Part shown: one piece after another, positions 1 through 61,262 of the stretch
Numbering within the stretch: position 1 is the first letter of the stretch
How the letters are laid out: every line of letters starts with the position of its first letter
Source: an uncultured Actinomycetes bacterium
GTDB lineage: Bacteria; Actinomycetota; Acidimicrobiia; Acidimicrobiales; Ilumatobacteraceae
NCBI GenBank assembly: GCA_937928715.1
Contig: CALEZQ010000157.1
Location: 1-61,262 of the forward strand
DNA length: 61,262 nt
Direction of reading: 5' to 3'
The notes under the pieces: generated by a model
The model's database searches: none
Told to the model about the DNA's origin: nothing
What the model saw: the letters and a program-made list of their open reading frames with translations, nothing else
Program-made: the position numbers and the translations under genes

Positions 1-1
1 G

Positions 2-1219
2 GCATCGGCGCACAGCCTCGCCAGCTCCGCGGTCACCATCGAACTCAGCGAGCACGGCATGACCGGCGACATCGCCCTCGCCGTCGGCTCGCTGGACCAG
101 GCGTTCGACGAGGCGCACCGGTCGGACGCACTCACCGCCGACGCGTATGCGGCCCAGGTGACCGCGTACCTCGACGAGCACCTCACCATCACCGGCGCCG
201 GCGGCACTGAGTGGCCCGAGCAGTACACCGACTTCGACCGTCAGACGGTGGAAGGTATCGAGACCATCCGCGTCGGTCTGACCGTGGACGTCGCCGGCGA
301 CGACCCGAGCGAGTTCACGATCGCCTACGACGCCATCATCGAAGCGGTGCCTGGACACGAAGCAGTGCTCGTGCTCGTCGATGCGACGAACAGCGCGTCC
401 ACCCCGGGCGTGTTCACCGACGACGAGCCGACGATCACGATCGGCGACGGCAGCGCCGACGTCGCCATCAGCGACATGGCGTGGTTCGGGTTCCACCACG
501 TCCTCGATGGCGCCGATCACCTGCTGTTCTTGCTGACGCTGCTGCTGCCCGCGCCGCTGATGGCTGCCGCAGGCAGATGGCGGCGCGGTCCCGGCGTGAG
601 CGCCGCCGCGCGAAAGGTGCTGCACGTGGTCACCGCCTTCACCGTCGGCCACTCGCTCACCTTGGTCGCGACATCGCTCGGCTGGATTTCGGTGCCCTCG
701 CGGCCGATCGAGATCATGATCGCCGTCTCCGTCGGCGTGTCCGCGATCCACGCGATCCGACCGCTCGTCCGCGGCGGCGAGACCCTCATCGCCGCCGGCT
801 TCGGCCTCGTGCACGGCATGGCATTCGCCGGCATCTTGCACGACCTCGGCCTCAACGGGAAGACATCACGGATCGCGCTCTTTGCCTTCAACGTCGGCAT
901 CGAACTTGCCCAGGTGGCCGTGACCGCGTGCATCTTCCCGTCGCTGTACGTGATGTCCACCGGTCGCAGCTACCTGTGGGTTCGCATCGGCGGCGCGGTG
1001 ATATCTCTTGCCACCAGCCTCGGCTGGCTCGCCGACCGGACGGGCCTGACTACCAATCCGTTGGCTGGCGTGGAGAGCATCGTGATCGCACAGCCTTGGA
1101 CAGTGGTCGGTGCAATCGCGACGTTTGCCGGCCTGATGTGGCTTGTCGACCGTCGCTTGGATGGCTTGATGACCCCACGTAAGGTACGCCAGTTTGAAAG
1201 CGGTGATCTGCCCATGTGA
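2..1219 (+). CDS. HupE/UreJ-family membrane protein; 5' end probably lies outside the window
   Basis: The frame is open from the window edge to the first M at 59, and the M59 N-terminus has no signal or TM segment. The C-terminal half has the HupE/UreJ-type signature WFGFHHVLDGADHLLFLLTLLLP, followed by several hydrophobic helices and GFGLVHGMAFAG. Confidence 0.7.
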   Translation, partial: ASAHSLASSAVTIELSEHGMTGDIALAVGSLDQAFDEAHRSDALTADAYAAQVTAYLDEHLTITGAGGTEWPEQYTDFDRQTVEGIETIRVGLTVDVAGDDPSEFTIAYDAIIEAVPGHEAVLVLVDATNSASTPGVFTDDEPTITIGDGSADVAISDMAWFGFHHVLDGADHLLFLLTLLLPAPLMAAAGRWRRGPGVSAAARKVLHVVTAFTVGHSLTLVATSLGWISVPSRPIEIMIAVSVGVSAIHAIRPLVRGGETLIAAGFGLVHGMAFAGILHDLGLNGKTSRIALFAFNVGIELAQVAVTACIFPSLYVMSTGRSYLWVRIGGAVISLATSLGWLADRTGLTTNPLAGVESIVIAQPWTVVGAIATFAGLMWLVDRRLDGLMTPRKVRQFESGDLPM

Positions 1220-1319
1220 TGACGGCTGTGCCGAGAATGGGTCGAGTGGTTGCACCGTGTTCTCTTCCGGCGCGAACCGGTGCCAGTCAAAGCTGGCTGC
1301 CTTTGAGAAACTACGACTG

Positions 1320-3308
1320 ATGAGTACATCAGATTTCCGAATCAGCCAGCCGGGTTCGGGTGACCCTCTGGTCGGTGCCGTGATCGCGTTGAGCAAGCAT
1401 CACCAGTCGTTGCTTGGACAACTTGGGTACCAGGTGTTCCATGACTCGGCGGGACTTGGCTGCCTATTGGTAGCTGAGATGGGGTCGTCGGTTGCGGGCT
1501 ATGTGTTGTTCCGCCGTCGGCGACGGGACCGCGCAGTCATGTTGGTCCACCTGTGTGTTGCAGAGTCGTCCCAACGTCTTGGTGTCGCTCGGTCGCTTGT
1601 GGATGAGGTTGCTGTAAGGAATCCCGCTGCGTCGGGTATCGGGGCATGGTGCAGATCGGACTATGCGGCGACGGCTGCATGGCCTCGGCTCGGCTTCGAC
1701 AGAGGTGTCACCAAACCAGGCAAGGCCCGATCGCGGACGCAACTGGTCCACTGGTGGCGACCAGTCGCCGACAGGTCGCTCCTGATCTGTGAGCCAGACC
1801 CGGACGGTATTCCAACCGCCGCTCTGGACACGGACATCTTTCGCGATCTGAAGGAACCGAGGCATGAGTTCGTCGAGTCGCATGCCTTGGCAGCCGGCTG
1901 GCTCGCCGATGAAGTTGAGTTCGTTGTAACGGGCCATGTTGCCGCGGAGATCGACGCAGCCTCGACCCTTGTTCCGGCACTGCGAGGAACGTCCAACTCG
2001 TTCCGACGGCTTTCATCGCGACCAGAGGACTGGGAGCCCGTCAGGTCGCTCATCGATGCCCATGTGACAGACAAGTCCGTTGGCGACGGCGATCGACGGC
2101 ATGTCGCCCAGGCGGCCGCCGCTGGAGCGACCTTCGTCGTAACTCGCGACGAAGCTTTGCTGGCGGCCTCGACGAGGATTGAGCAGGTCGCGGGAGTGCA
2201 GGTTCTTCGACCCTCGCAACTGCTTGTCCAACTCCACGCTGGGCTCGAGACCGTTGCATATCAGACGGCGGCTCTTTACGGCACTTCGTGGACGATCGGG
2301 CCGTCCTCCGAGGCTCCAAGCAAAGAGCAGCTGCGGCGCTTCGTCGGACCGGACGAGCGGCTCACACACCTGGCGATGCGCGTCAACTCTACCCTCGCCG
2401 AAGTAGCCGACGGCGCTCGCCTGTGGGCGATAACGCGAGACCGAGAGCTCATCGCCTTCGCAACCTGCCTGCCCGACGGAAACGACTTCGTCGTCACTGC
2501 TCTCCGTGTGGTGAGCAGCGTGCCGCAACGAACCTTCTGTCGACACATGGCTGACTCGCTCCGTCGGCATGCAAGTAGGCACGGGTTTCAAAAGATGAGG
2601 ATCGACGACGCACTCCCGCCGTACGCCGACCGCGCGCTACGCGACGAAGGCTTCCAAGTAGGTCCTGACGGATGGTGGGCCAGTACGACGCCGGGTCTGC
2701 TGGCGGCCGATGACACAGAGCCCATTGCTGGGCGCCTCGTGGGCGATCTCACGCCGACTGAAGCACTTGAGCTGGAAACCCAGGTCTGGCCAACCAGAGT
2801 GATCACGGGCTCCACACCGACCTACGTAGTTCCCATCCGACCCGGGTGGGCCCTTGAACTCCTCGGCGCAAGCAACTCCACGCCCAGCCTGCTACCTCGA
2901 CCGGACTCGCTCGGTGCGGCACGAGAACACGTGTACTACCGTTCGCCCATCCGCAGCCTCGAGGCGCCCGCCCGCGTCCTATGGTACGTCTCCGGAGGTG
3001 GAGCCGAAGGCGGTTTCCGCGCCGTGTCATGGCTGACGGCCGTCGTGACGGCAGGCCCGAAGAGCCTTTTCCGACGATTTGGACCCCGGGGCGTCTATAG
3101 CGAGACGGACGTCCTCGCGTCCGCCTCCCCGGCTGGTCTCGCGACTGCCATGCTGTTCACCCGAACTGAGCTCCTAGAACGGCCGATCACCCTCCGAGAA
3201 GCGCGCGGCTTCTACAGTCAGCTCAGCCAGACAGGATTCTTGCGATCAACCCGGAGAATCGACGAACATACGTTCGTAGAAATCTGTAGGAGAGGGTTTC
3301 CCGCATGA
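1320..3308 (+). CDS. Multidomain protein: GNAT acetyltransferase, PIN-like nuclease, second GNAT-like domain, C-terminal ASCH/PUA-like domain
   Basis: ORF 1194..3308; ATG at 1320 (MSTSDF) follows a lower-GC spacer. GNAT core: VMLVHLCVAESSQRLGVARSLVDEV. PIN-like acidic set: AALDTDIF ... DRRHVAQAAAAGATFVVTRDE. A second GNAT-like block follows (LIAFATCL..VVTALRVV..RRHASRHGF). The C-terminal segment resembles ASCH (TYVVPIRPGWALELL ... VLWYVSGG). The stop overlaps the next start (ATGA at 3305-3308). Confidence 0.6.
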   Translation: MSTSDFRISQPGSGDPLVGAVIALSKHHQSLLGQLGYQVFHDSAGLGCLLVAEMGSSVAGYVLFRRRRRDRAVMLVHLCVAESSQRLGVARSLVDEVAVRNPAASGIGAWCRSDYAATAAWPRLGFDRGVTKPGKARSRTQLVHWWRPVADRSLLICEPDPDGIPTAALDTDIFRDLKEPRHEFVESHALAAGWLADEVEFVVTGHVAAEIDAASTLVPALRGTSNSFRRLSSRPEDWEPVRSLIDAHVTDKSVGDGDRRHVAQAAAAGATFVVTRDEALLAASTRIEQVAGVQVLRPSQLLVQLHAGLETVAYQTAALYGTSWTIGPSSEAPSKEQLRRFVGPDERLTHLAMRVNSTLAEVADGARLWAITRDRELIAFATCLPDGNDFVVTALRVVSSVPQRTFCRHMADSLRRHASRHGFQKMRIDDALPPYADRALRDEGFQVGPDGWWASTTPGLLAADDTEPIAGRLVGDLTPTEALELETQVWPTRVITGSTPTYVVPIRPGWALELLGASNSTPSLLPRPDSLGAAREHVYYRSPIRSLEAPARVLWYVSGGGAEGGFRAVSWLTAVVTAGPKSLFRRFGPRGVYSETDVLASASPAGLATAMLFTRTELLERPITLREARGFYSQLSQTGFLRSTRRIDEHTFVEICRRGFPA

Positions 3309-3730
3309 CCGAACGATCGATCTTTCTCGCGATCCGCCCACGACACGCCGCCAACATCCTTCAGGGTGTCAAAACAGTTGAGCTACGCCGAACTCCACCT
3401 CGAATCGCCACCCCAACGATGGCTTACCTCTACGCCAGCTCCCCAACCAAGGCAATCGTCGGAACCTGCCGCATCACCCACATCGAAACCTGCAGCCCAA
3501 GTCAACTCTGGGCCCGCCACGGGCCCGCCACGGGCATCACCCGCGCGGAGTTTCGAGCCTACTTCAGCAGATGCGAACAGGCGCACGCACTCCACATCAC
3601 CGATCCGCTGTCGCTCGGCAGTCCCGTGGAACTCGAGCAGATGAGGCTCCGATGGCGTGGCTTCCACCCGCCGCAGAGCTTCCGCTACCTCACGCCATCA
3701 CTTGTCGCTACCCTCCAACTCACCGCGTGA
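3305..3730 (+). CDS. ASCH (PUA-like) domain protein
   Basis: 141 aa. The N-terminus IFLAIRPRHAANILQGVKTVELRR matches the typical ASCH opening (SI.p.ya..I..G.KtvElRr). The 4-nt overlap with the upstream gene suggests translational coupling. Confidence 0.7.
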   Translation: MTERSIFLAIRPRHAANILQGVKTVELRRTPPRIATPTMAYLYASSPTKAIVGTCRITHIETCSPSQLWARHGPATGITRAEFRAYFSRCEQAHALHITDPLSLGSPVELEQMRLRWRGFHPPQSFRYLTPSLVATLQLTA

Positions 3731-4017
3731 CATCCAGGCCATCACCAGCAGTCAACTCGATCACGGCGCGCTCAATCGTTAGAGGGACCCGATGGGTGGT
3801 CCAGGTGTTCTGCGGCGGCAGGTTCTGAAGCAACGCGAGTCGGACGGCCCGTCCACGTGACACCGACCGTTCTGGACCGGTCTGTTCCGTCTCATCCCGA
3901 CTCCGGCGGTGAGTACTAGTCGCGCTGCTGGTGGGACGGGCGGCGACGGTGAGTACGACTGGTGAGAGACGGCCGAGTCGGCTTGTCGGCCGCCTGCGTC
4001 GGTCCGATGCGACGCCT

Positions 4018-4033
4018 TGACGCATCTGCGTCA
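4018..4033. promoter_or_regulatory. 16-bp palindrome TGACGCAtcTGCGTCA upstream of the giant adhesin gene; candidate operator
   Basis: Perfect 7-bp inverted arms with a 2-nt centre, about 95 bp upstream of the ATG at 4127. No known regulator motif was recognised. Confidence 0.25.
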
Positions 4034-4126
4034 GAACTCTTGCTCACGCTCGCGTCATCCGAGCTACGCAGCTACGTCATGACCGTCGGCTGCCCTGCCC
4101 CGGCGGCTCGTGACAAGGACCACCGG

Positions 4127-7100
4127 ATGATGACCACTCCCGAACTAAGGCTTCTTCGCGGGCGCGACGCAACTCGCGTCGGCCGCACCGGCTTGCTGAG
4201 ACTCGCAACGGCTGTGGGCGTCGCCGCTACAGGTGTGCTGGTGGGGACCCCGGTTCTGGTCAACGCTGCGGTGATCGAAACCTTCACCAAGGCCTACGAC
4301 AACTGGCTGTTCGGCGACTACCTGCTCGTGGGCAACACGCAGATGCAGTGCATTACCACCACCACGAGCGACCGGTGGGACGCCGACAATGATGGCAATC
4401 GCACGGAGGCGCTCGCTCCGTTGGTCGACTTCGCCAGTCCCGCGTCGCTCATCACGGACTGCCTCGCCGACCAGGCCACGGACAACATTTCCAGTCTCAC
4501 ATCAAACGACTATCGGTGGATGGTGTTCAATGACGTCGACGGCGACAGCACCACGTTCAACTCCAGCTCGATCACCGTCACCATCCCGTCGGGTGCCACT
4601 GTGCAGTATGCCCAGTTGTTGTGGCACGGCAACGCTCTGGGCTCCATCGACTCGGCTAACGTGATCGACGATGCTGACTACGACCTGATGGACCCCACGG
4701 GTGCCCCGCTCGGGTCCTGGCCATCATGCAACTCGACGAATCTCGACAATGATTGGACTTTCTACGGAGAAGGTGGCGGTCCCGAGTTCGACAGCTCGAC
4801 TCAGGGTGGCATCGTCACCAACCGTATGCGTGACGCTGCCAACGCCGCGGCGCAGGGCCCACGTAACCAGATGAAGATAAAGGTTGGTTCCGGTACCTAC
4901 CAGACCGTTACCAGCTCCGATGAGGACATCACCCTGGCGTCAAGCACCGGACGTTTGTACCAGCAGGAAGCGGTGGTCACCAGTCTGTTTTCTGGCGTCC
5001 CGACCGGGAGCCCGCTCACCATCACCGGCGCCAACATCTCTACCGGTCAGGGGCACAACTGCACCGGCGGTTGGGCGCTTGTGCTTGTGGTCGCTACTCC
5101 CAGCGCCTCTGCCGCGTTTCCCGTGCCTCGCCGCATTCAGATCTACGATGGGTTCGCCGTAGTTGCGAACGGCGAGTCGGCCAGCACGTCCCTAGCAGGC
5201 TTCCTCGCCTCTGGACCGGGTACCGTGGAGCCGCGCGTGGGCGTAGTGGGCTGGGAGGGCGACCAACAGATTGCGGGCGACAGACTGACCTTTGAAGGCA
5301 GCACGCTGAGTGAGCCGCGCATCACAAGTGGACGAACCACTAACTACTGGTCATCGACGATCGGCGACTTCACGGGCAACCCCACTTACAACACGTACAC
5401 TCGCAATCCGAACTGGGCCGACAACGCCGGACCCGACATTAAGACCGACAACGTGCCATTGTCGTTGCTCGCTGCTTCGGGCGACGGTCTCTCGGTGTCG
5501 TTCAGCACCACCGGTGACCAGTACCTTCCCGGCGCGTTCATCTTCTCGGCGGTCATGTCGCACCTGCAGGGCACCGTCTACGAGGACCTCGACCACGATG
5601 GCATCCAGGACGCAGGGGAGGCGGGCATCCCCGGTGTCACCTTGACGCTCACCAACGGGACGACCACCTACACGACCACGACCGACGCCGAGGGCAACTA
5701 CATCTTCCTCGGGTCGAACGACGGCAACGGGGTGCCCACCGGCCTCCCCGCCGGCACCTACACCCTCACCGAGACACAGCCGTCCGGTTGGTCGGACGGC
5801 ATCGACACGGTTGGCACGGCCGGTGGCAGCGACGGTACGAACAGTGCCAACGACGTGATCACCACGATCCAGCACGACCTGACCATGCCGTCCACCGAGT
5901 ACAACTTCGGTGAGCACCGCGTGTCGATCGGCGACACCGTGTGGAACGACACAAACCGCAACGGCGTGCAGAACACCGGCGAGGCGGGCATCAGCGGCGT
6001 GACGGTCAACCTGTACGCAGCCAAGGGTACGACGCTCGTCGGGAGCACCGCGACCAACGGCTCGGGCTTCTACAGCTTCAGCGGCCTCAGCGCAGGTGCG
6101 ACGTATGTGCTTGAGTTCGTCACCCCCTCCGGCTACCGGTTCACGGGTCAGGACCTGGGCGGTAACGACGGCACGGACTCGGACCCCAACACATCGACGG
6201 GGCGGGTGACGATCACCGCGCCGAGTTCTGGCATCGGGTCGGCCACCTCACCCGACAACCCCACCTTCGACGCGGGCATGGTGCAGGTGGATCTGGCGCT
6301 GAGCAAGAGCATCGTCACGACCGGGCCGTACTACCCGGGCCAGACCATCACCTACACGCTGACCCCGTCGAACGTCGGCACCACCAACGCCCTCGCCGGC
6401 TGGTCGGTCACCGAGGTGCTGCCCACCGGCATGAGCCTGGTGTCCATGTCCGGTACGGGCTACACGTGCGTGTCGAACACCTGCACCGCCACCGGAACGC
6501 TCGGGCCCGGCAACGGCAATCCGATCACGGCGACCGCCACCGTCGCCTCCACGTCGAACACGTCGCTGCGCAACGTGGCCTACGTGTCTCCTGCCGCCGG
6601 TGAGGTCACCGAGGTCAACGTTCTCGGCACGCCGCCCACGGCCGGGACCGACACCGCTGCAACCTCTACCAACAACGACGCACACGTGGACCTCAACTCG
6701 GGGCCGTCGTCGTTAGGCGACCGCGTATGGGTCGACGTCAACAGCAACGGTGTGCAGGACGGGGGCGAGGTCGGCCTGACCGGGGTGACGGTCCACCTGT
6801 ACCAGTCCGACGGGACCACACTGATCACCTCGACGACGACCGACTACACCGGCAACTACTCATTCACTGGCCTGGCGCCGGCCACCTATGTGGTGACCTT
6901 CGTGCAGCCGACCGGCTACCTGCTGTCGCCGACGGGTGCGGGCACCGCCTCGACCGACTCGAATGGGCTGTCCACGACCGTGACGCTGGCCGCCGGCGCG
7001 ACGGACTCGTCGATCGACCTCGGTGTGTACGAGTTCGCCTCGCTGGGCGACTTCGTGTGGGACGACCTGGACGCTGATGGTGTGCAGGACGCCGGCGAGC

Positions 7101-10100
7101 CGGGTGTGCCTGGAGTGACGGTGACCCTGTTGGGGTCCGATGGCACGACGGTGGTCGCTACCACCACCACCGACGCCAATGGCGGGTACGAGTTCACCGA
7201 CCTGGTGCCTGGCACCTACACGGTGACGTTCACCCAGCCGGCCGGCACGCAGCTGTCGCCCACCGGCGCGGGTACGCCTTCGACCGACTCGAACGGGCTC
7301 ACCACGACGGTGACGCTCACCTCGGGCCAGACCGACACCAGCATCGACCTGGGCGTGTACCGGACCGTGTCGCTGGGCGACTTCGTGTGGGACGACCCGG
7401 ACGCTGATGGTGTGCAGGGCGCGGGTGAGCCGGGTGTTCCCGGTGTAACCGTCACCCTCTACGGCGCCGACCCCACGACCGCGGTGGCCACGACCACCAC
7501 GAACGACGTCGGGTTCTACGAGTTCGCCGGCCTCGTGCCGGGTACGTACACCGTCACCTTCACCCAGCCGGCCGGCTACGAACTCTCGCCCACGGGCACG
7601 GGTACCCCGTCGACCGACTCGAATGGCCTGTCGACCGCGGTGACCGTACAGTCGGGCGAGACCGACTTCACGATCGACCTCGGTGTGTACCAGACGGCGA
7701 CGATCGGTGACGTCGTGTGGGTGGACTACGACGCCGACGGTGTGCAGGATGCGGGCGAACCCGGTCTGCCCGGTGTGATCGTCACGCTGGACCCGGGCAC
7801 CCCGGGTGATCCGAGCGACGACGAGACCACCACCACCGACGGCAACGGTGGCTACACGTTCACGGGGCTGGTGCCGGGTGACTACACCACCACCTTCACC
7901 GTGCCCGCCGGCTACACCGCCTCGCCGTCGAACCAGGGTGTCGACACCGGCCTGGACTCGAACGGTGCCGCCAGCAGCACGACACTCGTGTCGGGTGAGA
8001 CGGACCTGTCCGTTGACCTCGGCCTGATCGGTGCAGCCGGCATCACCGTGGTGAAGGAGATCTGTGATCCCTCGGTTGCGGATCCGTGCGACCCATTGGC
8101 GGCGATCGGTGCCGGCGGCTGGACGGAGACCCTCGCGGTCGACTTCCTCGGTGATGTGACCTGGCGGATCACCGTTACCAACTCGGGCCTGCAGACGCTG
8201 ACCGATGTGGTGGTGTCGGACCCGCTGGTGGCGTCGTGTGCGATGAACCCGCTGGTGGCGAGCATGCTGCCGGGCGCGTCGCAGTCCTACATCTGCACGA
8301 CCAGCGAAGTGCTGGTCGGGTTCACGAACACGGCCACGGCCAAGGGCGACGACCCGAATGGCAACGAGGTCACCGATGACGACCCGGCAACGGTCACCAC
8401 TCCGGCGCCCGTCTACGGGCTGGTGGTGGAGAAGTCGGTGGTCAACGCCTTCGGTGAGTGGACCGCCGACACCGCGCCCGGCATCTACGTGACGGTCGGC
8501 GAACCGGTGTCGTGGGTGTACGACGTGTCGCTCGGGGCGTCGGCCAACGTGCCGGTGTCCGGGGTGACGGTCACCGACGACGGCGGCCCGCTCGCCGGAT
8601 TCACCGCCGAGTACGTCAGCGGTGACACCGACAACGACGACCTCCTGGATCCGAGCGAGACCTGGCGCTTCGAGTCGCCCGCCTCTCTGACGGTGACGGC
8701 CGGCCAGTACACGAACACGGCCACTGCCACGGGCACGCCGATCTCGCCTGCCGGTGAGGATCCGTTGACCGCCACCGACCCAGCGAACCACTTCGGTATT
8801 GACCCCGGCGTGGACGTGGTGAAGACCACCAACGGACTCGACGCCAACACCACCTATGGGGCGTTCATCGCCACCGGAGCCGGTGTGGCCTGGAGCTACG
8901 AGGTCTCCAACACCGGCAATGTGCCACTCGCCGACGTCACCGTGGTCGACGACCAGGGTGTGGTCGTCTCGTGCGGCCTGGCCGACGGTGACGACGACGG
9001 CGACATCGACCTGCTCGCCGTCGGCGGCACGGTCACCTGCACCGGTACGGGCACGGCGATCGTGGGCCAGTACGCCAACACGGTCACGGTCACCGGCCAG
9101 CCGGCCGACGACCAGGGCAACCCGATCGCCACCACCGACGACACCCCGCTGCCGACGGTGACGGCCGACGATCCGTCGCACTACTTCGGTGTGAACCCGT
9201 CGGTCGAACTGGTGAAGACCACCCAGACGCTGGACAACGACACGATCACCGGTCCGTTCGTGACGGTCGGCGACGCGGTGCTGTGGACCTATGAGGTCAC
9301 CAACACCGGGAACACGGCCCTGCTCGCCGTGACCGTCACCGACGACCGGGTCGCCGCCTCGGCGATCGACTGCGGTGACGGCTCGAACGCCGTCGCCCTG
9401 CTGCTGCCCGGTGCGACGGTCACCTGTACCGCAACCGCCACGGCCACCGCTGGCCAGTACGCCAACACCGGTTCGGTCTCCGGTCAGCTGGCGTTCCCGA
9501 CCACCGTGCCGTCCGACCCGTCCGACCCGGACACGTGGCCCACCGATCCCGCGGCCTACACGCCCGTGACCCTCACCAACGGCAGCGAGCCGATGGCACC
9601 TGTCACCGACACCAACCCGGACCACTACTTCGGTGTGGTCTCGGCGGTCTCGGTGGTGAAGTCCACCAACACCGTCGACGCCGACGCACCGTTCGGCCCG
9701 CTGGTGCACGTGGGCGGCCCGGTCGAGTGGACGTACGAGGTCACCAACGACGGCACGGTCGCACTCGAGGACGTGACCCTCGTCGACGACCAGATCCTGG
9801 CTTCGGCGATCGACTGCGGTGACGGCAGCAACGTCATCGCCCTGCTGCTGCCCGGTGCGACGGTCACCTGCACTGCCACCGGCACGGCCACCGCGGGCCA
9901 GTACGCCAACATCGCCGACGTGACCGGCACCCCGGTGTTCCCGGATCCGACCGTGGTCGACGACCCCGGCTTCGATCCGGACGACCCGTCGACGTGGCCG
10001 ACCGACCCGGCCGCCTACCAGCCGGTGACGGTCACCGACACGACCGGCTCCGGGACGGACCTGCCGGCGGCCACCGCAACCGATCCGTCGCACTACTACG

Positions 10101-11461
10101 GCGCCACGACCGGTGTCACTTTGGTCAAGTTCACCAACGGTCAGGACGCCAACAGCGAGCCCGGCCCGTACATCGTGGTGGGGAGCACGGTCACCTGGAC
10201 CTTCCAGGTCGCCAACACCGGAACGACGGCACTGGTGAGCGTCACCGTCACCGACGACAAGGTCAACGCCTCGGCGATCGACTGCGGCACCGGTACGAAC
10301 ACCATCCCGGTGCTCCTGCCCGGACTGACAGTCACCTGCACCGCCACCGGCACCGCTACTGAGGGCCAGTACGGCAACATCGGCGCCGTGACTGGCGACC
10401 CGGCCATGCCCGACCCGTCGACCCCCGGGATCGACCCGGCCGACCCATCCACCTGGCCGACGACACCCGGTGCGTACACCCCGGCCGTCACCACCGACCC
10501 CGCGGGCAACACCACGCCGCTCACCCCGGTGACCGACGACAACCCGTCGCACTACTTCGGCGCCGACCCGTCGATCCAGATCCAGAAGCAGGTCTGCGTC
10601 CTCGCCGACCAGGCGCTCTGCAGCCCGGCCGACAACGCCCACTGGGCCGACTTCACCGTCATCACCCAGGGCACCCTTGGCACCTTCCGAATCACGGTGA
10701 CCAACACCGGCAATGTCACCCTGGCGCCCGTCCAGCTCACCGACCCGCTGGTTGCGGACTGCGCTGCCACCTTCACAACGCTCACCCCTGGCCAGGTGGA
10801 GGTCGTCACGTGCACGATTGACCCGGTGCCCGGAAGCCTGCGCAACACGGCCACAGCAACCGGCCAGCCCGTCGACGGCGAGGGTGACCCCATCATCGAC
10901 CCGGCGACCGACGAACCGGTGCCCCCCGTGACCGACGACGACGTCGCCGATCTCCAGTTGCCGCCCGACTTGGTGATGGCCAAGACCTCGAACAAGACCA
11001 CTGTGATTGTGGGTGCCATCGTCGACTACACCATCACGGCCGTCAATCAGGGCCTCGGCCCGGCCGCCTCGGTGGTGGCGGTAGATACGTTGCCCGTCGG
11101 TATGGAGCCCGTCGGCCTGCCGCCGAACATGTCGTACGACCCGACTACTCGTCATCTCACCTGGATAGTGGGTGACCTCGCCGCTGGTGCTGCCAAGTCC
11201 ATCACGTATAGCGTCGTGATCGAAGACGTCACAGGAGCGCTGGTGAACGTGGTGGTGGCCAGTAGCGAGACCCCGGGCGACCCGCCGGACAACAACGACG
11301 CCGAGACTCCGGTGCAGGTGACCCGGCCAACCGTGCCACAGACCGGAGGGGACTCCGGTCGATTGCTCTGGCTCGGTGGCGGCCTCCTCGGTGCGGGCAT
11401 CAGTGCCGTGCTCATCGGTCGTCGACGCCGGCAGGCGTTGGAAGGGCGGCCGAGCCGATAG
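4127..11461 (+). CDS. Giant cell-wall-anchored repeat adhesin (SdrD-B/Cna-B-like, DUF11-like and DUF7507-like repeats, VPQTG sorting signal)
   Basis: ORF 3962..11461. The ATG at 4127 precedes a signal-like segment (RTGLLRLATAVGVAATGVLVGTPVLVNAAV); 3962 and 4079 are alternative starts. It contains repeated GDxVWxDxxxDGVQDxGExGxxGVTV units, LxKxx..Y.IxVxNxG DUF11-like units and about 8 units ending in DP(S/D)HYFG. The C-terminus is VPQTG plus a hydrophobic helix plus RRRR. Confidence 0.85.
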   Translation: MMTTPELRLLRGRDATRVGRTGLLRLATAVGVAATGVLVGTPVLVNAAVIETFTKAYDNWLFGDYLLVGNTQMQCITTTTSDRWDADNDGNRTEALAPLVDFASPASLITDCLADQATDNISSLTSNDYRWMVFNDVDGDSTTFNSSSITVTIPSGATVQYAQLLWHGNALGSIDSANVIDDADYDLMDPTGAPLGSWPSCNSTNLDNDWTFYGEGGGPEFDSSTQGGIVTNRMRDAANAAAQGPRNQMKIKVGSGTYQTVTSSDEDITLASSTGRLYQQEAVVTSLFSGVPTGSPLTITGANISTGQGHNCTGGWALVLVVATPSASAAFPVPRRIQIYDGFAVVANGESASTSLAGFLASGPGTVEPRVGVVGWEGDQQIAGDRLTFEGSTLSEPRITSGRTTNYWSSTIGDFTGNPTYNTYTRNPNWADNAGPDIKTDNVPLSLLAASGDGLSVSFSTTGDQYLPGAFIFSAVMSHLQGTVYEDLDHDGIQDAGEAGIPGVTLTLTNGTTTYTTTTDAEGNYIFLGSNDGNGVPTGLPAGTYTLTETQPSGWSDGIDTVGTAGGSDGTNSANDVITTIQHDLTMPSTEYNFGEHRVSIGDTVWNDTNRNGVQNTGEAGISGVTVNLYAAKGTTLVGSTATNGSGFYSFSGLSAGATYVLEFVTPSGYRFTGQDLGGNDGTDSDPNTSTGRVTITAPSSGIGSATSPDNPTFDAGMVQVDLALSKSIVTTGPYYPGQTITYTLTPSNVGTTNALAGWSVTEVLPTGMSLVSMSGTGYTCVSNTCTATGTLGPGNGNPITATATVASTSNTSLRNVAYVSPAAGEVTEVNVLGTPPTAGTDTAATSTNNDAHVDLNSGPSSLGDRVWVDVNSNGVQDGGEVGLTGVTVHLYQSDGTTLITSTTTDYTGNYSFTGLAPATYVVTFVQPTGYLLSPTGAGTASTDSNGLSTTVTLAAGATDSSIDLGVYEFASLGDFVWDDLDADGVQDAGEPGVPGVTVTLLGSDGTTVVATTTTDANGGYEFTDLVPGTYTVTFTQPAGTQLSPTGAGTPSTDSNGLTTTVTLTSGQTDTSIDLGVYRTVSLGDFVWDDPDADGVQGAGEPGVPGVTVTLYGADPTTAVATTTTNDVGFYEFAGLVPGTYTVTFTQPAGYELSPTGTGTPSTDSNGLSTAVTVQSGETDFTIDLGVYQTATIGDVVWVDYDADGVQDAGEPGLPGVIVTLDPGTPGDPSDDETTTTDGNGGYTFTGLVPGDYTTTFTVPAGYTASPSNQGVDTGLDSNGAASSTTLVSGETDLSVDLGLIGAAGITVVKEICDPSVADPCDPLAAIGAGGWTETLAVDFLGDVTWRITVTNSGLQTLTDVVVSDPLVASCAMNPLVASMLPGASQSYICTTSEVLVGFTNTATAKGDDPNGNEVTDDDPATVTTPAPVYGLVVEKSVVNAFGEWTADTAPGIYVTVGEPVSWVYDVSLGASANVPVSGVTVTDDGGPLAGFTAEYVSGDTDNDDLLDPSETWRFESPASLTVTAGQYTNTATATGTPISPAGEDPLTATDPANHFGIDPGVDVVKTTNGLDANTTYGAFIATGAGVAWSYEVSNTGNVPLADVTVVDDQGVVVSCGLADGDDDGDIDLLAVGGTVTCTGTGTAIVGQYANTVTVTGQPADDQGNPIATTDDTPLPTVTADDPSHYFGVNPSVELVKTTQTLDNDTITGPFVTVGDAVLWTYEVTNTGNTALLAVTVTDDRVAASAIDCGDGSNAVALLLPGATVTCTATATATAGQYANTGSVSGQLAFPTTVPSDPSDPDTWPTDPAAYTPVTLTNGSEPMAPVTDTNPDHYFGVVSAVSVVKSTNTVDADAPFGPLVHVGGPVEWTYEVTNDGTVALEDVTLVDDQILASAIDCGDGSNVIALLLPGATVTCTATGTATAGQYANIADVTGTPVFPDPTVVDDPGFDPDDPSTWPTDPAAYQPVTVTDTTGSGTDLPAATATDPSHYYGATTGVTLVKFTNGQDANSEPGPYIVVGSTVTWTFQVANTGTTALVSVTVTDDKVNASAIDCGTGTNTIPVLLPGLTVTCTATGTATEGQYGNIGAVTGDPAMPDPSTPGIDPADPSTWPTTPGAYTPAVTTDPAGNTTPLTPVTDDNPSHYFGADPSIQIQKQVCVLADQALCSPADNAHWADFTVITQGTLGTFRITVTNTGNVTLAPVQLTDPLVADCAATFTTLTPGQVEVVTCTIDPVPGSLRNTATATGQPVDGEGDPIIDPATDEPVPPVTDDDVADLQLPPDLVMAKTSNKTTVIVGAIVDYTITAVNQGLGPAASVVAVDTLPVGMEPVGLPPNMSYDPTTRHLTWIVGDLAAGAAKSITYSVVIEDVTGALVNVVVASSETPGDPPDNNDAETPVQVTRPTVPQTGGDSGRLLWLGGGLLGAGISAVLIGRRRRQALEGRPSR
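6710..8029 (+). repeat. Four tandem 330-bp (110-aa) coding repeats inside the adhesin gene
   Basis: Units start at about 6710, 7040, 7370 and 7700 and each opens with LGD.VW.D.DADGVQD. The units at 7040 and 7370 share long near-identical DNA stretches (tcgctgggcgacttcgtgtgggacgac...). Confidence 0.8.
11333..11461 (+). other. Sortase-type sorting signal with variant motif VPQTG
   Basis: VPQTG (11333-11347), then GGDSGRLLWLGGGLLGAGISAVLIG, then RRRRQ. Confidence 0.6.
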
Positions 11462-11546
11462 AAGTGCTGGGCCGCCCCGTGGAGCCGCGTCTCGTCAAGT
11501 AAGGCCGTGTTTCAAGGCGCCAACGCGGACCAACTCCTGGCGAGCC

Positions 11547-12176
11547 TTACTGGGCGTTGCGCGTCGTGGCTGTGGAGTTGCGCACGGTGAGTGGAGCCAG
11601 GGCGAGCGCCGACAAAGACGGGCACGTGGCGGACGAAGCAAGGGTTCGGCTCGACAGTGTTACTCCCGAGATCGAGTTGACGACGGTGGAACATGGGCCG
11701 CCGTTGTCGCTGGCGGTCATCGACCAGTTGTAGACGGCGAACTGGCGGTCACCGTCGCGGTCAGTGCATCCGAGGGCGACCTTGCCGGTGATTGTGACCG
11801 TGGAGAAGATTGGGACCGTCACGGGGAACGACAGCGTTGAGGTGGCCGATGAGACGGTGGGGGTTGGCGAGTTCTTCTGGCTGCACCAGACGGCGGCACC
11901 ACCGCAGGGGCACGGTCCGGCGAAGTTGATCGTGATGACAATCGTGCTGGATGCGCCTGCGCAGGCGGTTCGTACGAACGAAGCGGAGGCGGTGACGTTG
12001 CCCGGAGCGCACTTGGCGGAGAACACTCCGGCCAAAGCCACCTCGGTGGTGAGCAACACCGGGGCAGTCCATCCGACGGCGCCCGCGGCAGCTGCTCGCC
12101 GGAGCAAGGAGCGCCGGTCGAACCCAGGGCTATGGGTCTCTGCATTGGGTTGCATTTGCTGGCGGCTGAGCGTCAC
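11547..12176 (-). CDS. Tat-signal, Cys-rich secreted protein (hypothetical)
   Basis: Twin-arginine motif FDRRSLLRRAAAAGAVGWTAPV. There are 8 Cys, including PCPCGG. It lies 11 bp downstream of the C11 peptidase gene on the same strand. The start is uncertain (GTG 12176 or ATG 12155). Confidence 0.55.
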   Translation of the reverse strand: MTLSRQQMQPNAETHSPGFDRRSLLRRAAAAGAVGWTAPVLLTTEVALAGVFSAKCAPGNVTASASFVRTACAGASSTIVITINFAGPCPCGGAAVWCSQKNSPTPTVSSATSTLSFPVTVPIFSTVTITGKVALGCTDRDGDRQFAVYNWSMTASDNGGPCSTVVNSISGVTLSSRTLASSATCPSLSALALAPLTVRNSTATTRNAQ

Positions 12177-12187
12177 GACCGCTGGCT

Positions 12188-14185
12188 CTATGGTGTGGTG
12201 ATCTGTGCGGTGGCGGTGGCGGTGTTGCCACCGAAGTCGGTGACGGTGAGTTCGAGCCAGAGGTTCAGGCCGCTTTCGAGTGGTACGAAGGTGAGTTCGA
12301 TGTCATCGAGATCCGCGTAGAGTCCGATGTCGCTGGTGGCGTCCCAGGTGCCGCTGCCGTCCGGGGTGCGGGTGTATTGCTCGGGCACGATGATGCCCGT
12401 CGGGTCGGTTGAGAGTTCTCCGTAGCCGCCGAGTGTCTCGTTGTATGCGTAGTAGGTCTCGTCGATGATCTTGAAGGTGTCTGTTTCGACGGTGATGAGG
12501 AGAAGCACATCTTGGTAGGTCTCGCCGGAGACGTCTTCGGGCGAGTAGTACGCCATCGGGACGCTGATTGTTGCTACGCCGGCTTCGTGGTCCCAGACGA
12601 TCGAGACGTAGGCCTCGACTTCGTCGAGGCCGTCTGACATTCGCAGGATGGTCAGGTCGTAGAACCCGGTTGCGGTGCCGTCTGCCGTGTCGCTACCGGT
12701 GGTTCGTTCGTCGCCGAGGTAGGTGATCGATCCGTCGGGAAGGATGACGCCGTATGAGACGGTCGTGTAGGCGATGTTGGTGACTGTTGCCGGGTCGAGC
12801 GCTGCTGAGATCGTGACGCCTTCATCGCTCAGCTCGACCACCGTACCTTCGTCGCCTGAGGTAGCGAATCTCGGTTGACTGTCCGCGGGGATTTCGCTTC
12901 CGACGCGGTAGTAGCCGACGAGCATCTCCGACCACTTCGAGTTGTCGACCACGTTCGCGTATTCGGCGGACAGGAACTCCTCGGTCTCGGGGAAGTAGAT
13001 GGACAGCCCTGTAGCGCCCAAGGTGGACCGACCCTTGACGGACGCGAGCACCACATCGTTGAGGGCGCGGGTGACTTGGTCGGCCTGTGGCGCTAGGTCG
13101 AGGGCCTCAACGCCAATCGCCGCTACCAGTTGTCCGAGGTCGGCCATGTGGGTGCTCTCGACGGGGTCTGGGCTTCGACCGAACTCGAGGGTGTCAGCTC
13201 GGGTGGCACCGAGCACTGGTGCGACGGCTGCGACGCGTTCGTCGATCGCGGTCGCAAAGGAAGCCATCGCAGAGTCGAGCGCAGGCATCATCGTCAGATC
13301 GAGAAGATGCAATGTGATCGAGTCTGCGGTGCCCTCCGCCTTTGCCTGGTCTCGGAACCCGTTCAGGATCTCTCGACCGAGTTCGTCGACATCGGTGTCC
13401 GGCCGCTCCGCAAGCAGTGCGAGACTTCGGTAGTCCCAGCCGTGTCCTGGCTCAAGCTCCTGCGACGCGATCATTCTTCTGGCCACCGGAGCGAGTTCGC
13501 TCGCCACCTCGTAGGTCGCCATGAGGCAGGCGTCGAAGCCGAGCAGATCCAGCTGCGCTACCCCGGCTCGTTCCAGCCCATCTGCGATCGCGGAATGCAT
13601 CTCGGCGAGAGTGAGGACGTTCCCGCCAGCCGACCCATCATCCCCGACCCCAGGCCACGACGCCCCGTGGTCGGAGATGATCAGGGCGTAATGCTGCGCC
13701 GGGTTCAGTTCGATTCCGGTGGCGATGAAGTCAGCAAGAACGGCAGGGTCACCGGTGTCGACGTCGCCGAGGTCCTCGACGACCGTCGCTGTACCTTGCC
13801 CGACTTGAAGCAGCTTCCCGCCCGTCCAGTCCGGCAACCCAAGCACAGGCTCGTCGCTGTAACTATCCGAGCGGTCCACCAACGCAAAGATGTTCAACGC
13901 GTCCGTTGTCCCAACGGCCCCCATCTCGCCGACGTCCGAGATGAGGAACGGCTCCAGGTCAGTGTCGGCGATCGAGTACACGAGCACCGTCCACGACTTG
14001 GCCTCCACAGCCGGGAGGGTCGTGGTCGACGCAGCCGTGGTTGATGTCGTTGTCAGCGCAATAGACGTAGTGGTTGACGTGGACGCCGGAGGTGCCGCTC
14101 GGTCGTTGCCATTGTGACACGACGCAACCAGAGCCACAGCCGAAAGAAGGGCGAGTGTCGCTCTTGCCCCGAGGTGCACGGTCAT
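12188..14185 (-). CDS. Peptidase C11 (clostripain-like) family lipoprotein
   Basis: ORF 12188..14440. The ATG at 14185 is preceded by GGAGAA and gives the lipobox-like signal MTVHLGARATLALLSAVALVASC. C11-like blocks: WTVLVYSIADTDLE, LIISDHGASWPGVG (His) and LLGFDACLMATYEVA (Cys). A Thr/Ser-rich linker follows the signal. Confidence 0.75.
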   Translation of the reverse strand: MTVHLGARATLALLSAVALVASCHNGNDRAAPPASTSTTTSIALTTTSTTAASTTTLPAVEAKSWTVLVYSIADTDLEPFLISDVGEMGAVGTTDALNIFALVDRSDSYSDEPVLGLPDWTGGKLLQVGQGTATVVEDLGDVDTGDPAVLADFIATGIELNPAQHYALIISDHGASWPGVGDDGSAGGNVLTLAEMHSAIADGLERAGVAQLDLLGFDACLMATYEVASELAPVARRMIASQELEPGHGWDYRSLALLAERPDTDVDELGREILNGFRDQAKAEGTADSITLHLLDLTMMPALDSAMASFATAIDERVAAVAPVLGATRADTLEFGRSPDPVESTHMADLGQLVAAIGVEALDLAPQADQVTRALNDVVLASVKGRSTLGATGLSIYFPETEEFLSAEYANVVDNSKWSEMLVGYYRVGSEIPADSQPRFATSGDEGTVVELSDEGVTISAALDPATVTNIAYTTVSYGVILPDGSITYLGDERTTGSDTADGTATGFYDLTILRMSDGLDEVEAYVSIVWDHEAGVATISVPMAYYSPEDVSGETYQDVLLLITVETDTFKIIDETYYAYNETLGGYGELSTDPTGIIVPEQYTRTPDGSGTWDATSDIGLYADLDDIELTFVPLESGLNLWLELTVTDFGGNTATATAQITTP

Positions 14186-14496
14186 TTCAAGTTCTCCATG
14201 TGTCGTCGTTGTCAAGGCGGGTGCTGGGCCATCGACGGCCCGGTGAGCGCGAGGGACGTGCAGGTCTCGATGCGTTGCAGTTCCGCGCCTCGCGATTCTG
14301 AGGCGGGAACTCCCGCGGGCGATCATCAAGTTCGATGGATTTCCTGGTGGTCCCGTTGCCAAGCCCACTGGCGGTGAGCCTGCGCGGCGCATCACTCCAC
14401 CAATTTGGATGATGAACCCGCCGTCGCTGACGTGGATCATGGCTTCCGACTTGCTGGCTGGGATAGGCAGCGAGCCAAGCTACGGGAGGAGAGCAC

Positions 14497-16878
14497 GTGT
14501 CGAGGGCTGGTTTGGGCGATGGCGGGAGTGGCCCTGATCAACCATTGGCAGCCAGAGGCGGGCTGCGACAGCGGTTGCCGCGACGAGGCATCGAACGCCT
14601 TGTTCGCGTCAAGTCCTCCCCAACCTCTGGGCCTCAGGAACGTCACCGCATGCTCGAACGAGCAAGTGATTGGATCTGGTGCGGCAGGCAGACCGAGGCC
14701 GCTCAACTAGCGCGCGACGTAAAGGATGGGCTGTTCGGTCCACCATCAAGCTCGGAGGTGGCTTGGTCGCTGGCTGTTCGATCGTTGGTGGACGGACTTC
14801 GCGGGGAACTTCCACCGGCCCTCCACCTGCTCCGAGATGCCCTGCACAGCCTCGATGTCGGGGCACCATCGTTTGCCAAGACACGTCCGCTTGCAGACTG
14901 TGGCACCGCTGCGCAACTTCTCGGCGATGTGCAGACGCTGGCATTCGTTGCTCCGATGGTTGTGGAGTGGGCTGAACAGTTCGGCGACATCTCAGCGTCG
15001 GCGCGAGGCTGGAACCAACGTGGATTCGTCCTGTTGAGTGGGGTGCCGCGTCGGGCGAGTACCCATCACTTTCACCCACGGTGCGCCACCCATCCGGCGG
15101 CCTTACGGACAGTTGCGGAAGCCAGAGAGTGCTTCCTGGCAGCGGCGAAGGCAGCGGGCAGAATCGAGGACCCCGGGCTCCACCTCAGTACCGCTCTTAG
15201 CCTCGCGATCGCCGATGCGTTCCTGGGCGCGCAGGGCGCTGTCGAGAAACTGCTGGAGCTTGTCGAACTTTTCTCCGAGCGCGGAAGGCTCGTGTCCCGC
15301 GTGACCGCCCAGTATCACGCGGGCCTGCTCCTTGCAGACGTAGGCAGCTTCTCGGACGCTGAGCGCCTGCTCATGGACGGACTCGAGGCTGCGCGGGCGC
15401 TCGGTGCCGCGACTCTCGTGGAACAGATCACGGGTGCCGTGCTGCGACTTCACTCCTTCACTGGCGATCTCGGGCGGCTCGACCGAGCTGTCCAAGAGTT
15501 TTGGTCGGCAGCCGACGAAAGCACCGCGACGCGAGTGTTGGCCGGGGCGACGTATGCCACACGAACGGCGGGACTCGAGACTCGGCCCTCCGAGGCTGAG
15601 CCCGAGAGCTCCGATCCGCTCACAGGCCTACTTAACCGATACGCGTTCCTTGCGCGACTACCTGCCGTGCGAGAGCGTGGTGGAACTCTGGCCGTGATCA
15701 AGCTAGCCGACTTCTCAAGGCTCAACACGATGCTCGGCTTTGCGGGCGCTGACCACGCGCTGCAGATCGTGGCCCACAGACTCAGTGTCGCATGTGGGGC
15801 GACACTCGCTGGCCGCCTTTGCAACGCCGAGATGGCCGTCTACTGGGGTGCAACTGAAGCAGCTTCGTCCCGGCAGTCGCTGACCGAGCTGAGGCGCGAG
15901 CTCACTGTTGGGACGAAGTCGTTTCTCGTAGACCTTCGCGTCGGATTCGTTCAAGACAGCGGCCACGGCGAGGCGGAGCGCCTCGTGCGCGGTGCCTACA
16001 CGGCCCTCGGACGGACCACCGCTGTCGCATCGAACAACTGGTACAGCCAGTCGGACGAGGAGGCCGAGACGCGCCGATCCGTCATCCTCAACGGCCTTGA
16101 GACAGCTTCGCTCGACGACTTCAACTTTGTCGCGCAGCCGATCGTCAATCTGATCACAAGAGAGGTCGAGTCGTTTGAGTTGCTGACGCGCTGGGACTGT
16201 CCTGGCCTCGGTCCCGTCCCGCCGGACGAGTTCTTTGGGCTGGCAGGGGCGACAGGGAAGTTGGCAGAGCTGACCGAACTCTCTCTGTGTCAGGCCTTGC
16301 AGGTCGCGTACAAGCACGACCTGCCAGGCATTTCGGTCAACATCTCTCCAGGTCTTCTGTCCGATCCATCCTTCGCAGACATGGTGCTCAGAAGCGTGAC
16401 TAACGCCGGGATTGCGCCTTCACGGCTTACGATAGAACTGCTCGAGACGAGCCTGCTGCCGGAGAAGAGCGCCGAGTCGGACGTCCTTGATCGTCTGCAT
16501 TCCCGAGGCATCTCACTGTCAGTAGACGACTTTGGCACCGGCTTCTCCAACCTTTCCTACCTCATTGATCGTCCCATCTCCGAGATCAAGGTCGCGGGGG
16601 TGTTCACCCAGAGCATCAACACGAACTCGAAAGCGAGACGGATGATCGCGGCAGTGAACGAGTTCGCGACAGAGTGCGGCGCTCGGGTGGTGGCCGAGGG
16701 AGCAGAGAGTGCGGAGCAGATCCGGGCCCTCCGCGAACTGGGTTGCGTTCGAGTGCAAGGTTACGCGGTGGCGCATCCAATGCCGCTGGCGAACCTCGGT
16801 GAGTTTCTGAGCCAATGGAGATCCGCCGTGAACACCGGTCCAGCCCTAGTCGACCATCAAGCGGGGTGGTCGGTGTAG
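14497..16878 (+). CDS. Degenerate-GGDEF / EAL-domain c-di-GMP protein with a helical (TPR-like) N-terminal region
   Basis: GTG 14497 is preceded by GGGAGGAG. The GGDEF domain opens with DPLTGLLNRYAF, but the active-site position reads RLCNAEMAV (~15814-15840) rather than GGDEF. EAL-domain blocks: FELLTRW, VNISP, ELLETS, DDFGTGFSNLSYL, AEGAES, VQGY. Confidence 0.8.
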   Translation: MSRAGLGDGGSGPDQPLAARGGLRQRLPRRGIERLVRVKSSPTSGPQERHRMLERASDWIWCGRQTEAAQLARDVKDGLFGPPSSSEVAWSLAVRSLVDGLRGELPPALHLLRDALHSLDVGAPSFAKTRPLADCGTAAQLLGDVQTLAFVAPMVVEWAEQFGDISASARGWNQRGFVLLSGVPRRASTHHFHPRCATHPAALRTVAEARECFLAAAKAAGRIEDPGLHLSTALSLAIADAFLGAQGAVEKLLELVELFSERGRLVSRVTAQYHAGLLLADVGSFSDAERLLMDGLEAARALGAATLVEQITGAVLRLHSFTGDLGRLDRAVQEFWSAADESTATRVLAGATYATRTAGLETRPSEAEPESSDPLTGLLNRYAFLARLPAVRERGGTLAVIKLADFSRLNTMLGFAGADHALQIVAHRLSVACGATLAGRLCNAEMAVYWGATEAASSRQSLTELRRELTVGTKSFLVDLRVGFVQDSGHGEAERLVRGAYTALGRTTAVASNNWYSQSDEEAETRRSVILNGLETASLDDFNFVAQPIVNLITREVESFELLTRWDCPGLGPVPPDEFFGLAGATGKLAELTELSLCQALQVAYKHDLPGISVNISPGLLSDPSFADMVLRSVTNAGIAPSRLTIELLETSLLPEKSAESDVLDRLHSRGISLSVDDFGTGFSNLSYLIDRPISEIKVAGVFTQSINTNSKARRMIAAVNEFATECGARVVAEGAESAEQIRALRELGCVRVQGYAVAHPMPLANLGEFLSQWRSAVNTGPALVDHQAGWSV

Positions 16879-16904
16879 GAGAGACGCCGCAGCCTCGACC
16901 CCGT

Positions 16905-17237
16905 CTATCGTCCACCGAAGTGGTGGATTGATGAACGGTCGGCGTCACCAGTCAGCCTCCTCGTGGTCCCGTCAAGGATGGGCCAGAAACGAGACGAACA
17001 AGGTGGACACTCGATCGCCACCCATGGGAGCCGGAGGCGACCAGGATGAGCGCCCTGGTCGTACTTGTCGCCATGGTTTCGATGCCCCTCCCAGTCCTTG
17101 CAACGCGTGTGGGCCGGGCAATTCTCTCCGTCGTTGCCAGCGAAGTCCGAAGGGGAGACTGGGTGATTGGAGTCGGCTGGGTGGTGGAGGTCGAGGTGCT
17201 CGAGAGCGCAATCGGGGTTGTTCAATCGCATCGTCAT
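16905..17237 (-). CDS. Small His/Cys-rich hypothetical protein (weak call)
   Basis: Internal ATG at 17237 of ORF 16905..17504. The first ~60 codons have high third-position GC by eye. It contains CPAHTRC ... CPPC. No family was recognised. Confidence 0.25.
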   Translation of the reverse strand: MTMRLNNPDCALEHLDLHHPADSNHPVSPSDFAGNDGENCPAHTRCKDWEGHRNHGDKYDQGAHPGRLRLPWVAIECPPCSSRFWPILDGTTRRLTGDADRSSIHHFGGR

Positions 17238-17473
17238 CGCCACTTCTTGAGACACGATAGCTACGTCGAGATCCGGCGTCGCTGTGGCACGCCCACAGTC
17301 TGCGGAAGTTGCGCAGATGGCACGTCTCGCACCAAGTTTCACATCGAGCGAACATGAGGGAATCGAATGGCCATCGTCGCTGCCACGGATGACCAGGCGC
17401 CAATGTCTGGCCGAAGGCCGTTGAGTCGACCAACCGAAGTCCGGTCCGGCTACACAACGAGACTGCACCCACG

Positions 17474-19588
17474 ATGAGCGTGGTCCGCTCGAAGCTGATC
17501 GCACGGCTCGAACGTTCCGGGCCAGAGGTCGTAACAGTCGTAGCCGCGGGTGCGGGCTACGGCAAGACCACCCTTGTCCAGCAGTGGCTGGGCCAGCGCG
17601 AGGGCCGGACCGTGATGCTCAGTGTTGGCCCCGACACGGCGGGCGTCGTGGCATTCGGAAGAGCCCTGATGGACCGGTTGGGCGATGTGTTCCCGGACGA
17701 CCCGCAAGTGCAGGACCTGGCTCGCCGGGCGTACGGCACGTTTCCGGACTGGGCGAGGGTGCTCGTTCAACAACTCATCGTCGTCCTGGCGGGTCTGGAA
17801 GTGACGCTGGTGATCGACGACGCGCACCATCTCGACTCAGACGCCGAGGTCGGGATACTGGGTCCCCTCATCTCTGAGACCTCCGGTCGGACCAAGTTGG
17901 TGGTCGTCGGACGACGAACGCCGGCTCTCCCGCTCGCTCGCCTACGGGCGGAGGGTCGAGTCGAGGTCCTCGATGTGCGGACTCTTCGGTTTGACTCCGA
18001 GGAAGTGGCCCAGGCGCTCGCCGGGTCGCCTTTGGGAGAGGCGGCGATTGAACGTTTGGTGGCGCGAACAGGGGGATGGCCCACTGGAGTTCGGCTGGGA
18101 GCTCTCGCCCATGCCGAGGCGCACCCGGAAGCGTCGACACTAGAGAGGTCTCCGTGGTCGGTACACGACTACCTCCAAGAAGAGGTGTTCTCAAAGCTGT
18201 CGAGCGACGAGCTGCACTTTCTCGAGGACGTTGCGGCCCTTGCGCCGACTTCGGCAGAGTTCTGCGATGAAGTGCTGGAGCGCTCGGACTCAGAGCGGCT
18301 TCTGCGCTCGGCTGCCAGCGGGTACGTTCCGATGCTCGATGTCAGCGCCCCGCCGATCACCGTGAGCATGCATGAGCTGCTGGTTGATGAGATGCTCTCG
18401 CGGAGCGCTGCGCGAGAGAGGGGCAGAACACAACGACTTCGCGTTCGCGCAGGCCACATCTGCCGGTTGAGCGGGCAGCTTGATCAAGCGTTCAACTATT
18501 ACCTCCTCAGCGGCGAAGCAGCCAGCCTCGAACGATTCCTGTACTTCCAGACGCTGCCACTTGCGTTCACGGGCGATCAAGGACGGCTCGCCGGTTGGCT
18601 CGGATCAATCCCGGCCAGCCTCGGTCAATCCTCGGCCGTGAACGTCAGTCGGCTCATTTGCGCAGCAATCAACGGCGACGTCTGGGAGACGATTCGTTTG
18701 GGAGGCTCGCTGATGCGCTCGGGAGAGGTGTTGCCCGATGGGTCACCCGCCGGCGAGGTGGCGAAGCTGGTCTACAGGTTCGTCGGAATACAGCCTCTGG
18801 CGCGCTCGGCCGAGCCCCAACTACAAGACTCCGATGCTTTGGGAGCCATCGATCGACTGGTGCATGCGTGGAACGACTGGGCCCACGACAGCGTCGACCG
18901 GGCACTGAGTGCCTTGGTCGCGTTGGGTGGCCCGTTGGCGAACCTTCCGCTTCTGAACGGTGCGAGGTGCTCGATGCTGGCCTTGATCGAGATCTACCGC
19001 GGCAACTGGAGCCGCGCCGAGGACCTGCTCTTGCAGTCGCGAGGCCTCTATGAACGGTGCGCAGCTGATGACCATCCGCTGACCTCGTTCTCGGACGCAG
19101 TAGGGGCAAGGCTCTCGGCTCACGCCGGCGACATCGACCGGGCTACCCAGCTCGCTCAATCGTCACGCCTCAAGATGGCTCGCATGGAAGGCACAGTTGT
19201 CCGCCGGTTGGCAACCCTCATAGAGCTGGCCACCGTCTACCTTCAATTGGAGGACGTGTCAACGTGCCGCTTGCTCGTGGCGGAGGCCGAGAGAGTCTCA
19301 GTTGACTGGCCTGAGGCGACGCTTCTGCTCCGGAACCTGGGGGCCATCAAGCAAGCCGCCAGCTCGCTTCCGCGGCGAACAGGCATCATCTCCCCCCTCT
19401 CGACGGCTGAGCTGAGGGTGCTGGCCTACTTGCCCACCCATCATTCGATTCCCCAGGTTGCACGCAAGCTGTACGTAGCACCGAGCACCGTGCGGAGCCA
19501 GGTCTTGTCGATCTACAGGAAGCTCGGTGTCAATAGCCGCGCCGACGCTGTGCAGGCCGCGAGAGCGCTCGGATGGCTAGAGGGGTAA
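17474..19588 (+). CDS. LuxR-family large ATP-binding (LAL/MalT-like) transcriptional regulator
   Basis: N-terminal Walker A VVAAGAGYGKTTLV, Walker B-like LVIDDAHHL, and a C-terminal LuxR HTH LSTAELRVLAYLPTHHSIPQVARKLYVAPSTVRSQVLSIYRKLGV. Confidence 0.85.
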   Translation: MSVVRSKLIARLERSGPEVVTVVAAGAGYGKTTLVQQWLGQREGRTVMLSVGPDTAGVVAFGRALMDRLGDVFPDDPQVQDLARRAYGTFPDWARVLVQQLIVVLAGLEVTLVIDDAHHLDSDAEVGILGPLISETSGRTKLVVVGRRTPALPLARLRAEGRVEVLDVRTLRFDSEEVAQALAGSPLGEAAIERLVARTGGWPTGVRLGALAHAEAHPEASTLERSPWSVHDYLQEEVFSKLSSDELHFLEDVAALAPTSAEFCDEVLERSDSERLLRSAASGYVPMLDVSAPPITVSMHELLVDEMLSRSAARERGRTQRLRVRAGHICRLSGQLDQAFNYYLLSGEAASLERFLYFQTLPLAFTGDQGRLAGWLGSIPASLGQSSAVNVSRLICAAINGDVWETIRLGGSLMRSGEVLPDGSPAGEVAKLVYRFVGIQPLARSAEPQLQDSDALGAIDRLVHAWNDWAHDSVDRALSALVALGGPLANLPLLNGARCSMLALIEIYRGNWSRAEDLLLQSRGLYERCAADDHPLTSFSDAVGARLSAHAGDIDRATQLAQSSRLKMARMEGTVVRRLATLIELATVYLQLEDVSTCRLLVAEAERVSVDWPEATLLLRNLGAIKQAASSLPRRTGIISPLSTAELRVLAYLPTHHSIPQVARKLYVAPSTVRSQVLSIYRKLGVNSRADAVQAARALGWLEG

Positions 19589-19758
19589 CGCGGCCCGCGT
19601 GGCGGCAGGGCTCAACTATTCGTCGCGGCGACCGACAATCCACCAAATCGACGGATTGATCCAAGAAGGCGTTCGAGCAGACTCTCCGCTGCCAAACCTC
19701 GCCTGGAGGGCCTGGTCGTGTCAGGCAGGGCAACCGAACACCCATCTGCTGAGGGGCG

Positions 19759-22245
19759 ATGACTGCGGCACCGAGCGAACCTGCAGAACTTTATGGCGCT
19801 TTCGACCAGGCGGTGGAGTCAGTTCGCCAGTCACCAAGCTCAGGGTCGGTTCTCTCTGGAAATCGGCTCTGTGTCGCCATGGCGACGTTCGACGACTTCG
19901 ACGGTGCCTGGTTCACGATTCAGTCGCTCCGCCTTCACCACCCCGGCGTGGCAGACCGGGTCTCCCTCTTGCTCCTCGACAACAATCCCGGAGGTGTCAC
20001 CTCGCGGGCGCTGAGGGCCATGGTGGATCAGATCCCGAACTGTCGGTATCTGCCATTCGAGGGGTACCGCGGAACGTCGGTCAGGCATCTCCTCTTCGCC
20101 GAGACGGATGCCGACATAGTGTGTTGCGTCGACTCGCATGTGCTGCTGAGCCCGGGATCGCTTGAGGCAGTGTTGGACTACTTCGATGACGAGAATAACA
20201 AGTTCGACTTGTTGCATGGAGTGCTTCTCGGAGCAACGAGCACTCCAGCCGCGACTCACATGGAGCCAATTTGGTCTCAAATGTTCTTTGGCCGATGGGG
20301 CCTCAATGGGCTGGCCGCAGCGAAGGGAGAGCCGTTCGAAGTGGAGATGCACGGCCTTGGAGTCTTCGCATGCATGAGAGAGAGTTGGCCTGGACTGAAC
20401 TTCCGATTCAGGGGTTTTGGTGGAGAAGAGGGCTATTTGCATGAGAAGGTTCGTCGACGTGGTGGAAGGAATGTCTGCCATCCGAGGCTCGGATGGCTCC
20501 ATCGATTCGAGAGAAACGGTGGAACTCCGTACCCGAACGAACTGAGTGACCGAATCCGCAACTTCCGCATCGGCTGGCGTGAACTTGGCTGGGATGAGAA
20601 GGTGATTGAAGAGCACTTTCGCTCGGCGATAACTGACGGACATCAGCGAGAAGCAACCTTCGCCTTGGTGGAGAGGCAACTCGCGTCGCCGCGACTGCGT
20701 CTAGAGGCCTTGCTGGTTCTGGCGAGCACGGACCAAGAGTACGACTCCACGACGACGAGTCTGCAGGGGATCGACATAGGCTGGCTAGCGGAGCGGGTGC
20801 CGATACCGCAGTCCCCGACCGATGAGCGAACGACGTCCGCTCGGCGAGCGGCCATCGAACTGGCGGGACGCCGTGGATACAACCATGCGCTCGTCTTGGA
20901 CCCGGGCGCGACCCTGAATGAGGCGACCATGGTGGAGCTCGAAGCAGCGCTGAACATGATCGACTCCGGACAGCACTCCGTAGTTGTGCTGAGTCAGGCT
21001 CGCGGGGCCGGGGTGCATCTCGTTCACTCGAGGGCTTACGAAGTCTGGCCGAGCGAAGTTGGGAACGAAGGCAGCGGCCCGTCGCTCACGCCCGCGGTAG
21101 CGCGAGTCGCCGTCGATGTTCCCAACCTTGAACCGGCCTGGCAGAGACACGTTCGCCGAGCAGTCGTGGCGGTCCTCCTGCCCCGAGACCACCTTCCATT
21201 CATACGGGACTGGAGCAAGCACCACCGCGACCAGGGTTGGGAGGTTTGCCTGCTCGACAACACCGGATCTGTGGGCTCCGTCCGCCACACGAGTGCCCAT
21301 CGACGCGACCTACTTGCCCGGCGGCAGAGGCCGAGCCACCACTCGTACACCCAGGCGATGGATGACGGAGAAGTCACCCGAGCGCTGCGAGCTTTGGTAG
21401 ACGACCTTGGGGTGATGGTGCAGGCTTGGCAACCGAAGGCCGAGGACGGCGAGGTGGTGCACGGCCAGGCGGAAGCATACGCCCGGTTCATCGAGGCGAA
21501 CCGGGCGTTCGTCGACTGGGCAGCCTTCATCGACGCCGATGAGTACCTGTGTGCCGGATCGAGCCGCGACTGGGATGACCTCCTCGACCGATCAGAAGCA
21601 CAAGGCTGTCCGCGTATCCTTCTCGACGCAGTTCGCTACGAGCGGCGTTGGAGTGAGCAAGGGCTACCACGATCTGTTCCAACCCTGCAAGCGACATCAA
21701 TACAACACGGCGGCTCAAAGAACCTCGTCAAGCTTCGGGATGTCACGCGTGCAGACGTGCATTGGGCATGGGAATTCGGAGAGAACGACCTGTATGCAAA
21801 TCCCGACAGACTCGCCTTCGGATTCCGACATTACAGGGATGGCGGCAAGGTCGACGATCTCCGGCTCTCGCGTCGCAAGCTGAGTACGTGGATCGACGAG
21901 AGTGTAGCAGTGCAGCCGAAGACCAGTTCGCAGGATCACGTGATCACTAGAGAACAAAGGCGGAATGATGAGATGGCTGTGACGACAGAGGGATGGAGGC
22001 CAAGGTGGAGGGAGGGTCTGGAGACCGCTGAGGTTGCTGATGGCATGGTTGTCTACGGCAGCGAACTCGACGATGTCAGTCACCTCAACAGTACGGCAGC
22101 AGCGATCTTCCTCCTTTGTGATGGAAAAGGCAGTCGGCGCGACATCGAACGCAGCTTTGCTGAGGTCTTCGCGCTGACGGAGCCGGCCATTGAAGATGTC
22201 GACCGATGCCTAGAGCAGCTCTATGCGCAGGGATTGCTGCATTGA
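19759..22245 (+). CDS. Fusion protein: GT2 glycosyltransferase, second GT2_4/GT92-like domain, C-terminal PqqD-like RiPP recognition element
   Basis: ATG 19759 with GAGGGG 3-8 nt upstream. GT2 blocks: LCVAMATFDDFDG, LLLLDNNPGG, CVDSH. Second domain: VVAVLLPRDHLPFIRDWSKHHRDQGWEVCLLDNTGS ... AFIDADEYL. C-terminal PqqD signature: MVVYGSELDDVSHLNSTAAAIFLLCDGKGSRRDIERSFAEVFALTEPAIEDVDRCLEQLYAQGLL. Confidence 0.8.
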   Translation: MTAAPSEPAELYGAFDQAVESVRQSPSSGSVLSGNRLCVAMATFDDFDGAWFTIQSLRLHHPGVADRVSLLLLDNNPGGVTSRALRAMVDQIPNCRYLPFEGYRGTSVRHLLFAETDADIVCCVDSHVLLSPGSLEAVLDYFDDENNKFDLLHGVLLGATSTPAATHMEPIWSQMFFGRWGLNGLAAAKGEPFEVEMHGLGVFACMRESWPGLNFRFRGFGGEEGYLHEKVRRRGGRNVCHPRLGWLHRFERNGGTPYPNELSDRIRNFRIGWRELGWDEKVIEEHFRSAITDGHQREATFALVERQLASPRLRLEALLVLASTDQEYDSTTTSLQGIDIGWLAERVPIPQSPTDERTTSARRAAIELAGRRGYNHALVLDPGATLNEATMVELEAALNMIDSGQHSVVVLSQARGAGVHLVHSRAYEVWPSEVGNEGSGPSLTPAVARVAVDVPNLEPAWQRHVRRAVVAVLLPRDHLPFIRDWSKHHRDQGWEVCLLDNTGSVGSVRHTSAHRRDLLARRQRPSHHSYTQAMDDGEVTRALRALVDDLGVMVQAWQPKAEDGEVVHGQAEAYARFIEANRAFVDWAAFIDADEYLCAGSSRDWDDLLDRSEAQGCPRILLDAVRYERRWSEQGLPRSVPTLQATSIQHGGSKNLVKLRDVTRADVHWAWEFGENDLYANPDRLAFGFRHYRDGGKVDDLRLSRRKLSTWIDESVAVQPKTSSQDHVITREQRRNDEMAVTTEGWRPRWREGLETAEVADGMVVYGSELDDVSHLNSTAAAIFLLCDGKGSRRDIERSFAEVFALTEPAIEDVDRCLEQLYAQGLLH

Positions 22246-23093
22246 TCGATTTTCAGTTGCTTTGGTTTAGAGTGAGAATTGATGCGACTAAAGCGCATCC
22301 ATCCGCGGCCGAGGTGCTCAGCTTCTTGGTGCAGAATGCGCACCAGGACGACCTTGAGCCGACCAGAACCCTTCAACTGGAAGTAGCCGACCGCGGCTGT
22401 GGCTTCCAACTTCGGGAGTTCGGAAGCATTGGACAGTGGGTGGCCGACTCAACGGAGCTCCTTGACGCGGTCTATCAGCTCGTCCATCAGCGGGTCTTCG
22501 ATGAAGCCACCTTCCGAGGGTGGGTGCGACTCCATTCCGCGACCTTCGACCTTGGTAGTACGAGATGCCTCTTGGTGGGTCCGTCAGGGGCGGGCAAGAC
22601 GACCCTGTCCTGTGCTCTTGTGCTGAACGGAATAGATGTACAGGCCGACGAGAACACTTTCATACGGGGCGGAGTGGCTCTGCCGCTGCCTCGTCCCTTC
22701 CATCTGAAAGCCGGTATGGAGCACTATGTCCCGTGCCTTCGGGAACACACAGGAGGGCTTCCGGCAGTGCGAGAGGGAGCCGTGAGAGCATGGTGTCCAC
22801 GAGTCGACGGGCCGTGGACGATTGACAAGCGGCGCGTCGATCTCATCGTGTTTATTCGTCGCGATGCTCACTCCACTCGTGCCGAACGGCTTGAGACCGC
22901 GTCCGCCTTTGGGTCACTACTCGAGCATTCCTACCGCGGATCCGAAACTATCCGCCCGGTCGTCAGGGAGTTAGCGACGGTGCTCAGGAACGCGCCAGCC
23001 TTCTCGATGACCTGGCGGACGGCAGTCGAGGCCGTCGACCAGCTCCAGACGCTGATCAAGAGTGGCCCTACAACCCCTACAAGCGAAAGGTAG
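22206..23093 (+). CDS. HPr kinase-like (HPrK C-terminal-domain-like) P-loop protein
   Basis: LHSATFDLGSTRCLLVGPSGAGKTTLSCALVLNGIDVQADENTFI parallels the HPrK core lHg..v.v.G.GvLi.G.SG.GKS..al.L...Gh.LvaDD. The start is uncertain: ATG 22206 overlaps the upstream gene by 40 nt, and TTG 22242 or GTG 22272 are alternatives. Confidence 0.7.
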   Translation: MPRAALCAGIAALIDFQLLWFRVRIDATKAHPSAAEVLSFLVQNAHQDDLEPTRTLQLEVADRGCGFQLREFGSIGQWVADSTELLDAVYQLVHQRVFDEATFRGWVRLHSATFDLGSTRCLLVGPSGAGKTTLSCALVLNGIDVQADENTFIRGGVALPLPRPFHLKAGMEHYVPCLREHTGGLPAVREGAVRAWCPRVDGPWTIDKRRVDLIVFIRRDAHSTRAERLETASAFGSLLEHSYRGSETIRPVVRELATVLRNAPAFSMTWRTAVEAVDQLQTLIKSGPTTPTSER

Positions 23094-23100
23094 ATCAACC

Positions 23101-23448
23101 ATGACTACACCCGACCACACATCCGACAGCGACTCCCGTCGCGAGTTCCTGATCCGGCTCGGCGCAGTCGGCTTTGCAGCTCCTGTTGTCACGACCTTCG
23201 CGGGCGGGACCGTCTCTGCGTCACGCGCTCCTACTGCCAACGACTCAACAGGCGGGGCAACCACAACAGTTGATGGCCAGTCTGGGGTCGGCTCGACGAC
23301 GTCGACGGTCACCGTTCCCGACTCCAGCACGACGACGGTCGCGAGCCCGACGACCCCACCTCCGACGACCCCACCTCCGACGACCCCACCTCCGACGACC
23401 CCACCTCCCACGACACCACCCCCATTCACGACAGCACCCCCATTCTGA
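23101..23448 (+). CDS. 115-aa Tat-signal, Ser/Thr/Pro-rich protein with a C-terminal (PTTPP)5 tract; candidate modification substrate
   Basis: ATG 23101, 8 nt after the kinase stop, with GAAAGG 10 nt upstream. Near-consensus Tat motif SRREFLIRLGAVGFAAPVV. The remainder is TANDSTGGATTTVDGQSGVGSTTSTVTVPDSSTTTVASPTTPPPTTPPPTTPPPTTPPPTTPPPFTTAPPF. Confidence 0.6.
   Translation: MTTPDHTSDSDSRREFLIRLGAVGFAAPVVTTFAGGTVSASRAPTANDSTGGATTTVDGQSGVGSTTSTVTVPDSSTTTVASPTTPPPTTPPPTTPPPTTPPPTTPPPFTTAPPF
23351..23425 (+). repeat. 15-bp tandem repeat (cgaccccacctccga), 3 perfect copies plus 2 variant copies, encoding TTPPP units
   Basis: Read directly: unit starts at 23351, 23366, 23381 (perfect), 23396 (1-nt variant) and 23411 (degenerate). 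Confidence 0.85.
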
Positions 23449-23645
23449 GGTCATGGTCGGCAACCCGTCGTCAGTTGCCATTGTGGAGCCGTCTGCAGAG
23501 CCTGCGGACCACGCTTCGGCAACTCGGTCGGCGCCGGACGGCGGTGACCACCTCCCAGCGCCATCGCCTGGTGGCGAGGAGAAGTAGGGGACTGAGTTGT
23601 CTCAGAAGTGCGACCGCGCAGTCCGATCGAATCAATGGATGAGTC

Positions 23646-25568
23646 ATGCAGACGTCCGCACCAACCCGTTCCCTGCTCCGAACTCTTTCTCGGATACTCG
23701 CGGTCTCGCGAGAGCAAGAAAGACCAGCTGCTCAACTGTGGCCTGCGCTGCTGACCCTCTCGGAGAGCCATGCGCTCCAGCCAGCCCTGTGGGAAGCAGG
23801 GCTGAGGCGCGGCTGGTGGGTGAAGCTGGGGCCCGATGTGAGGCAGATGCTCGAGTTCAGGCTCGAGGCTGGCCGTACTCACGCTTTCCTTCTCCTGGAG
23901 AGCGCGTATGAGGAGAACGCTCATCGAAACAGCAACCTCCTCGGCCAGATGGAGTCGATCAGCAGCGTCCTGGGAGCCGCTGGGATAACCTTCGAGCCAC
24001 TAAAGGGCATCTACGCAGTTCAGGCCGGTTGGTGGGCCGATCCGACCATCCGAGTAATGCGAGACATCGACATCCTGGTGCCGGAGAATCAGGCATGGCA
24101 CGCGTGGCAGTTGCTGACCGAGATCGGATACGTGCCAGTACACGTCAGAAAGGACCCTGACGCCACGCAACACCTACCCGCCCTACACCTGCATGGGGCC
24201 GTCGGCTCCGTCGAGATCCACACAGCGCTCGCCCGTCGACGATGGGAGCACGTGCTTCCACCGGCGCATTTGTTCAGCGGCGTCATCGACCGAGACACCT
24301 TCGCTGTCGCACACCTTATCGCGAATGCTCAACTGCACGACGAAGGGCATCTTCTCGCCAAGGTGCCACTGCGTTCACTCTACGAGCTCGCAACCATCGC
24401 CAACGGACCACACCGTAAGAACATCGAATGGGGCTACATAGAGGACAGATTTCGGAAGGCGACGGCATCCAACGCACTAGAGGCCTATCGGCGCCTCGCT
24501 CGTCGCTTGTTCTCTTGTGACATCCCGTCCTCCAGATGGTCTCCAAGCGCGGACGCAAGGGCGACAGCTGCAATCGCCCTGTCATCGAGGCCCACCCTTG
24601 CTTCGAAAGTAGAGCCGTTTGCATACTTGCCAAGGTCCCTCTCAGCGCACCGAATGTCAGATCTCTATGGCGTCGACTGGACGTGGCGCGATCGGGTCTC
24701 CCACGTTGCAGGGCGGTCGCGTCCAAAGAAGAGTCACCTACATGTTTCGATTATCAAAGACCCGGGACCCTTTGGCATCAACAACCATACCTTCCTTCAC
24801 CGGTTGGGACTGGACTTGATCGACAGTATGACTGTTTCGGTGAACGACTACGACGCCCAGGCCGATCTGGTCGTCGTCTTCAATCATCTTCGTGAACCCG
24901 TGACCGTCAACGCGCCCGAGAATCGAGTCATCAAGGCTCTGCACGAGTGGCATCATGCTCCCTCGGCGGCGGACGAATACTCGATTGTGTACCCGCTGGC
25001 GTATGGCCCCGCTGATCCTCGCAACAGATTCGAGCCACTATTCGGGCCGTACTATGTCGACAAGCCGGCGGAATTCCTGCTGAACCAGACGCAGCAGAAG
25101 CAGCTCGACCGCGTCGGATTCTGCTACTCGGTGGGATCACCTTACCGTGTCGCGCTCTCTGCACTCGCCAGCGTGGATACGCTCTACCGCGATCGAAGTA
25201 CGTGCAAATGGACCTTCGGACAGAACCACCGATACTGGCTTGCGACGGAAAATAAGGTATCTGATGCCTACATCTCCGAGAAGCTATCGGACGGCATCCT
25301 CCTCGGGTGTTTCGTCTTCTACTCGGGATCTGCAAGAGCATCCGAGCACTTTCACCCGGATTGCTTTCGGGATGTCACGGGACTCAGCCCTGTCGAGGTC
25401 GGCGCTGTGATTTCTGAGGCGATCTCCAGCAGCGCCTACAGCAACGCCCGGGAGACCATACTTGCGGAGCGCAGGCGGCTACTTCTTGAGCGGTCGTTCG
25501 CTGCTCGATGTCGCTCCATCATCGATGAGGGCCCGGCGGCGCGACCAAGAAGGATGCTACTTCGCTGA
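23646..25568 (+). CDS. Fusion protein: NTP_transf_5-type nucleotidyltransferase-fold domain plus GT10 (fucosyltransferase-like) domain
   Basis: The N-terminal half has the NTP_transf_5-like core FEPLKGIYAV...IRVMRDIDILVPENQAWHAWQLLTEIGYVPV. The C-terminal half has the GT10-like motif YWLATENKVSDAYISEKLSDGILLGCFVFYSG (compare FENS...DYVTEK...G.VPVY.G) and an upstream ADLVVVFNH block. Confidence 0.7.
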   Translation: MQTSAPTRSLLRTLSRILAVSREQERPAAQLWPALLTLSESHALQPALWEAGLRRGWWVKLGPDVRQMLEFRLEAGRTHAFLLLESAYEENAHRNSNLLGQMESISSVLGAAGITFEPLKGIYAVQAGWWADPTIRVMRDIDILVPENQAWHAWQLLTEIGYVPVHVRKDPDATQHLPALHLHGAVGSVEIHTALARRRWEHVLPPAHLFSGVIDRDTFAVAHLIANAQLHDEGHLLAKVPLRSLYELATIANGPHRKNIEWGYIEDRFRKATASNALEAYRRLARRLFSCDIPSSRWSPSADARATAAIALSSRPTLASKVEPFAYLPRSLSAHRMSDLYGVDWTWRDRVSHVAGRSRPKKSHLHVSIIKDPGPFGINNHTFLHRLGLDLIDSMTVSVNDYDAQADLVVVFNHLREPVTVNAPENRVIKALHEWHHAPSAADEYSIVYPLAYGPADPRNRFEPLFGPYYVDKPAEFLLNQTQQKQLDRVGFCYSVGSPYRVALSALASVDTLYRDRSTCKWTFGQNHRYWLATENKVSDAYISEKLSDGILLGCFVFYSGSARASEHFHPDCFRDVTGLSPVEVGAVISEAISSSAYSNARETILAERRRLLLERSFAARCRSIIDEGPAARPRRMLLR

Positions 25569-26378
25569 ATGTTCGACGGGGGTGGTGCCACCCTTGGAGG
25601 ATGAGATCACCAGGGTGGCGAACTCGCGTGCGAGGTCGCTCAGGAGCTTGGCACAGAGTTCGAGTCCCTCCACAATCGTCTGATGACTGCTGTCGAGCTG
25701 TGCTGGCTGACTGAGGAACCAGTCGCTGGGGCAATCGGCGGATGCTCTAGGCCGGGGCAGAGGTTCCCTCAATGTCGTCGGGGGTGATGCTCGCAACTCA
25801 AGGGGGAGTGCCCCGGCAAGCTTCAAGCGGATGTAGGCAGCAGACTTCGAATCGCCCTCGCGCTCGAGTTGCTCGACCGAGTTCGTGACCAGCTGAACGC
25901 ACATGTCGGTCCATAGTCGACGACGTTCCTCCCATCTCTCGGTGTTCATCGAGGCGAATGGGGTGCCATCGACGAGCGACAAAGCCTCAACGACGGAGGC
26001 TGGGTCAAGGGATTGAGTCAAGGATTGGAATTGGTCTACATCGCACATCACCACGTCGCGATTGAGGCGTAGTCGACCTCCGACGCGTTGGATTGCCTCG
26101 ACTCCCAAGACACGTCGGACGCGATACAGCGCGGAGGAGAGTACCCGTGTGGTGGCGTTAGTGCCCCACCCCAACTCCATGACTTCCTGATTCGTAAGCC
26201 ACGAGGACGCAGCACCGAGCGTTGTGAGCAACACGATCTCGGACATTCCGAGATGGATATCGACGTCGTCTTTGAGTACTCGGGTTGGTCCAAGTAGACG
26301 GAGCTCAAACAGAGGGGTCCTCGTCGAGCGAGGGTCTATGCCTGTGTCCTTGCTAAGTCTCACTTCGTCGGAGGTCAT
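25557..26378 (-). CDS. SARP-family regulator (OmpR-type winged helix plus BTAD)
   Basis: ORF 25557..26468. The ATG at 26378 forms ATGA with the upstream gene stop (26375-26378). LFELRLLGPTRVLKDDVDIHLG ... ALYRVRRVLG is typical of a SARP DNA-binding domain, and a helical BTAD-like region follows. It converges on the 23646 gene with a 12-nt overlap. Confidence 0.7.
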   Translation of the reverse strand: MTSDEVRLSKDTGIDPRSTRTPLFELRLLGPTRVLKDDVDIHLGMSEIVLLTTLGAASSWLTNQEVMELGWGTNATTRVLSSALYRVRRVLGVEAIQRVGGRLRLNRDVVMCDVDQFQSLTQSLDPASVVEALSLVDGTPFASMNTERWEERRRLWTDMCVQLVTNSVEQLEREGDSKSAAYIRLKLAGALPLELRASPPTTLREPLPRPRASADCPSDWFLSQPAQLDSSHQTIVEGLELCAKLLSDLAREFATLVISSSKGGTTPVEHSAK

Positions 26379-27487
26379 GGCGTGTGCCTTCCTTGGGTCG
26401 TCGACTCGCCGTTCGGACGGGCATGAGAGGTCTGGTGCGCAAGGCCATCCGCTAGATGCCGAACGCACGGTTGGCTTCGCGGAGCCAAGAATGATCGCGG
26501 CGGCCAGAACTTAGGCCAGAGAAAGGCAGCACGATCGGACCATGGAAGTTCGCGAGCGGCCGCCCACCAGGCCGCCTTCCCGTACAAGGGCGGCGTCAGA
26601 TGGTCCTCAAGCGATTCCAATTGCGCCAGTCCTGATTGAGGCAGATGTTGAGCAGCCCTCCAGAGGCCGTGGCTGACAGCCAACTCAACGCGCCAGAATT
26701 TGGAGCGGGCCATGGCTGCTCTCAGGACGTCTGGCCGTGCAGCGAGCAAGCTGGCATCGCGTGCCGAGTGACAGGAGAGGCTCGCTGACCCTGCAAGCCG
26801 AAGCGCCGTGGCGATTAGTCGGCTCGGCGGGTCGAGACACTCGATGGTTGTTCCGTTGAGCGACAGCTGCTCTGTCCTGGCCCCCAACACGTGAATCGGA
26901 ATACGCATTCCGGCCCAACCTCCGACGAGCGTCCGGTGAATCACCACTTGCGTGTTTCCGGCGCGGAGGGTCCGAGTAGACGCGAAGCGGTCGGCCCAAG
27001 CGACACTCGGTGGAGGCAAGAGCTCCGCTCCGCCCACAGACTGGACGACGTCTACCAAGGCGCTGAGGCTGTGCACAGCGAGGAGTTCGACCCTGCCAGC
27101 CGGGCGCAGGTGGGGTGCTGCAGCGTCCTTGTGAGCATTGGCGAGTCCGCCAATTGCGACGAGCCGTGCCCCTGAGCTCTCGGCCTTGTCTGCCAGCGAG
27201 TAGAGCGTCGCTTCGGCTACGGTGCTCTCCTTCTGCTCCGCCAGGGCCCCAGCCGCCAGCGCTCTCAACACCAGTCCTGGCGTCTCCGTGTCTGTAAGCA
27301 GGCTCAGCGCAAGAGAACAAAGGTCTTCGGATCTGCAGCGCTGGAGGAACCAGTCTGCAACGGCTGGAACGGAGAGTATCCCCGGCTGGATTGACGCTTC
27401 GGGCGAGCAGCCCGGAAGATGGGCATGCCTGACCAGTTGCAGCAGACGGTCGCCCGGATGGGTGCCCAGGTCAACGTCGAATCCCAC
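26375..27487 (-). CDS. Second NTP_transf_5-like protein, possibly catalytically degenerate
   Basis: 370 aa with a GTG start. The overall layout resembles the N-terminal half of the 23646 protein, but the position equivalent to RDIDILV reads GRVELLAV, so the acidic residues are not obvious. This is a by-eye similarity only. Confidence 0.5.
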   Translation of the reverse strand: MGFDVDLGTHPGDRLLQLVRHAHLPGCSPEASIQPGILSVPAVADWFLQRCRSEDLCSLALSLLTDTETPGLVLRALAAGALAEQKESTVAEATLYSLADKAESSGARLVAIGGLANAHKDAAAPHLRPAGRVELLAVHSLSALVDVVQSVGGAELLPPPSVAWADRFASTRTLRAGNTQVVIHRTLVGGWAGMRIPIHVLGARTEQLSLNGTTIECLDPPSRLIATALRLAGSASLSCHSARDASLLAARPDVLRAAMARSKFWRVELAVSHGLWRAAQHLPQSGLAQLESLEDHLTPPLYGKAAWWAAARELPWSDRAAFLWPKFWPPRSFLAPRSQPCVRHLADGLAHQTSHARPNGESTTQGRHTP

Positions 27488-27529
27488 AGCCGGCCTCCGA
27501 GTGTCGGGCGAAGTCGAGTGGACCGTGAC

Positions 27530-27913
27530 TCAGCAAGTCTTCACCAGTCCGTTGGAGAGCATCGCCTCGAGGACTCCGTTGACCTGCGACTGGCCACTGT
27601 CGCCGTCAACGGATGGCAACACTTCGCGTGCCACGAGTTTCCGCAGTTGCCTGATGGACGTGGGTGAGGTGAGCAGAGTCCACGCAACTGCGGCAATGCC
27701 CCGCATCTCAACGATCGAGATCTGACCTTGCGACGACCGCGTCGCTGCGACGACAACACTCCCACATAGTCGCCACGCAACGGGACTTCGCTTCACCATG
27801 GTCGTGACGGCGACAATCGTCTGCTCTTCAGACTCCTGTCGAGGACGCGAGCGAGCGTCTGGTGCCCGAGCAGAGACTGCAATCTCGCCGACCGAATGAA
27901 AGGAACTGCTCAT
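27530..27913 (-). CDS. Stand-alone PqqD-family protein (RiPP recognition element-like)
   Basis: ORF 27530..28162; plausible starts are ATG 27913 or ATG 27799 (89 aa, typical PqqD size). VAWRLCGSVVVAATRSSQGQISIVEMRGIAAVAWTLLTSPTSIRQLRKLVAREV...VNGVLEAMLSNGLV follows the PqqD pattern. Confidence 0.65.
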   Translation of the reverse strand: MSSSFHSVGEIAVSARAPDARSRPRQESEEQTIVAVTTMVKRSPVAWRLCGSVVVAATRSSQGQISIVEMRGIAAVAWTLLTSPTSIRQLRKLVAREVLPSVDGDSGQSQVNGVLEAMLSNGLVKTC

Positions 27914-28323
27914 GGCCAAGTATTCAAAGCTGGCTTTCTGCGTCGTAGCCAATTGGAGCGAGTTGTCCGGCTCCCTGCACCACGGTCTTCTCAGCCGCTG
28001 GCTTAGGACATCTCCGGCGGGATGTGTGCATGAAGGGATCACTTGGGAGGGTAAAGACGCGGCGCGTCCACTTGCGACGTCGCCTGATTTCCAGCATGAC
28101 GCGTGGCCGAATCGAACCAGAAAAGATCTATGCCTGTGGGACGGGGGAGCGCCCAAAGGCACTTGACAATCTCAGCTCGCGCTACCAGGAGCATCCACCA
28201 AAGTTGCTGATTCGTTTCAAGTGTTCAGGGCATAGTCTGAGTCTGGCGCCCGACGGTGAAGTGAGCGGAGGAACCCGAGTTTCCGTTCGCGATGCACTGC
28301 CTATCCAAGTGAGGATCTTTACC

Positions 28324-30093
28324 ATGAGCTGGGTCCAACCCAACCACAAATCTCCTACGCGTCGCTTTCCTGGCGCGCTGGCACTCGCCGGTGTCGCCCT
28401 CGTAGGCGGTCTGGGCGCAGCGGCGTCTTCAGCAGCCGCTCCGGTCGACCCGGACTCCGGACCAACGACCGGTGGCGACACCGTCACTATCGCCGTTCCG
28501 CAACATTTGAGTTTCGTCGAGGTCGCGGCGGCCGCATCGTTCGCACTCGCGCTGTCGGTTGACGGTACCGTCTGCGCCTGGGGCAGCATCTACCCGGGGC
28601 TTGGAGACGCGGCCATGACTGAGACGAGCTCGACCCCTGTGACGGTGGCATTCCCTGTGGGCACCGTCATCACCGACATCTCCGCTCACAGTGCCTTCGC
28701 CGTCGCGCTCAGCGCAGACGACCAGGTGTACACCTGGGGCCAGTCACCTCCAGGCGCCGGTATCAGTCCGAACGAAGCAGCAACCCCCACAGCGATCGTG
28801 GGTATTCCCGCAGGAACCGACATCGTGCAGGTCGTGAACTCCTCGGCGGGGTCGGGCGGCAACTATGGCCTAGCGCTGACGGCTGATGGAGATGTGTATG
28901 GCTGGGGGAGCGGCTCCTACGGCGTGCTCGGTGTCGGCTCCGATGGGATGAACCTCTCGTCCGACACGGCCATCCTTGTACCGCTCCCGAATCTCCCGGC
29001 AGGAGTGACGCTGGTGCAACTGGCCGCAGGGCCGACAAGTGTGGTCGCAATCGGCTCCGACGGTGCTGTGTACACCTGGGGTTCGAACAGCTACGGTGAA
29101 CGCGGTGTTGGCGACGCCAGTACTCCGACGGTGACGCCCTCGCCAGTTGCGATGGTCAATGTGCCCGTCAGCGAGACTGTGGTCGCCATCGCCGCAGGAG
29201 GGACAGTCAGTTGGCCGGTGAACTTCTTCGTCACGGATGCTGGATCGGTCTACTCGTGGGGTGCAAACGAGCGTGGGGTCGCAGGGCGCTCCTTCGAATC
29301 GGGTACCGACGGATACACCCCGGGGCTCGTTGACCTGCCGTCCGGGGTGGTCGCGACCTCTGTTAATGCCGGAGGCGACACCATCAGCGCCACAACCTCT
29401 ACGGGTGCCGCCTACGCTTGGGGCCTCAACTACGAGGGGCAGTTTGCCAATGGTTCGACAGATCCGTCTCAGACAGCGACACCGACTCTCGTTAACGGTG
29501 GCGTACCTTTCGTCTCCGTCGTCCCTGGCGGCGGCAGCAACGCCGGGGCAGTGATTGCCCTGCCGACAGCAGGCGGTGTGCTTGGCTGGGGCTCTACAAC
29601 ACGCTCGATGGCTGGACCACCAGGCGACCCGGCGACAACGCCGGTAGCCATCGACTTCGGTGTTCTTTCCGTCACCTCGGTGACGTTCGGTGGCACCCCG
29701 GCAGCAGTGACGAGCGAACAGCCCGGTTCCGTGACGGTAGCGGTTCCATCGCACGCCGAGGGTCAGGTCGATGTAGTCGTAACGGTCGCATGCGAGTACT
29801 GCGGCGCATCGACAACCGTTCTGTACGAGTCCGCGTACACCTATGTTGAGTTGACGTCTACAACCTCAACCGAGGCCACCACCACGACGACGACGTTGCC
29901 AACCGCGACATCAACCATTGCACCAAATACGACAACCCTGACTGAGGCGACCACAACCACCGCCCTTGGCGCCGCGCCCATTTTGCCGGTGACGGGCGGG
30001 CGTTCAAGGGACGCAGTGGTACTTGGTGGCCTGCTGGCCGCCGGAGGCGCCGCACTGATTCTCGTGTCGCGTCGTCGCCTTCGAGGTGCCTAG
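28324..30093 (+). CDS. RCC1-repeat (beta-propeller) surface protein with IPT/TIG-like domains, a Thr-rich stalk and an LPVTG sorting signal
   Basis: ATG 28324 with GAGGA 8 nt upstream. Signal: RRFPGALALAGVALVGGLGAAASSAAAP. Repeated VY(T/S)WG..(S/N).G.LG RCC1 blades. The stalk is TSTTSTEATTTTTTLPTATSTIAPNTTTLTEATTTT. LPVTG (29983-29997) is followed by a hydrophobic helix and RRRLRGA. Confidence 0.85.
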   Translation: MSWVQPNHKSPTRRFPGALALAGVALVGGLGAAASSAAAPVDPDSGPTTGGDTVTIAVPQHLSFVEVAAAASFALALSVDGTVCAWGSIYPGLGDAAMTETSSTPVTVAFPVGTVITDISAHSAFAVALSADDQVYTWGQSPPGAGISPNEAATPTAIVGIPAGTDIVQVVNSSAGSGGNYGLALTADGDVYGWGSGSYGVLGVGSDGMNLSSDTAILVPLPNLPAGVTLVQLAAGPTSVVAIGSDGAVYTWGSNSYGERGVGDASTPTVTPSPVAMVNVPVSETVVAIAAGGTVSWPVNFFVTDAGSVYSWGANERGVAGRSFESGTDGYTPGLVDLPSGVVATSVNAGGDTISATTSTGAAYAWGLNYEGQFANGSTDPSQTATPTLVNGGVPFVSVVPGGGSNAGAVIALPTAGGVLGWGSTTRSMAGPPGDPATTPVAIDFGVLSVTSVTFGGTPAAVTSEQPGSVTVAVPSHAEGQVDVVVTVACEYCGASTTVLYESAYTYVELTSTTSTEATTTTTTLPTATSTIAPNTTTLTEATTTTALGAAPILPVTGGRSRDAVVLGGLLAAGGAALILVSRRRLRGA

Positions 30094-30117
30094 CTAGCTA
30101 CTTCGCCCTGAAGAAGT
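30094..30117. repeat. IS5-like left terminal inverted repeat
   Basis: Exact reverse complement of 31666-31689. Confidence 0.85.
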
Positions 30118-30199
30118 CCTGGTGAAAGGGCTCGCGTTGAGCGCGTGATTGTGGTTCGATGGCTCCAACCCGTACTGGTACTACGGATCGGAGCCATCG

Positions 30200-31580
30200 A
30201 TGTTGCGAACGGTAGGCGATCAGCCGACGTGGTGGGAATCGCTGTTGCCGCCCGAAGCGCTGGTGATGCCCGTCGAGCTCGAGCGTGTCGATCGGCTCCT
30301 CGATGACGTCCGGTTCTTCGCGCCGTTCGTGCCGTTCTTCCACGCCACGCACGGGCGGCCGTCGATCCCGATCGAGACGTATCTGCGGTTGATGTTCTTG
30401 AAGTACCGGTATCGGCTCGGGTTCGAGACGCTGTGCCGGGAAGTGACGGACTCGATCACGTGGCAGCGCTTCTGCCGGATCCCGCTCGGTGGTCGGGTGC
30501 CGCACCCGACGACGCTGATGAAGATCACGACCCGCTGCGGCCAGCAGGCCATCGACGCGTTGAACGAGGCGCTGCTCGCGAAGGCGACGAGGCCAAGGTG
30601 TCGAAGACGAACCGGTTGCGGGCGGACACGACGGTGGTCGAAGCGAACGTGTCGTATCCGTCGGACTCGTCGCTGCTGGCGAAGGGTGTCGCGCGGATGG
30701 CGCGCTCGGTGCAACGTCTGAAGGCGGTGGGGTTGGCGTCGCGGACGAGGTTCTCGAACCGGACGCGCAGCGTGCAGTCGCGGGCGCGGTCGATCAACGC
30801 GAACCTGCGACGCCGCAGCGACGACAAACTCGTCGAGGTCCGCCGGATCAACGGTGAGCTCGCTGCGATCGCAGAGCATGCGGTGCGCCAGGCCGAGCGG
30901 GTGGTCCGAACGCCCGCCGCAAGCTCGCATCGAGCAGCCAGCCATGCGGGCGGGCTCGTGTCGAGATCAACCGGTTGGAACAGCTCGCCGAGCGGACTCG
31001 CAAGATCGCCGCCCAGTGCCGCCAACGCCTAGCCGGGACAACGCCGGACGGTGCGACGCGGGTCGTGTCGTTGCATGATCCCGACGCGCGGCCGATCGTG
31101 AAGGGCCGCCTCGGTCGTCCGGTTGAGTTCGGCTACAAGGCACAGATCGTCGACAACGAAGACGGCATCATCGTCGACCACAACGTCGAGCAAGGCAACC
31201 CGGCCGACGCACCCCAGCTCGTCCCGGCGATCGAGCGCGTGAAGCAGCGCACCGGCCGGGCGCCGCGGGCTGTGACCGCCGATCGCGGCTACGGCGACGC
31301 CGGTGTCGAGAACGACCTGCGTGATCTCGGAGTGCGCTACCCGGCGATCCCGACGAAGGGCAAACCCAACGCGGCGCGTCGCCAGGTCGAGCAACGACGA
31401 GCATTCCGCCGACTCGTCCGATGGCGCACCGGCAGCGAAGGGCGCATCAACTGCGCGAAACGCGACTTCGGCCTCGCCCGCACCCGCTACACCGGCATCG
31501 AAGGCGCCCGAACCTGGTGCGGCCACGGCGTGTTCAACCACAACCTCGTCAAGATCGCAGCCCTCACCGACACCAACTGA
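30200..31580 (+). pseudogene. IS5-family transposase disrupted by two -1 frameshifts
   Basis: The reading runs through three frames. First: MLRTVGDQPTWWESLLP...ALNEALLAKA. Shift near 30586 to EAKVSKTNRLRADTTVVEANVSYPSDSSLLAKG...AERVV. Shift near 30909 to NARRKLA...VSLHDPDARPIVKGRLGRPVEFGYKAQIVDNEDG...ADRGY. No slippery heptamer is visible at either site. Confidence 0.75.
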
Positions 31581-31665
31581 CCGACCGACACCCAGCACGA
31601 ACCGTGACCGTTCGCCACCGGTCCGAGAGCCACCGACCGAGCACCACGACGCTCCAGCGCCACCT

Positions 31666-31689
31666 ACTTCTTCAGGGCGAAGTAGCTAG
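31666..31689. repeat. IS5-like right terminal inverted repeat
   Basis: Exact reverse complement of 30094-30117. Confidence 0.85.
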
Positions 31690-31699
31690 GTATAGCTAG

Positions 31700-32300
31700 G
31701 ACTCGCAAGCCAGGGCCGCTAGCGCAAAGGCCTGCGGCCGCGTCACAGTGGTAACTCCCGCGCAAGAACTCGCGCCGCGACAAGCCAACCACGCGGTTAC
31801 CGCAATCGCGATGCCGCAACTGTGCTGGCGGGATCCACCTCCAGGAACCAACGAGAATCCGCCGATTCGGAGGAAGGCCAACCGAACCCGGCGCGGCACA
31901 ATCGGGGTCGTCTTCTCCGACATCCCGCTCGATGGTCGGCGTCGACACAAGGCAACTGGCAACGACCTCGCTCCTCCGCTCGGAACGAAGTCACGGTCCG
32001 GGGCGGGCCCCGCATGGTCGCCCCGGACCGGCCGGTTGCCGCACCGGCAGGTCCGATCCGGTAGCCGGCAGACTCGGCGCATCGCCGGGCAGAATGGTGT
32101 CCTGCCGGAGTTCCGAGAAACCCGACACCGGTTCCTAGCATTGGGACCTCGCGCGTGCGATCCAGCCCCCTGCAACTGCCAGCCCAAATGCGGTACCGGC
32201 AACAATCGCACCGACCAACACCCGCTGAGACTCGTACAGCCAAGTCAACACGAGGGCAACTAAGGCTGTGAGCACCATCTGCAGGGTTCTCGTCGTCGTT
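31700..32300 (-). pseudogene. Frameshifted, diverged paralog of the membrane-protein gene at 38904..39716
   Basis: 32143-32299 aligns to 39274-39430 at roughly 85-90% identity by eye. LQMVLTALVALVLTWLYESQRVLVGAIVAGTAFGLAVAGGWIARARS corresponds to LQKVLAAIVALGLTWLYVYQRVLVRAVVAGTAFGLAVAGVWIARARS. A 1-nt difference creates a TAG at 32135-32137. Weaker similarity continues in other frames down to about 31700. Confidence 0.45.
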
Positions 32301-32419
32301 GAGCTGGTGCGGCTTGCGTGATGCTTGCCGGTGTGGGCCGCGACGACGGCTGCGGTGTGGGTGTGCTTGTGCGGGTCGACACCGATGACGATGTCGACGG
32401 TGTCTGCGAGGATGGTCAT
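32295..32419 (-). pseudogene. IS110-family transposase N-terminal remnant fused to the paralog fragment (chimeric ORF 32135..32494)
   Basis: The ATG at 32419 has a strong SD (AAGGAGA, 6-nt spacing). MTILADTVDIVIGVDPHKHTHTAAVVAAHTGK resembles the DEDD/IS110 N-terminal block (v.GvDpHK..hta.vvd..G). Only about 40 codons are present. Confidence 0.4.
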
Positions 32420-32659
32420 GACGCTGTCTCCTTGATCGAGGTGGTGTTGCGGTTTCGGTCGATCTCGGGCTGCGACAGATCTGTGATGGGACACGCCAGC
32501 GCAGTTGCTATGCGTCAGCGGTCAAGCTCCTGATCAGGTCAACGGGCTCCGGGATGGGCCGGGTCCGGTGCGCGTCGTCGACAAGTCCTATTGAAGGCAG
32601 CAGTGCGCCAATGGAGTCACGGGTCAGACGACACGACACCGAACAGAACCGAACCACGG

Positions 32660-32682
32660 CTGTCAACGACGCTCGAAAACTG
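32660..32682. repeat. IS21 left terminal inverted repeat
   Basis: Exact reverse complement of 34440-34462. Confidence 0.85.
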
Positions 32683-32725
32683 GTCAGTAGCGACGGTCGA
32701 AAAGTGAACACTCGAAGATTGGAGA

Positions 32726-33730
32726 GTGATCACTTTGGAAGATTGGGCGTTGATTCGCAGGTTGTCGGCGGAGGGGGTGCCGAAGGCTCAGATCGCTCAG
32801 CGGTTGGGGATCTCGCGCACGACTGTGGTGAGGGCGGTGATGTCGTCGGCGCCACCGAGGTATGAGCGGGCGCCGGTGGTGACGTCGTTTGCGCCGTTCG
32901 AGGCGCGGGTGCGGGAGTTGCTGGCCGAGTTTCCGGAGATGCCGGCAACGGTGCTTGCGGAGCGGGTTGGCTGGTCGGGGTCGATCACGTGGTTCCGCGA
33001 CAACGTGCGTCGGTTGCGACCTGAGCATCGCCGTCCGGATCCGGCTGATCGGCTGGTGTGGGCGGCGGGTGATGCTGCGCAGTGCGATCTGTGGTTCCCG
33101 CCGAAGCGGATCCCGCTCGAGAACGGCGCGACTGCGTTGCTGCCGGTGTTGGTGATGGTCGCTGCGCACTCGCGGTTCACGACGGGTCGGATGATCCCGT
33201 CGCGACAGACGCCGGACCTGTTGCTGGGGACGTGGTCGTTGTTGCAGGATCTGGGCAGGGTGCCGCGCCGGTTGATCTGGGACAATGAGGCCGGGATCGG
33301 TCGACGCGGGCGGCTGGCCGCGGGTGTGGGCGAGTTCTGCGGAACGTTGGCTACCCGGGTGCATCAACTCCGCCCGCATGACCCTGAGTCCAAAGGTGTC
33401 GTTGAACGCCGCAACGGGTTCTTCGAGACTTCGTTCATGCTCGGCCGGAAGTTTGTGTCGCCAGCCGATTTCAACGCCCAGTTCACCGAGTGGTTGCAGC
33501 TCGCCAACAGCCGTGAGGTGCGCACGATCAAGGCCCGACCGATCGATCTTGTCGACGCGGACCGGGCAGCGATGCTGGCGTTGCCGCCAGTGCCGGTGCA
33601 GCTCGGATGGCGCAACGAGATCCGTCTCGGTCGCGACTACTACGTGCGTGTCGACTCGTCCGACTACTCGGTGGACCCGAACGCAATCGGCCGGCTCGTT
33701 GTCGTCACCGCTGATCTTGACACGAGGACT
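32726..33730 (+). pseudogene. istA: IS21 IstA transposase, 3'-truncated by the internal deletion
   Basis: HTH: ITLEDWALIRRLSAEGVPKAQIAQRLGISRTTVVRAV. DDE-region blocks: CDLWFP, LVMVAAHSRF, RLIWDNEAGI, HDPESKGVVER. IstA-like sequence stops at ADLDTR (~33725), after which the frame yields low-complexity P/S/T/R text. Confidence 0.8.
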
Positions 33731-33741
33731 ACCTCGCCGCC

Positions 33742-34392
33742 GTGCTCGAACGCGAGGTCTCAGCCCGCAACGCGTCCGGTGCCGAACAACGCATCCGCTG
33801 GGCCGGATTCCCGGCCCGCAAGACCCTCGACGACTTCGACTGGGACCACCAGCCCACCGTTCGTCAGCAAGTCGCCGCGCTCGCCTCCGGCGCGTTCCTC
33901 GCCGAAGCCCGCAACGTCGTGCTCCTCGGCCCGCCCGGCACCGGCAAAACCCACCTCGCCACCGCGCTCGGCGTGACCGCCGCCCACCACGGGCATCGGG
34001 TGTTGTTCGCCACCGCCGTCGACTGGGTCGCCCGGCTCCAAGACGCACACCGCCACGGCCGGCTGCCCACCGAGCTCGCCCGGCTCCGCCGCTACGGACT
34101 GATCATCATCGACGAAGTCGGCTACCTGCCCTTCGAGCAAGACGCCGCGAACCTCGTGTTCCAACTCGTGTCATCGCGCTACGAACACGCCTCGCTGATC
34201 CTCACCTCGAACCTGCCCTTCTCAGCCTGGGGTGGCGTGTTCGGCGACCAGGCCGTCGCCGCAGCGATGATCGACCGCATCGTCCACCACGCCGACGTCC
34301 TCACCCTGAAAGGCGCCAGCTACCGGCTCCGCAACCGCGGCATCGACACCCTGCCCAGCATCCGCACCACCACCAACGACACCCACAGCTAA
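33742..34392 (+). pseudogene. istB: IS21 IstB ATP-binding helper, 5'-truncated
   Basis: IstB-like text begins abruptly at (D)YLAAVLEREVSARNASGAEQRIRWAGFPARKTLDDFDW. Walker A: LLGPPGTGKTHLA. Walker B: LIIIDEVGY. The usual ~40-aa N-terminus is missing, and the frame differs from the istA frame at the junction. Confidence 0.8.
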
Positions 34393-34439
34393 CATCCAAC
34401 ACCAACACAACCGTTCACCTTTCGGCCGTCACAAACGCG

Positions 34440-34462
34440 CAGTTTTCGAGCGTCGTTGACAG
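34440..34462. repeat. IS21 right terminal inverted repeat
   Basis: Exact reverse complement of 32660-32682. Confidence 0.85.
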
Positions 34463-34731
34463 ACGGTCAGTCTCTCGATTCGCCCAGCTTTCTGCCAGGC
34501 AACGCCGTAATGAGCAGACGTTTGGGAACGTCATGGAGTTGTGAGGAACGCAAACACGACTCGACCCGACCGGCATCAAGCCGGCAGCCGAGATCACCGC
34601 TTCAACCGGCAACCGGGTCAGACACGCGTGTTCCTTCACATCAGGCGGTCATCGAACAACCCAGACGCATCAATCGAGGCTTCGGGTCTGCCTCGCATGG
34701 CTTTCAGCATCGACGGTGCCGTATCCGCCGT

Positions 34732-35016
34732 ATGTCGAAACTGGGTGCGCTGCAGCAACTTCTACAAGACCTCGAAGCGATCGGCGTGGACAACGCGCAC
34801 GACGTGTGGGTTGGGGAACGGATCACCACCGCAGCAGACAAGGACGGCCTCGAGCTACCTGAGTGGATGCGGGCACAGCTCGGCGCCGCAACACTCCCCG
34901 AAGAAATCTCCCGGCAGCGAGGCGTCGAGGGAGTTGCCCACATCGTGTTCTGGCGATTCTCAAAGACCGGTCCTATCGACGGTATGGTCGTCAATCTCGA
35001 CAACGGATCCGACTGA
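34732..35016 (+). CDS. Hypothetical 94-aa protein
   Basis: Internal ATG of ORF 34456..35016 (MSKLGALQQLLQDLEAIG...). It sits 51 bp upstream of the HEPN-like gene. No family was recognised. Confidence 0.4.
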   Translation: MSKLGALQQLLQDLEAIGVDNAHDVWVGERITTAADKDGLELPEWMRAQLGAATLPEEISRQRGVEGVAHIVFWRFSKTGPIDGMVVNLDNGSD

Positions 35017-35067
35017 CGAACCATTCGCCGTGCTTCGCGTTGCCCAGGACGACGAACCGGGTCACCG

Positions 35068-36441
35068 GTGAGAGACCTCGACACGATGCTGCTCACGGTG
35101 CGCCATCCGGAGACCCGCAAGCATGCCGCTGAGGCCGTCGCCGCGTACCGGGCCGGCGCACTTCGCTTAGCACTCGTGGGGGCCTGGGTCGCAGTCGTCA
35201 TCGATCTGATCCACAAGGTCGAGGTACTTGCCAAAGACGGCAACGGTGACGCTGATCGATTCGCGCAACGAATCCACCGTTGCAGAGCCCAACGCGACTC
35301 TGCCCGGGAGATGAACTTCATTGAGGCGGAGATCGTCGACGCCGCAGCCCGGTTCGAACTCGTCGACTCAACGGAGACCGAACACCTTCAACGCCTCAGG
35401 GCGGACCGACACAGATGCGCGCATCCAGGTTTGCACGGCGACGACAGCTACTTCCAACCGTCGGCTGAGCTCGTCCGAGCACACCTGGCCGCTGCTTTCG
35501 ACGCAACCTGGTCACAGGCACCCATGCAAGGCCGCCAAGCCCTGCAGCGCGTGCTGCAGATTCTCACCGACCCGCTGTTCATCCCGTCCAGCAGCAACGT
35601 GATCACCGAAGGCGTATACCTGCACGCTGCCACCGGAACTCAACGACGCGTCCTCACGGTGCTCGCCAAGCACGCCATTCTGGAACTACCCGTCGATGTC
35701 GCCGACCTTTCGAATGTCGAACTCGCCGACCGTGCCGCAGTCGTCCTCAACGACCTGCTCGTCACCGATCGCAAACAGGTTGCGCAAGCAATCACCGATG
35801 TACTCAACGACGCACGCGTCGGCACCCTGGATAGCCGTGCCCTGCTTCGCCTGACCGGCCGACTCGGCCGAATGTACGAGTACTGGCAAGGACTTCCCGG
35901 GCACCTTCGCGACCACATCGAATCGCTCATCGTTCACGCCGAACTCGAAGTCATCCACGACAACAAACTCTTCGAGCTCATCGGCCATCCCGGCCTGCCT
36001 CGATTCGTGTCCGACCTCGAAGCTCGACTCGCCGAACTCGATCTCCCCAACAGGGTCGATCTCCTCAGCCGGGCCTCGTCAACCCTTCAGGCTTCCAACT
36101 CCGCCGCGCTGCTCTCCGCCGCCGGATGGTTCCGACAGGCAGAAACGATCATGAGGGTCGTCGTATGCCCTGCGATCAGTACCGTGTCCGCAGACCAAGT
36201 CGACAGCATCTTCAACGCCATCGGCCAGAACACGCAGTGCCTCTTCGCCGCCGACATGCCGGACCTACTTCACGTGTTCAGCCTCGGCTCCCACGAACGC
36301 AACATCCTCAGCGACGCGACGCTGCGTTCGTTCCTCGCCACCGCTCGGCAGCAACGCGTCAAGTTCCAACAACACCAGCGATACGACTACACGAGCCTCG
36401 AACGATTCCTCGACCCTCCTGACAGCAGAAGCGTCGACTGA
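35068..36441 (+). CDS. HEPN-like N-terminal domain protein with a long helical C-terminal region
   Basis: The N-terminal ~150 aa are helical. LQRLRADRHRCAHPG fits HEPN Rx4-6H (RHRCAH at 35407-35424) and resembles the LR..RN..AHp block of Swt1/Abi-type HEPNs. The C-terminal 300 aa have no recognisable motif. Confidence 0.55.
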   Translation: MRDLDTMLLTVRHPETRKHAAEAVAAYRAGALRLALVGAWVAVVIDLIHKVEVLAKDGNGDADRFAQRIHRCRAQRDSAREMNFIEAEIVDAAARFELVDSTETEHLQRLRADRHRCAHPGLHGDDSYFQPSAELVRAHLAAAFDATWSQAPMQGRQALQRVLQILTDPLFIPSSSNVITEGVYLHAATGTQRRVLTVLAKHAILELPVDVADLSNVELADRAAVVLNDLLVTDRKQVAQAITDVLNDARVGTLDSRALLRLTGRLGRMYEYWQGLPGHLRDHIESLIVHAELEVIHDNKLFELIGHPGLPRFVSDLEARLAELDLPNRVDLLSRASSTLQASNSAALLSAAGWFRQAETIMRVVVCPAISTVSADQVDSIFNAIGQNTQCLFAADMPDLLHVFSLGSHERNILSDATLRSFLATARQQRVKFQQHQRYDYTSLERFLDPPDSRSVD

Positions 36442-36594
36442 GTCCAGCGACCGATCGAGTTGTTCCTGCTAGCAGGGAAGGCGCACAGCAGCGGAGATGC
36501 GGACGGACTTCGTCACGGCGTGACTCGACAGTCACCTCAACCAACACCGATCGAGCGACAAGCGAAGGAACTAGGACTAGTGGATCCAGCCCAC

Positions 36595-37593
36595 ATGGAA
36601 CAACGCAAGATCAACTGGTGGCGGCCCGTCGCCACCGAGGGTCCGCTCTATGCCGGCAAGGTTGTGATCACCGGCGCCCTTCTTGCTGTCGCCGCGATAG
36701 CGGCGGGCATCATTGGCGGAGTGCCGGGCAACACTCACATGCCCGATCGGGCCACTGCCATAGATGTCGGTATCAAGATCGCAGGCGGGTTCGGAGTGCT
36801 CACAGCCGGTCTGCTCGCCTGGGAGAAGCTCCGACAATCCCACATGCAGCACACCCTGGCTGAGCGAACGCACCTTGAAAGTCTCGCCCAGACCCGCAGG
36901 TCACACCTCGATGAGCGCTTCAACACCGCGGTGGAACAACTCGGCCATCAGGCCGAAGCCGTACGTCTCGGAGCGCTCTACGCCCTCGATGCGCTACTCC
37001 GCAACAGGGACAACGACAACGACGAACGACAGCGGATCGTCAACGTCGTGTGCGCCTACGTCCGGTCCCGCTCGGCGGCACTGTTGTCCCAAGGAGGTCC
37101 TGTCGAGCCGCTTCCAACGGACTACCAGGCAGCAGCGCATATCGCACTGCACGCGCCGGAGACGTGCATTCTCGACCTGTCGGGCGCCGTGCTGCATAAC
37201 CACCATCTGGAATACCGCGTCTTCACGGAGTGCAGATTCGTCGGCACCCGATTCACGCGGTGCTACTTCACAGACTCAACGTTCACCGAGTGCGACCTGG
37301 CAGGCGCGCTGTACTCGGGCGTGCAGTTCATCGGCGTCACCTTTGCGAGGTGCGAATTGGTGACCTTCGAACTCGACCACGACACAAACCAGGTGGACGT
37401 GTTTGAGCCGACCTGGGACCACGAGAGTGTCTACTTCGACCGCGTCACAATCGTCGGAAGCCAACTCGGGAAACGAAGCCACAACGCCGTGGCGCTTAGC
37501 CTGACGGCAGACTCCGTAGTGGAATGGGTCGACGAATGCGGGTCGCCAATCGATCGCGCCGCGCTCGCCAGTTGGACAGAAGAAGCCTTCTAG
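36595..37593 (+). CDS. Membrane-anchored pentapeptide-repeat protein
   Basis: ORF 36460..37593; ATG 36595 (MEQRKINWW) or GTG 36580 are likely starts. Two TM helices (VVITGALLAVAAIAAGIIGGV and GIKIAGGFGVLTAGLLAW) are followed by a helical linker (AVRLGALYALDALL). Pentapeptide repeats follow: LSGAVLHNHHLEYRVFTECRFVGTRFTRCYFTDSTFTECDLAGALYSGVQFIGVTFARCEL. Confidence 0.7.
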   Translation: MEQRKINWWRPVATEGPLYAGKVVITGALLAVAAIAAGIIGGVPGNTHMPDRATAIDVGIKIAGGFGVLTAGLLAWEKLRQSHMQHTLAERTHLESLAQTRRSHLDERFNTAVEQLGHQAEAVRLGALYALDALLRNRDNDNDERQRIVNVVCAYVRSRSAALLSQGGPVEPLPTDYQAAAHIALHAPETCILDLSGAVLHNHHLEYRVFTECRFVGTRFTRCYFTDSTFTECDLAGALYSGVQFIGVTFARCELVTFELDHDTNQVDVFEPTWDHESVYFDRVTIVGSQLGKRSHNAVALSLTADSVVEWVDECGSPIDRAALASWTEEAF

Positions 37594-37702
37594 CGAACGC
37601 ACGCGGGCTGACGAACGTTCCACGAAAGCCTCGCCCGCCTCCGTTACGTCCCCATCGCGTGAGACTCGACTACTTCGACAACCCGCGGCTTCCGTGTTGT
37701 CG

Positions 37703-37912
37703 TCACTCTCTCGTGAGACGGTTGAGCTCGTTGAGAGCGGCGCGTACTCCGGGCCAGCGGCTGCCGAGTGAGTGGAGTGCCTTGTCGATGTCGCGTTGCC
37801 GGCTGGCGAGTTCGGCGGCGGTTTCGATGAGTTCATCGATCTGGCTCTGGGGGAGGGAGCCCATTGTGTTGGATCGTCGGAGGCTTTCGATCTGCTCAAC
37901 GGACAGCGGCAT
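37703..37912 (-). CDS. Small helical hypothetical protein (69 aa)
   Basis: Internal ATG at 37912 of ORF 37703..38008 (MPLSVEQIESLRRS...). It converges on the pentapeptide gene and diverges from the 38079 gene. No family was recognised. Confidence 0.35.
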   Translation of the reverse strand: MPLSVEQIESLRRSNTMGSLPQSQIDELIETAAELASRQRDIDKALHSLGSRWPGVRAALNELNRLTRE

Positions 37913-38078
37913 CCCACGAGCCTCGCGCGAACGAACGCATGTTCGCAATACCTCGAACTGGAGTCCGTATGCTCGCGAGATTGGAGGCATCCCGTCGCGG
38001 CATGTCATGCGGCCCAGCGTCTGTTGCGTCTAGTCGACGGAAGCTCGTCCGGGCTCAACATCATCGGAACCCTGGGTC

Positions 38079-38747
38079 ATGGCCGATTCGACCAATCCAC
38101 GGTCGGCCCGACCCCCAATACATAGGCAGCGCACGAGCCTCGAAGAAGTGCGTCGCGCTACAGACGCGGCGCGCGAGAATCGTGCTCGCCTGCGTCGGCC
38201 GTCCCGCCCTCGAATCGATCTTCGCGAGATGCTCTCGAAGAGTCCGGCCATCGACGAAACGACGCCGGCCGCTGAGCTTGACATCGACGTCGTACTCCAC
38301 CGGTTCGACGAGCTGACAGGAACGCTCTACGAGATCGTGACCGATCGCGCACCCCGGGCGCTTGCGCGGCGTCAACTCACGATCCGAAACTTCGAGGCTC
38401 GACTGAGGTGGACACACGGCGATGCTTTCGACGCGCTTGACCTGCTGCAGCTCTGCTGCGAGGAGGTTGCACAGGCGTTGTTCACCAACGTCGACAACGC
38501 CCCGGACAGTCGAGGCCGAGCGAAGAACGAGTTGCTGTACCGACTGCTCACGCGAGCATGCCTCACCACCTCGGAGATCCACGCGCAACTCCGCACCGGA
38601 CACCCGCTCGGAGCGCGAGCACGCTGGCGAACGCTTCACGAGATACATGTGGTTTTGCTCGTGCAACCGTTGACAGATCCGCGCTCGTCCTTGTCGCCGT
38701 CGCCTATACACCGTCGACCTCACAAGCGGTCGGCGCTGCTGGCGTGA
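38079..38747 (+). CDS. DUF5677-like protein, probably 3'-truncated
   Basis: LLYRLLTRACLTTSEIHAQLRTGHPLGARARWRTLHEIHVV resembles the central DUF5677 helices (from memory of that family). The last ~25 codons (PLTDPRSSLSPSPIHRRPHKRS) look non-native. Confidence 0.4.
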   Translation: MADSTNPRSARPPIHRQRTSLEEVRRATDAARENRARLRRPSRPRIDLREMLSKSPAIDETTPAAELDIDVVLHRFDELTGTLYEIVTDRAPRALARRQLTIRNFEARLRWTHGDAFDALDLLQLCCEEVAQALFTNVDNAPDSRGRAKNELLYRLLTRACLTTSEIHAQLRTGHPLGARARWRTLHEIHVVLLVQPLTDPRSSLSPSPIHRRPHKRSALLA

Positions 38748-38959
38748 TCGTGTTCTTCGAGTTGACCATCGTCGCCGCAGCAATGGCCGCCTACGAGCAT
38801 CGCAGGGCGCCGCGTTCGAAGGTGCTGGGGAGGGCGCTCGCTGGTTGTGCCGCCGCAGTGTTGGCGCTGATGTTTGGACCTGCCGCCGTGTTGGCTGCGC
38901 CGCCTACCGGGATGTGGTCAAACTGGTTGGAACATCCTGCGAGAACAGCGACACACTGA
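38744..38959 (+). CDS. Possible small two-TM membrane protein (weak call)
   Basis: The GTG at 38744 opens VIVFFELTIVAAAMAAY...ALAGCAAAVLALMFGPAAVLAAP. Third-position GC is high by eye. It overlaps the 3' end of the minus-strand membrane gene by 56 nt. Confidence 0.3.
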   Translation: MIVFFELTIVAAAMAAYEHRRAPRSKVLGRALAGCAAAVLALMFGPAAVLAAPPTGMWSNWLEHPARTATH

Positions 38960-39716
38960 AGTCGGACACGCCGACACAGCCGACGGCAATCAAGACGGCG
39001 GACAGGGCGACAAGGCCGCGGCGGACCACCCAACGTCGGGCGTCCCAGCGCACGCACGCAACAAGATTGAGACCGACCGCGAGGAACACGAATCCGAACA
39101 CCAGCGTCAGCACCGCATTCCCGATCTCGCTGCTGAGCGCCGACAGCCAGCCGTCCGACTCCTTCACCGTCGCGAACGCTGAAACCGGACCGTACGGGGT
39201 ACCCGGGCGGGCACCGAAGACCGCGCCGGCAGCACCGACAGTCCCGAGAAACCCGACGACTGCGCCTAGCAATGGGGACCTCGCTCGTGCGATCCAGACC
39301 CCTGCAACGGCCAGCCCAAATGCGGTACCGGCGACAACCGCCCTGACCAACACCCGCTGATACACGTACAGCCAAGTCAACCCGAGGGCAACTATGGCTG
39401 CAAGCACCTTCTGCAATGTCTCGTCGTCGTCCGTTGCGGAGTGGACCGGATCGACCGTGAGGTGCCGATCCATTCGCGGTGGCATCGACGTCAACGGTCG
39501 ACCCCCTCCAGCGAGCTCGCTCGCCGGCATCCACAACGGACCGCCCGGCGCACTGTTCGGACCCCGTGGCTTGTACGGGCGCACAGCCGGTGGGACGACA
39601 AGCGGGTCGTCATGTAGCGCCCGTACCAACTTGTCGAACCCGGCACCGTCCGCAAGGTTGAAATGCACACAACGCGACAACCCAGATGGCACGCGAGTTC
39701 CGCCAACCAGGTCCAC
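38904..39716 (-). CDS. Multi-pass membrane protein (hypothetical); intact paralog of the 31700-32300 fragment
   Basis: It has four to five hydrophobic helices (AAIVALGLTWLY, AVVAGTAFGLAVAGVW, LLGAVVGFLGTVGAAGAVFG, AVLTLVFGFVFLAVGLNLVA, LVALSAVLIAVGCVGV). The start is uncertain (GTG 39716; ATGs at 39530 and downstream). Confidence 0.55.
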   Translation of the reverse strand: MDLVGGTRVPSGLSRCVHFNLADGAGFDKLVRALHDDPLVVPPAVRPYKPRGPNSAPGGPLWMPASELAGGGRPLTSMPPRMDRHLTVDPVHSATDDDETLQKVLAAIVALGLTWLYVYQRVLVRAVVAGTAFGLAVAGVWIARARSPLLGAVVGFLGTVGAAGAVFGARPGTPYGPVSAFATVKESDGWLSALSSEIGNAVLTLVFGFVFLAVGLNLVACVRWDARRWVVRRGLVALSAVLIAVGCVGVSDFSVSLFSQDVPTSLTTSR

Positions 39717-40213
39717 GACGGTTCGACCGTCCTCGAGTCGATCGCGGATCGCCTCAGCCTCACGCGCCGCTGCTCCTACCCCTAAAGCGGAGACGGGCGT
39801 GACGTCAATGGCGTGCGGCTGATGAGGCAGAAGCCGTGGTGCCGGCCGGACGAGAACCGTGGGTCAAGGGACTTTGATTGCGATCGCGCAGGGCCGAACC
39901 ACTCGAACTACGACTAGGGTCAGCCCAGTTGGCTCCGGCGTTGCCCGGGCGCAGGATCCGCAGTCTCCGCGAGTCATGCCATCCCCGAGTGGGACACCAG
40001 CCCCTCGCCGTCGCCAGTCACTGTGCGCGGTTGCACCAGCATGCTACCTTGACCCATGGAAACGCCCTTCGAACCGTGCGGTTGATCGCGTGTGTCGCAA
40101 GAGCAATCATCCCAGGTCGGAGGGCACGTTCATGTGACCGTCACCCACCGCTACTAAGGAACCGAGTTAGAGCAACTGGAAGTTCGCGGTGAACGGCGAT
40201 CGCGAGGAGCGAA

Positions 40214-43200
40214 GTGATAGTCGGAGGCGGGACGAGAGGTGTTGTTCGGTATGCGAGCGAGGGCGCAGTAGCTGTGTCAGACGGGGCAGCAGCGTCGGCT
40301 GTGCGGGTGCGGGTGTTTGGGCCGACGGTGGTTACGGTCGACGGTGGCGAGGTAGCAGTGACACCGGTCGATTCCGCCGTGTTGGCGACCTTGGTGAACT
40401 TCGTCGAATGTGACAAGGACACCCTTGGGGAGTATGCGTGGCGCCAGAGTCCGACGGATCGGGCGGTCAACGCTGCGGTGTACCGGCTTCGACGGGCACT
40501 CGGGCAAGCGGCGATCGAGCGGCGGGGGGACGTGTTGAGCCTCGGCAGGTCCATCGGTTCGGATCTCGCAGAGTTCTCGGGGCTGCTCGGTGGCACCGTG
40601 TGTGACCCGGCGATGTTGAGGGTGGCGCTGGATCTGGTCACCGGCGAGCCATTCGCTTCGCTCAAGGAACATCCGGCGTGGGTGCCTATCCGGCGGCGAT
40701 GGGGCGAGCGAGTCGAAGGGGTTCGTGACGCGCTGATTGACGACATGTTGGCTCGGGGTGATGTCATTGCGGCACTTGCGGCGACCCGGCAGCAGGTTGA
40801 ACGCAATCCGACCGCCACACGGCAGATCGGGAGGCTTGTCCGCCTGTTGTTCGACTCGGGTCGCAGTGTGGAAGCGATGCGCGAACTTGAGCGTGCAAGT
40901 CACTCGTTCCGGTCTCGGGGGGTCGATATGCCCCGGTCGCTGGTCGAGATGGAACGCGCCTTGTTGAAGTCGTCCGCAGGACCGTCTCTGTTGCCGGCAC
41001 GGTCCGGGCGCTTGTACGGGCGTGATCGTGAGGAACGGGTGCTGCGCTCGTTGATCTTCGGGTCGACCGGTCTACGAACGGTGAGGGTGACCGGCCCAGG
41101 TGGCGTGGGAAAGTCGGCGATCGTGGAGTTGTTGTCGGCTGCGGCCCGCGACGCTATGTGGGTGGTGTGCATCTCTCGCGGCGACCCTGTGCAACGGGAC
41201 GCGGTGGCGGCGTTCGATGCTCTCGGGGCGCTGCTGTCGCCGGGGGGCGGGGCGGTCGGCGAAAACATCGCTGCGCTTGGCGATCTTGTCGCACGGGCCA
41301 CACGACAGGTGTTGTGGGTGATTGATGACGCACATTGGGCGCCACGGCTCTTGGAGGCGGCTCTTTCGCTCGCCCGTCGGTTTCCGGATCGACTGGTCGT
41401 TGTGGCGGCTCAGCGTTCCGCCCCCAGCGCCGCGGAGGGCTTGTTTGTGTGCGACGTCCCGCTGGTTGGATTGGACCCGACTGCAGTGGGGGATTGGCTA
41501 TCAGACTCGCGGGTGGATCACGACGTTGATGCCCTGATCGCTGCGACGGGTGGAGAACCGGGCCGTGTCGCTGCGGCCGTTGAAGAGTTCCGCCTGGGCG
41601 GGGTCATCGATGTTCGTTCGATCGTGAAGGCACGTTTCAATGGCTTGACGCCTGCTTCGCGAACAGCGATCGCCGTCCTTGCTTCGCTTGGGGTGCCGGT
41701 GCATCCGGCGGCGCTGCTGCAGTCCGGCGTTGATCAGGTATCGATTGCGGAGCTGCTGGCGCAGCGTTGGCTGATCGTCGCTGATGACCGACGGTTGGTG
41801 CTGGCGCATAGTTGCCTGGCAGTGGTCACCGAGTTCGGTTGGCTTGACGACGTTCTGTTGTGTGCTGTCGCCGACCTGGTTCCCGCAGAGCGCCGGCCGA
41901 GTGAGCAACTGCGCCGTGCTGAGGCCATCGCCCTCGGCGGCCCGGGACGTGTGGATCGGGTTGCACATCATGCTCTGGTGGCGTGTGAGCTCGCAGAGTC
42001 AGCCTCGCCTGAACAGTTCGTTTCCTATTGTGAGGAGGCGGCCGCCATTGCCCGGACTGCCCCTGGCTTTTCGCCCGAAGCGGCGATGCGGATCAAAATC
42101 TGGTTGGGGTCGGCGTTGCGGTCGGTGGGTCGGGTAGAGAAAGGCTCGGACGAGTTGTGGGCCGCGTACTCGGCGGCGCTCGAGGCGGGTTCGGTTGACG
42201 CTGCAGCCTTCGCTGCGGCGGCGTTCACGAATCCGAGTGTGGTGACGTCGGCCGGCATGAAAGCCGAGGCGGAGTCTCTCTTGCAGCGGTTCGTGGATGA
42301 CCCTGAGCTTGGTGAGTTCACAGCCGTTCGGGTCGCAGCAGCACACGCTTACCATCAGCTTGATCGTCGGAGTGTGGAAGTGGGGACGACGCTCGCGCGT
42401 GAAGCGCACCGTCGAGCTGCCGCACTGGGTCCACTCGACGAGTTCCACGTGTTGCGCAACCTTGTCGCCGAATTGTCCTATCCGCGCACGTTGCGGGATG
42501 AGGCGCGCCGATTGTTTCGTCTTGCCGTGCAGCACGGCAATCTGAGCGCAGCGACCAGCGCATTGGTGTACGAGGTGTGCGCCGACATGCGGACGCAGCA
42601 GACAACGTTCGAGGATCCGCGGCTGGATGAACTGGCGGCGATTGCGACGAGTTCGGGTAACGAGGTTGTGAAGAACCGGTGGGCCGGGGTTGCGGTCGCT
42701 CAGGCGATGCTGGCTCATGACGTGGTCAGGGTCGCTGAGATCCATGCGGATGTGCTGGGCCGCAACAGTGGCAGTGGTGAGGCATTGCCGTTCTTCAACC
42801 GTGTGTTCGGTTTGCACACGACCCTTGCGTCGCAGAGCAACTGGATAGAGCTCGATCCTGCGGCCCTTGCGGGTCACCCAACCCATCCCAGTCTCATCGT
42901 GGAGGACGACAAGCCGATAGACGAGGCAGTGGTGGCGTTCTGTCGAAACGACAGTCATGCGGCAGCGGCGGCCCTACTGCAGATGCGGATCGGGTTCGAA
43001 CGCCAGCAGCCGGCGCCGTTAGCGGTGACACGTCTTCCAGCGGCAGCCACGCTCGCGATCCGATTGGGCGATCCGCAGGTCGCTCGACATGTGCTTGACC
43101 TGAGCCGTCAGTTGTCAGGTCACGACCTGTGTCAACTCCCGATCGTGCACTTGGGTCCTGCGGACGTGTGGTTGTCGATGCTCGCAGAACTCGCCGACGA

Positions 43201-43288
43201 CCCGGAGCTCGGTGTGTTCCGGGAGCGCGCCAGTCGGCGCGTCGCTGCCCTGCACGCGACCGTGTTTCCACCGCCGATCACAACCTGA
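40214..43288 (+). CDS. AfsR/SARP-like large regulator (winged helix plus BTAD plus P-loop NTPase plus helical repeats)
   Basis: VRVRVFGPTVVTVDGGEVAV ... AVYRLRRALG is the SARP DNA-binding domain, with a BTAD-like helical region. Walker A: VTGPGGVGKSAIV. Walker B-like: LWVIDDAHW. A long TPR-like C-terminus follows. The start is uncertain (GTG 40214). Confidence 0.8.
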   Translation: MIVGGGTRGVVRYASEGAVAVSDGAAASAVRVRVFGPTVVTVDGGEVAVTPVDSAVLATLVNFVECDKDTLGEYAWRQSPTDRAVNAAVYRLRRALGQAAIERRGDVLSLGRSIGSDLAEFSGLLGGTVCDPAMLRVALDLVTGEPFASLKEHPAWVPIRRRWGERVEGVRDALIDDMLARGDVIAALAATRQQVERNPTATRQIGRLVRLLFDSGRSVEAMRELERASHSFRSRGVDMPRSLVEMERALLKSSAGPSLLPARSGRLYGRDREERVLRSLIFGSTGLRTVRVTGPGGVGKSAIVELLSAAARDAMWVVCISRGDPVQRDAVAAFDALGALLSPGGGAVGENIAALGDLVARATRQVLWVIDDAHWAPRLLEAALSLARRFPDRLVVVAAQRSAPSAAEGLFVCDVPLVGLDPTAVGDWLSDSRVDHDVDALIAATGGEPGRVAAAVEEFRLGGVIDVRSIVKARFNGLTPASRTAIAVLASLGVPVHPAALLQSGVDQVSIAELLAQRWLIVADDRRLVLAHSCLAVVTEFGWLDDVLLCAVADLVPAERRPSEQLRRAEAIALGGPGRVDRVAHHALVACELAESASPEQFVSYCEEAAAIARTAPGFSPEAAMRIKIWLGSALRSVGRVEKGSDELWAAYSAALEAGSVDAAAFAAAAFTNPSVVTSAGMKAEAESLLQRFVDDPELGEFTAVRVAAAHAYHQLDRRSVEVGTTLAREAHRRAAALGPLDEFHVLRNLVAELSYPRTLRDEARRLFRLAVQHGNLSAATSALVYEVCADMRTQQTTFEDPRLDELAAIATSSGNEVVKNRWAGVAVAQAMLAHDVVRVAEIHADVLGRNSGSGEALPFFNRVFGLHTTLASQSNWIELDPAALAGHPTHPSLIVEDDKPIDEAVVAFCRNDSHAAAAALLQMRIGFERQQPAPLAVTRLPAAATLAIRLGDPQVARHVLDLSRQLSGHDLCQLPIVHLGPADVWLSMLAELADDPELGVFRERASRRVAALHATVFPPPITT

Positions 43289-43401
43289 TCACAGAACTCA
43301 CGGTCTCGCTTCCAGTTCAGGTCGGGGCCGTCACCGCTTCCTTCTCCAGGCGTCCGTCCCACGCAGACTTCGCTGCAAACAGGTCGAAGAGGAGCGGAAC
43401 C

Positions 43402-46347
43402 GTGACCACCACCCAAGCAAACCCCTTGACACGTAGCGTCAAGCGGCGATCCCGGCAGACCAGTCTGCGGCTTGCGACAGCCCTCGCCACCGTCGCCGTC
43501 GGTCTTGCTTGGCCGCAAGCTGCTTCCGTGTACGCGACACCACCGCGAGCCACCGGAACAGTGACAATGGACACCAACGCCGACGGAGCCATCGGGACCG
43601 GCACCAACACCGGGTCCACCGAAGCTGGGTTCAGCGCCGTCAACCTGACCGTCGTCTGCACCGACAACACCGTCATCGGCGGGCCCGTCACCCCGGCGAC
43701 CAACGGCACCTGGGCGATCGAGAACCTCACCACATGTGCCACGGGCCAAGCCTTCGTGCGCGCCACGATCACCGACAACCGCTACACCATTACCAACGCA
43801 GCCAGCAGCGTCAACGACACCCCCCGTACCACCAACCCGAGCATCGGAGAATCCGCGCCATTCGCCGTCGACCCCGCGACTGACATCACCGTCGACACCC
43901 TCGTTCGACCCGACTGGTATCTCGACCTCACCATCCCTAACGACGGTGCCAGCGGACTCCCGGCCGTCTACGACGGCACGGCTCCGTTCGACGCCACCTG
44001 CCCACAAGCCGGGAATGACTGCGCCGCCCAGGACCTCACCGTCCGCACCCAAGACACCGTCACATTCACCTGGTCGGTCACTGGTTCATCACTCGACGAC
44101 AACGCAGGATCCATCGGAGACGTCGTCCTCGAACAAACACTCAACCTCGACCCGGACGGCCCCGGCGGTAACCCGCCATCAGTCGCCACCTTCGACCGCG
44201 TCCCAACACGCTGCACCACCGCCGGCGGCGGCGGAACCCCGCCGCCCACCAGCCGCTTCGTTGCGCTTCCGTCAAACACCACACTGTCCACCGACCAAAC
44301 CCCACCTGCAGGTACCACGCACGTGGTGCTGACCTGCAACCTTGGTGTGTGGGCCCAGACCGGGGACGCGGTCCTCGTTCAACCTGTTGTGAAGGTGTCT
44401 GGCCAATCACCCAACGGCAGTACCTTCGCAACAACGGCACGCGTCTACGCAGTGAACGACAGCAACCAGCCCACTGCCGTACCGACCGCTAACTACCAGT
44501 TCGGCCCCATCGACATCACCGCAGCACCCAGATACGACCTCGAAAAGCGCGGCTGGTTCTACGCCGACTACACATACGGCGACGTCGGAACCGGTCTCGG
44601 CAGCGAACCTGGCTACAAAGCACTTGCTGTAATTCAGATCAGCACCGACCGACGGGTCGGCGTGGAAGCGCTGCAACAACCGATCCAGATCACCGAAGAC
44701 GTCTTTGCGACCCTGAGTAACGGCGCTACCGGATTCGGTGGGCTCGAATACGTCATCCGGAGCTGCGCCCCCAACGCCAATCCATTCCCGGGCGTCGTTG
44801 TCGCCAACCTGCCCACCTACCCGAACTCCAACGTCGCGAACACTGGAACGTGCAGCTTCACCCGCAACACAGCCGGCGACGCCACCAGCGACTACACGCT
44901 CACCTTCGACGGAATCGACATGAGTGGCCTGCGCTACCCAACGCAGAACATCTCCGGAGGCTCACTCGCCGCCGGCCCGTACTACGTCGCCTCGTTCGCA
45001 GTTGAAGTGTTCGTCCCGCTTCGATCCGTCGACATCGCCGACGGGACCGCCGACTCAACAGGCTCCATCCAGCTCTACAACCGTGTCGGAGGCTTCGACC
45101 CCAACGGAGTCAGCGGTCCCACCAACAACTACGGCACCGGGGTCGAACCCGGATATTGCCAACCCACCAGTGTTGACGGCAGCAACCTCAACACCCCAGG
45201 ATTTCCGCAATGCGACCTGATGACCGGAGGCACCAAGAGCAACAACCTCATCGGCCCAGCCACCATCAACGTGGGTGGGGGACGAGGGTTCAACAAGACC
45301 ATCCTCAACTACAGCAGGTTTGACCTGGGCAACTACGGCTGGCCGGATCAAGCGACTTCCAACCACGGTGGGGACGGTGTCGCACAACCGGGCCAGGTGT
45401 ATGAGAGCCAGGTTTCTTCTTACAACATCTCGCCGTTGGCTTGGACGAACTCCCAGACATGCGACGTGTTTGACAACACGATGGCTGTCCTCGCCGAGTC
45501 GACAAGTGCTGTACCGGACGGAGTGCCCGGCGTTTACGCCTGGGTTGCACGCTCCGCGCCCGGAGTATGGATCGTGGAGTACGCACACATCGCCATCGAC
45601 TACGACACCGATGGCACAGGACCCGACACGGGAGATGATCCTCTCGGCGCCGGCACGATCAACCCGGTCACCGGGAGATATCACGGAACTTGGTCAAGTC
45701 AGGCATCTGTACGTTGCAACGACGACACTCCCGCCGCGGGATGGTTCACCGACCCTAACCTCGTACCTGGAGGCATCGACGCTGTCAACGCGGTTCGGGT
45801 TCGACCCGGCGTCGACCCCTCCACGGGCCAACTCACCACGCAGCCATTCATCACGTACCTGAATGCCGTTGTGCCGACCCGCTTACGAGACACCTTTCAC
45901 GGCGGGCCTCATGACGGTGAGGTGATCCCGGCCGGCGCCGTGTTCGCGAACTACGGGGCTGTGCGATCAGATCAGATCAACGGAGGCGCATGGAGTCCGC
46001 GGAACTACGTCCCGGCACCCGAGACCAGCAACTTTTATGACGGTGACCGCGTCACCATCACCCGGGCCATCCCGGCCATACAGAAGCGGACAATCACCGT
46101 TGACGGGATTGGCGACGGGGCCGCGCCGGTCGGAACGACAGGGTCGGCCATCGCCGGCAACCCGATCGTGTGGGAGGTGCTGCCGACGTTGACGGCGGTC
46201 AGTGACACCCCGGCCCCGGTGGAGAACCTGGTGGTGCGTGACCTGGACGCCGAACACCCCGATTCCGCCACGCCGGATCTGCACGATGTCAGATCCGCTG
46301 GCCCCGAACGCCACGGCGCTCGTCAATCGTGCCGAGGTGACCTATGA
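43402..46347 (+). CDS. Second giant adhesin, N-terminal portion (signal peptide, no anchor), ending after a frameshift
   Basis: GTG 43402 with GAGGAG upstream. Signal: RRSRQTSLRLATALATVAVGLAWPQAASVYA. The coding-like frame switches near 46285, and the frame-1 tail (RSAGPERHGARQSCRGDL) looks non-native. Confidence 0.7.
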   Translation: MTTTQANPLTRSVKRRSRQTSLRLATALATVAVGLAWPQAASVYATPPRATGTVTMDTNADGAIGTGTNTGSTEAGFSAVNLTVVCTDNTVIGGPVTPATNGTWAIENLTTCATGQAFVRATITDNRYTITNAASSVNDTPRTTNPSIGESAPFAVDPATDITVDTLVRPDWYLDLTIPNDGASGLPAVYDGTAPFDATCPQAGNDCAAQDLTVRTQDTVTFTWSVTGSSLDDNAGSIGDVVLEQTLNLDPDGPGGNPPSVATFDRVPTRCTTAGGGGTPPPTSRFVALPSNTTLSTDQTPPAGTTHVVLTCNLGVWAQTGDAVLVQPVVKVSGQSPNGSTFATTARVYAVNDSNQPTAVPTANYQFGPIDITAAPRYDLEKRGWFYADYTYGDVGTGLGSEPGYKALAVIQISTDRRVGVEALQQPIQITEDVFATLSNGATGFGGLEYVIRSCAPNANPFPGVVVANLPTYPNSNVANTGTCSFTRNTAGDATSDYTLTFDGIDMSGLRYPTQNISGGSLAAGPYYVASFAVEVFVPLRSVDIADGTADSTGSIQLYNRVGGFDPNGVSGPTNNYGTGVEPGYCQPTSVDGSNLNTPGFPQCDLMTGGTKSNNLIGPATINVGGGRGFNKTILNYSRFDLGNYGWPDQATSNHGGDGVAQPGQVYESQVSSYNISPLAWTNSQTCDVFDNTMAVLAESTSAVPDGVPGVYAWVARSAPGVWIVEYAHIAIDYDTDGTGPDTGDDPLGAGTINPVTGRYHGTWSSQASVRCNDDTPAAGWFTDPNLVPGGIDAVNAVRVRPGVDPSTGQLTTQPFITYLNAVVPTRLRDTFHGGPHDGEVIPAGAVFANYGAVRSDQINGGAWSPRNYVPAPETSNFYDGDRVTITRAIPAIQKRTITVDGIGDGAAPVGTTGSAIAGNPIVWEVLPTLTAVSDTPAPVENLVVRDLDAEHPDSATPDLHDVRSAGPERHGARQSCRGDL

Positions 46348-49300
46348 CGGCACCACGGTCACACCGTTCGATCTGCACACAGTGAACCTTGCCCAAACAG
46401 GCGAGGTGAAGCTCCGCAAGAGCGTCGACAGTTCGCTCGACCTCTTGAACGACAACCAGGTGTACACGCTGACAGCCCAGAACTTCTCGGAAACACTGAC
46501 CGTCGGGGCACCGACCTTCATCGAGGTGTTCCCCTACAACGGCGACAGTACGAACACTGCTGGCGTGAACCGTTCACCGGCCTCGGATTTCGATGGCGGT
46601 CTCACCTTGGTGGCGGTGCCGACCGTCACCAATGTTGCCGGTGGCGCGTATCCGGCGCAGGTGCTGTACACGGCAGATGCGCCGGCAACCGTCAGCCAGG
46701 ATCTCAACACGAACACGTCTACCTGGTGCTCGTTCTCTGCTGGGTCTTTCACCGTGGTGTCCGGTGCGGGTCCCTGTCCGACAACGTTGGCATCAGTGAC
46801 CGCCTTGAAGGTCATCGGCGGGGCGGCGCTGACACCTTTCACCACGACCGCCACATCGGGCGCAACGATCCGGTTCACGCTGCAGGCCGGGAACACCGCC
46901 GATCCACTGGCCGCGGATGCGAACGGGGCGAACAATGTGTACTCCAACCGCTTCACGGTGTTCTCGTCGACGTTCGCTAACAGCGCCGGTGTCTTCCAGG
47001 TGTTGGCGTCGAACCGCACAACGGTGCGGACAGTGTCGCACTCCGTGGGGGACTGGGTGTTTGTGGATCGGGATCACGACGGCCTGTACACCGCGGGTCG
47101 TGACACGGTGGTCCCTGACGGAACCCGAGTTCAATTGTGGTATCGACCCGTGGCGGGAGCACCGATCCTTGTCGACTCCACCACCACTACCGCCGGTCGG
47201 TACCAGCTCACCGAGCTGGGTGCCGGCACCTACTTCGTCGAAATCCCGGCGACCGAGTTCGCGTCAGGTCCGCTCGTTGGGTTCGTCGTCGCCCCCGTGG
47301 CGGCCTCCACAGACGTCGATGAGAACGACGACGAATCACATGATGCGATCGCCGGGCCCGCGGGCGCGGTGAGGTCGAATGATTTCGTCTTGTCTGCGAC
47401 CGCGACAGCCGGCAACGTGACAGGCAACGAACCGGTCGGCGAGAACATTCACAATGTCACCGACCCGACAACGACCGACCCGTTCTCGAACCTGGCGATC
47501 GACCTTGCGGTAGCGCAAGAGCCCTCGATCGACATCGAGAAAGAGGTATGCACCCTCACCGACAACTCTTGCGACCCTGCCGCGACAATCGGGTCGGGTG
47601 GCTGGTCTGTCGACAACGTGCCCGGCGCCGGTCCCACCAGCGAAACGACCGCTCGCGACTTCCTCGACACCGCGCTGTGGCGGATCATCGTCACCAACAC
47701 CGGTGGCGAGTACCTCACCGACGTGACCGTCACTGACGACGAGGAACCAGCCTGTGATCGAGACATCACCAGCATCGCCGGGTTCGCGGACTTTGCACCG
47801 GACGCCGTTGAGATCTGGACCTGTGAGACCACCGGACTGCTGGCGAGCATCGAACCGAACACTGCGACCGTCACAGCGGTCCCTGTCAACGGAACCGAAA
47901 CGGTCGACGACGTTGATACTGCGAACGTCACCTTGCCGGACGCGACCACGGATATTGCGGTCATCAAGTTCGTCAACGGTGACGACGCCAACACCGCTCC
48001 CGGCTTGTACATCCCGGTTGGAGACACGGCATCTTGGACCTATCAGGTCACCAACACGGGCGTGGTACCTGTGATCAACGTTGTCGTCGTTGACGACGCC
48101 GGCACCGTCGGTGACACCGGCGATGACTTCCAACCGGTGTATTTGTCGGGTGACAGCGACAGCGACAACCGGCTCGATGTCGGCGAAGTCTGGCTCTACG
48201 AGTCACCGTCCACGGAGACGCTGACGGTCGCCGCGGGTGCATACGCAAACATCGCGACCGCCACTGGCAACCCGATCACCGACCCAACTGTCGAACTTGT
48301 GGACGAGGACCCGGCCCACCACTACGGGGTGACCGCGTCGATCCAGTTGGTGAAGAAGGTGCAAACATTCGACGCGAACACCGCACCCGGTCCAAGAGTA
48401 GCGGTCGGCGCAGATGTCCGATGGACGTTCGAAGTGACGAACACAGGCAACGTCCACCTGGCCGACGTCACCCTCAACGACCCGCTGATCGGCAACGCAA
48501 CCATCGACTGCGATGGCGACAACATCATCGCTCTGCTCGCCCCAGGCGACACCATCGACTGTGTTGCCAGCAGCTCCGCAGCCGCTCCTGGCCAGGTGAG
48601 CAACATCGCCGACGTCATAGGCACCCCTTCCTCGCCTGCGGGCGAACCGATCGACGGAGTTGCTGATGTCACTGACGACGACCCAGCGAACTACATCGCC
48701 GTCACCCAAGGCATCGATGTAGAGAAGTCGGTCCAAACACTGTTCGATGCCGACACCCTTCTCGACGACGATCCGACGTGGTACCCAGTCGGTGACAGCG
48801 ACAGCACCACCGTCCCGTTGGTCGCCACAGGGTCGACCGTGAAGTGGACGTTCGTGATCCGTAACACCGGCAGCGTCGCGCTCCACGCTGTGACCTTCCT
48901 CGACGACCAGACCGACCTCGCTGACGTCACATGCGACAACGGGCGGACCGTCCCCAACTTGGGGACATTGGGAGCCGGTGAGGTCATCACCTGCACCACC
49001 ATCGGTAACGCAACGGAGGGCAACCATCTCAACACGGCCAGCGTCACCGGGACCGGACCGACCACCGTTGACATCAACGGCGCCATCGTCGATGCGGTTG
49101 ACAGCAGCGACGACGACACAGCCAACTACACGGGTATCGCCCCGGCGGTGGAGATCGTCAAGTACACCCAGACCGTGTTCGACGCTGACAGCAACGACCG
49201 CAACGATACGACCGATCCCTGGCCACTGATCCGCGACGGCGGCGACGTCAAATGGACCTACAAGGTCACCAACAGTGGGTCAGCAGTCCTCACCGATGTA

Positions 49301-50905
49301 GAGGTCACCGACGACAAGGTTGATGCCGGCGACATCGTGTGCTCGCTTGACGCACCTTCTGCCGGCACCACCGATCTCGCCGACGGTGACAACAGCATTG
49401 ACACGGTCGCTCCCGGCGACACCTACCTGTGCGTCGCCTACGGCACTGCCGGCCCCGGCGACTATCAGAACACCGGAACGGTCACCGGCACAGGCCCTGG
49501 CACGGTAGATGATAACGGTGAACCAGTCGACGGTGTGAAGGTCACCGACAACAACCCGTCGCACTACTACGGCGCTGTGTCACACATCGACATCGAGAAG
49601 GCCGTCCAAACACTGTTCGACGCGGACAGCAGCCTCGATGACGACCCCGATCACTATCCGACCGGCGACGCCGATTCAACGACCGTCCCATTCGTGAAGG
49701 CCGGAAGCGATGTCCTGTGGACCTTCCAAGTGCACAACTCCGGCAACACCGAACTCACCGACGTCACCATCACCGACGACAAGCTCGCCGCCACCAGCAT
49801 CGACTGCGGCGACGGCACCAACATCATCGGCGAGCTTCCTGTGGACGGCACGGTGACCTGCACCGCAACCGGCACTGCCCCAACTGGGACGCACACCAAC
49901 ACAGCCACCGCTACCGGAACCGGGCCGCAAAGCGTTGATGTTGACGGCGAACCGGTCACCGGTGAAACCGTGACTGACACCGACACCGCCAACCTCTACG
50001 GTGCCGACCCACACATCAGCATCACCAAGTACGTGAATGGCTACGACGCGAACGTCGCGCCAGGCCTCATCGTCAAACAAGGCGACCCGCTGACCTTCCA
50101 GTATGTGGTCACCAACACCGGCAACACCGAACTCGCCGATGTGACGGTCACCGACGATCAAGGCGTCATCGTGAACTGCGGCGACAACGGCAATGTCATC
50201 GGCGACATGGCCATCGGAGCAGAAGCCGTCTGCACTGGTACAGCGATAGCAACGTTCAACGGCCAATACACGAACATCGGAACCGTATCGGGTGTAGGCC
50301 CGGACTACGTCGGCACAGACGGACAGCCCGTCGACGGTGACACCGTCACCGACGACGACCCCGCGAACGTCTTCACTCCCGTTGCGGCTATTGACATCAT
50401 CAAGTATGCCAACGGCGACGACGCCAACTCCGCGCCGGGGGTTCTGGTCGGCTGGAAGAGTACCGTCACCTTCACCTACGTCGTCACCAATACCGGGAAC
50501 GTTGCGCTCGCCGACGTCACGGTCACTGACGACCGTGGAGTGATCGTGAACTGTGGTGACAACACTCCGACGATCGCAATGCTGGAGCCTTCGGAACGAG
50601 TCACCTGCACGGGCACATCCCCGGCTGGTCTGCATTACGCCGACAACCCATACCGGAACATCGGCAGCGTTTCTGGCACACCGGTGCCCGCCTTCCCCGA
50701 CTGGCAGAGCGTGGAAGATCGGCCCGTGTTCAGCCCGGTGACCGACAACGACCCAGCTCACTATCACGTCAAGAACTCCAGCGGCCCGACGGTCCCCGAG
50801 ACCGGCAGCAACCTGCCCGGTACGTTGCTCCCCGCAGCAGCCTTCACGATTCTCGCCGGTATCGCTGCGCTTCTCTTGGGCCGCCGCCGCCAGATCAGCC
50901 GCTGA
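46286..50905 (+). CDS. Second giant adhesin, C-terminal portion (SdrD-B-like and about 10 DUF7507-like repeats, VPETG sorting signal, no signal peptide)
   Basis: ORF 46202..50905; the first ATG is at 46286. Repeats end in DPAHHYG, DPANYIA, NPSHYYG and DPAHYHV. VPETG (50792-50806) is followed by a hydrophobic helix and RRRQ. There is no N-terminal export signal, which argues that this is the continuation of 43402..46347. Confidence 0.75.
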   Translation: MSDPLAPNATALVNRAEVTYDGTTVTPFDLHTVNLAQTGEVKLRKSVDSSLDLLNDNQVYTLTAQNFSETLTVGAPTFIEVFPYNGDSTNTAGVNRSPASDFDGGLTLVAVPTVTNVAGGAYPAQVLYTADAPATVSQDLNTNTSTWCSFSAGSFTVVSGAGPCPTTLASVTALKVIGGAALTPFTTTATSGATIRFTLQAGNTADPLAADANGANNVYSNRFTVFSSTFANSAGVFQVLASNRTTVRTVSHSVGDWVFVDRDHDGLYTAGRDTVVPDGTRVQLWYRPVAGAPILVDSTTTTAGRYQLTELGAGTYFVEIPATEFASGPLVGFVVAPVAASTDVDENDDESHDAIAGPAGAVRSNDFVLSATATAGNVTGNEPVGENIHNVTDPTTTDPFSNLAIDLAVAQEPSIDIEKEVCTLTDNSCDPAATIGSGGWSVDNVPGAGPTSETTARDFLDTALWRIIVTNTGGEYLTDVTVTDDEEPACDRDITSIAGFADFAPDAVEIWTCETTGLLASIEPNTATVTAVPVNGTETVDDVDTANVTLPDATTDIAVIKFVNGDDANTAPGLYIPVGDTASWTYQVTNTGVVPVINVVVVDDAGTVGDTGDDFQPVYLSGDSDSDNRLDVGEVWLYESPSTETLTVAAGAYANIATATGNPITDPTVELVDEDPAHHYGVTASIQLVKKVQTFDANTAPGPRVAVGADVRWTFEVTNTGNVHLADVTLNDPLIGNATIDCDGDNIIALLAPGDTIDCVASSSAAAPGQVSNIADVIGTPSSPAGEPIDGVADVTDDDPANYIAVTQGIDVEKSVQTLFDADTLLDDDPTWYPVGDSDSTTVPLVATGSTVKWTFVIRNTGSVALHAVTFLDDQTDLADVTCDNGRTVPNLGTLGAGEVITCTTIGNATEGNHLNTASVTGTGPTTVDINGAIVDAVDSSDDDTANYTGIAPAVEIVKYTQTVFDADSNDRNDTTDPWPLIRDGGDVKWTYKVTNSGSAVLTDVEVTDDKVDAGDIVCSLDAPSAGTTDLADGDNSIDTVAPGDTYLCVAYGTAGPGDYQNTGTVTGTGPGTVDDNGEPVDGVKVTDNNPSHYYGAVSHIDIEKAVQTLFDADSSLDDDPDHYPTGDADSTTVPFVKAGSDVLWTFQVHNSGNTELTDVTITDDKLAATSIDCGDGTNIIGELPVDGTVTCTATGTAPTGTHTNTATATGTGPQSVDVDGEPVTGETVTDTDTANLYGADPHISITKYVNGYDANVAPGLIVKQGDPLTFQYVVTNTGNTELADVTVTDDQGVIVNCGDNGNVIGDMAIGAEAVCTGTAIATFNGQYTNIGTVSGVGPDYVGTDGQPVDGDTVTDDDPANVFTPVAAIDIIKYANGDDANSAPGVLVGWKSTVTFTYVVTNTGNVALADVTVTDDRGVIVNCGDNTPTIAMLEPSERVTCTGTSPAGLHYADNPYRNIGSVSGTPVPAFPDWQSVEDRPVFSPVTDNDPAHYHVKNSSGPTVPETGSNLPGTLLPAAAFTILAGIAALLLGRRRQISR

Positions 50906-50924
50906 CCCCGAGCGGCTACCAGCC

Positions 50925-50959
50925 GCGGCATCCACGGACCCGCTCTCCGCGGATGCCGC
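50925..50959 (+). terminator. GC-rich hairpin downstream of the adhesin stop (candidate intrinsic terminator, no U-tract)
   Basis: gcggcatccacgg / ccgcggatgccgc form a 13-bp stem with one mismatch and a 9-nt loop, 20 nt after the TGA at 50903-50905. Confidence 0.5.
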
Positions 50960-50964
50960 AAGGA

Positions 50965-51009
50965 CTCGGGCAGAGATAGGCCTTCAACACGACCTATCTC
51001 CTGCCCGAG
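50965..51009 (+). terminator. Second hairpin (about 16-bp stem with one bulge)
   Basis: ctcgggcagagatagg / cctatctcctgcccgag with a 12-nt loop. Confidence 0.5.
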
Positions 51010-51150
51010 CTCCAAGCCCAGAGGACCCCTGTGGTGAAGTGTCTAGCTGTGGACGGTCGGGTGTTCGTGCGTCGTGACGCCGACGACGGCGGATTGGAGG
51101 CGTAGTAGGTTGTTGCGAGCGGCACTGCAAACTCTGGCGGAGAGGACCAA

Positions 51151-52362
51151 GTGACGGATGAATCGAACTCGATCGGGCCGGAGGGAGCGGGCGAACTGCT
51201 CGAACCTTCGGTCACTTACAGTCGGCGACAGCGCGGGTTCGCTGCCTGGGTGCTCGTCGTCGCTGCCGCATTAGCGGTTCCGATTGCTCTGCACCGTGGC
51301 GGCTCAGGGAAGGAGCCGGTGGCGGTGCGCCCAGGTCCTTCGCCTCCGCCAGGTCCCGACGGGGTGCGCCCCGTCCTTACAACGGCGCCGCTGGTGATCG
51401 ACTTTGTGTCCACCAGCGAACCCCCCGTACCCTCTGCGCCCAGTGGGGGGTCGAGCAGCGGTTCCACCTCGGTTGAGCCGGATGTCACAACTCCTGTATC
51501 GGCGCCTTCGGTGCCGCCTACGACTTCAGCACCGACGTCGACGACTTCGCCGCAGACGGCTGATGTCGACCTTGGGCTCAGCTACGTGGTAGGAGACCGA
51601 GTGGTTGGAGTAACGGAGCCCGAGTTGTCAAGGGACGAGATCGTTGCGCAGTTCGGTGTACCTGAGCAGTTTCGTTGGATCGCGGAAACCAGGGTGATGA
51701 GGGTAGTGCTGTGGAACGGGGTGCACATCTGGCAGGTTGCTGATGGTCGCGCGCTGGTCGACACGGCGCAGGCTGGCTGGCAGCGGCAACTGTTGTCCGT
51801 GGTTGCTTCGAGGTTGTCGGCTATCGACTACTTCGGGGTTGGAATGGGGGTGAGCCAGTTCGTGTCCCCATCGTTCGTTGAGCCGGGCTTCCACGTTCTT
51901 CGAGTTGGCTACGTCGGCGCCGTCATTGTTGACGATGAAGGTCTTGTCTACGTCCATTCGTCGGTTCCGGGCGGCCCGGCGAGCGAAGACCAATGGCCCC
52001 TGCCTCCCCAGCTCTCTTCCCTTCCAGCAGTGCAGCTCGCTGCGAGTCGAGGGTGGCAGCTCGACTACAGCGCCTTCACCTACGCAGTGATGTGGCAGCA
52101 GGGGCACGCCTGGGGAAGCCTCACGTTCCACCATCCGCGTCGGCCCGCTACACCTGCGGAGGCGCTCTCTCAGCTCTGCAACGGCTTCGAACAGTCAGTC
52201 GTGGGGGGAACGACGATCTGGTCATGCGACGCTGCGGGGGCCACCTTCACCATTTGGTCCGACGACGAGGACCCCGACGGGTGGACCCTCACGGCCGCAC
52301 TCAACGGCACCGCAGAGATGCCGTGGCTGTTTCTCGGTGAGCGCTCGCCGGAATCCGGCTAG
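51151..52362 (+). CDS. Membrane-anchored Pro/Ser/Thr-rich hypothetical protein
   Basis: GTG 51151 with GGAGAGGA upstream. A single TM (GFAAWVLVVAAALAVPIAL) is followed by a P/S/T-rich linker and a ~270-aa globular region with no recognised motif. Confidence 0.6.
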   Translation: MTDESNSIGPEGAGELLEPSVTYSRRQRGFAAWVLVVAAALAVPIALHRGGSGKEPVAVRPGPSPPPGPDGVRPVLTTAPLVIDFVSTSEPPVPSAPSGGSSSGSTSVEPDVTTPVSAPSVPPTTSAPTSTTSPQTADVDLGLSYVVGDRVVGVTEPELSRDEIVAQFGVPEQFRWIAETRVMRVVLWNGVHIWQVADGRALVDTAQAGWQRQLLSVVASRLSAIDYFGVGMGVSQFVSPSFVEPGFHVLRVGYVGAVIVDDEGLVYVHSSVPGGPASEDQWPLPPQLSSLPAVQLAASRGWQLDYSAFTYAVMWQQGHAWGSLTFHHPRRPATPAEALSQLCNGFEQSVVGGTTIWSCDAAGATFTIWSDDEDPDGWTLTAALNGTAEMPWLFLGERSPESG

Positions 52363-52419
52363 GTGGCGCGCCTCCCTGACTGACACGGCAATGACCGACA
52401 GGTCTAGCTTGATCTGGCG

Positions 52420-53394
52420 TCAACACGCTATGCCCAACCGGCGCAGCCCCTTTGGGTGGAGTATGTGGAAGTCGATGTCATAGATGGTCGGCCAATCAGG
52501 TTGAAGTTGGATCCATGCTGCGAACGCTGCATCCGAGTTTGGTCCCCAGTACCCGTCGATCTCGCCAGGTGAGAATCCGGACTCCAGCAGCGCTTGTTGC
52601 AGCAGCCGAACCTCATCGGCTGGGTAGTTGCGTTCCCCCCACGCAAGCAGGTCTGCTGAGCCGCTGATGCACCCCGATACGACCGGGATCAGTTCTAGCT
52701 CAACACCGATCGTGAGCTCTCGAACCTGGGTGCCGGAGGGACAGCAGGCGGGGTCTTCGGCGGAATAGACAGGGACCACAGCGGTGGCTCCAACGTCTGA
52801 AGTTGCTGAGAACTCGGTACCAAGCGGGAAGGTCTCAACATCGCGAACCTGGCCGCCTTGGTCGAGCAACACGAGCCCGGTGAAGCCGCCGCGGCCTGTC
52901 GGGCCCACAAGACAGACGAATGAGATGAGTTGGCGCCCATCGGCGAGAGCCCGAACCGTTGCCACTGAAACCGACAAGGGATCGAGTGGGTCCGAGTTGT
53001 CCGACCAAACGCCTCCTACAACGTTGACGCTCGGCACGCGGCCGCAGCTGAGCGCATAGGTCAGGTTCAATGGGTCGATCGGCGGCACGTCCGCGGTCGA
53101 ACTGGTAGCTGGGGCCAAGGTCGGCTCGGGCATGTCGCCCGCAGACGAGTCGATGACAGTCGTCGGTGCACTTGTCAGGGTTGCCGGCGAAGAGAAGCTG
53201 TCGGTCGTCGCCGAGGAAGCGGTCTGCGTTTCCGTGCGTTGGGCCCACCACAGCCCGACCGCGGCGACGGCGACGACGGCGATGATCGCCACATGGAGTG
53301 GCCAGAGTGCCCGCGGCGGGTGCCCGGAATCGGATGGCGGGGCCAGCATGGGTGGCGGCGGCGGAGGGAATGGCTGAGAGCTTTGGGTGTTCAT
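52420..53394 (-). CDS. Membrane-anchored protein with a C-terminal peptidoglycan-binding (PG_binding_1-like) domain
   Basis: The N-terminus is Pro-rich, with TM LWPLHVAIIAVVAVAAVGLWW. The C-terminal VRLLQQALLESGFSPGEIDGYWGPNSDAAFAAWI matches the PG-binding repeat pattern. Confidence 0.65.
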   Translation of the reverse strand: MNTQSSQPFPPPPPPMLAPPSDSGHPPRALWPLHVAIIAVVAVAAVGLWWAQRTETQTASSATTDSFSSPATLTSAPTTVIDSSAGDMPEPTLAPATSSTADVPPIDPLNLTYALSCGRVPSVNVVGGVWSDNSDPLDPLSVSVATVRALADGRQLISFVCLVGPTGRGGFTGLVLLDQGGQVRDVETFPLGTEFSATSDVGATAVVPVYSAEDPACCPSGTQVRELTIGVELELIPVVSGCISGSADLLAWGERNYPADEVRLLQQALLESGFSPGEIDGYWGPNSDAAFAAWIQLQPDWPTIYDIDFHILHPKGLRRLGIAC

Positions 53395-53805
53395 GCTGTT
53401 CTCGGATTCCAGTTGCGACGCGACGCGGGCATTGAGACGCCCGAGTCGTTCAGGTCAGGAGAGGAGCCTGTCGTGACCCGCTTGTTCTGTGAAGGAAGAC
53501 GTGGAGGCGCAGCAGCGATGACGCAGCTCTCAGAGATCCCAAGGTGTTCTATCGCCTGACATGCGGGGTACGAGTCGCCCGTCATCCCGAGTTCAGCGCC
53601 GTCCTATGACTGAGGGTGCCTAGCCGTGTTGAGTTGGTGGACCACTAGGGTGGCTTTGGGAGGGCCTCGGCGGTGACGACTGGCGGGTAGGCTGCGGACT
53701 CGTGACAGAGATTCTCGCCTGGGCTCGTTTCCGAGCAGCCTCGGCTGAGGGAGTCGGTCGAGGCTCTACGGGGTGAGGGGCCGGGTCACGGACAAGTGTG
53801 GGTAA

Positions 53806-53958
53806 CCGCGTGGGGCCTCACTGATCGTGGCTTGGCACGAGTCGCACGTGTCGAACGGGCCGACCGAAGCGATCAACAACTTGGACAAGCGGGTGAAGCG
53901 GACAATCGAGTTTGGGTTCCACCGATTCGAACACCACCGGACCGGCACCGTGAGCTAG
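53806..53958 (+). pseudogene. ISL3-family transposase C-terminal remnant
   Basis: The in-frame fragment RGASLIVAWHESHVSNGPTEAINNLDKRVKRTIEFGFHRFEHHR matches the conserved ISL3 C-terminus (AWH.A.VSNGPTEA.NN.IKR.KR..fGFr.f). A stop lies immediately upstream (TAA at 53803). Weaker frame-shifted similarity (RPNWSLI) continues to about 54010. Confidence 0.6.
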
Positions 53959-54253
53959 GCCGACCGACCCAACTGGTCACTCATCGACCAACACTCCACC
54001 CTGACATCCGAAGCGCCCGTAATCGATGGTTCGGCGTCACCAGCGTCCGCTGCCGTCGTCTTGTGCAAGAGGAGCAAACGATGAGAGCGGTGATTCCAGT
54101 GGCTGGCTCGCGATGGTCCGGTGGCGGTGGTGGGGCCAGCGAACTCTGCAGCGAAGTGAGGGATGAACGCGTGTTCAATCAGCTAGCTTGGTTATACGTG
54201 GCGGCGGAACCGAGGCCGTGTTTAGCATTGGGTCTCGTCGAGAGGGGCGACGA

Positions 54254-54988
54254 ATGGGTCTGACATCGGATGCCGGAGGAAACACCTGGCCGCAACCCGA
54301 TCCGACAGCGCCGCTGGATATAACTCTTAGATGGCCCGCGAAGATTGACGTCATGCTCTCCGGGCCGTACGAGAGGGGCTTCCGGAGAGTTTCCCTCTCG
54401 TCGAGAAAGGAATTTGGTGTCCGAGCAGTGACGCACTTGTCTGGACCATATGCCGAGGATTATCGACGGCGCATTCCTCAGTACATTGCTGTCCGACAGT
54501 TCTTGGAGGCTCGGCGTGCGGAGGCTCGGGTCATGGTATTCAAGGATGGGGGTTTGCTGAACTCCGTTAGGTCCGGCGAAGTCTCCGTCCACTCCGTGCT
54601 CTGTCGCGCCGAGCAGGCTGCAAGTGCACTGATGCCACCCAGTTCGTACGACGACTGGAGAGCGGATCTCGGGTTCTTTATCGCTTGGAGAACCTCGCTT
54701 AGGGTCGACCCGAACTACGCTAGCTGGTACCAATGTTCGCTCGACGACCGGATCGCTGAGGCGATGCGTCACCTCTCCTTTTCATGGATGAGAGACATTG
54801 AGGTCGACTACACGACACCCGTGAACGTCAACGTCTTCGGGGCGCAGGTCTTCTTGAGCGTTGGGCGAACCCGGATGTCTCTGCCGGCTTCCAGCGAGAA
54901 CGTCCAGGAGGCGTTCGACATCGCCGCGATCAAACGGGAACAAGTTGCAGAAGCACGGCGGTGGAGGAACTTTGATCTGAGATCCTGA
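54254..54988 (+). CDS. Hypothetical protein
   Basis: ATG 54254 with AGAGGGG 6-7 nt upstream, within ORF 54188..54988. No family was recognised. GC looks lower than the flanks by eye. Confidence 0.5.
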   Translation: MGLTSDAGGNTWPQPDPTAPLDITLRWPAKIDVMLSGPYERGFRRVSLSSRKEFGVRAVTHLSGPYAEDYRRRIPQYIAVRQFLEARRAEARVMVFKDGGLLNSVRSGEVSVHSVLCRAEQAASALMPPSSYDDWRADLGFFIAWRTSLRVDPNYASWYQCSLDDRIAEAMRHLSFSWMRDIEVDYTTPVNVNVFGAQVFLSVGRTRMSLPASSENVQEAFDIAAIKREQVAEARRWRNFDLRS

Positions 54989-55536
54989 TCACTGACGCCG
55001 CACCGAAGGTTGGTGGTGCTTCGGATCTGAGGTCGGCGAGCGGCTTCTGGACGTACAACTGCAGCATTGGCTCCCCTTCGGTGGCGAGTTCGGCGACGAT
55101 GAAGAGACGGTTGCGCGTCGCTCTGATGACGCAGCGTCAGAGCCGGTGCCTGTGGATCCCAGCGGGCTATGTTGAGGTGTTCGTACCGCGGCCAGGCTGC
55201 CGACCTGCATTTCGCCCGAAGAGCGCCTGTGATTGGGATTCCTGCGCTAAGCGGACTGCCACTTCGCGACTCTCGGGTGGGTGGCGAACGCTTCGAGGCC
55301 CGCCCGACCTGTGATTTGGTCGGCGTCATCCCGCAATGACGACGCCCCATCCTGCGACCCAACGTGGTCGCCCCAACTGCCCTAACGCGCGTTCCCCCAG
55401 CTCACGGCAGGTGTGACGAAGGGTGTCGAGAAGGTGTGACGACCAAATCGCAGCCGCGCATTCCCCGAGGTCACCTACGGTGAATCGGTGGTTCTAACTG
55501 ACCCACCGAACGGGCCAGCGGGTCATCCGCGGCCGC

Positions 55537-56379
55537 TCAGGTGCCGCTTCCGTCGTCCACTGCCGGCGACACGGCGGCCATCGCGATGGCGAGTGCGTGG
55601 CCGATGTTGAGCGAGTCGACGTCGTGATGCATCGGGATGCGCACGTCGTAGTGCACGTTGCGCAGGGTCGCCTCGGTGAGGCCCGGACCCTCGGCGCCCG
55701 CCACCAGCGCCACCTTGTCGGGCATGCCCATACCGAAGAGGCTGTTGGCGGTGGCCCGCGGGGTGAGGGCCCACAGTTCGAAACCGTGTGCCGCCAGCGT
55801 GGCGAGTGGGTCGGGCCAGGTGCGGCAGCGCACCACGGGTAGGTGCAGTAGTTCGCCCATGCTCACCCGCACCGCACGACGGGCGAATGGGTCGGCGCAC
55901 GTGGGGTCGAGCACCAAGGCGTCGACGCCGAGTGCTCGGGCCGAACGAGCGATGGCCCCGATGTTCTCGTGGTCGTTCGACCCCTCGAGCACCACGACGC
56001 GTCGGGCCTCGCGCAACACGTCGTCGAGCGTCGGTTCGGGTGGGCGGTCGACCGCCGCCATCACGCCACGGTGCACGTCGAAGCCGACGATGCCCTCCAT
56101 CACGTCGCGTTCGGCGAGGAAGACGGGCGCACCGGTGGCGTCGACCACGTCGCGCATCCGCTCGTAGCGTTGCGGGGTGAGCAAGAACGAGCGAGGCAGG
56201 AAGCCCGAACCGATGAGTCGGGTGACCACTGGCTCGCTCTCGACGATGACGACCTCACCCACGGGCCTTCCCTTGAGAGCGACATAGTCGGCCACCCGCG
56301 GGTCTCCGATGGCGGTGATCGTCTCGGTGGCCACGAAGGTGAGGCTAGTGACACACCACCGGGCGCGCGTTGCGAACAT
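55537..56379 (-). CDS. TrmH/SpoU-family RNA 2'-O-methyltransferase
   Basis: VVVLEGSNDHENIGAIARSARALGVDALVL, LVAGAEGPGLTEATL and RIPMHHDVDSLNIGHALAIAM are the three SpoU motifs. The start is ATG 56379 or GTG 56334. Confidence 0.85.
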   Translation of the reverse strand: MFATRARWCVTSLTFVATETITAIGDPRVADYVALKGRPVGEVVIVESEPVVTRLIGSGFLPRSFLLTPQRYERMRDVVDATGAPVFLAERDVMEGIVGFDVHRGVMAAVDRPPEPTLDDVLREARRVVVLEGSNDHENIGAIARSARALGVDALVLDPTCADPFARRAVRVSMGELLHLPVVRCRTWPDPLATLAAHGFELWALTPRATANSLFGMGMPDKVALVAGAEGPGLTEATLRNVHYDVRIPMHHDVDSLNIGHALAIAMAAVSPAVDDGSGT

Positions 56380-56393
56380 GTGTTCGCCGCGCC

Positions 56394-57083
56394 ATGATGG
56401 CGGGCATGCCTTCCCCGACGCCGCTTCCCGCTGCCGACGCCGACCTCATCTGGCAGCAGTGCCTGTTCGCGTTCGAAGAGCCGCGCATCGACGCCTCGTT
56501 TCACGGTGCCACCCGCACCTGGCTCGACGCCGAGAGTTGGGTCGAGCACGTGCCTGGCTGGTTGCACGGCGCCGACCTGGTGTTTGCCGAGCTCGTCGCC
56601 CGCTTGTCGTGGCAGCAGCGCGAGGTGCGCATGTACGACCGGCTGTTGCCCGAGCCACGCCTCACCGCGTGGTGGCGTGGCGCTCCCGGCGAAGGCCCCG
56701 AGCCGCTGCCCGTGCTGGCCGATGCCCGCGCAGCGCTCACCCGCCACTACCAGCGCCCGTTCGACTCCATCGGCTTCAACCTCTACCGCGACGGCAGCGA
56801 CTCGGTTGCCTGGCACGCCGACCGTGAACGCAAGGAACTCAACGACCCCGTGGTCGTCGTGTTGTCCACCGGGTCGCCTCGCCCGTTCCAGATGCGCCCA
56901 GCGGAGGGTGGCGCCTCGCGCACCTGGCAGTTGGGCCAGGGCGACCTGTTCGTCATGGGGGGTGCCTGCCAGCACCGGTGGCAGCACTGCGTGCCCAAGG
57001 TGGCGCACGCGCTCGGCCCGCGCCTCAGCATCATGTTCCGCCACCACCTTGGGGTAGCGGCGGAACCGTTGCCGGCCGAGTAG
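56394..57083 (+). CDS. AlkB-like Fe(II)/2-oxoglutarate dioxygenase
   Basis: FNLYRDGSDSVAWHADRE (HxD), GDLFVMGGACQHRWQHCVPK (distal His) and PRLSIMFR (2OG-binding Arg). ORF from TTG 56370; the first ATG is at 56394. Confidence 0.8.
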   Translation: MMAGMPSPTPLPAADADLIWQQCLFAFEEPRIDASFHGATRTWLDAESWVEHVPGWLHGADLVFAELVARLSWQQREVRMYDRLLPEPRLTAWWRGAPGEGPEPLPVLADARAALTRHYQRPFDSIGFNLYRDGSDSVAWHADRERKELNDPVVVVLSTGSPRPFQMRPAEGGASRTWQLGQGDLFVMGGACQHRWQHCVPKVAHALGPRLSIMFRHHLGVAAEPLPAE

Positions 57084-57137
57084 GCGCAGGTCCTTCGCCC
57101 CGTTCGCTGCAGCGGCTCCGGCGCGATACTGGCGGCG

Positions 57138-58364
57138 ATGTCCACCGATCTCGACCGTTACGCGTTCCTTCCCGGCGCGCCTGCCTTCTACCCCACCATC
57201 GTCGCCAGCGAAGGGTGCCACCTCATCACCAGCGACGGGCGGCGCATCCTCGACGGTGCCGGCGGCGCCATCGTCGGCAACATCGGCTGGGGCCGTACGG
57301 AGGTGGCGGAGGCCGCGGCGGCGGCGATGAGCATCGGCTACGTGGTGCCCCTGTGGCCCACCCCCAGTCGGCTCGCGCTGGTCGACGAACTGGTCGAACA
57401 CTGGCTGCCCGACGGCTTTCACCATGTGTTCTTCACCAGCGGCGGCAGCGAAAGCACCGACTCGGCCATTCGCCTGGCCCGCGCCTACCAGGTGGCCCAG
57501 GGCCGCCCCGATCGGTGGAAGGTCATCGGCCGGCACCCCAGCTATCACGGGATGACCCTCGGCACCATCGCCGCTGCGAGCCACCTCGGTCGCCAGAAGG
57601 GCTACGAACCGCTGCTGCTGCCGTTCCCCAAGGTGCCGTGGGACGACGCCGAGCAGGTGGCCAAGGTGTTCGAGCAGGAAGACCCGGCCACCATCGCCGG
57701 CTTCATCGCCGAACCGATCACCGGCGCCGCGGGTGCGTGCCTCACCGCCGACGACGAGTACTGGCAGACGGTGAACGACCTGTGCAAGGAGCACGACATC
57801 GTGCTCATCGCCGACGAGGTGATGACCGGTTACGGGCGCACCGGGTTGAAGTTCGGGCACCAGCACTTCCCGATGGAACCCGATGTCATCGTCGGCGGGA
57901 AGGGTCTCGGCGGTGGCTACGTGCCGCTCGGTGCCGTCGCCGCCACCGACCGCATCGCCGAAGCGTTACGCGACAGCGGGTTCATGTACTTCACGTTCAC
58001 CGGCAACGACGGCGCCTGTGCCGCAGGCGCCAAGGTGTTGGAGATCCTTCGCCGCGAACACCTAGTCGAGCGAGTGGCCACCGAGGGTCCGCATCTGGAG
58101 GCCCGGTTGCGTGCCGCCCTGGGCGACCACCCGGCGGTCACCGACATCCGCGGTCGCGGCTTCTTCTACGGCCTCGAACTGAACGTCAGCCGCGACGCCG
58201 TGGTGGCTGCGGCCCTGGAGCGCAACCTGTGGGTGTACCCCGCGGGCTCGGGCCCGGTGGCCGATGCGGTGATGGTGGCCCCGCCGTTCACCATCACCGC
58301 CGACGAGATGGACACGTTGGTGGCCACCTTGCGCGACGCCATCGACGCGGCACCGTTCATGTGA
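57138..58364 (+). CDS. Class-III (omega) pyridoxal-phosphate aminotransferase
   Basis: FFTSGGSESTDSAIRLAR, AGFIAEPITGAAG, LIADEVMTGYGRTG and the 408-aa length are typical. Confidence 0.9.
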   Translation: MSTDLDRYAFLPGAPAFYPTIVASEGCHLITSDGRRILDGAGGAIVGNIGWGRTEVAEAAAAAMSIGYVVPLWPTPSRLALVDELVEHWLPDGFHHVFFTSGGSESTDSAIRLARAYQVAQGRPDRWKVIGRHPSYHGMTLGTIAAASHLGRQKGYEPLLLPFPKVPWDDAEQVAKVFEQEDPATIAGFIAEPITGAAGACLTADDEYWQTVNDLCKEHDIVLIADEVMTGYGRTGLKFGHQHFPMEPDVIVGGKGLGGGYVPLGAVAATDRIAEALRDSGFMYFTFTGNDGACAAGAKVLEILRREHLVERVATEGPHLEARLRAALGDHPAVTDIRGRGFFYGLELNVSRDAVVAAALERNLWVYPAGSGPVADAVMVAPPFTITADEMDTLVATLRDAIDAAPFM

Positions 58365-58415
58365 CGTTCACCACCGGGCGACGGCCGCACCCAGCAGCGG
58401 TCGGTACCGTGAGTG

Positions 58416-59207
58416 ATGATGAGCTTCGACTCCTTGCCCACCGTTGGCGACGATCCGCGCCGCGTGGTGCGCCTCGACGCAGTGCACAACTTCCGCGACC
58501 TCGGCGGCTACCCGACGGTCGATGGCCGAGTGACACGGTGGGGTCGCCTCTACCGCGCTGACGGCCTCTATCGCCTCACCGCCGACGACCTTGAGGTCGT
58601 GCGCGGCCTCGGCCTGCAGCTGGTGGTCGACCTCCGCACCGACCAGGAGATCGACCTCCACGACCGCTTCCCGGTGGCCTATCACCCAGTGCGGTACCGG
58701 CAGCTGTCGGTGCTCGACCAGATGTGGACCGACCTGCCTGAGATCGACATCACCGGCCGCAGCCCCGAAGAGTTCCTCGAGTGGGCCTACCTCGACATGC
58801 TGCGCACCGCCGGCGAGCGCTTCGCCATGGCGCTCGACCATCTCGCTCAACCCGGCCACCTTCCGGCGGTGTTCCACTGTGCGGCTGGGAAGGATCGCAC
58901 CGGCGTGCTGGCCCTGTTGGTGCTCGGCGCGCTCGGAGTGCGCCACGAGTACATCGTGGCCGACTACGCCCTCAGCGCCGACGGCATGGAGCGCATGCGC
59001 GAGTGGGCTCGCCGCGAGTCGCCCGAGCGACTCGACCGCATGGCCGAGAACCCACTGGTGTTCAGCGAGGCCCTACCGGCCTCCATGCATGGGGTGATCG
59101 ACGCCATCGTGCAGCGTCACGGTTCGCTCCGCGACTATGTGCTGCACCTTGGCGTGCCGGCCGAGTCGTTGGCACGGCTGGAAGCCGAACTGCTCGAGCC
59201 GCTCTGA
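58416..59207 (+). CDS. Protein-tyrosine phosphatase (Y_phosphatase3-like)
   Basis: CX5R P-loop VFHCAAGKDRTGVLALLVL and N-terminal NFRDLGGY. The start is one of GTG 58413, ATG 58416 or ATG 58419. Confidence 0.85.
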   Translation: MMSFDSLPTVGDDPRRVVRLDAVHNFRDLGGYPTVDGRVTRWGRLYRADGLYRLTADDLEVVRGLGLQLVVDLRTDQEIDLHDRFPVAYHPVRYRQLSVLDQMWTDLPEIDITGRSPEEFLEWAYLDMLRTAGERFAMALDHLAQPGHLPAVFHCAAGKDRTGVLALLVLGALGVRHEYIVADYALSADGMERMREWARRESPERLDRMAENPLVFSEALPASMHGVIDAIVQRHGSLRDYVLHLGVPAESLARLEAELLEPL

Positions 59208-59233
59208 CGGTCCTCCCCAGGTACGCTGCGCCC

Positions 59234-59857
59234 ATGAGCGGCACCATTGCACTCCAGGGCGGCGGCCCCTTCTCGGCTCACGACGAACTCGATGCACGGT
59301 TGCTGCAGGCGGCCGGTGCCAGCAGCGTGGTGGTGCTCCCCACCGCCGATGCGTTCGAGCACCCCGAGCGCCTCGTCGCCGCAGCGATGAACTGGGGCGA
59401 GCGCCTTGGCGTGGAGGTGGAGGCGCTGATGGTGCTGCGCCGCGGTGAAGCGATGGACGACGGTGCAGCGCGCCTGGTGCGTGGTGCGCGGGCCGTGTGG
59501 CTGGTGGGCGATCAGCCCCTCCACCTGAAGTCGGTGCTGAAAGACACGCCACTGTTCGACGCGATCCGCGACGTGCTCGCCAACGGTGGTGTGGTGACCG
59601 GCGTGGGGGGCAGCGCCGCGGCGCTGTGCGACCCGATGGTGGATCCGCGCGGTGGCGCCTTCACCCTCGGCTTGGGGCTGGTGGCCGATCTCGCCTTGGT
59701 GACCGAAGCCGAAACGTGGAGCCCCGAGCGTTTGCACCGCACACGCAAGCTGGCCAACACCGCGTTCGGCGTGTTGCGAACCACCGATGCCTTGGTGCGC
59801 ACCAACGCCGGTTGGGAAACGGTGGGTGGCGCAGAGGTGCACGGCACCCTGCCCTGA
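59234..59857 (+). CDS. Peptidase S51 / cyanophycinase-like (class-I glutamine amidotransferase-like fold) protein
   Basis: Internal ATG 59234 of ORF 58781..59857; the upstream part of that ORF overlaps the phosphatase gene. IALQGGGPF ... VWLVGDQPLHL ... GVGGSAAAL resembles the S51 GGG and G.SAG blocks. Confidence 0.6.
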   Translation: MSGTIALQGGGPFSAHDELDARLLQAAGASSVVVLPTADAFEHPERLVAAAMNWGERLGVEVEALMVLRRGEAMDDGAARLVRGARAVWLVGDQPLHLKSVLKDTPLFDAIRDVLANGGVVTGVGGSAAALCDPMVDPRGGAFTLGLGLVADLALVTEAETWSPERLHRTRKLANTAFGVLRTTDALVRTNAGWETVGGAEVHGTLP

Positions 59858-59868
59858 CCCAGCCCGGG

Positions 59869-61074
59869 CTAGCTCTCGGTGATGGTCACCGTGATGAGGG
59901 TCACTTCTTCGGTGGGGGTCTGCCCGTCGTCGCCACCTGCGAGCGCCAGGATGGCCTGCACCACGTCGAGGCCTTCGGTGACGTTGCCGAACACCACATA
60001 GGTGCCTTGGCCGTCGAGCACCGAGGTGGCGGGCCCACCCGAGAAGAACCACTGGCCACCGGCCGAGTTGGGCGCCCCCGTGCGGGCCATCGACAGCGAG
60101 CCCTCGGCGTAACGGAAGCCGGTGCCCTCATCGGGGATGGTGTAGCCGGGGCTGTCGGTGTTGGTGAGGCCGCCGCCCTGGATGATGTCGATGGACGGGT
60201 CGGCGCGGAAGATGACGGTGCCGTCGTAGTAGTGGTAGCGGGCGAGGGTGACGAAGTTGTTCACGGTGCCGGGCACGCTCATGTCGAGTTCCACCACGAT
60301 GGTGCCCTTCGACGTTTCGAAGGTGGCCGTGTACTGCTTGGTGGGGTCGATGCACAGCTGCGGGGCATCGGCGAAGGTGCTCGTCTTCGGGCTGGAGCCA
60401 TCGGCCTCGGGGCACTCGCCCGTGCCGTAGGTGAACTCGCTGATGGTGGGCGGAGGCGGCGGGGTGACGGCCTCCACCTCCACCACGAAGGTGAGCGCGT
60501 CGCCAGCCTGAATGATCGAGCCGGGCTGCGGGTTGTCGCCGTAGGCGAGGTCGGCCGGGATGTCGAGCTGGCGGGTGCCGCCGGCCTTGACGCCGATGAG
60601 GCCTTCATCCCAGCCCTGGATGACGTTGCCTTGGCCGAGCACCACGTCGAACGGGGTGGGCGAACCGAAGTTGCTGTCGAACTCTTCGCCGGTGGCCGAC
60701 AGCACACCCACGTAGCGCACGCTCACCGTGTCGCCCGCTTCGGCGGGGTCGCCTTCGCCTTCCACAATGTCGGTGATGACCAGCTCGGTGGGCAGTTCCT
60801 CGGGCAGCTTCACCTCGGGCTTGGGCCGCACCAGCGTGGTCGACACGTCGACCGGCAGCGTGGTGCTGGCATCGAGTGAGGTAGACGTCGACGACGTGTC
60901 GTCGTCGTCGCCACCGAACAACACCAGCGCACCCACCAGCGCCACGACAGCGCCGAGGATGATGCCGATGCGCAGGCCGACCCTCTTGCTCTTCTGCTTG
61001 CGCGCCTGCTTGGCGAGCTCTTCCAGACGGAGCTGGCGGTTGGCCTTCTGACGTTCACGCTTGGCGGTTCCCAC
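59869..61074 (-). CDS. Membrane-anchored dual peptidyl-prolyl isomerase (FKBP-type plus cyclophilin-type domains)
   Basis: The N-terminus is basic, with TM RIGIILGAVVALVGALVLF. FKBP: VRYVGVLSATGEEFDSNFG...VIQGWDEGLIGVKAGGTRQLDIPADLAYG. Cyclophilin: TSKGTIVVELDMS..PGTVNNFVTLARYHYYDG..FR...IIQGG ... SLSMAR..PNSAGGQWFF. Confidence 0.9.
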   Translation of the reverse strand: MGTAKRERQKANRQLRLEELAKQARKQKSKRVGLRIGIILGAVVALVGALVLFGGDDDDTSSTSTSLDASTTLPVDVSTTLVRPKPEVKLPEELPTELVITDIVEGEGDPAEAGDTVSVRYVGVLSATGEEFDSNFGSPTPFDVVLGQGNVIQGWDEGLIGVKAGGTRQLDIPADLAYGDNPQPGSIIQAGDALTFVVEVEAVTPPPPPTISEFTYGTGECPEADGSSPKTSTFADAPQLCIDPTKQYTATFETSKGTIVVELDMSVPGTVNNFVTLARYHYYDGTVIFRADPSIDIIQGGGLTNTDSPGYTIPDEGTGFRYAEGSLSMARTGAPNSAGGQWFFSGGPATSVLDGQGTYVVFGNVTEGLDVVQAILALAGGDDGQTPTEEVTLITVTITES

Positions 61075-61174
61075 GAGCGGTGGAGGCTATCGGACAGCGT
61101 GCCGTCACAGGTCGGCAGCCCATTCTGCAAGGAACCCTCAAGTTCTTGACAGCCAGTGCCGATCTGCTCTGTCG

Positions 61175-61262
61175 ATGAGGCGACGAGAACACGTGGGCGC
61201 ACGCGCGCTGGCCGGGCTGGGGCTTGGCCTGTCGGTGGCGTACCTGGTGTGGCGCGCCGGAT
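61175..61262 (+). CDS. Possible start of a membrane protein gene running off the window
   Basis: ATG 61175 gives MRRREHVGARALAGLGLGLSVAYLVWRAG. Only 29 codons are visible. Confidence 0.25.
   Translation, partial: MRRREHVGARALAGLGLGLSVAYLVWRAG

Follow-up and report, generated by a model that had tools for sequence, protein, structure and literature searches.

What does a lasso-style tailoring set do in a locus that is built around glycosyltransferases? An earlier note on the 61,262-nt window (the whole stretch of DNA analysed) had described two convergent gene sets, in which a kinase, two nucleotidyltransferase-like proteins and two PqqD-type RiPP recognition elements (RREs) from lasso peptide biosynthesis had been rewired onto glycosyltransferases (GTs). 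An ORF scan confirmed the geometry: four plus-strand ORFs (19759-25568) converge with three minus-strand ORFs (25557-28162).

g1, 19759..22245, plus strand: 828 aa, several GT domains and a PqqD RRE (ORF, Pfam)
g2, 22206..23093, plus strand: HPr-kinase-related P-loop kinase, start uncertain (22206, 22242 or 22314)
g3, 23101..23448, plus strand: predicted 115-aa substrate with an acidic N-terminus, a twin-arginine signal (SRREFLIRLGAVGFAAPVVTTFAGG) and a Thr/Pro-rich tail
g4, 23646..25568, plus strand: 640 aa, NTP_transf_5 fused to a GT10-like domain (Pfam, conserved residues, homologues)
g5, 25557..26246, minus strand: small SARP-like regulator, 229 aa from ATG; the ORF reaches 26468
g6, 26375..27487, minus strand: 370-aa orphan ORF, annotated as a gene only on the JGI contig
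g7, 27530..27913, minus strand: possible small PqqD-like ORF, uncalled in both public annotations

Gene content of the locus

Profile searches and homologues showed that the plus-strand genes are genuine and largely as described before. PqqD and Glycos_transf_2 were recovered in g1 and NTP_transf_5 in g4, whereas g6 and g7 matched no family. On the minus strand, the SARP-like regulator is supported only at the level of a paralogue: g5 has no Pfam match but shares 31% identity (E 3e-14) with aa 32-187, at the N-terminus, of the BTAD-AAA regulator encoded at 40214-43288. It is lineage-specific and missing from other loci. The proposed second NTP_transf_5, g6, found no homologue but itself in 5.8 billion proteins, and hhalign against NTP_transf_5 gave 95 colinear columns at a probability of 3% (P 0.013); it may be a degenerate paralogue in which DxD has become RVE, a putative member of the system. 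The proposed second PqqD, g7, was not confirmed either (hhalign against a PqqD alignment, probability 54%, P 1.3e-4; AlphaFold2 model unusable at pLDDT 48). When every sizeable ORF of the 61-kb window was scanned, no Asn_synthase-like, transglutaminase-like or ABC_tran protein was found, in agreement with the reported absence of a lasso core.

g1 joins a GalNAc-transferase-like enzyme to an RRE

The domains of g1, all on the plus strand, are as follows.

Domain A, 19864..20688, aa ~36-310: GT-A catalytic domain, polypeptide GalNAc-transferase-like (alignment, AlphaFold2, Foldseek)
Second domain, 20701..21138, aa ~315-460: GT25-like (Pfam in relatives, Foldseek)
Third domain, 21445..21852, Pfam match aa 563-698: GT92-like or Glyco_tranf_2_4-like
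C-terminal domain, 22069..22239, aa 771-827: PqqD-type RRE (Pfam PqqD)

The label GT2 given to g1 holds at the profile level (Glycos_transf_2, E 3e-6, above the gathering score) but is too broad. The AlphaFold2 model of the N-terminal region (pLDDT 85.4) found GalNAc-T2, T4, T10 and T12 as its best Foldseek matches (E 5e-13), and nearly all of the top 50 were polypeptide GalNAc-transferases, with collagen galactosyltransferase in addition. From these matches, the key enzyme of g1 appears to have the fold of a mucin-type polypeptide GalNAc-transferase. The alignment with these enzymes of family GT27, which include Toxoplasma GalNAc-T3, covers ~300 columns at an E-value of ~5e-13, with a sequence identity limited to 13-17%. 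In the alignment of the domain A family (A1), D125-x-H127, G219-FGGEEGY-226 and H248 are invariant, the first two being the DSH and FGGEEGY motifs. We take the DxH and FGGEE (GGEE-type) motifs to be equivalent to those of GT27. The likeness extends to the putative acceptor, a Pro/Thr-rich, mucin-like repeat. Unlike GT27 enzymes, g1 has no ricin-type lectin domain, and the PqqD RRE stands in as the substrate-targeting module; g1 also lacks a signal peptide and a hydrophobic N-terminus and is cytoplasmic, whereas the GalNAc-transferases are Golgi-lumenal.

The second domain is assigned as GT25-like from Glyco_transf_25 matches in 9/24 family members and from COLGALT1/GLT25D1 among the Foldseek matches. 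For the third, the suggested GT2_4-like identity reached only E 0.04 (Glyco_tranf_2_4), while Glyco_transf_92 was borderline, just below its cutoff (E 8.4e-5, 22.7 bits versus 23). This domain was otherwise seen only in a Desertimonas relative and at locus L025, and a local HMM detects it in 5 loci. The claim that an RRE is covalently joined to GT domains was borne out: PqqD, with a cutoff of 23.4 bits, scores 32.2 bits (E 1.3e-7), above gathering like Glycos_transf_2, and the conserved LN..A..CxG motif is kept.

g3 belongs to a family of Thr-rich proteins with a Tat-like signal

The existence of the 115-aa Tat-signal, Thr/Pro-rich protein is supported by its sequence, a GAAAGG ribosome-binding site upstream and its conservation at other loci. 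g3 carries an RREFL twin-arginine motif and a tail with five PTTPP units, encoded by a 15-nt repeat present 4.9 times. The family comprises 47 loci, and the RR pair is invariant in 47/47 members. Its signal region has the pattern RRxFLKKMAAxGF and then a hydrophobic stretch; next come an AxA site or a lipobox (LAGC) and, after that, poly-Thr or PTTT repeats. TIGR01409 (TAT_signal_seq) matches 9/24 members, weakly to moderately; together with the motif, this suggests a Tat signal. The conserved stretch could instead be purely an RRE recognition sequence. In lasso substrates of this kind a core of ~20 aa ends in a Ser, which PsmK phosphorylates; these candidates have a poly-Thr tail of 45-190 aa behind the Tat signal, and no conserved C-terminal Ser was found among the g3-like proteins.

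The kinase and nucleotidyltransferase

The HPrK-like identity of g2 was upheld in part. Pfam Hpr_kinase has no match, but NCBIfam HprK_rel_A does (E 7.7e-10, 38 bits, far under the cutoff of 200), and the conserved residues H110, GK130-131 (P-loop) and DE148-149 (an Asp-Glu pair) are present. Homologues of g2 occur at 48/86 loci.

g4 has two domains, both on the plus strand.

NTP_transf_5 domain, 23736-24512, aa 31-289 (Pfam)
GT10-like domain, 25224-25559, aa ~527-638 (via homologues)

The first is secure (E 9e-22), and its catalytic D140-x-D142 is retained. For the second, the C-terminal part of g4 has no direct Pfam match, but Glyco_transf_10 is found in 10/10 tested homologues, 7 of them above the cutoff.

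The kinase of pseudomycoidin biosynthesis puts a phosphate on the peptide, and PsmN is required for the addition of hexose to that phosphate (PMC6993621), as the earlier note had stated. The same three protein families, represented there by PadeK/PsmK, PsmN and the PqqD-type RRE of lasso B1, stand side by side here, with the P-loop of g2 and the catalytic Asp residues of g4 kept. The locus differs from lasso systems in having no cyclase, leader protease or ABC exporter.

A conserved cassette across genomes

A search with the N-terminal half of g1 gave more than 438 homologues. In a collection with one genome per species, the family defined by its first ~400 aa gave about 400 matches in genomes of many phyla, and 416 stretches of domain A were confirmed by tblastn. 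Carriers in culture include Rhodococcus, Propioniciclava tarda, Oricola indica and Bradyrhizobium diazoefficiens. Neighbours were counted at 49 non-redundant loci whose flanks reached 5 kb or more in both directions. PqqD adjoins the domain A GT in 43/49 of these; the kinase is adjacent in 33/49, NTP_transf_5 in 32/49 and a Tat-signal, poly-Thr ORF in 33/49. Kinase and NTP_transf_5 occur together at 31 of the 49 loci, the kinase alone at 2 and NTP_transf_5 alone at 1. By a heuristic search, 45 Tat/T-rich ORFs lie within 3 kb of the GT (409 kb searched) and none lies beyond 6 kb (447 kb searched). At about one-third of the 49 loci no such ORF was detected; either another substrate is used there or detection is incomplete.

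Natural fusions connect all parts of the cassette: (i) GT-PqqD at many loci, (ii) kinase-GT at at least 12 loci, (iii) GT-kinase-NTP_transf_5 at L016, (iv) LicD-PqqD-kinase-NTP_transf_5 at L019 and probably at its close homologue L036, where LicD is putative, and (v) PqqD directly joined to the Tat-signal/Thr-rich protein at at least 8 loci. There are multiple RRE-bearing enzymes per locus. The Bradyrhizobium GT is fused with a UDP-hexose 4-epimerase (GalE), which may bear on sugar-nucleotide supply and which we count towards glycosylation. De novo clustering of neighbourhood ORFs from 81 non-redundant loci revealed no other widely conserved family; besides the five components, none recurs at more than 12 of the 81.

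Rather than a lasso tailoring set that was rewired in a single genome, the locus is one example of a widespread cassette that stands on its own. Its invariant core has three parts (GT, RRE and Thr-rich Tat protein), and the kinase and NTP_transf_5 form an accessory module that about one-third of loci lack. Conserved neighbourhoods and natural fusions in dozens of genomes strongly support the proposal of an undescribed RRE-guided glyco/phospho pathway that acts on a linear exported protein without a lasso core; the absence of lasso genes supports it too.

There are three other ways to read these genes. The first is that a lasso or other classical RiPP cluster has its core enzymes elsewhere in the genome and that only tailoring genes lie here. 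HPrK-like kinases, NTP_transf_5 and PqqD are indeed typical accessories of some lasso clusters (PMC6993621), but no Asn-synthase-like or transglutaminase-like protein occurs in the 61 kb, the Pfam gene tables of three related loci list none, the 81-locus clustering argues indirectly against it, and a lasso-type core is missing from the conserved small ORF. We regard this as very improbable.

The second is that the enzymes make or decorate an envelope glycopolymer (an exopolysaccharide, teichoic-acid-like polymer or glycolipid), with the Thr-rich Tat protein as a co-exported anchor or scaffold and PqqD as a protein-protein adaptor. Four GT-type domains, the LicD and GalE fusions, the third of loci without a detectable Thr-rich ORF and the nearest named families (TIGR04352 and TIGR04353, of the "HPr-rel-A system" of unassigned function) would fit this. 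It is nevertheless unlikely: no flippase, polymerase, priming phosphoglycosyltransferase or polysaccharide-export family is conserved nearby, the core GT is structurally nearest to protein-modifying enzymes, PqqD is joined straight to the Thr-rich protein, and the linkage of that ORF to the GT is highly specific (45 versus 0).

The third concerns g2 only, which might, in the manner of HPr kinase, be a regulatory switch that controls glycosylation by phosphorylating a protein partner such as the RRE or the GT, with NTP_transf_5 reversing or reading the mark. Membership of g2 in the HPr-kinase-related superfamily and the dispensability of the pair are compatible with such a role. Against it, the sole characterised members of the pair act on the peptide itself (PMC6993621), and the many kinase fusions to the GT and to NTP_transf_5/LicD fit an assembly-line arrangement; a switch therefore seems quite improbable.

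Proposed pathway

We consider it fairly probable that the cassette works in the cytoplasm and, guided by its RRE, O-glycosylates a mucin-like Tat substrate, taken to be g3, perhaps with phospho-modification as well. The parts, their homologies and their genomic linkage are supported by the analysis, whereas the chemistry and the sequence of steps are inferred. g3 would consist of an N-terminal Tat export signal and a mucin-like Thr/Pro-rich tail. The C-terminal RRE of g1 would bind the conserved N-terminal/signal region, an interaction that we infer only from co-occurrence and fusions, and keep the tail at the catalytic domains. The GT-A domain, with its DxH metal site, would add the first sugar to Thr hydroxyls, and further domains, GT25-like and GT92-like in g1 and GT10-like (fucosyltransferase-like) in g4, could extend the glycan. 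By analogy with PsmK/PsmN, g2 would be paired with the NTP_transf_5 domain of g4: the kinase would phosphorylate a hydroxyl of the peptide or of a sugar, and the nucleotidyltransferase-fold enzyme would then put a sugar or phospho-alcohol on the phosphate. The bulky product would leave by the Tat pathway, a route open to folded cargo, and signal peptidase, or signal peptidase II in relatives with a lipobox, would cleave the signal to give a secreted or lipid-anchored bacterial "mucin". g5 probably governs expression of the locus.

Comparison with known systems

Fusions of an RRE to a PF00535 glycosyltransferase have been called unprecedented and uncharacterised (RRE-Finder, PMC7470986; a 2025 structure-based RRE survey, PMC12710340). 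Term searches found no mention of a kinase or nucleotidyltransferase in either main text, nor of a Tat signal in that of PMC12710340; these papers therefore give the fusions neither a substrate nor partners. A literature search found no paper describing the cassette, which is undescribed as a bacterial gene system and whose components most likely decorate a Thr-rich protein before export. In contrast to lasso tailoring, it is centred on a glycosyltransferase, with the kinase and NTP_transf_5 optional.

The nearest named relatives are TIGR04352 (HprK-related kinase A) for g2 and TIGR04353 (PqqD family peptide chaperone) for the stand-alone PqqD of sister loci, likewise a kinase-plus-PqqD cassette outside known RiPP classes; the scores fall far short of the curated cutoffs, with 38-48 bits where 200 is required and 21-27 bits where 35 is, respectively. 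In our literature search, the name HPr-rel-A system led to NCBIfam/TIGRFAMs only and to no paper.

Serine-rich repeat glycoproteins (GspB/Fap1) are O-glycosylated in the cytoplasm by GtfA/B and then exported by the accessory SecA2/Y2 system; the substrates are very large adhesins and the enzymes are GT4/GT8 types. On the proposed reading, the cassette would resemble this system in its repeat-rich Ser/Thr protein, its dedicated cytoplasmic GTs and an export route that tolerates modified cargo. It differs in having an RRE, a kinase and NTP_transf_5, in its predicted use of Tat instead of accessory Sec, and in its putative substrate of ~100 aa.

The locus belongs to a widespread cassette

Gene-neighbourhood conservation was checked across genomes, and the locus of the glycosyltransferase (GT)-PqqD fusion (g1) turned out to be one instance of a widespread cassette. 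Hundreds of proteins share 41-50% identity with the first ~400 residues of g1 (domain A), and many of them are ~550-aa GT-PqqD fusions. Scanning a single genome for each species gave 416 confirmed domain A stretches. Within Actinomycetota, domain A occurs in Acidimicrobiia, Solirubrobacterales, Streptosporangiaceae, Frankia, Rhodococcus, Nocardia and Propioniciclava; beyond this phylum it occurs in Alpha-, Gamma- and Deltaproteobacteria, Acidobacteriota, Planctomycetota, Bacteroidota and others. The nearest sister loci are found in Ilumatobacteraceae/Acidimicrobiales MAGs. The cassette is also present in cultured bacteria (Rhodococcus, Nocardia/Rhodococcus globerula, Propioniciclava tarda, Oricola indica, Bradyrhizobium diazoefficiens and Frankia) and is thus directly testable.

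Iterated HMMs built from the window proteins were searched against all ORFs of the retrieved loci, and counts were taken from the 49 non-redundant loci that were flanked by 5 kb or more in both directions.

Table. Gene types accompanying the glycosyltransferase
PqqD beside GT: 43/49 loci
HPr-kinase-related (g2-type) kinase beside GT: 33/49 loci
NTP_transf_5 beside GT: 32/49 loci
Tat-signal/Thr-rich ORF beside GT: 33/49 loci
Kinase and NTP_transf_5 both: 31/49 loci
Kinase without NTP_transf_5: 2/49 loci
NTP_transf_5 without kinase: 1/49 loci

When all ORFs around the GT in 81 non-redundant loci were clustered de novo, no additional widely conserved family emerged. Every component is joined by natural fusions: GT-PqqD, kinase-GT, GT-kinase-NTP_transf_5 (locus L016), LicD-PqqD-kinase-NTP_transf_5 (locus L019) and, in at least eight loci, PqqD fused straight to the Tat-signal/Thr-rich protein. 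Several loci encode two or three RRE-bearing enzymes each, for example a methyltransferase-PqqD and a PqqD-GT2 fusion. In Streptosporangiaceae and Frankia, the loci consist of GT, PqqD and the Thr-rich protein only. This trio is the core of the cassette, with the kinase/NTP_transf_5 pair as an accessory module.

Some relatives also contain a LicD-family phosphotransferase domain, located either in the PqqD/kinase/NTP_transf_5 protein or in the GT-PqqD protein. These fusions suggest that a phospho-alcohol or phospho-sugar is transferred.

L019 11557-14082, plus strand, LicD fusion
P0069, LicD fusion

The predicted substrate carries a Tat-type signal and a Thr-rich tail

The 115-aa ORF g3, which the earlier note had described as a Tat-signal Thr/Pro-rich protein, proved to be a real gene with a GAAAGG ribosome-binding site upstream, 8 nt past the stop of the kinase gene g2. 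The twin-arginine motif SRREFLIRL is followed by a hydrophobic stretch and a Thr/Pro-rich tail; the Tat-type signal reads SRREFLIRLGAVGFAAPVVTTFAGG. Part of the tail is encoded by a tandem repeat.

23347-23420, 15-nt tandem repeat coding for PTTPP, 4.9 copies

A 200-N gap (L001 13613-13812) coincides with this repeat in the organism's GenBank assembly, where g3 is uncalled. Because the gap falls in the repeat, its copy number is uncertain.

A g3-like ORF was found in 47 non-redundant loci, all following one common plan: a short acidic N-terminus, RR, an uncharged stretch, an AxA-type site or lipobox, and a Thr-rich tail. The RR is invariant (47/47), within the motif RRxFLKKMAAxGFxVPxVxTF in Actinomycetota and RRxLLKxxGxG...LPxxWxxPVVxSVxxPAHA in Proteobacteria, and Streptosporangiaceae proteins have a lipobox (LAGC) in place of the AxA-type site. 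The tails are variable in length (36-190 residues) and consist of poly-Thr or PTTT-type repeats. In its S/T-R-R-x-F-L-K motif, hydrophobic h-region and AxA site or lipobox, the N-terminus fits the classic form of a Tat signal, and NCBIfam TAT_signal_seq (TIGR01409) recognizes 9 of 24 family members. No Pfam family covers the g3-like proteins; compositional Pfam matches to eukaryotic mucin and glue proteins were not counted as homology.

A heuristic requiring a Tat signal plus a Thr-rich region found 45 ORFs less than 3 kb from the GT versus 0 in 447 kb at distances above 6 kb; a Tat/Thr-rich substrate ORF was not detected in about a third of the loci. The first figure counts against, and the second for, the main rival explanation, which we consider improbable: the enzymes would have a glycopolymer as their target, and the Thr-rich protein would merely stand by.

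Public annotations of the JGI contig and of a Desertimonas MAG contain an opposite-strand ORF at the position of g3 instead.

Window 22971-23429, minus strand, public gene call over the g3 site
L086 3925-4383, minus strand, public gene call over the g3 site
L002 7007-7285, minus strand, public gene call over the g3 site

The substrate-like gene thus seems to escape annotation systematically, being either overlooked or replaced by a call on the opposite strand, which is probably why the cassette has gone unnoticed so far.

Two variants of the family were observed. In six loci from Streptosporangiaceae and unclassified Actinomycetes MAGs (L007, L011, L012, L015, L020 and L027), a Cys directly follows the hydrophobic region, with a clear lipobox (ALAGC) in L007, L011 and L012; Tat would export these proteins as lipoproteins, with PTTT repeats making up nearly all of the mature part. 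Loci L017, L024, L028, L041 and L029 include g3-like proteins with His-rich C-termini (HHHHHHFF, HGHRHHHHD), which may bind metal. The latter loci are without the kinase/NTP_transf_5 pair where the flank suffices to judge (L029 is truncated).

The catalytic domain of g1 resembles polypeptide GalNAc-transferases

In the 828-aa g1 protein, Glycos_transf_2 (E 3e-6) and PqqD (E 1.3e-7) both exceeded the Pfam cutoffs, as the earlier note had proposed. For the note's Glyco_tranf_2_4-like assignment the match was weak, and Glyco_transf_92 was at the cutoff. An AlphaFold2 model of residues 1-440, built with 24 homologues, was confident (pLDDT 85.4, pTM 0.83), and its best Foldseek matches in the PDB were almost exclusively polypeptide GalNAc-transferases: human T1, T2, T4, T10 and T12, Drosophila PGANT9 and Toxoplasma GalNAc-T3 (E ~5e-13, probability 1.0, TM-score 0.48, ~300 of 440 residues aligned). 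As modelled, the GT-A catalytic fold of g1 is closest to GT27 structures. The collagen galactosyltransferase COLGALT1 was matched as well, in keeping with a GT25-like second domain in g1.

Invariant across the domain A family are D125-S-H127, GFGGEEGY (219-226) and H248, which are reminiscent of two GT27/GT7 features, the Gal/GalNAc-T motif and the DxH metal site. By sequence, g1 does not fall within GT27: Pfam sees generic Glycos_transf_2 only, Glyco_transf_7C matches 4 of 24 family members with E of at least 0.02, and sequence searches of the PDB yielded no informative hit to g1, to g2 or to the NTP_transf_5 fusion g4. A ricin-type lectin domain was not found in g1; GT25-like, GT92-like and PqqD domains come C-terminally instead. 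Since g1 is without a signal peptide, its chemistry would be cytoplasmic. One fusion protein in Bradyrhizobium diazoefficiens is a hint that the sugar donor may be UDP-Gal or UDP-GalNAc.

L083 8405-10888, plus strand, GalE-GT fusion with N-terminal GalE UDP-glucose 4-epimerase (318 bits, above cutoff)

The accessory module retains catalytic residues

The g2 protein has a P-loop and matches NCBIfam HprK_rel_A (HprK-related kinase A; E 7.7e-10, well under the curated cutoff). Pfam Hpr_kinase did not match g2. Its GK and DE residues are conserved, and one fused homologue weakly matches Hpr_kinase_C. The NTP_transf_5 domain (PF14907) assigned earlier to g4 was strongly recovered (E 9e-22, 78 bits vs a cutoff of 31) with D140-x-D142 conserved; catalytic residues are thus kept in both enzymes. 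For the C-terminal third of g4, neither a direct Pfam match nor a hit in a word-index homologue search was obtained, and an exhaustive HMMER search returned 140 relatives. All ten relatives tested carry Glyco_transf_10, above cutoff in seven, so the earlier 'GT10-like' call holds transitively. On the lasso peptide pseudomycoidin, the tailoring pair PsmK and PsmN adds a phosphate to the peptide and then hexose on that phosphate (PMC6993621).

A model of RRE-guided glycosylation before Tat export

The cassette suggests a widespread and coherent RRE-dependent post-translational modification. From the parts, homologies, linkage and fusions found by the tools, we infer the chemical steps and the RRE-signal interaction of the reading that we favour and judge reasonably probable: cytoplasmic, RRE-guided glycosylation of g3 followed by Tat export. 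In this model, (i) the RRE of g1 would bind the conserved N-terminal/signal region of g3, (ii) the GalNAc-T-like domain of g1 would begin O-glycosylation of the Thr-rich tail, (iii) the GT25-, GT92- and GT10-like domains would lengthen the glycans, (iv) the kinase and NTP_transf_5 protein would add phosphate and a phosphate-linked group, as PsmK and PsmN do on pseudomycoidin, and (v) the bulky product would leave via Tat and its signal would be cleaved, with lipidation in those relatives that have a lipobox.

The cassette can be likened to a three-way hybrid of RRE-guided RiPP tailoring, mucin-type O-glycosylation and the glycosylate-then-export logic of serine-rich repeat glycoproteins, which are glycosylated in the cytoplasm and exported afterwards. 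If the model is true, RREs would gain a new class of enzyme and of substrate, their guidance reaching as far as O-glycosylation at multiple sites on exported proteins of ~100 aa. Bacteria would then possess a counterpart to the mucin-type O-glycosylation of eukaryotes. It would also explain the use of Tat by the substrate as the export of bulky cargo modified in the cytoplasm, and PF14907 and HprK-related kinases, both large orphan families, would gain a function outside lasso clusters.

A bolder joint reading, which we offer tentatively as the less probable case, is that bacteria in many phyla produce glycoproteins of genuine mucin type. An RRE would target a cytoplasmic homologue of the animal polypeptide GalNAc-transferases; this RRE would read the Tat signal peptide itself and double as a Tat 'proofreading' chaperone, delaying export until glycosylation is done. 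The optional kinase/nucleotidyltransferase module would add phosphodiester-linked groups, paralleling POMK/fukutin chemistry on the dystroglycan mucin domain, and the product would be a secreted or lipid-anchored bacterial mucin.

Comparison with lasso clusters and other known systems

The absence of a lasso core noted earlier was confirmed by Pfam scans of essentially all sizeable ORFs in the 61 kb. These contained no Asn-synthase-like cyclase (lasso C protein) and no ABC transporter, and no transglutaminase-like leader peptidase (lasso B/B2) was matched by Pfam in the window. The gene tables of three related loci likewise contain no Asn-synthase-type gene, and no such family is conserved in the 81 loci. 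The lack of any further conserved neighbourhood family argues against hidden lasso genes. A PqqD-type RRE, as in lasso B1, is present in g1 above the Pfam cutoff. With two defining enzymes absent from the window, we rejected a lasso cluster.

Two other identities were also rejected. For the HPr-rel-A system, scores were far below the curated equivalog cutoffs: 38 bits for g2 and 46-48 bits for its homologues vs 200 for TIGR04352, and 21-27 bits for the PqqD homologues vs 35 for TIGR04353. A defence-system reading was dropped because PADLOC models gave P-loop noise only.

RRE-glycosyltransferase fusions were previously given as uncharacterized architectures (PMC7470986; PMC12710340). A term search of both main texts found no kinase and no nucleotidyltransferase, and in PMC12710340 also no Tat signal. 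Our literature searches found no paper describing the cassette.

Organization and surroundings of the locus

The two convergent gene groups described in the earlier note are present.

19759-25568, plus strand, four ORFs
25557-28162, minus strand, three ORFs

The SARP-like ORF g5 has no Pfam match and is 31% identical (E 3e-14) to the N-terminus of a larger regulator in the window.

40214-43288, plus strand, 1024-aa BTAD + AAA_16 regulator with an N-terminus paralogous to g5

The remaining minus-strand ORFs, g6 and g7, could not be confirmed in their proposed roles as a second NTP_transf_5 and a second PqqD protein. Among 5.8 billion proteins, g6 has no homologue except itself, and its hhalign match to NTP_transf_5 is colinear and non-significant, with the catalytic DxD replaced. 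For g7, which neither public annotation calls, the hhalign probability for PqqD was 54% and a single-sequence AlphaFold2 model was unusable (pLDDT 48). A dN/dS-type test of g6 and g7 against the second assembly had no mismatches to work from over the 13 kb of the JGI contig. Both ORFs may be decayed duplicates, or may not represent genes. Promoter and terminator scans gave nothing exceeding shuffled background.

The same organism is represented by metagenome assemblies only, GCA_003455715.1 and the near-identical JGI contig. The GenBank contig equals the window sequence except for the N-gap, and the JGI contig shows 0 mismatches over 13.2 kb and a single gap.

21078-21092, 15 nt (5 codons) of the g1 linker between the GT25-like and GT92-like domains, missing from the JGI contig

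GC and GC3 of the locus are below those of its flanks (GC3 0.64-0.68 vs 0.74-0.89 in flanking genes), and IS elements lie to its right, which together suggest horizontal acquisition.

30975-31580, DDE_Tnp_1 transposase of an IS element just right of the locus
32726-34392, IS21-type IstA/IstB pair

The flanks otherwise contain a GGDEF-EAL protein, a LuxR-type regulator, housekeeping genes and, on both sides, very large repeat surface proteins.

3962-11461 and 43129-50905, plus strand, very large repeat surface proteins

One of these surface proteins has 2499 aa with SdrD_B/CLIPPER repeats, and another has 1567 aa (DUF7507/DUF11/DUF7617) and adjoins a 1072-aa ORF without a family. A further surface protein adjoins the locus itself; it could offer the glycosylation enzymes another Thr-rich target, or be unrelated.

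28024-30093, plus strand, RCC1-repeat/TIG surface protein with a Thr-rich linker, then an LPVTG sortase motif and a C-terminal membrane anchor

Follow-up and report, generated by a model that had tools for sequence, protein, structure and literature searches.

What does the short Thr-rich open reading frame (ORF) in this locus encode, and is it the substrate of the enzymes whose genes surround it? The window, meaning the whole 61,262-nt stretch of DNA analysed here, carries at positions 23101-23448 of the + strand an ORF of 115 aa, whose translation reads MTTPDHTSDSDSRREFLIRLGAVGFAAPVVTTFAGGTVSASRAPTAND...SPTTPPPTTPPPTTPPPTTPPPTTPPPFTTAPPF followed by a stop codon. Translation and TRF recovered this small ORF as the initial annotation had described it, with 115 aa, an RR motif and a TTPPP tail. 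The neighbours named there, a glycosyltransferase (GT)-PqqD fusion, a P-loop protein and an NTP_transf_5 fusion, were likewise found by Pfam and NCBIfam. The genes and elements around the small ORF are as follows.

17474 to 19588, + strand: MalT/LuxR-type regulator with AAA, TPR and GerE HTH regions (Pfam GerE 9e-8; NCBIfam MalT 3e-40)
19759 to 22245, + strand: 828-aa GT-PqqD fusion (Pfam Glycos_transf_2, Glyco_transf_92 and PqqD)
22206 to 23093, + strand: HprK-related/ScmC-like P-loop protein, a putative kinase (TIGR04352 HprK_rel_A, E = 7.7e-10)
23085 to 23090, + strand: GAAAGG, a Shine-Dalgarno-like element read from the sequence, of putative function, 10 nt 5' of the small-ORF ATG
23101 to 23448, + strand: small ORF
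23646 to 25568, + strand: 640-aa NTP_transf_5 fusion (NTP_transf_5 at aa 31-289, Pfam PF14907 9e-22) with a C-terminal domain of ~340 aa

The kinase-like gene overlaps the 3' end of the GT gene, and the ATG of the small ORF lies 7 nt past the TAG of the kinase-like gene. The GAAAGG element sits inside the 3' end of this gene, which suggests translational coupling. The MalT/LuxR-type gene, upstream on the same strand, is a possible regulator of the cluster. A promoter and terminator scan, and a fold prediction for the 197-nt spacer 3' of the small ORF, gave background levels (z = -1.7). Giant surface proteins are also encoded in the neighbourhood.

The small ORF is a real gene

Annotations of this site disagree. 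NCBI's annotation of the MAG calls no gene at the small ORF, while antisense ORFs are called here by JGI's caller and in the annotation of a Desertimonas MAG. Furthermore, codon-position GC did not discriminate between frames at the small ORF, a word-indexed search of 5.8 billion proteins returned 0 homologues, and an exhaustive phmmer search with aa 1-90 returned 0 matches among 1.84 billion representatives. These observations would fit a chance ORF in GC-rich repeats, or a true gene on the opposite strand (an antisense 152-aa ORF at 22971-23429, - strand, that one pipeline called). Against both stands the conservation of the + frame: its motif, RRxFLKK...P.V.TF, is kept in dozens of genomes with unrelated DNA, an ATG lies 11-18 codons 5' of the RR in most family ORFs, and several RefSeq and GenBank genomes carry sense-strand annotations of orthologues. 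An N-run that falls within the small ORF accounts for the missing call in the NCBI MAG. We thus rejected the antisense and alternative-frame ORFs as the true gene and consider a chance ORF extremely improbable; the ORF at 23101-23448 is a real gene. More generally, gene finders skip Thr-rich repeat micro-genes or place them on the wrong strand, and such genes break short-read assemblies.

Pfam and NCBIfam assigned no family to the small ORF. With both sequence searches empty, its peptide family is visible through genomic context only. Across the six frames of the window, the small ORF alone unites an RR motif with an uncharged stretch and a Thr-rich tail, and the same scan found no second precursor.

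A peptide family accompanies the GT across phyla

Starting from the neighbouring GT, we found small ORFs of the same plan in ~55-60 of 80 loci; ORFs of this design thus recur beside these enzymes in dozens of unrelated genomes. A T-rich scan gave candidates in 54 of 80 related loci and an RR-based scan in 46 of 86; seven further loci have short or non-T-rich tails, and no such ORF was seen in ~20 of the 80 GT loci. The ORFs cluster strongly with the system, with 35 of 43 lying within 1 kb of a system gene versus 38% of bases (binomial p = 7e-9), and they adjoin GT, PqqD, HprK-like kinase and NTP_transf_5 genes. The loci include members of the Acidimicrobiia, Streptosporangiaceae, Solirubrobacterales, Frankia and Rhodococcus, and extend to Alphaproteobacteria, Acidobacteriota, Planctomycetota, Rokubacteria and others. 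Among metagenome contigs, a degenerate leader pattern had 0 matches and the kinase-like protein had 0 relatives.

The gene order of the window is found elsewhere. In the closest relative, the Desertimonas MAG, the small ORF lies between the kinase-like gene and NTP_transf_5, and nine Acidimicrobiia loci keep the order PqqD, HprK-like, small ORF, NTP_transf_5. The kinase-like gene and the small ORF are syntenic in Acidimicrobiia and Rhodococcus; NTP_transf_5 lies 3' of the small ORF in the former and 3' of the kinase-like gene in the latter. Which genes are fused differs between taxa, and taken together the fusions connect all parts of the system. The GT-PqqD fusion is found in the window, Frankia and Rhodococcus, and in Frankia the small ORF lies directly 3' of it, with the other system genes absent nearby. 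In Oricola indica, an HprK-like::GT2::GT25 fusion lies directly 3' of a 74-aa precursor. Tandem precursor copies occur in three loci (two in L015, three in L040 and two in L076). Finally, in seven loci PqqD, leader and tail are fused in frame; of five such fusions tested, four have a PqqD that passes the Pfam cutoff, and one of the fusions is annotated by NCBI (WP_131170531.1).

PT-rich linkers that carry signal peptides are widespread among Actinomycetota. The small ORF could thus encode an ordinary secreted PT-rich protein, either O-mannosylated outside the membrane by a Pmt-type enzyme or unmodified, while the GT-PqqD system acts on another target; the ~20 of 80 GT loci with no obvious small ORF fit such an account. 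We nevertheless regard it as very unlikely, since adjacency survives across phyla and gene rearrangements, Frankia has a two-gene module of GT-PqqD and peptide, PqqD and peptide are fused in frame, and precursors occur in tandem copies. The presence of the small gene, which is often left unannotated, beside the GT in several phyla indicates that it probably encodes the dedicated substrate of the GT. The proposal in the initial annotation that the small protein is a substrate is therefore strongly supported by comparative genomics, namely synteny, the Frankia module and the PqqD fusions.

The loci also have a RiPP-type layout, in which a small gene clusters with an RRE enzyme and encodes a conserved leader and a tail whose length and sequence are hypervariable. 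Neither Pfam nor NCBIfam has a model of the family, which may have been described earlier in the literature. If the substrate assignment is correct, these ORFs define an unnamed peptide family that is invisible to sequence search and often mis-annotated. Cultured carriers are Rhodococcus erythropolis NBRC 15567, Frankia sp. AgB1.9, Propioniciclava tarda DSM 22130, Oricola indica JL-62 and Bradyrhizobium diazoefficiens.

The leader has the plan of a Tat signal and probably doubles as a PqqD-bound element

The N-terminal 40 residues contain the following features.

23101 to 23220, + strand: leader/Tat-type signal peptide, aa 1-40 (translation, family alignment)
Within 23101 to 23220, + strand: acidic n-region MTTPDHTSDSDS (translation)
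23134 to 23157, + strand: twin-arginine motif SRREFLIR, residues 12-19 (translation)
Within 23101 to 23220, + strand: h-region LGAVGFAA (translation)
23182 to 23199, + strand: conserved PVVTTF (family alignment)
Within 23101 to 23220, + strand: c-region AGGTVSA, with predicted cleavage after A40 (VSA/S; translation and position of the AxA of relatives)

The Tat consensus S/T-R-R-x-F-L-K is thus present close to the N-terminus. The description of this motif as near-consensus is apt for S12-R-R-E-F-L-I-R19, with RR at 13-14, except that Ile occupies the K position. Downstream, LGAVGFAAPVVTTFAGGTVSAS forms a stretch of 22 uncharged residues (mean Kyte-Doolittle 1.69), where a Tat signal is expected to have a moderately hydrophobic h-region of at least 13 and then a c-region, and VSA/S lies at RR+26-28, where relatives carry AxA or a lipobox. 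Across the family, the leader is the sole conserved part of the peptide. It comprises an acidic n-region and RRxF(L/I)K(K/R), the latter near-invariant; a Pro ~15 residues on is invariant, and either AxA at RR+26..30 or a lipobox (LAGC, AAAC, LANC) lies downstream of the RR. In the family alignment the second Arg and the Pro are invariant and the first Arg is present in at least 90%. Among 52 T-rich ORFs near system genes, 45 contain RR plus an uncharged stretch, a feature that was not selected for; the remainder are mostly artefacts or have KRR or KR.

Profile searches gave weaker signals. The window leader matched neither TIGR01409 nor PF10518, and its best Tat-model match was to TIGR02811 (16.4 bits, E = 0.008, cutoff 48), so that no curated cutoff was reached. 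Leaders of relatives scored 11.5-15 bits against Tat-signal models versus a cutoff of 16.7, and for the eight leaders searched, Tat-signal models were the sole database matches, all below threshold. Short Tat-signal models often miss true signals.

Tat export and a leader bound by an RRE had been put forward as two readings of this segment, and our data suggest that they are not alternatives. The almost invariant RR, together with an AxA or lipobox at a fixed distance, favours real export. That the leader alone is conserved, has an invariant Pro and is sometimes joined to PqqD favours a specific recognition role. We therefore propose that the Tat-type signal probably doubles as the leader bound by PqqD.

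There are two rival explanations of the leader. In the first, the RR-hydrophobic segment would mimic a Tat signal and serve PqqD/RRE recognition solely, as a pure RiPP leader, and the core would be freed by a protease and leave the cell otherwise or stay inside. The invariant Pro and the conserved, beta-prone P-V-V-x-T-F exceed what Tat requires in a peptide whose leader is the sole conserved part, the segment is fused right behind PqqD in seven loci, and the Tat HMM scores are below threshold, all of which would fit. However, the motif matches the Tat consensus residue by residue (D/S-RR-x-F-L-K-K), with RR in essentially all members across phyla, and AxA or a lipobox lies at signal-peptide distance. 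In addition, neither a leader peptidase nor an ABC exporter is conserved in the loci, and a dedicated leader peptidase was seen in none of them. We consider this explanation unlikely.

In the second, the segment would be an uncleaved signal-anchor, a TM helix (N-in, C-out) that tethers a glycosylated Thr/Pro-rich stalk, with the fused PqqD in the cytoplasm. The fusions of PqqD, RR, hydrophobic segment and tail imply that the N-terminal domain lies in the cytoplasm and that the topology is positive-inside, and giant surface proteins are encoded nearby. Against such an anchor, the uncharged core before the invariant Pro is ~8 residues long, Gly/Ala/Thr-rich (mean Kyte-Doolittle 1.7) and interrupted by Pro, and AxA and lipobox sites are conserved immediately after it, which makes this explanation quite unlikely in our view. 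In the seven fusions PqqD precedes the RR segment, placing it ~91 aa from the N-terminus; this position is non-canonical for an N-terminal signal and would suit a signal-anchor and a pure recognition element alike. For one natural PqqD-leader fusion (P0126), a single-sequence AF2 model made without an alignment had a pLDDT of 45.

The tail is a mucin-like repeat of variable length

Outside the leader that we propose to be both Tat signal and PqqD ligand, the peptide has three parts.

23221 to 23349, + strand: S/T/G-rich non-repetitive spacer, aa 41-83, of the predicted mature peptide (translation)
23350 to 23424, + strand: five TTPPP units encoded by 15-bp tandem repeats, a putative O-glycosylation tract (TRF, per-unit listing)
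23425 to 23448, + strand: C-terminal FTTAPPF and stop codon (translation)

TRF reported a period of 15 with 4.9 copies, 96% matches and a score of 134 at 23347-23420. The five TTPPP units that had been described are present, 1 nt away from the 23351-23425 first given (in frame, 23350-23424), and the repeats, which had been called perfect, are not all so: three are identical copies, while the other two have 1 and 3 mismatches. The mature part is indeed rich in Ser, Thr, Pro and Gly, and the earlier estimate of ~60% was too low; S+T+P+G make up 76% of aa 41-115 (T 32%, P 27% and S 11%; T+S+P = 70%). With (TTPPP)x5, the tail has the Pro/Thr/Ser tandem repeat of a mucin-like domain. Tails of relatives contain (APTTT)n and similar Thr-rich tracts, and several, though not all, end in Pro plus a hydrophobic or aromatic residue (...TLVPF in Frankia and ...PEPLF in L016).

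Tract length varies between relatives, as predicted: four with near-identical leaders (L008, L012, L013 and L028) have tails of 103, 69, 50 and 52 aa. It also interrupts one assembly. In GCA_003455715.1, an independent assembly of the same population, a 200-N run lies within the repeat, and the five-copy count in the window is thus not secure. The locus has no other copies than an identical one on a JGI contig and the gapped one in the NCBI MAG.

The GT-PqqD fusion looks like a cytoplasmic peptide O-glycosyltransferase

The GT fusion has three recognisable domains.

19858 to 20988, + strand: GT-A domain, aa ~34-410 (conserved; AF2 pLDDT ~90)
21445 to 21852, + strand: GT92-like insert, aa 563-698 (Pfam Glyco_transf_92)
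21985 to 22242, + strand: C-terminal PqqD/RRE domain (AF2 pLDDT 84-94; three strands and three helices)

The initial annotation had spoken of several PqqD RREs, and a scan of the window found just one PqqD domain. The GT has at least 438 homologues at E < 1e-5, the best 120 of which all have E <= 1e-101 over the N-terminal half, and a scan of 185,579 representative genomes found 416 relatives. The family has an invariant DxH (D125, H127) and GFGxEEGY, which seem to resemble the DxH and WGGEN motifs of GalNAc-T. Neither single-sequence nor profile searches found a relative of the GT in the PDB. Foldseek placed mucin-type polypeptide GalNAc-transferases (ppGalNAc-T, GT27), enzymes known from animals, and the GT25 enzyme COLGALT1 at the top of the PDB matches of the GT-A domain (E ~4e-12). 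The ppGalNAc-T match is at the level of the GT-A fold (13-18% identity, TM 0.4), and its rank may be inflated by over-representation of GalNAc-T in the PDB. By sequence the enzyme does not belong to GT27, which combines a catalytic and a ricin-type lectin domain, as Pfam found GT2, GT92 and PqqD only. We found no hydrophobic segment in the GT. From these modelled and fold-level features, it looks like a cytoplasmic peptide O-glycosyltransferase, and the adjacent GT and its fold lead us to expect dense O-glycosylation of the repeats.

In the Oricola homologue, a GT25 domain passes the Pfam cutoff. In the window GT, the second, GT25-like domain reads LDPGA where the family consensus is LEDDA, and part of the window enzyme may therefore be inactive.

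The P-loop protein had been called a kinase, an identity that goes too far: it is a distant HprK-related P-loop protein (38 bits versus a TIGR04352 cutoff of 200), 45% identical to the Desertimonas ScmC-like protein. An exact look-up of the kinase-like protein gave no record because start-codon calls differ. The C-terminal domain of the NTP_transf_5 fusion has a weak, sub-threshold match to GT10 (fucosyltransferase; E = 0.099), and PDB sequence searches with the kinase-like and NTP proteins found nothing meaningful.

A model for modification and export of the peptide

Computation reveals a conserved gene, its linkage and fusions to enzyme genes, a Tat-like architecture and a GT with a recognisable fold. 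The explanation that we favour, with some reserve, is that the small ORF encodes the dedicated acceptor of a conserved cytoplasmic, RRE-guided peptide O-glycosylation system, possibly a phospho-glycosylation system. In this model, a Tat-type signal spans the first ~40 residues and is most likely also the leader that the PqqD (RRE) of the GT would bind. While the peptide is held, the GT-A domain, with its ppGalNAc-T-like fold, would O-glycosylate Thr residues of the disordered T/P-rich tail. The product may then be elaborated by the GT92-like insert, the HprK-like P-loop protein and the NTP_transf_5/GT10-like fusion, and the tail could receive additional sugars or phospho-sugars. The small, hydrophilic and bulky product would depend on Tat for export, and signal peptidase I would presumably remove the leader; lipobox variants would be lipid-anchored. 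A mucin-like glycopeptide would result, either on the cell or outside it.

If correct, this model would provide a substrate for a large uncharacterised GT family and for the PqqD/HprK-like/NTP_transf_5 cassettes, which have so far been without one. It would connect RRE-guided peptide modification with Tat export, two fields seldom brought together, and suggest that mucin-like glycopeptides are made in the cytoplasm of bacteria from Actinomycetota to Proteobacteria.

A broader hypothesis, which we offer tentatively and consider possible rather than probable, is that this is a widespread bacterial mucin-type system. Here PqqD/RRE would 'proofread' the Tat signal, keeping the disordered Thr/Pro-repeat peptide in the cytoplasm until the ppGalNAc-T-like GT has coated the peptide with (phospho)glycans, with the kinase and nucleotidyltransferase assisting in many lineages, after which Tat would export a secreted or lipid-anchored coat akin to mucins or antifreeze glycoproteins. 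TorD/DmsD-type chaperones bind Tat signals until maturation is done, a process termed proofreading. The window N-terminus shares the n/h/c layout and RRxFLK of Tat signals, and a PqqD domain holding the leader would parallel TorD/DmsD by analogy only, as PqqD is unrelated to the TorD family and the passenger here is a disordered peptide, not a cofactor enzyme. Were this proofreading hypothesis true, pre-glycosylated intrinsically disordered peptides would be a new class of Tat substrate, and RREs would have a new role.

Comparison with known systems

Mucin-type O-glycosylation (GT27) and COLGALT1 (GT25) resemble the window system in the best fold matches of the GT and in the Pro/Thr/Ser repeat acceptor. 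In contrast to those enzymes, the window GT is bacterial and cytoplasmic with undetectable sequence similarity, and it would capture its substrate by PqqD/RRE where GT27 has a ricin-type lectin domain.

Glycocins such as sublancin (SunA/SunS) are ribosomal peptides glycosylated in the cytoplasm by a GT-A enzyme (GT2) encoded next to them, and thus share a cytoplasmic GT-A beside its peptide. However, their one or two sugars sit on a helical hairpin that is folded, and they use double-glycine leaders and ABC exporters; unlike the window system, they have no RRE, Tat-like leader or repeat tail. Serine-rich-repeat adhesins undergo dense cytoplasmic O-glycosylation of a low-complexity Ser/Thr repeat followed by non-standard export. 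These adhesins are LPXTG proteins of very large size, served by GT4-type enzymes (GtfA/GtfB) and the accessory Sec system (SecA2/SecY2), whereas here peptides of 75-270 aa are combined with a GT-A enzyme, an RRE and a Tat-type signal.

In lasso-peptide precursors, an HPr-kinase homologue phosphorylates a Ser hydroxyl and a nucleotidyltransferase adds hexoses to the phosphate (PMC8498205), a characterised precedent for the HprK-like and nucleotidyltransferase accessory pair. Lasso tailoring (paeninodin, pseudomycoidin) combines an RRE of the PqqD type with an HPr-kinase homologue and a nucleotidyltransferase, and these act on a ribosomal precursor, as we propose for the window. The window differs in having no lasso cyclase or protease and in a leader that resembles a Tat signal, and where the lasso target is a single C-terminal Ser, the target here would be a long Thr/Pro repeat, in a peptide that ends in Phe.

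The HPr-rel-A/SynChlorMet cassettes (TIGR04352, TIGR04353, ScmC/ScmD) share a trio of PqqD chaperone, HprK-related P-loop protein and, here, NTP_transf_5. To our knowledge, the HPr-rel-A cassette is so far without an assigned substrate. What sets the window system apart is a large ppGalNAc-T-like GT, together with a defined peptide that has a Tat leader and a Thr-rich tail. By sequence score, the window system is a distant relative of HPr-rel-A and not a member by NCBI thresholds, at 38 versus 200 bits for the kinase-like protein and 17.6 versus 35 bits for PqqD against TIGR04353. The Desertimonas PqqD alone clears the latter model, with 35.8 bits versus the cutoff of 35.

A small Thr- and Pro-rich protein is encoded beside a glycosyltransferase-PqqD fusion

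The small ORF sits in a run of same-strand genes around a glycosyltransferase (GT) fused to PqqD, a peptide-binding RRE domain:

17474-19588, +, MalT/LuxR regulator, on the same strand as the small ORF
19759-22245, +, 828 aa; GT2-type domain, GT92-like region, and PqqD domain at the C-terminus
22206-23093, +, 295-aa P-loop protein, distant kin of HprK-related kinase A (38 bits against a cutoff of 200)
23101-23448, +, small ORF, 115 aa, translation MTTPDHTSDSDSRREFLIRLGAVGFAAPVVTTFAGGTVSASRAPTANDSTGGATTTVDGQSGVGSTTSTVTVPDSSTTTVASPTTPPPTTPPPTTPPPTTPPPTTPPPFTTAPPF
23646-25568, +, NTP_transf_5 protein of 640 aa, whose additional C-terminal domain weakly matches the GT10 motif

The small ORF is almost certainly a real gene. 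Its ATG lies 7 nt past the TAG of the upstream gene, with GAAAGG 10 nt ahead of it, and the likely signal-peptidase site is VSA↓S, after residue 40. Tandem Repeats Finder placed 4.9 copies of a 15-bp unit (96% matches) at 23347-23420, which in frame correspond to five TTPPP units (23350-23424). The initial annotation described this ORF correctly apart from a 1-nt offset and two details. It called the repeats perfect, which holds for three identical copies but not for the other two, one with one mismatch and one with three; and the Ser/Thr/Pro/Gly bias that it noted is real, but its figure of about 60% was too low (beyond residue 40, Thr 32%, Pro 27% and Ser 11%).

Neither a word-indexed query of 5.8 billion proteins nor exhaustive phmmer against 1.84 billion representatives matched the protein to anything, itself included, and Pfam and NCBIfam hold no model for its family. 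In a near-identical JGI contig an antisense 152-aa ORF is called in its place, and an antisense ORF is also called in the nearest relative, a Desertimonas MAG. The gene is uncalled in the NCBI MAG GCA_003455715.1 because a run of Ns lies inside the repeat: on contig DMQJ01000188.1, otherwise identical to the window, 200 N (5540-5739 of that locus, L001) replace 14 nt (window 23371-23384), and the TTPPP tract is unresolved. Annotation of this family is systematically prone to antisense miscalls, and the members that NCBI does annotate are labelled 'hypothetical protein'. Antisense calls with Gly/Val-rich translations lie over Thr-rich small genes at 3925-4383 (-) of one related locus (L002) and 7007-7285 (-) of another (L004).

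Genomic context reveals a family of leader-tail peptides

The N-terminal ~400 aa of the GT belong to a large, well-conserved family (at least 438 matches at E < 1e-5; the best 120 all at E <= 1e-101), whose invariant positions include D125-x-H127 and G219-F-G-x-E-E-G-Y226. Scanning 185,579 representative genomes with an alignment of 24 members yielded 80 genomic loci of 416 relatives. These loci were scanned for ORFs combining an RR motif, a hydrophobic stretch and a Thr-rich tail and, separately, by the Thr-rich criterion alone. Together, these scans placed a small ORF built on this plan in more than 50 of the retrieved loci. In seven further loci the same leader precedes a tail that is short or not rich in Thr, and no other ORF in any frame of the window has all three features. 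Of the 43 candidates, 35 are no more than 1 kb from a system gene, against 38% of bases (p = 7e-9). An RR motif followed by an uncharged stretch was present in 45 of 52 Thr-rich ORFs chosen without regard to arginine; the others carry KRR or KR, are alternative frames of the same repeat, or reflect a probable frameshift or a contig end. The small ORF is tightly linked genetically to a cytoplasmic GT carrying an RRE, and is very probably a dedicated partner or substrate of the GT-PqqD system.

The conserved part of the peptide has Tat-signal architecture and a peptidase or lipobox site. An acidic n-region (11-24 residues from the ATG) precedes the motif (D/S/G)-R-R-x-F-(L/I/V)-(K/R/Q)-(K/R) and an h-region rich in Gly/Ala; an invariant Pro, mostly 15 residues past the first Arg, is followed by (V/I)(V/I)x(T/S)(F/L/I), and an AxA site lies at RR+26..30 (e.g., ...AQA↓AS or ...AQT↓AN). 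Proteobacterial forms read ...LPxKWT(K/R)PVVxxVVxPAHA↓AS, and in Streptosporangiaceae-type members a lipobox (LAGC, AAAC or LANC) replaces AxA. The leaders match Tat-signal models only, every score falling below threshold. The variable part is a mucin-like acceptor sequence: tails of 25-190 residues are dominated by Thr with Pro and Ala, as (APTTT)n, (TTPPP)n or poly-T, and in the Rhodococcus tail (GSS)n gives way to (TEPT)n. At four loci (L019, L026, L033 and L041) the Thr-rich repeats are followed by His-rich ends (HHHHHHHHH, HHHHHHFF, HHHDHDHDHGH), which might indicate metal binding.

Near-identical leaders carry tails of 103, 69, 50 and 52 residues (L008, L012, L013 and L028, respectively). 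Two other loci, L011 (~4470, -) and L015, share a leader, and the L011 frame exits its poly-Thr tract into an Arg/Ser-rich frame, which reflects misassembly or else a frameshift by slippage within the repeat. Together with the N-run at the window tract, these observations bear out, at the level of the family, the prediction that tract length is slippage-prone.

The GT has a predicted peptide-O-glycosyltransferase-like fold

No hydrophobic segment was found in the window GT. AlphaFold2 with the family alignment modelled residues 34-410 at pLDDT ~90 and gave the PqqD domain (745-828) a pLDDT of 84-94 and the RRE arrangement of three strands and three helices; the model is poor in the middle of the protein. 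This is the single PqqD domain in the window, where the initial annotation had implied several. Foldseek against the PDB ranked polypeptide GalNAc-transferases (GT27) first, with human COLGALT1 (GT25) among the top matches (E ~4e-12, identity 13-18%, TM ~0.4). A sequence search against solved structures gave zero matches, so the resemblance is at the level of the fold, which in the model is peptide-O-glycosyltransferase-like. GT27 enzymes initiate mucin-type O-glycosylation of Pro/Thr/Ser repeats, and the invariant DxH and GFGxEEGY of the window GT's own family are, in an unaligned comparison, reminiscent of DxH and WGGEN in GalNAc-Ts.

The second, GT25-like domain has the consensus RRGYxHVLxLEDDA; the window protein has lost this acidic motif, because RRGYNHALVLDPGAT replaces it (20860-20910, aa ~370-385), and has gained a GT92-like region that its relatives lack. 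A 15-nt in-frame indel (CCCGTCGCTCACGCC, 21078-21092) in the poorly modelled middle makes the window GT 828 aa, against 823 aa in the otherwise identical JGI contig Ga0069787_10260937.

Gene orders and fusions define a core of GT, PqqD and peptide

Nine Acidimicrobiia loci share the order PqqD, HprK-like, small ORF, NTP_transf_5, and their GT gene is divergent. In Rhodococcus the series is small ORF, GT-PqqD, HprK-like, NTP_transf_5; Desertimonas has GT, methyltransferase, PqqD, ScmC-like, small ORF, O-FucT-like, a 308-aa ORF and NTP_transf_5; and Frankia has GT-PqqD, then the small ORF, and nothing else of the system. We therefore take the core to be GT, PqqD and peptide, often accompanied by the kinase-like and NTP_transf_5 genes as accessories.

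Every pair of parts is linked by fusions. GT is fused to PqqD in the window, Frankia and Rhodococcus, and NTP_transf_5 to a GT10-like domain in the window. In Oricola indica JL-62 (L049 4818-7551), a 74-aa precursor whose leader is of proteobacterial type (RRQVM...LPGKWTKPIVDSVITPAHA↓ASS) is followed directly by a 799-aa HprK-like::GT2::GT25 fusion, whose HprK-like N-terminus is a weak match; NTP_transf_5 adjoins on the opposite strand. Seven loci (L018, L021, L027, L037, L038, L047 and L050; Solirubrobacterales, Propioniciclava, Rokubacteria and Fraserbacteria) encode a full PqqD domain, leader and Thr-rich tail in one frame, with an ATG ~91 codons ahead of the RR, joining the RRE covalently to its presumed substrate. 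Pfam PqqD scored above cutoff in four of the five tested, and one is annotated in RefSeq (WP_131170531.1; L038, Propioniciclava tarda). Tandem precursor paralogues at L015 (~4061 and ~4470, -), L040 (3753, 4191 and 4615, +) and L076 (3332 and 3892, +) have near-identical leaders and differing Thr-rich tails.

A model for glycosylation and export

We propose that the PqqD domain would bind the leader, with candidate contacts in the acidic n-region, at the RR motif and along the beta-prone PVVTTF segment; that the GT would glycosylate tail Thr; that accessory enzymes may extend or phospho-glycosylate the tail; and that the product would exit by Tat and then be cleaved or lipidated. O-glycosylation of the tail is probable, Tat export somewhat less so, and for leader binding by PqqD the balance tips only slightly in favor. 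Tat transport has been reported for small unstructured hydrophilic proteins, and a short, hydrophilic, unstructured passenger that has grown bulky could reasonably leave by Tat. Tat signals insert as a hairpin with the N-terminus staying cytoplasmic, and the PqqD-leader fusions are thus compatible with Tat export. These fusions fit equally well with the leader being a signal-anchor or a pure recognition element, and we therefore retain both readings beside Tat export.

To our knowledge, and within a partial coverage of the literature that leaves room for an earlier description, no known system joins a conserved leader of Tat type, a mucin-like core of tandem repeats, a GT-A enzyme resembling ppGalNAc-T, and PqqD. 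The computationally defined HPr-rel-A and SynChlorMet cassettes are distant relatives: the window proteins fall short of the HPr-rel-A (NCBIfam) cutoffs, and the Desertimonas PqqD just passes TIGR04353. RRE-guided RiPP tailoring works alike, as does the cytoplasmic glycosylation of Ser-rich-repeat adhesins and glycocins. A characterised precedent for the HprK-like/NTP_transf_5 pair is lasso-peptide tailoring: once HPr-kinase homologues have phosphorylated a Ser hydroxyl of the precursor, a nucleotidyltransferase attaches hexoses to that phosphate (PMC8498205).

The wider neighbourhood

Further out, the window codes for giant surface proteins, a clostripain-like peptidase and an RCC1/TIG protein. 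The predicted surface proteins, of 2499 aa (3962-11461, +) and 1567 aa (46202-50905, +), both have DUF7507, DUF11 and DUF7617 domains, to which the former adds SdrD B-like and SpaA domains. Over the gene for the 2499-aa protein, an antisense ORF of 1431 aa (6860-11155) is probably spurious. A BTAD/AAA regulator lies at 40214-43288. Next to the clostripain-family (C11) peptidase gene (12188-14440, -), a 209-aa ORF (11547-12176, -) without a Pfam or NCBIfam family has a similar Tat-like N-terminus (FDRRSLLRRAAAAGAVGWTAPVLLTT) and a Cys- and Ser/Thr-rich body, and may be a further Tat substrate or be distantly related to the leader family.
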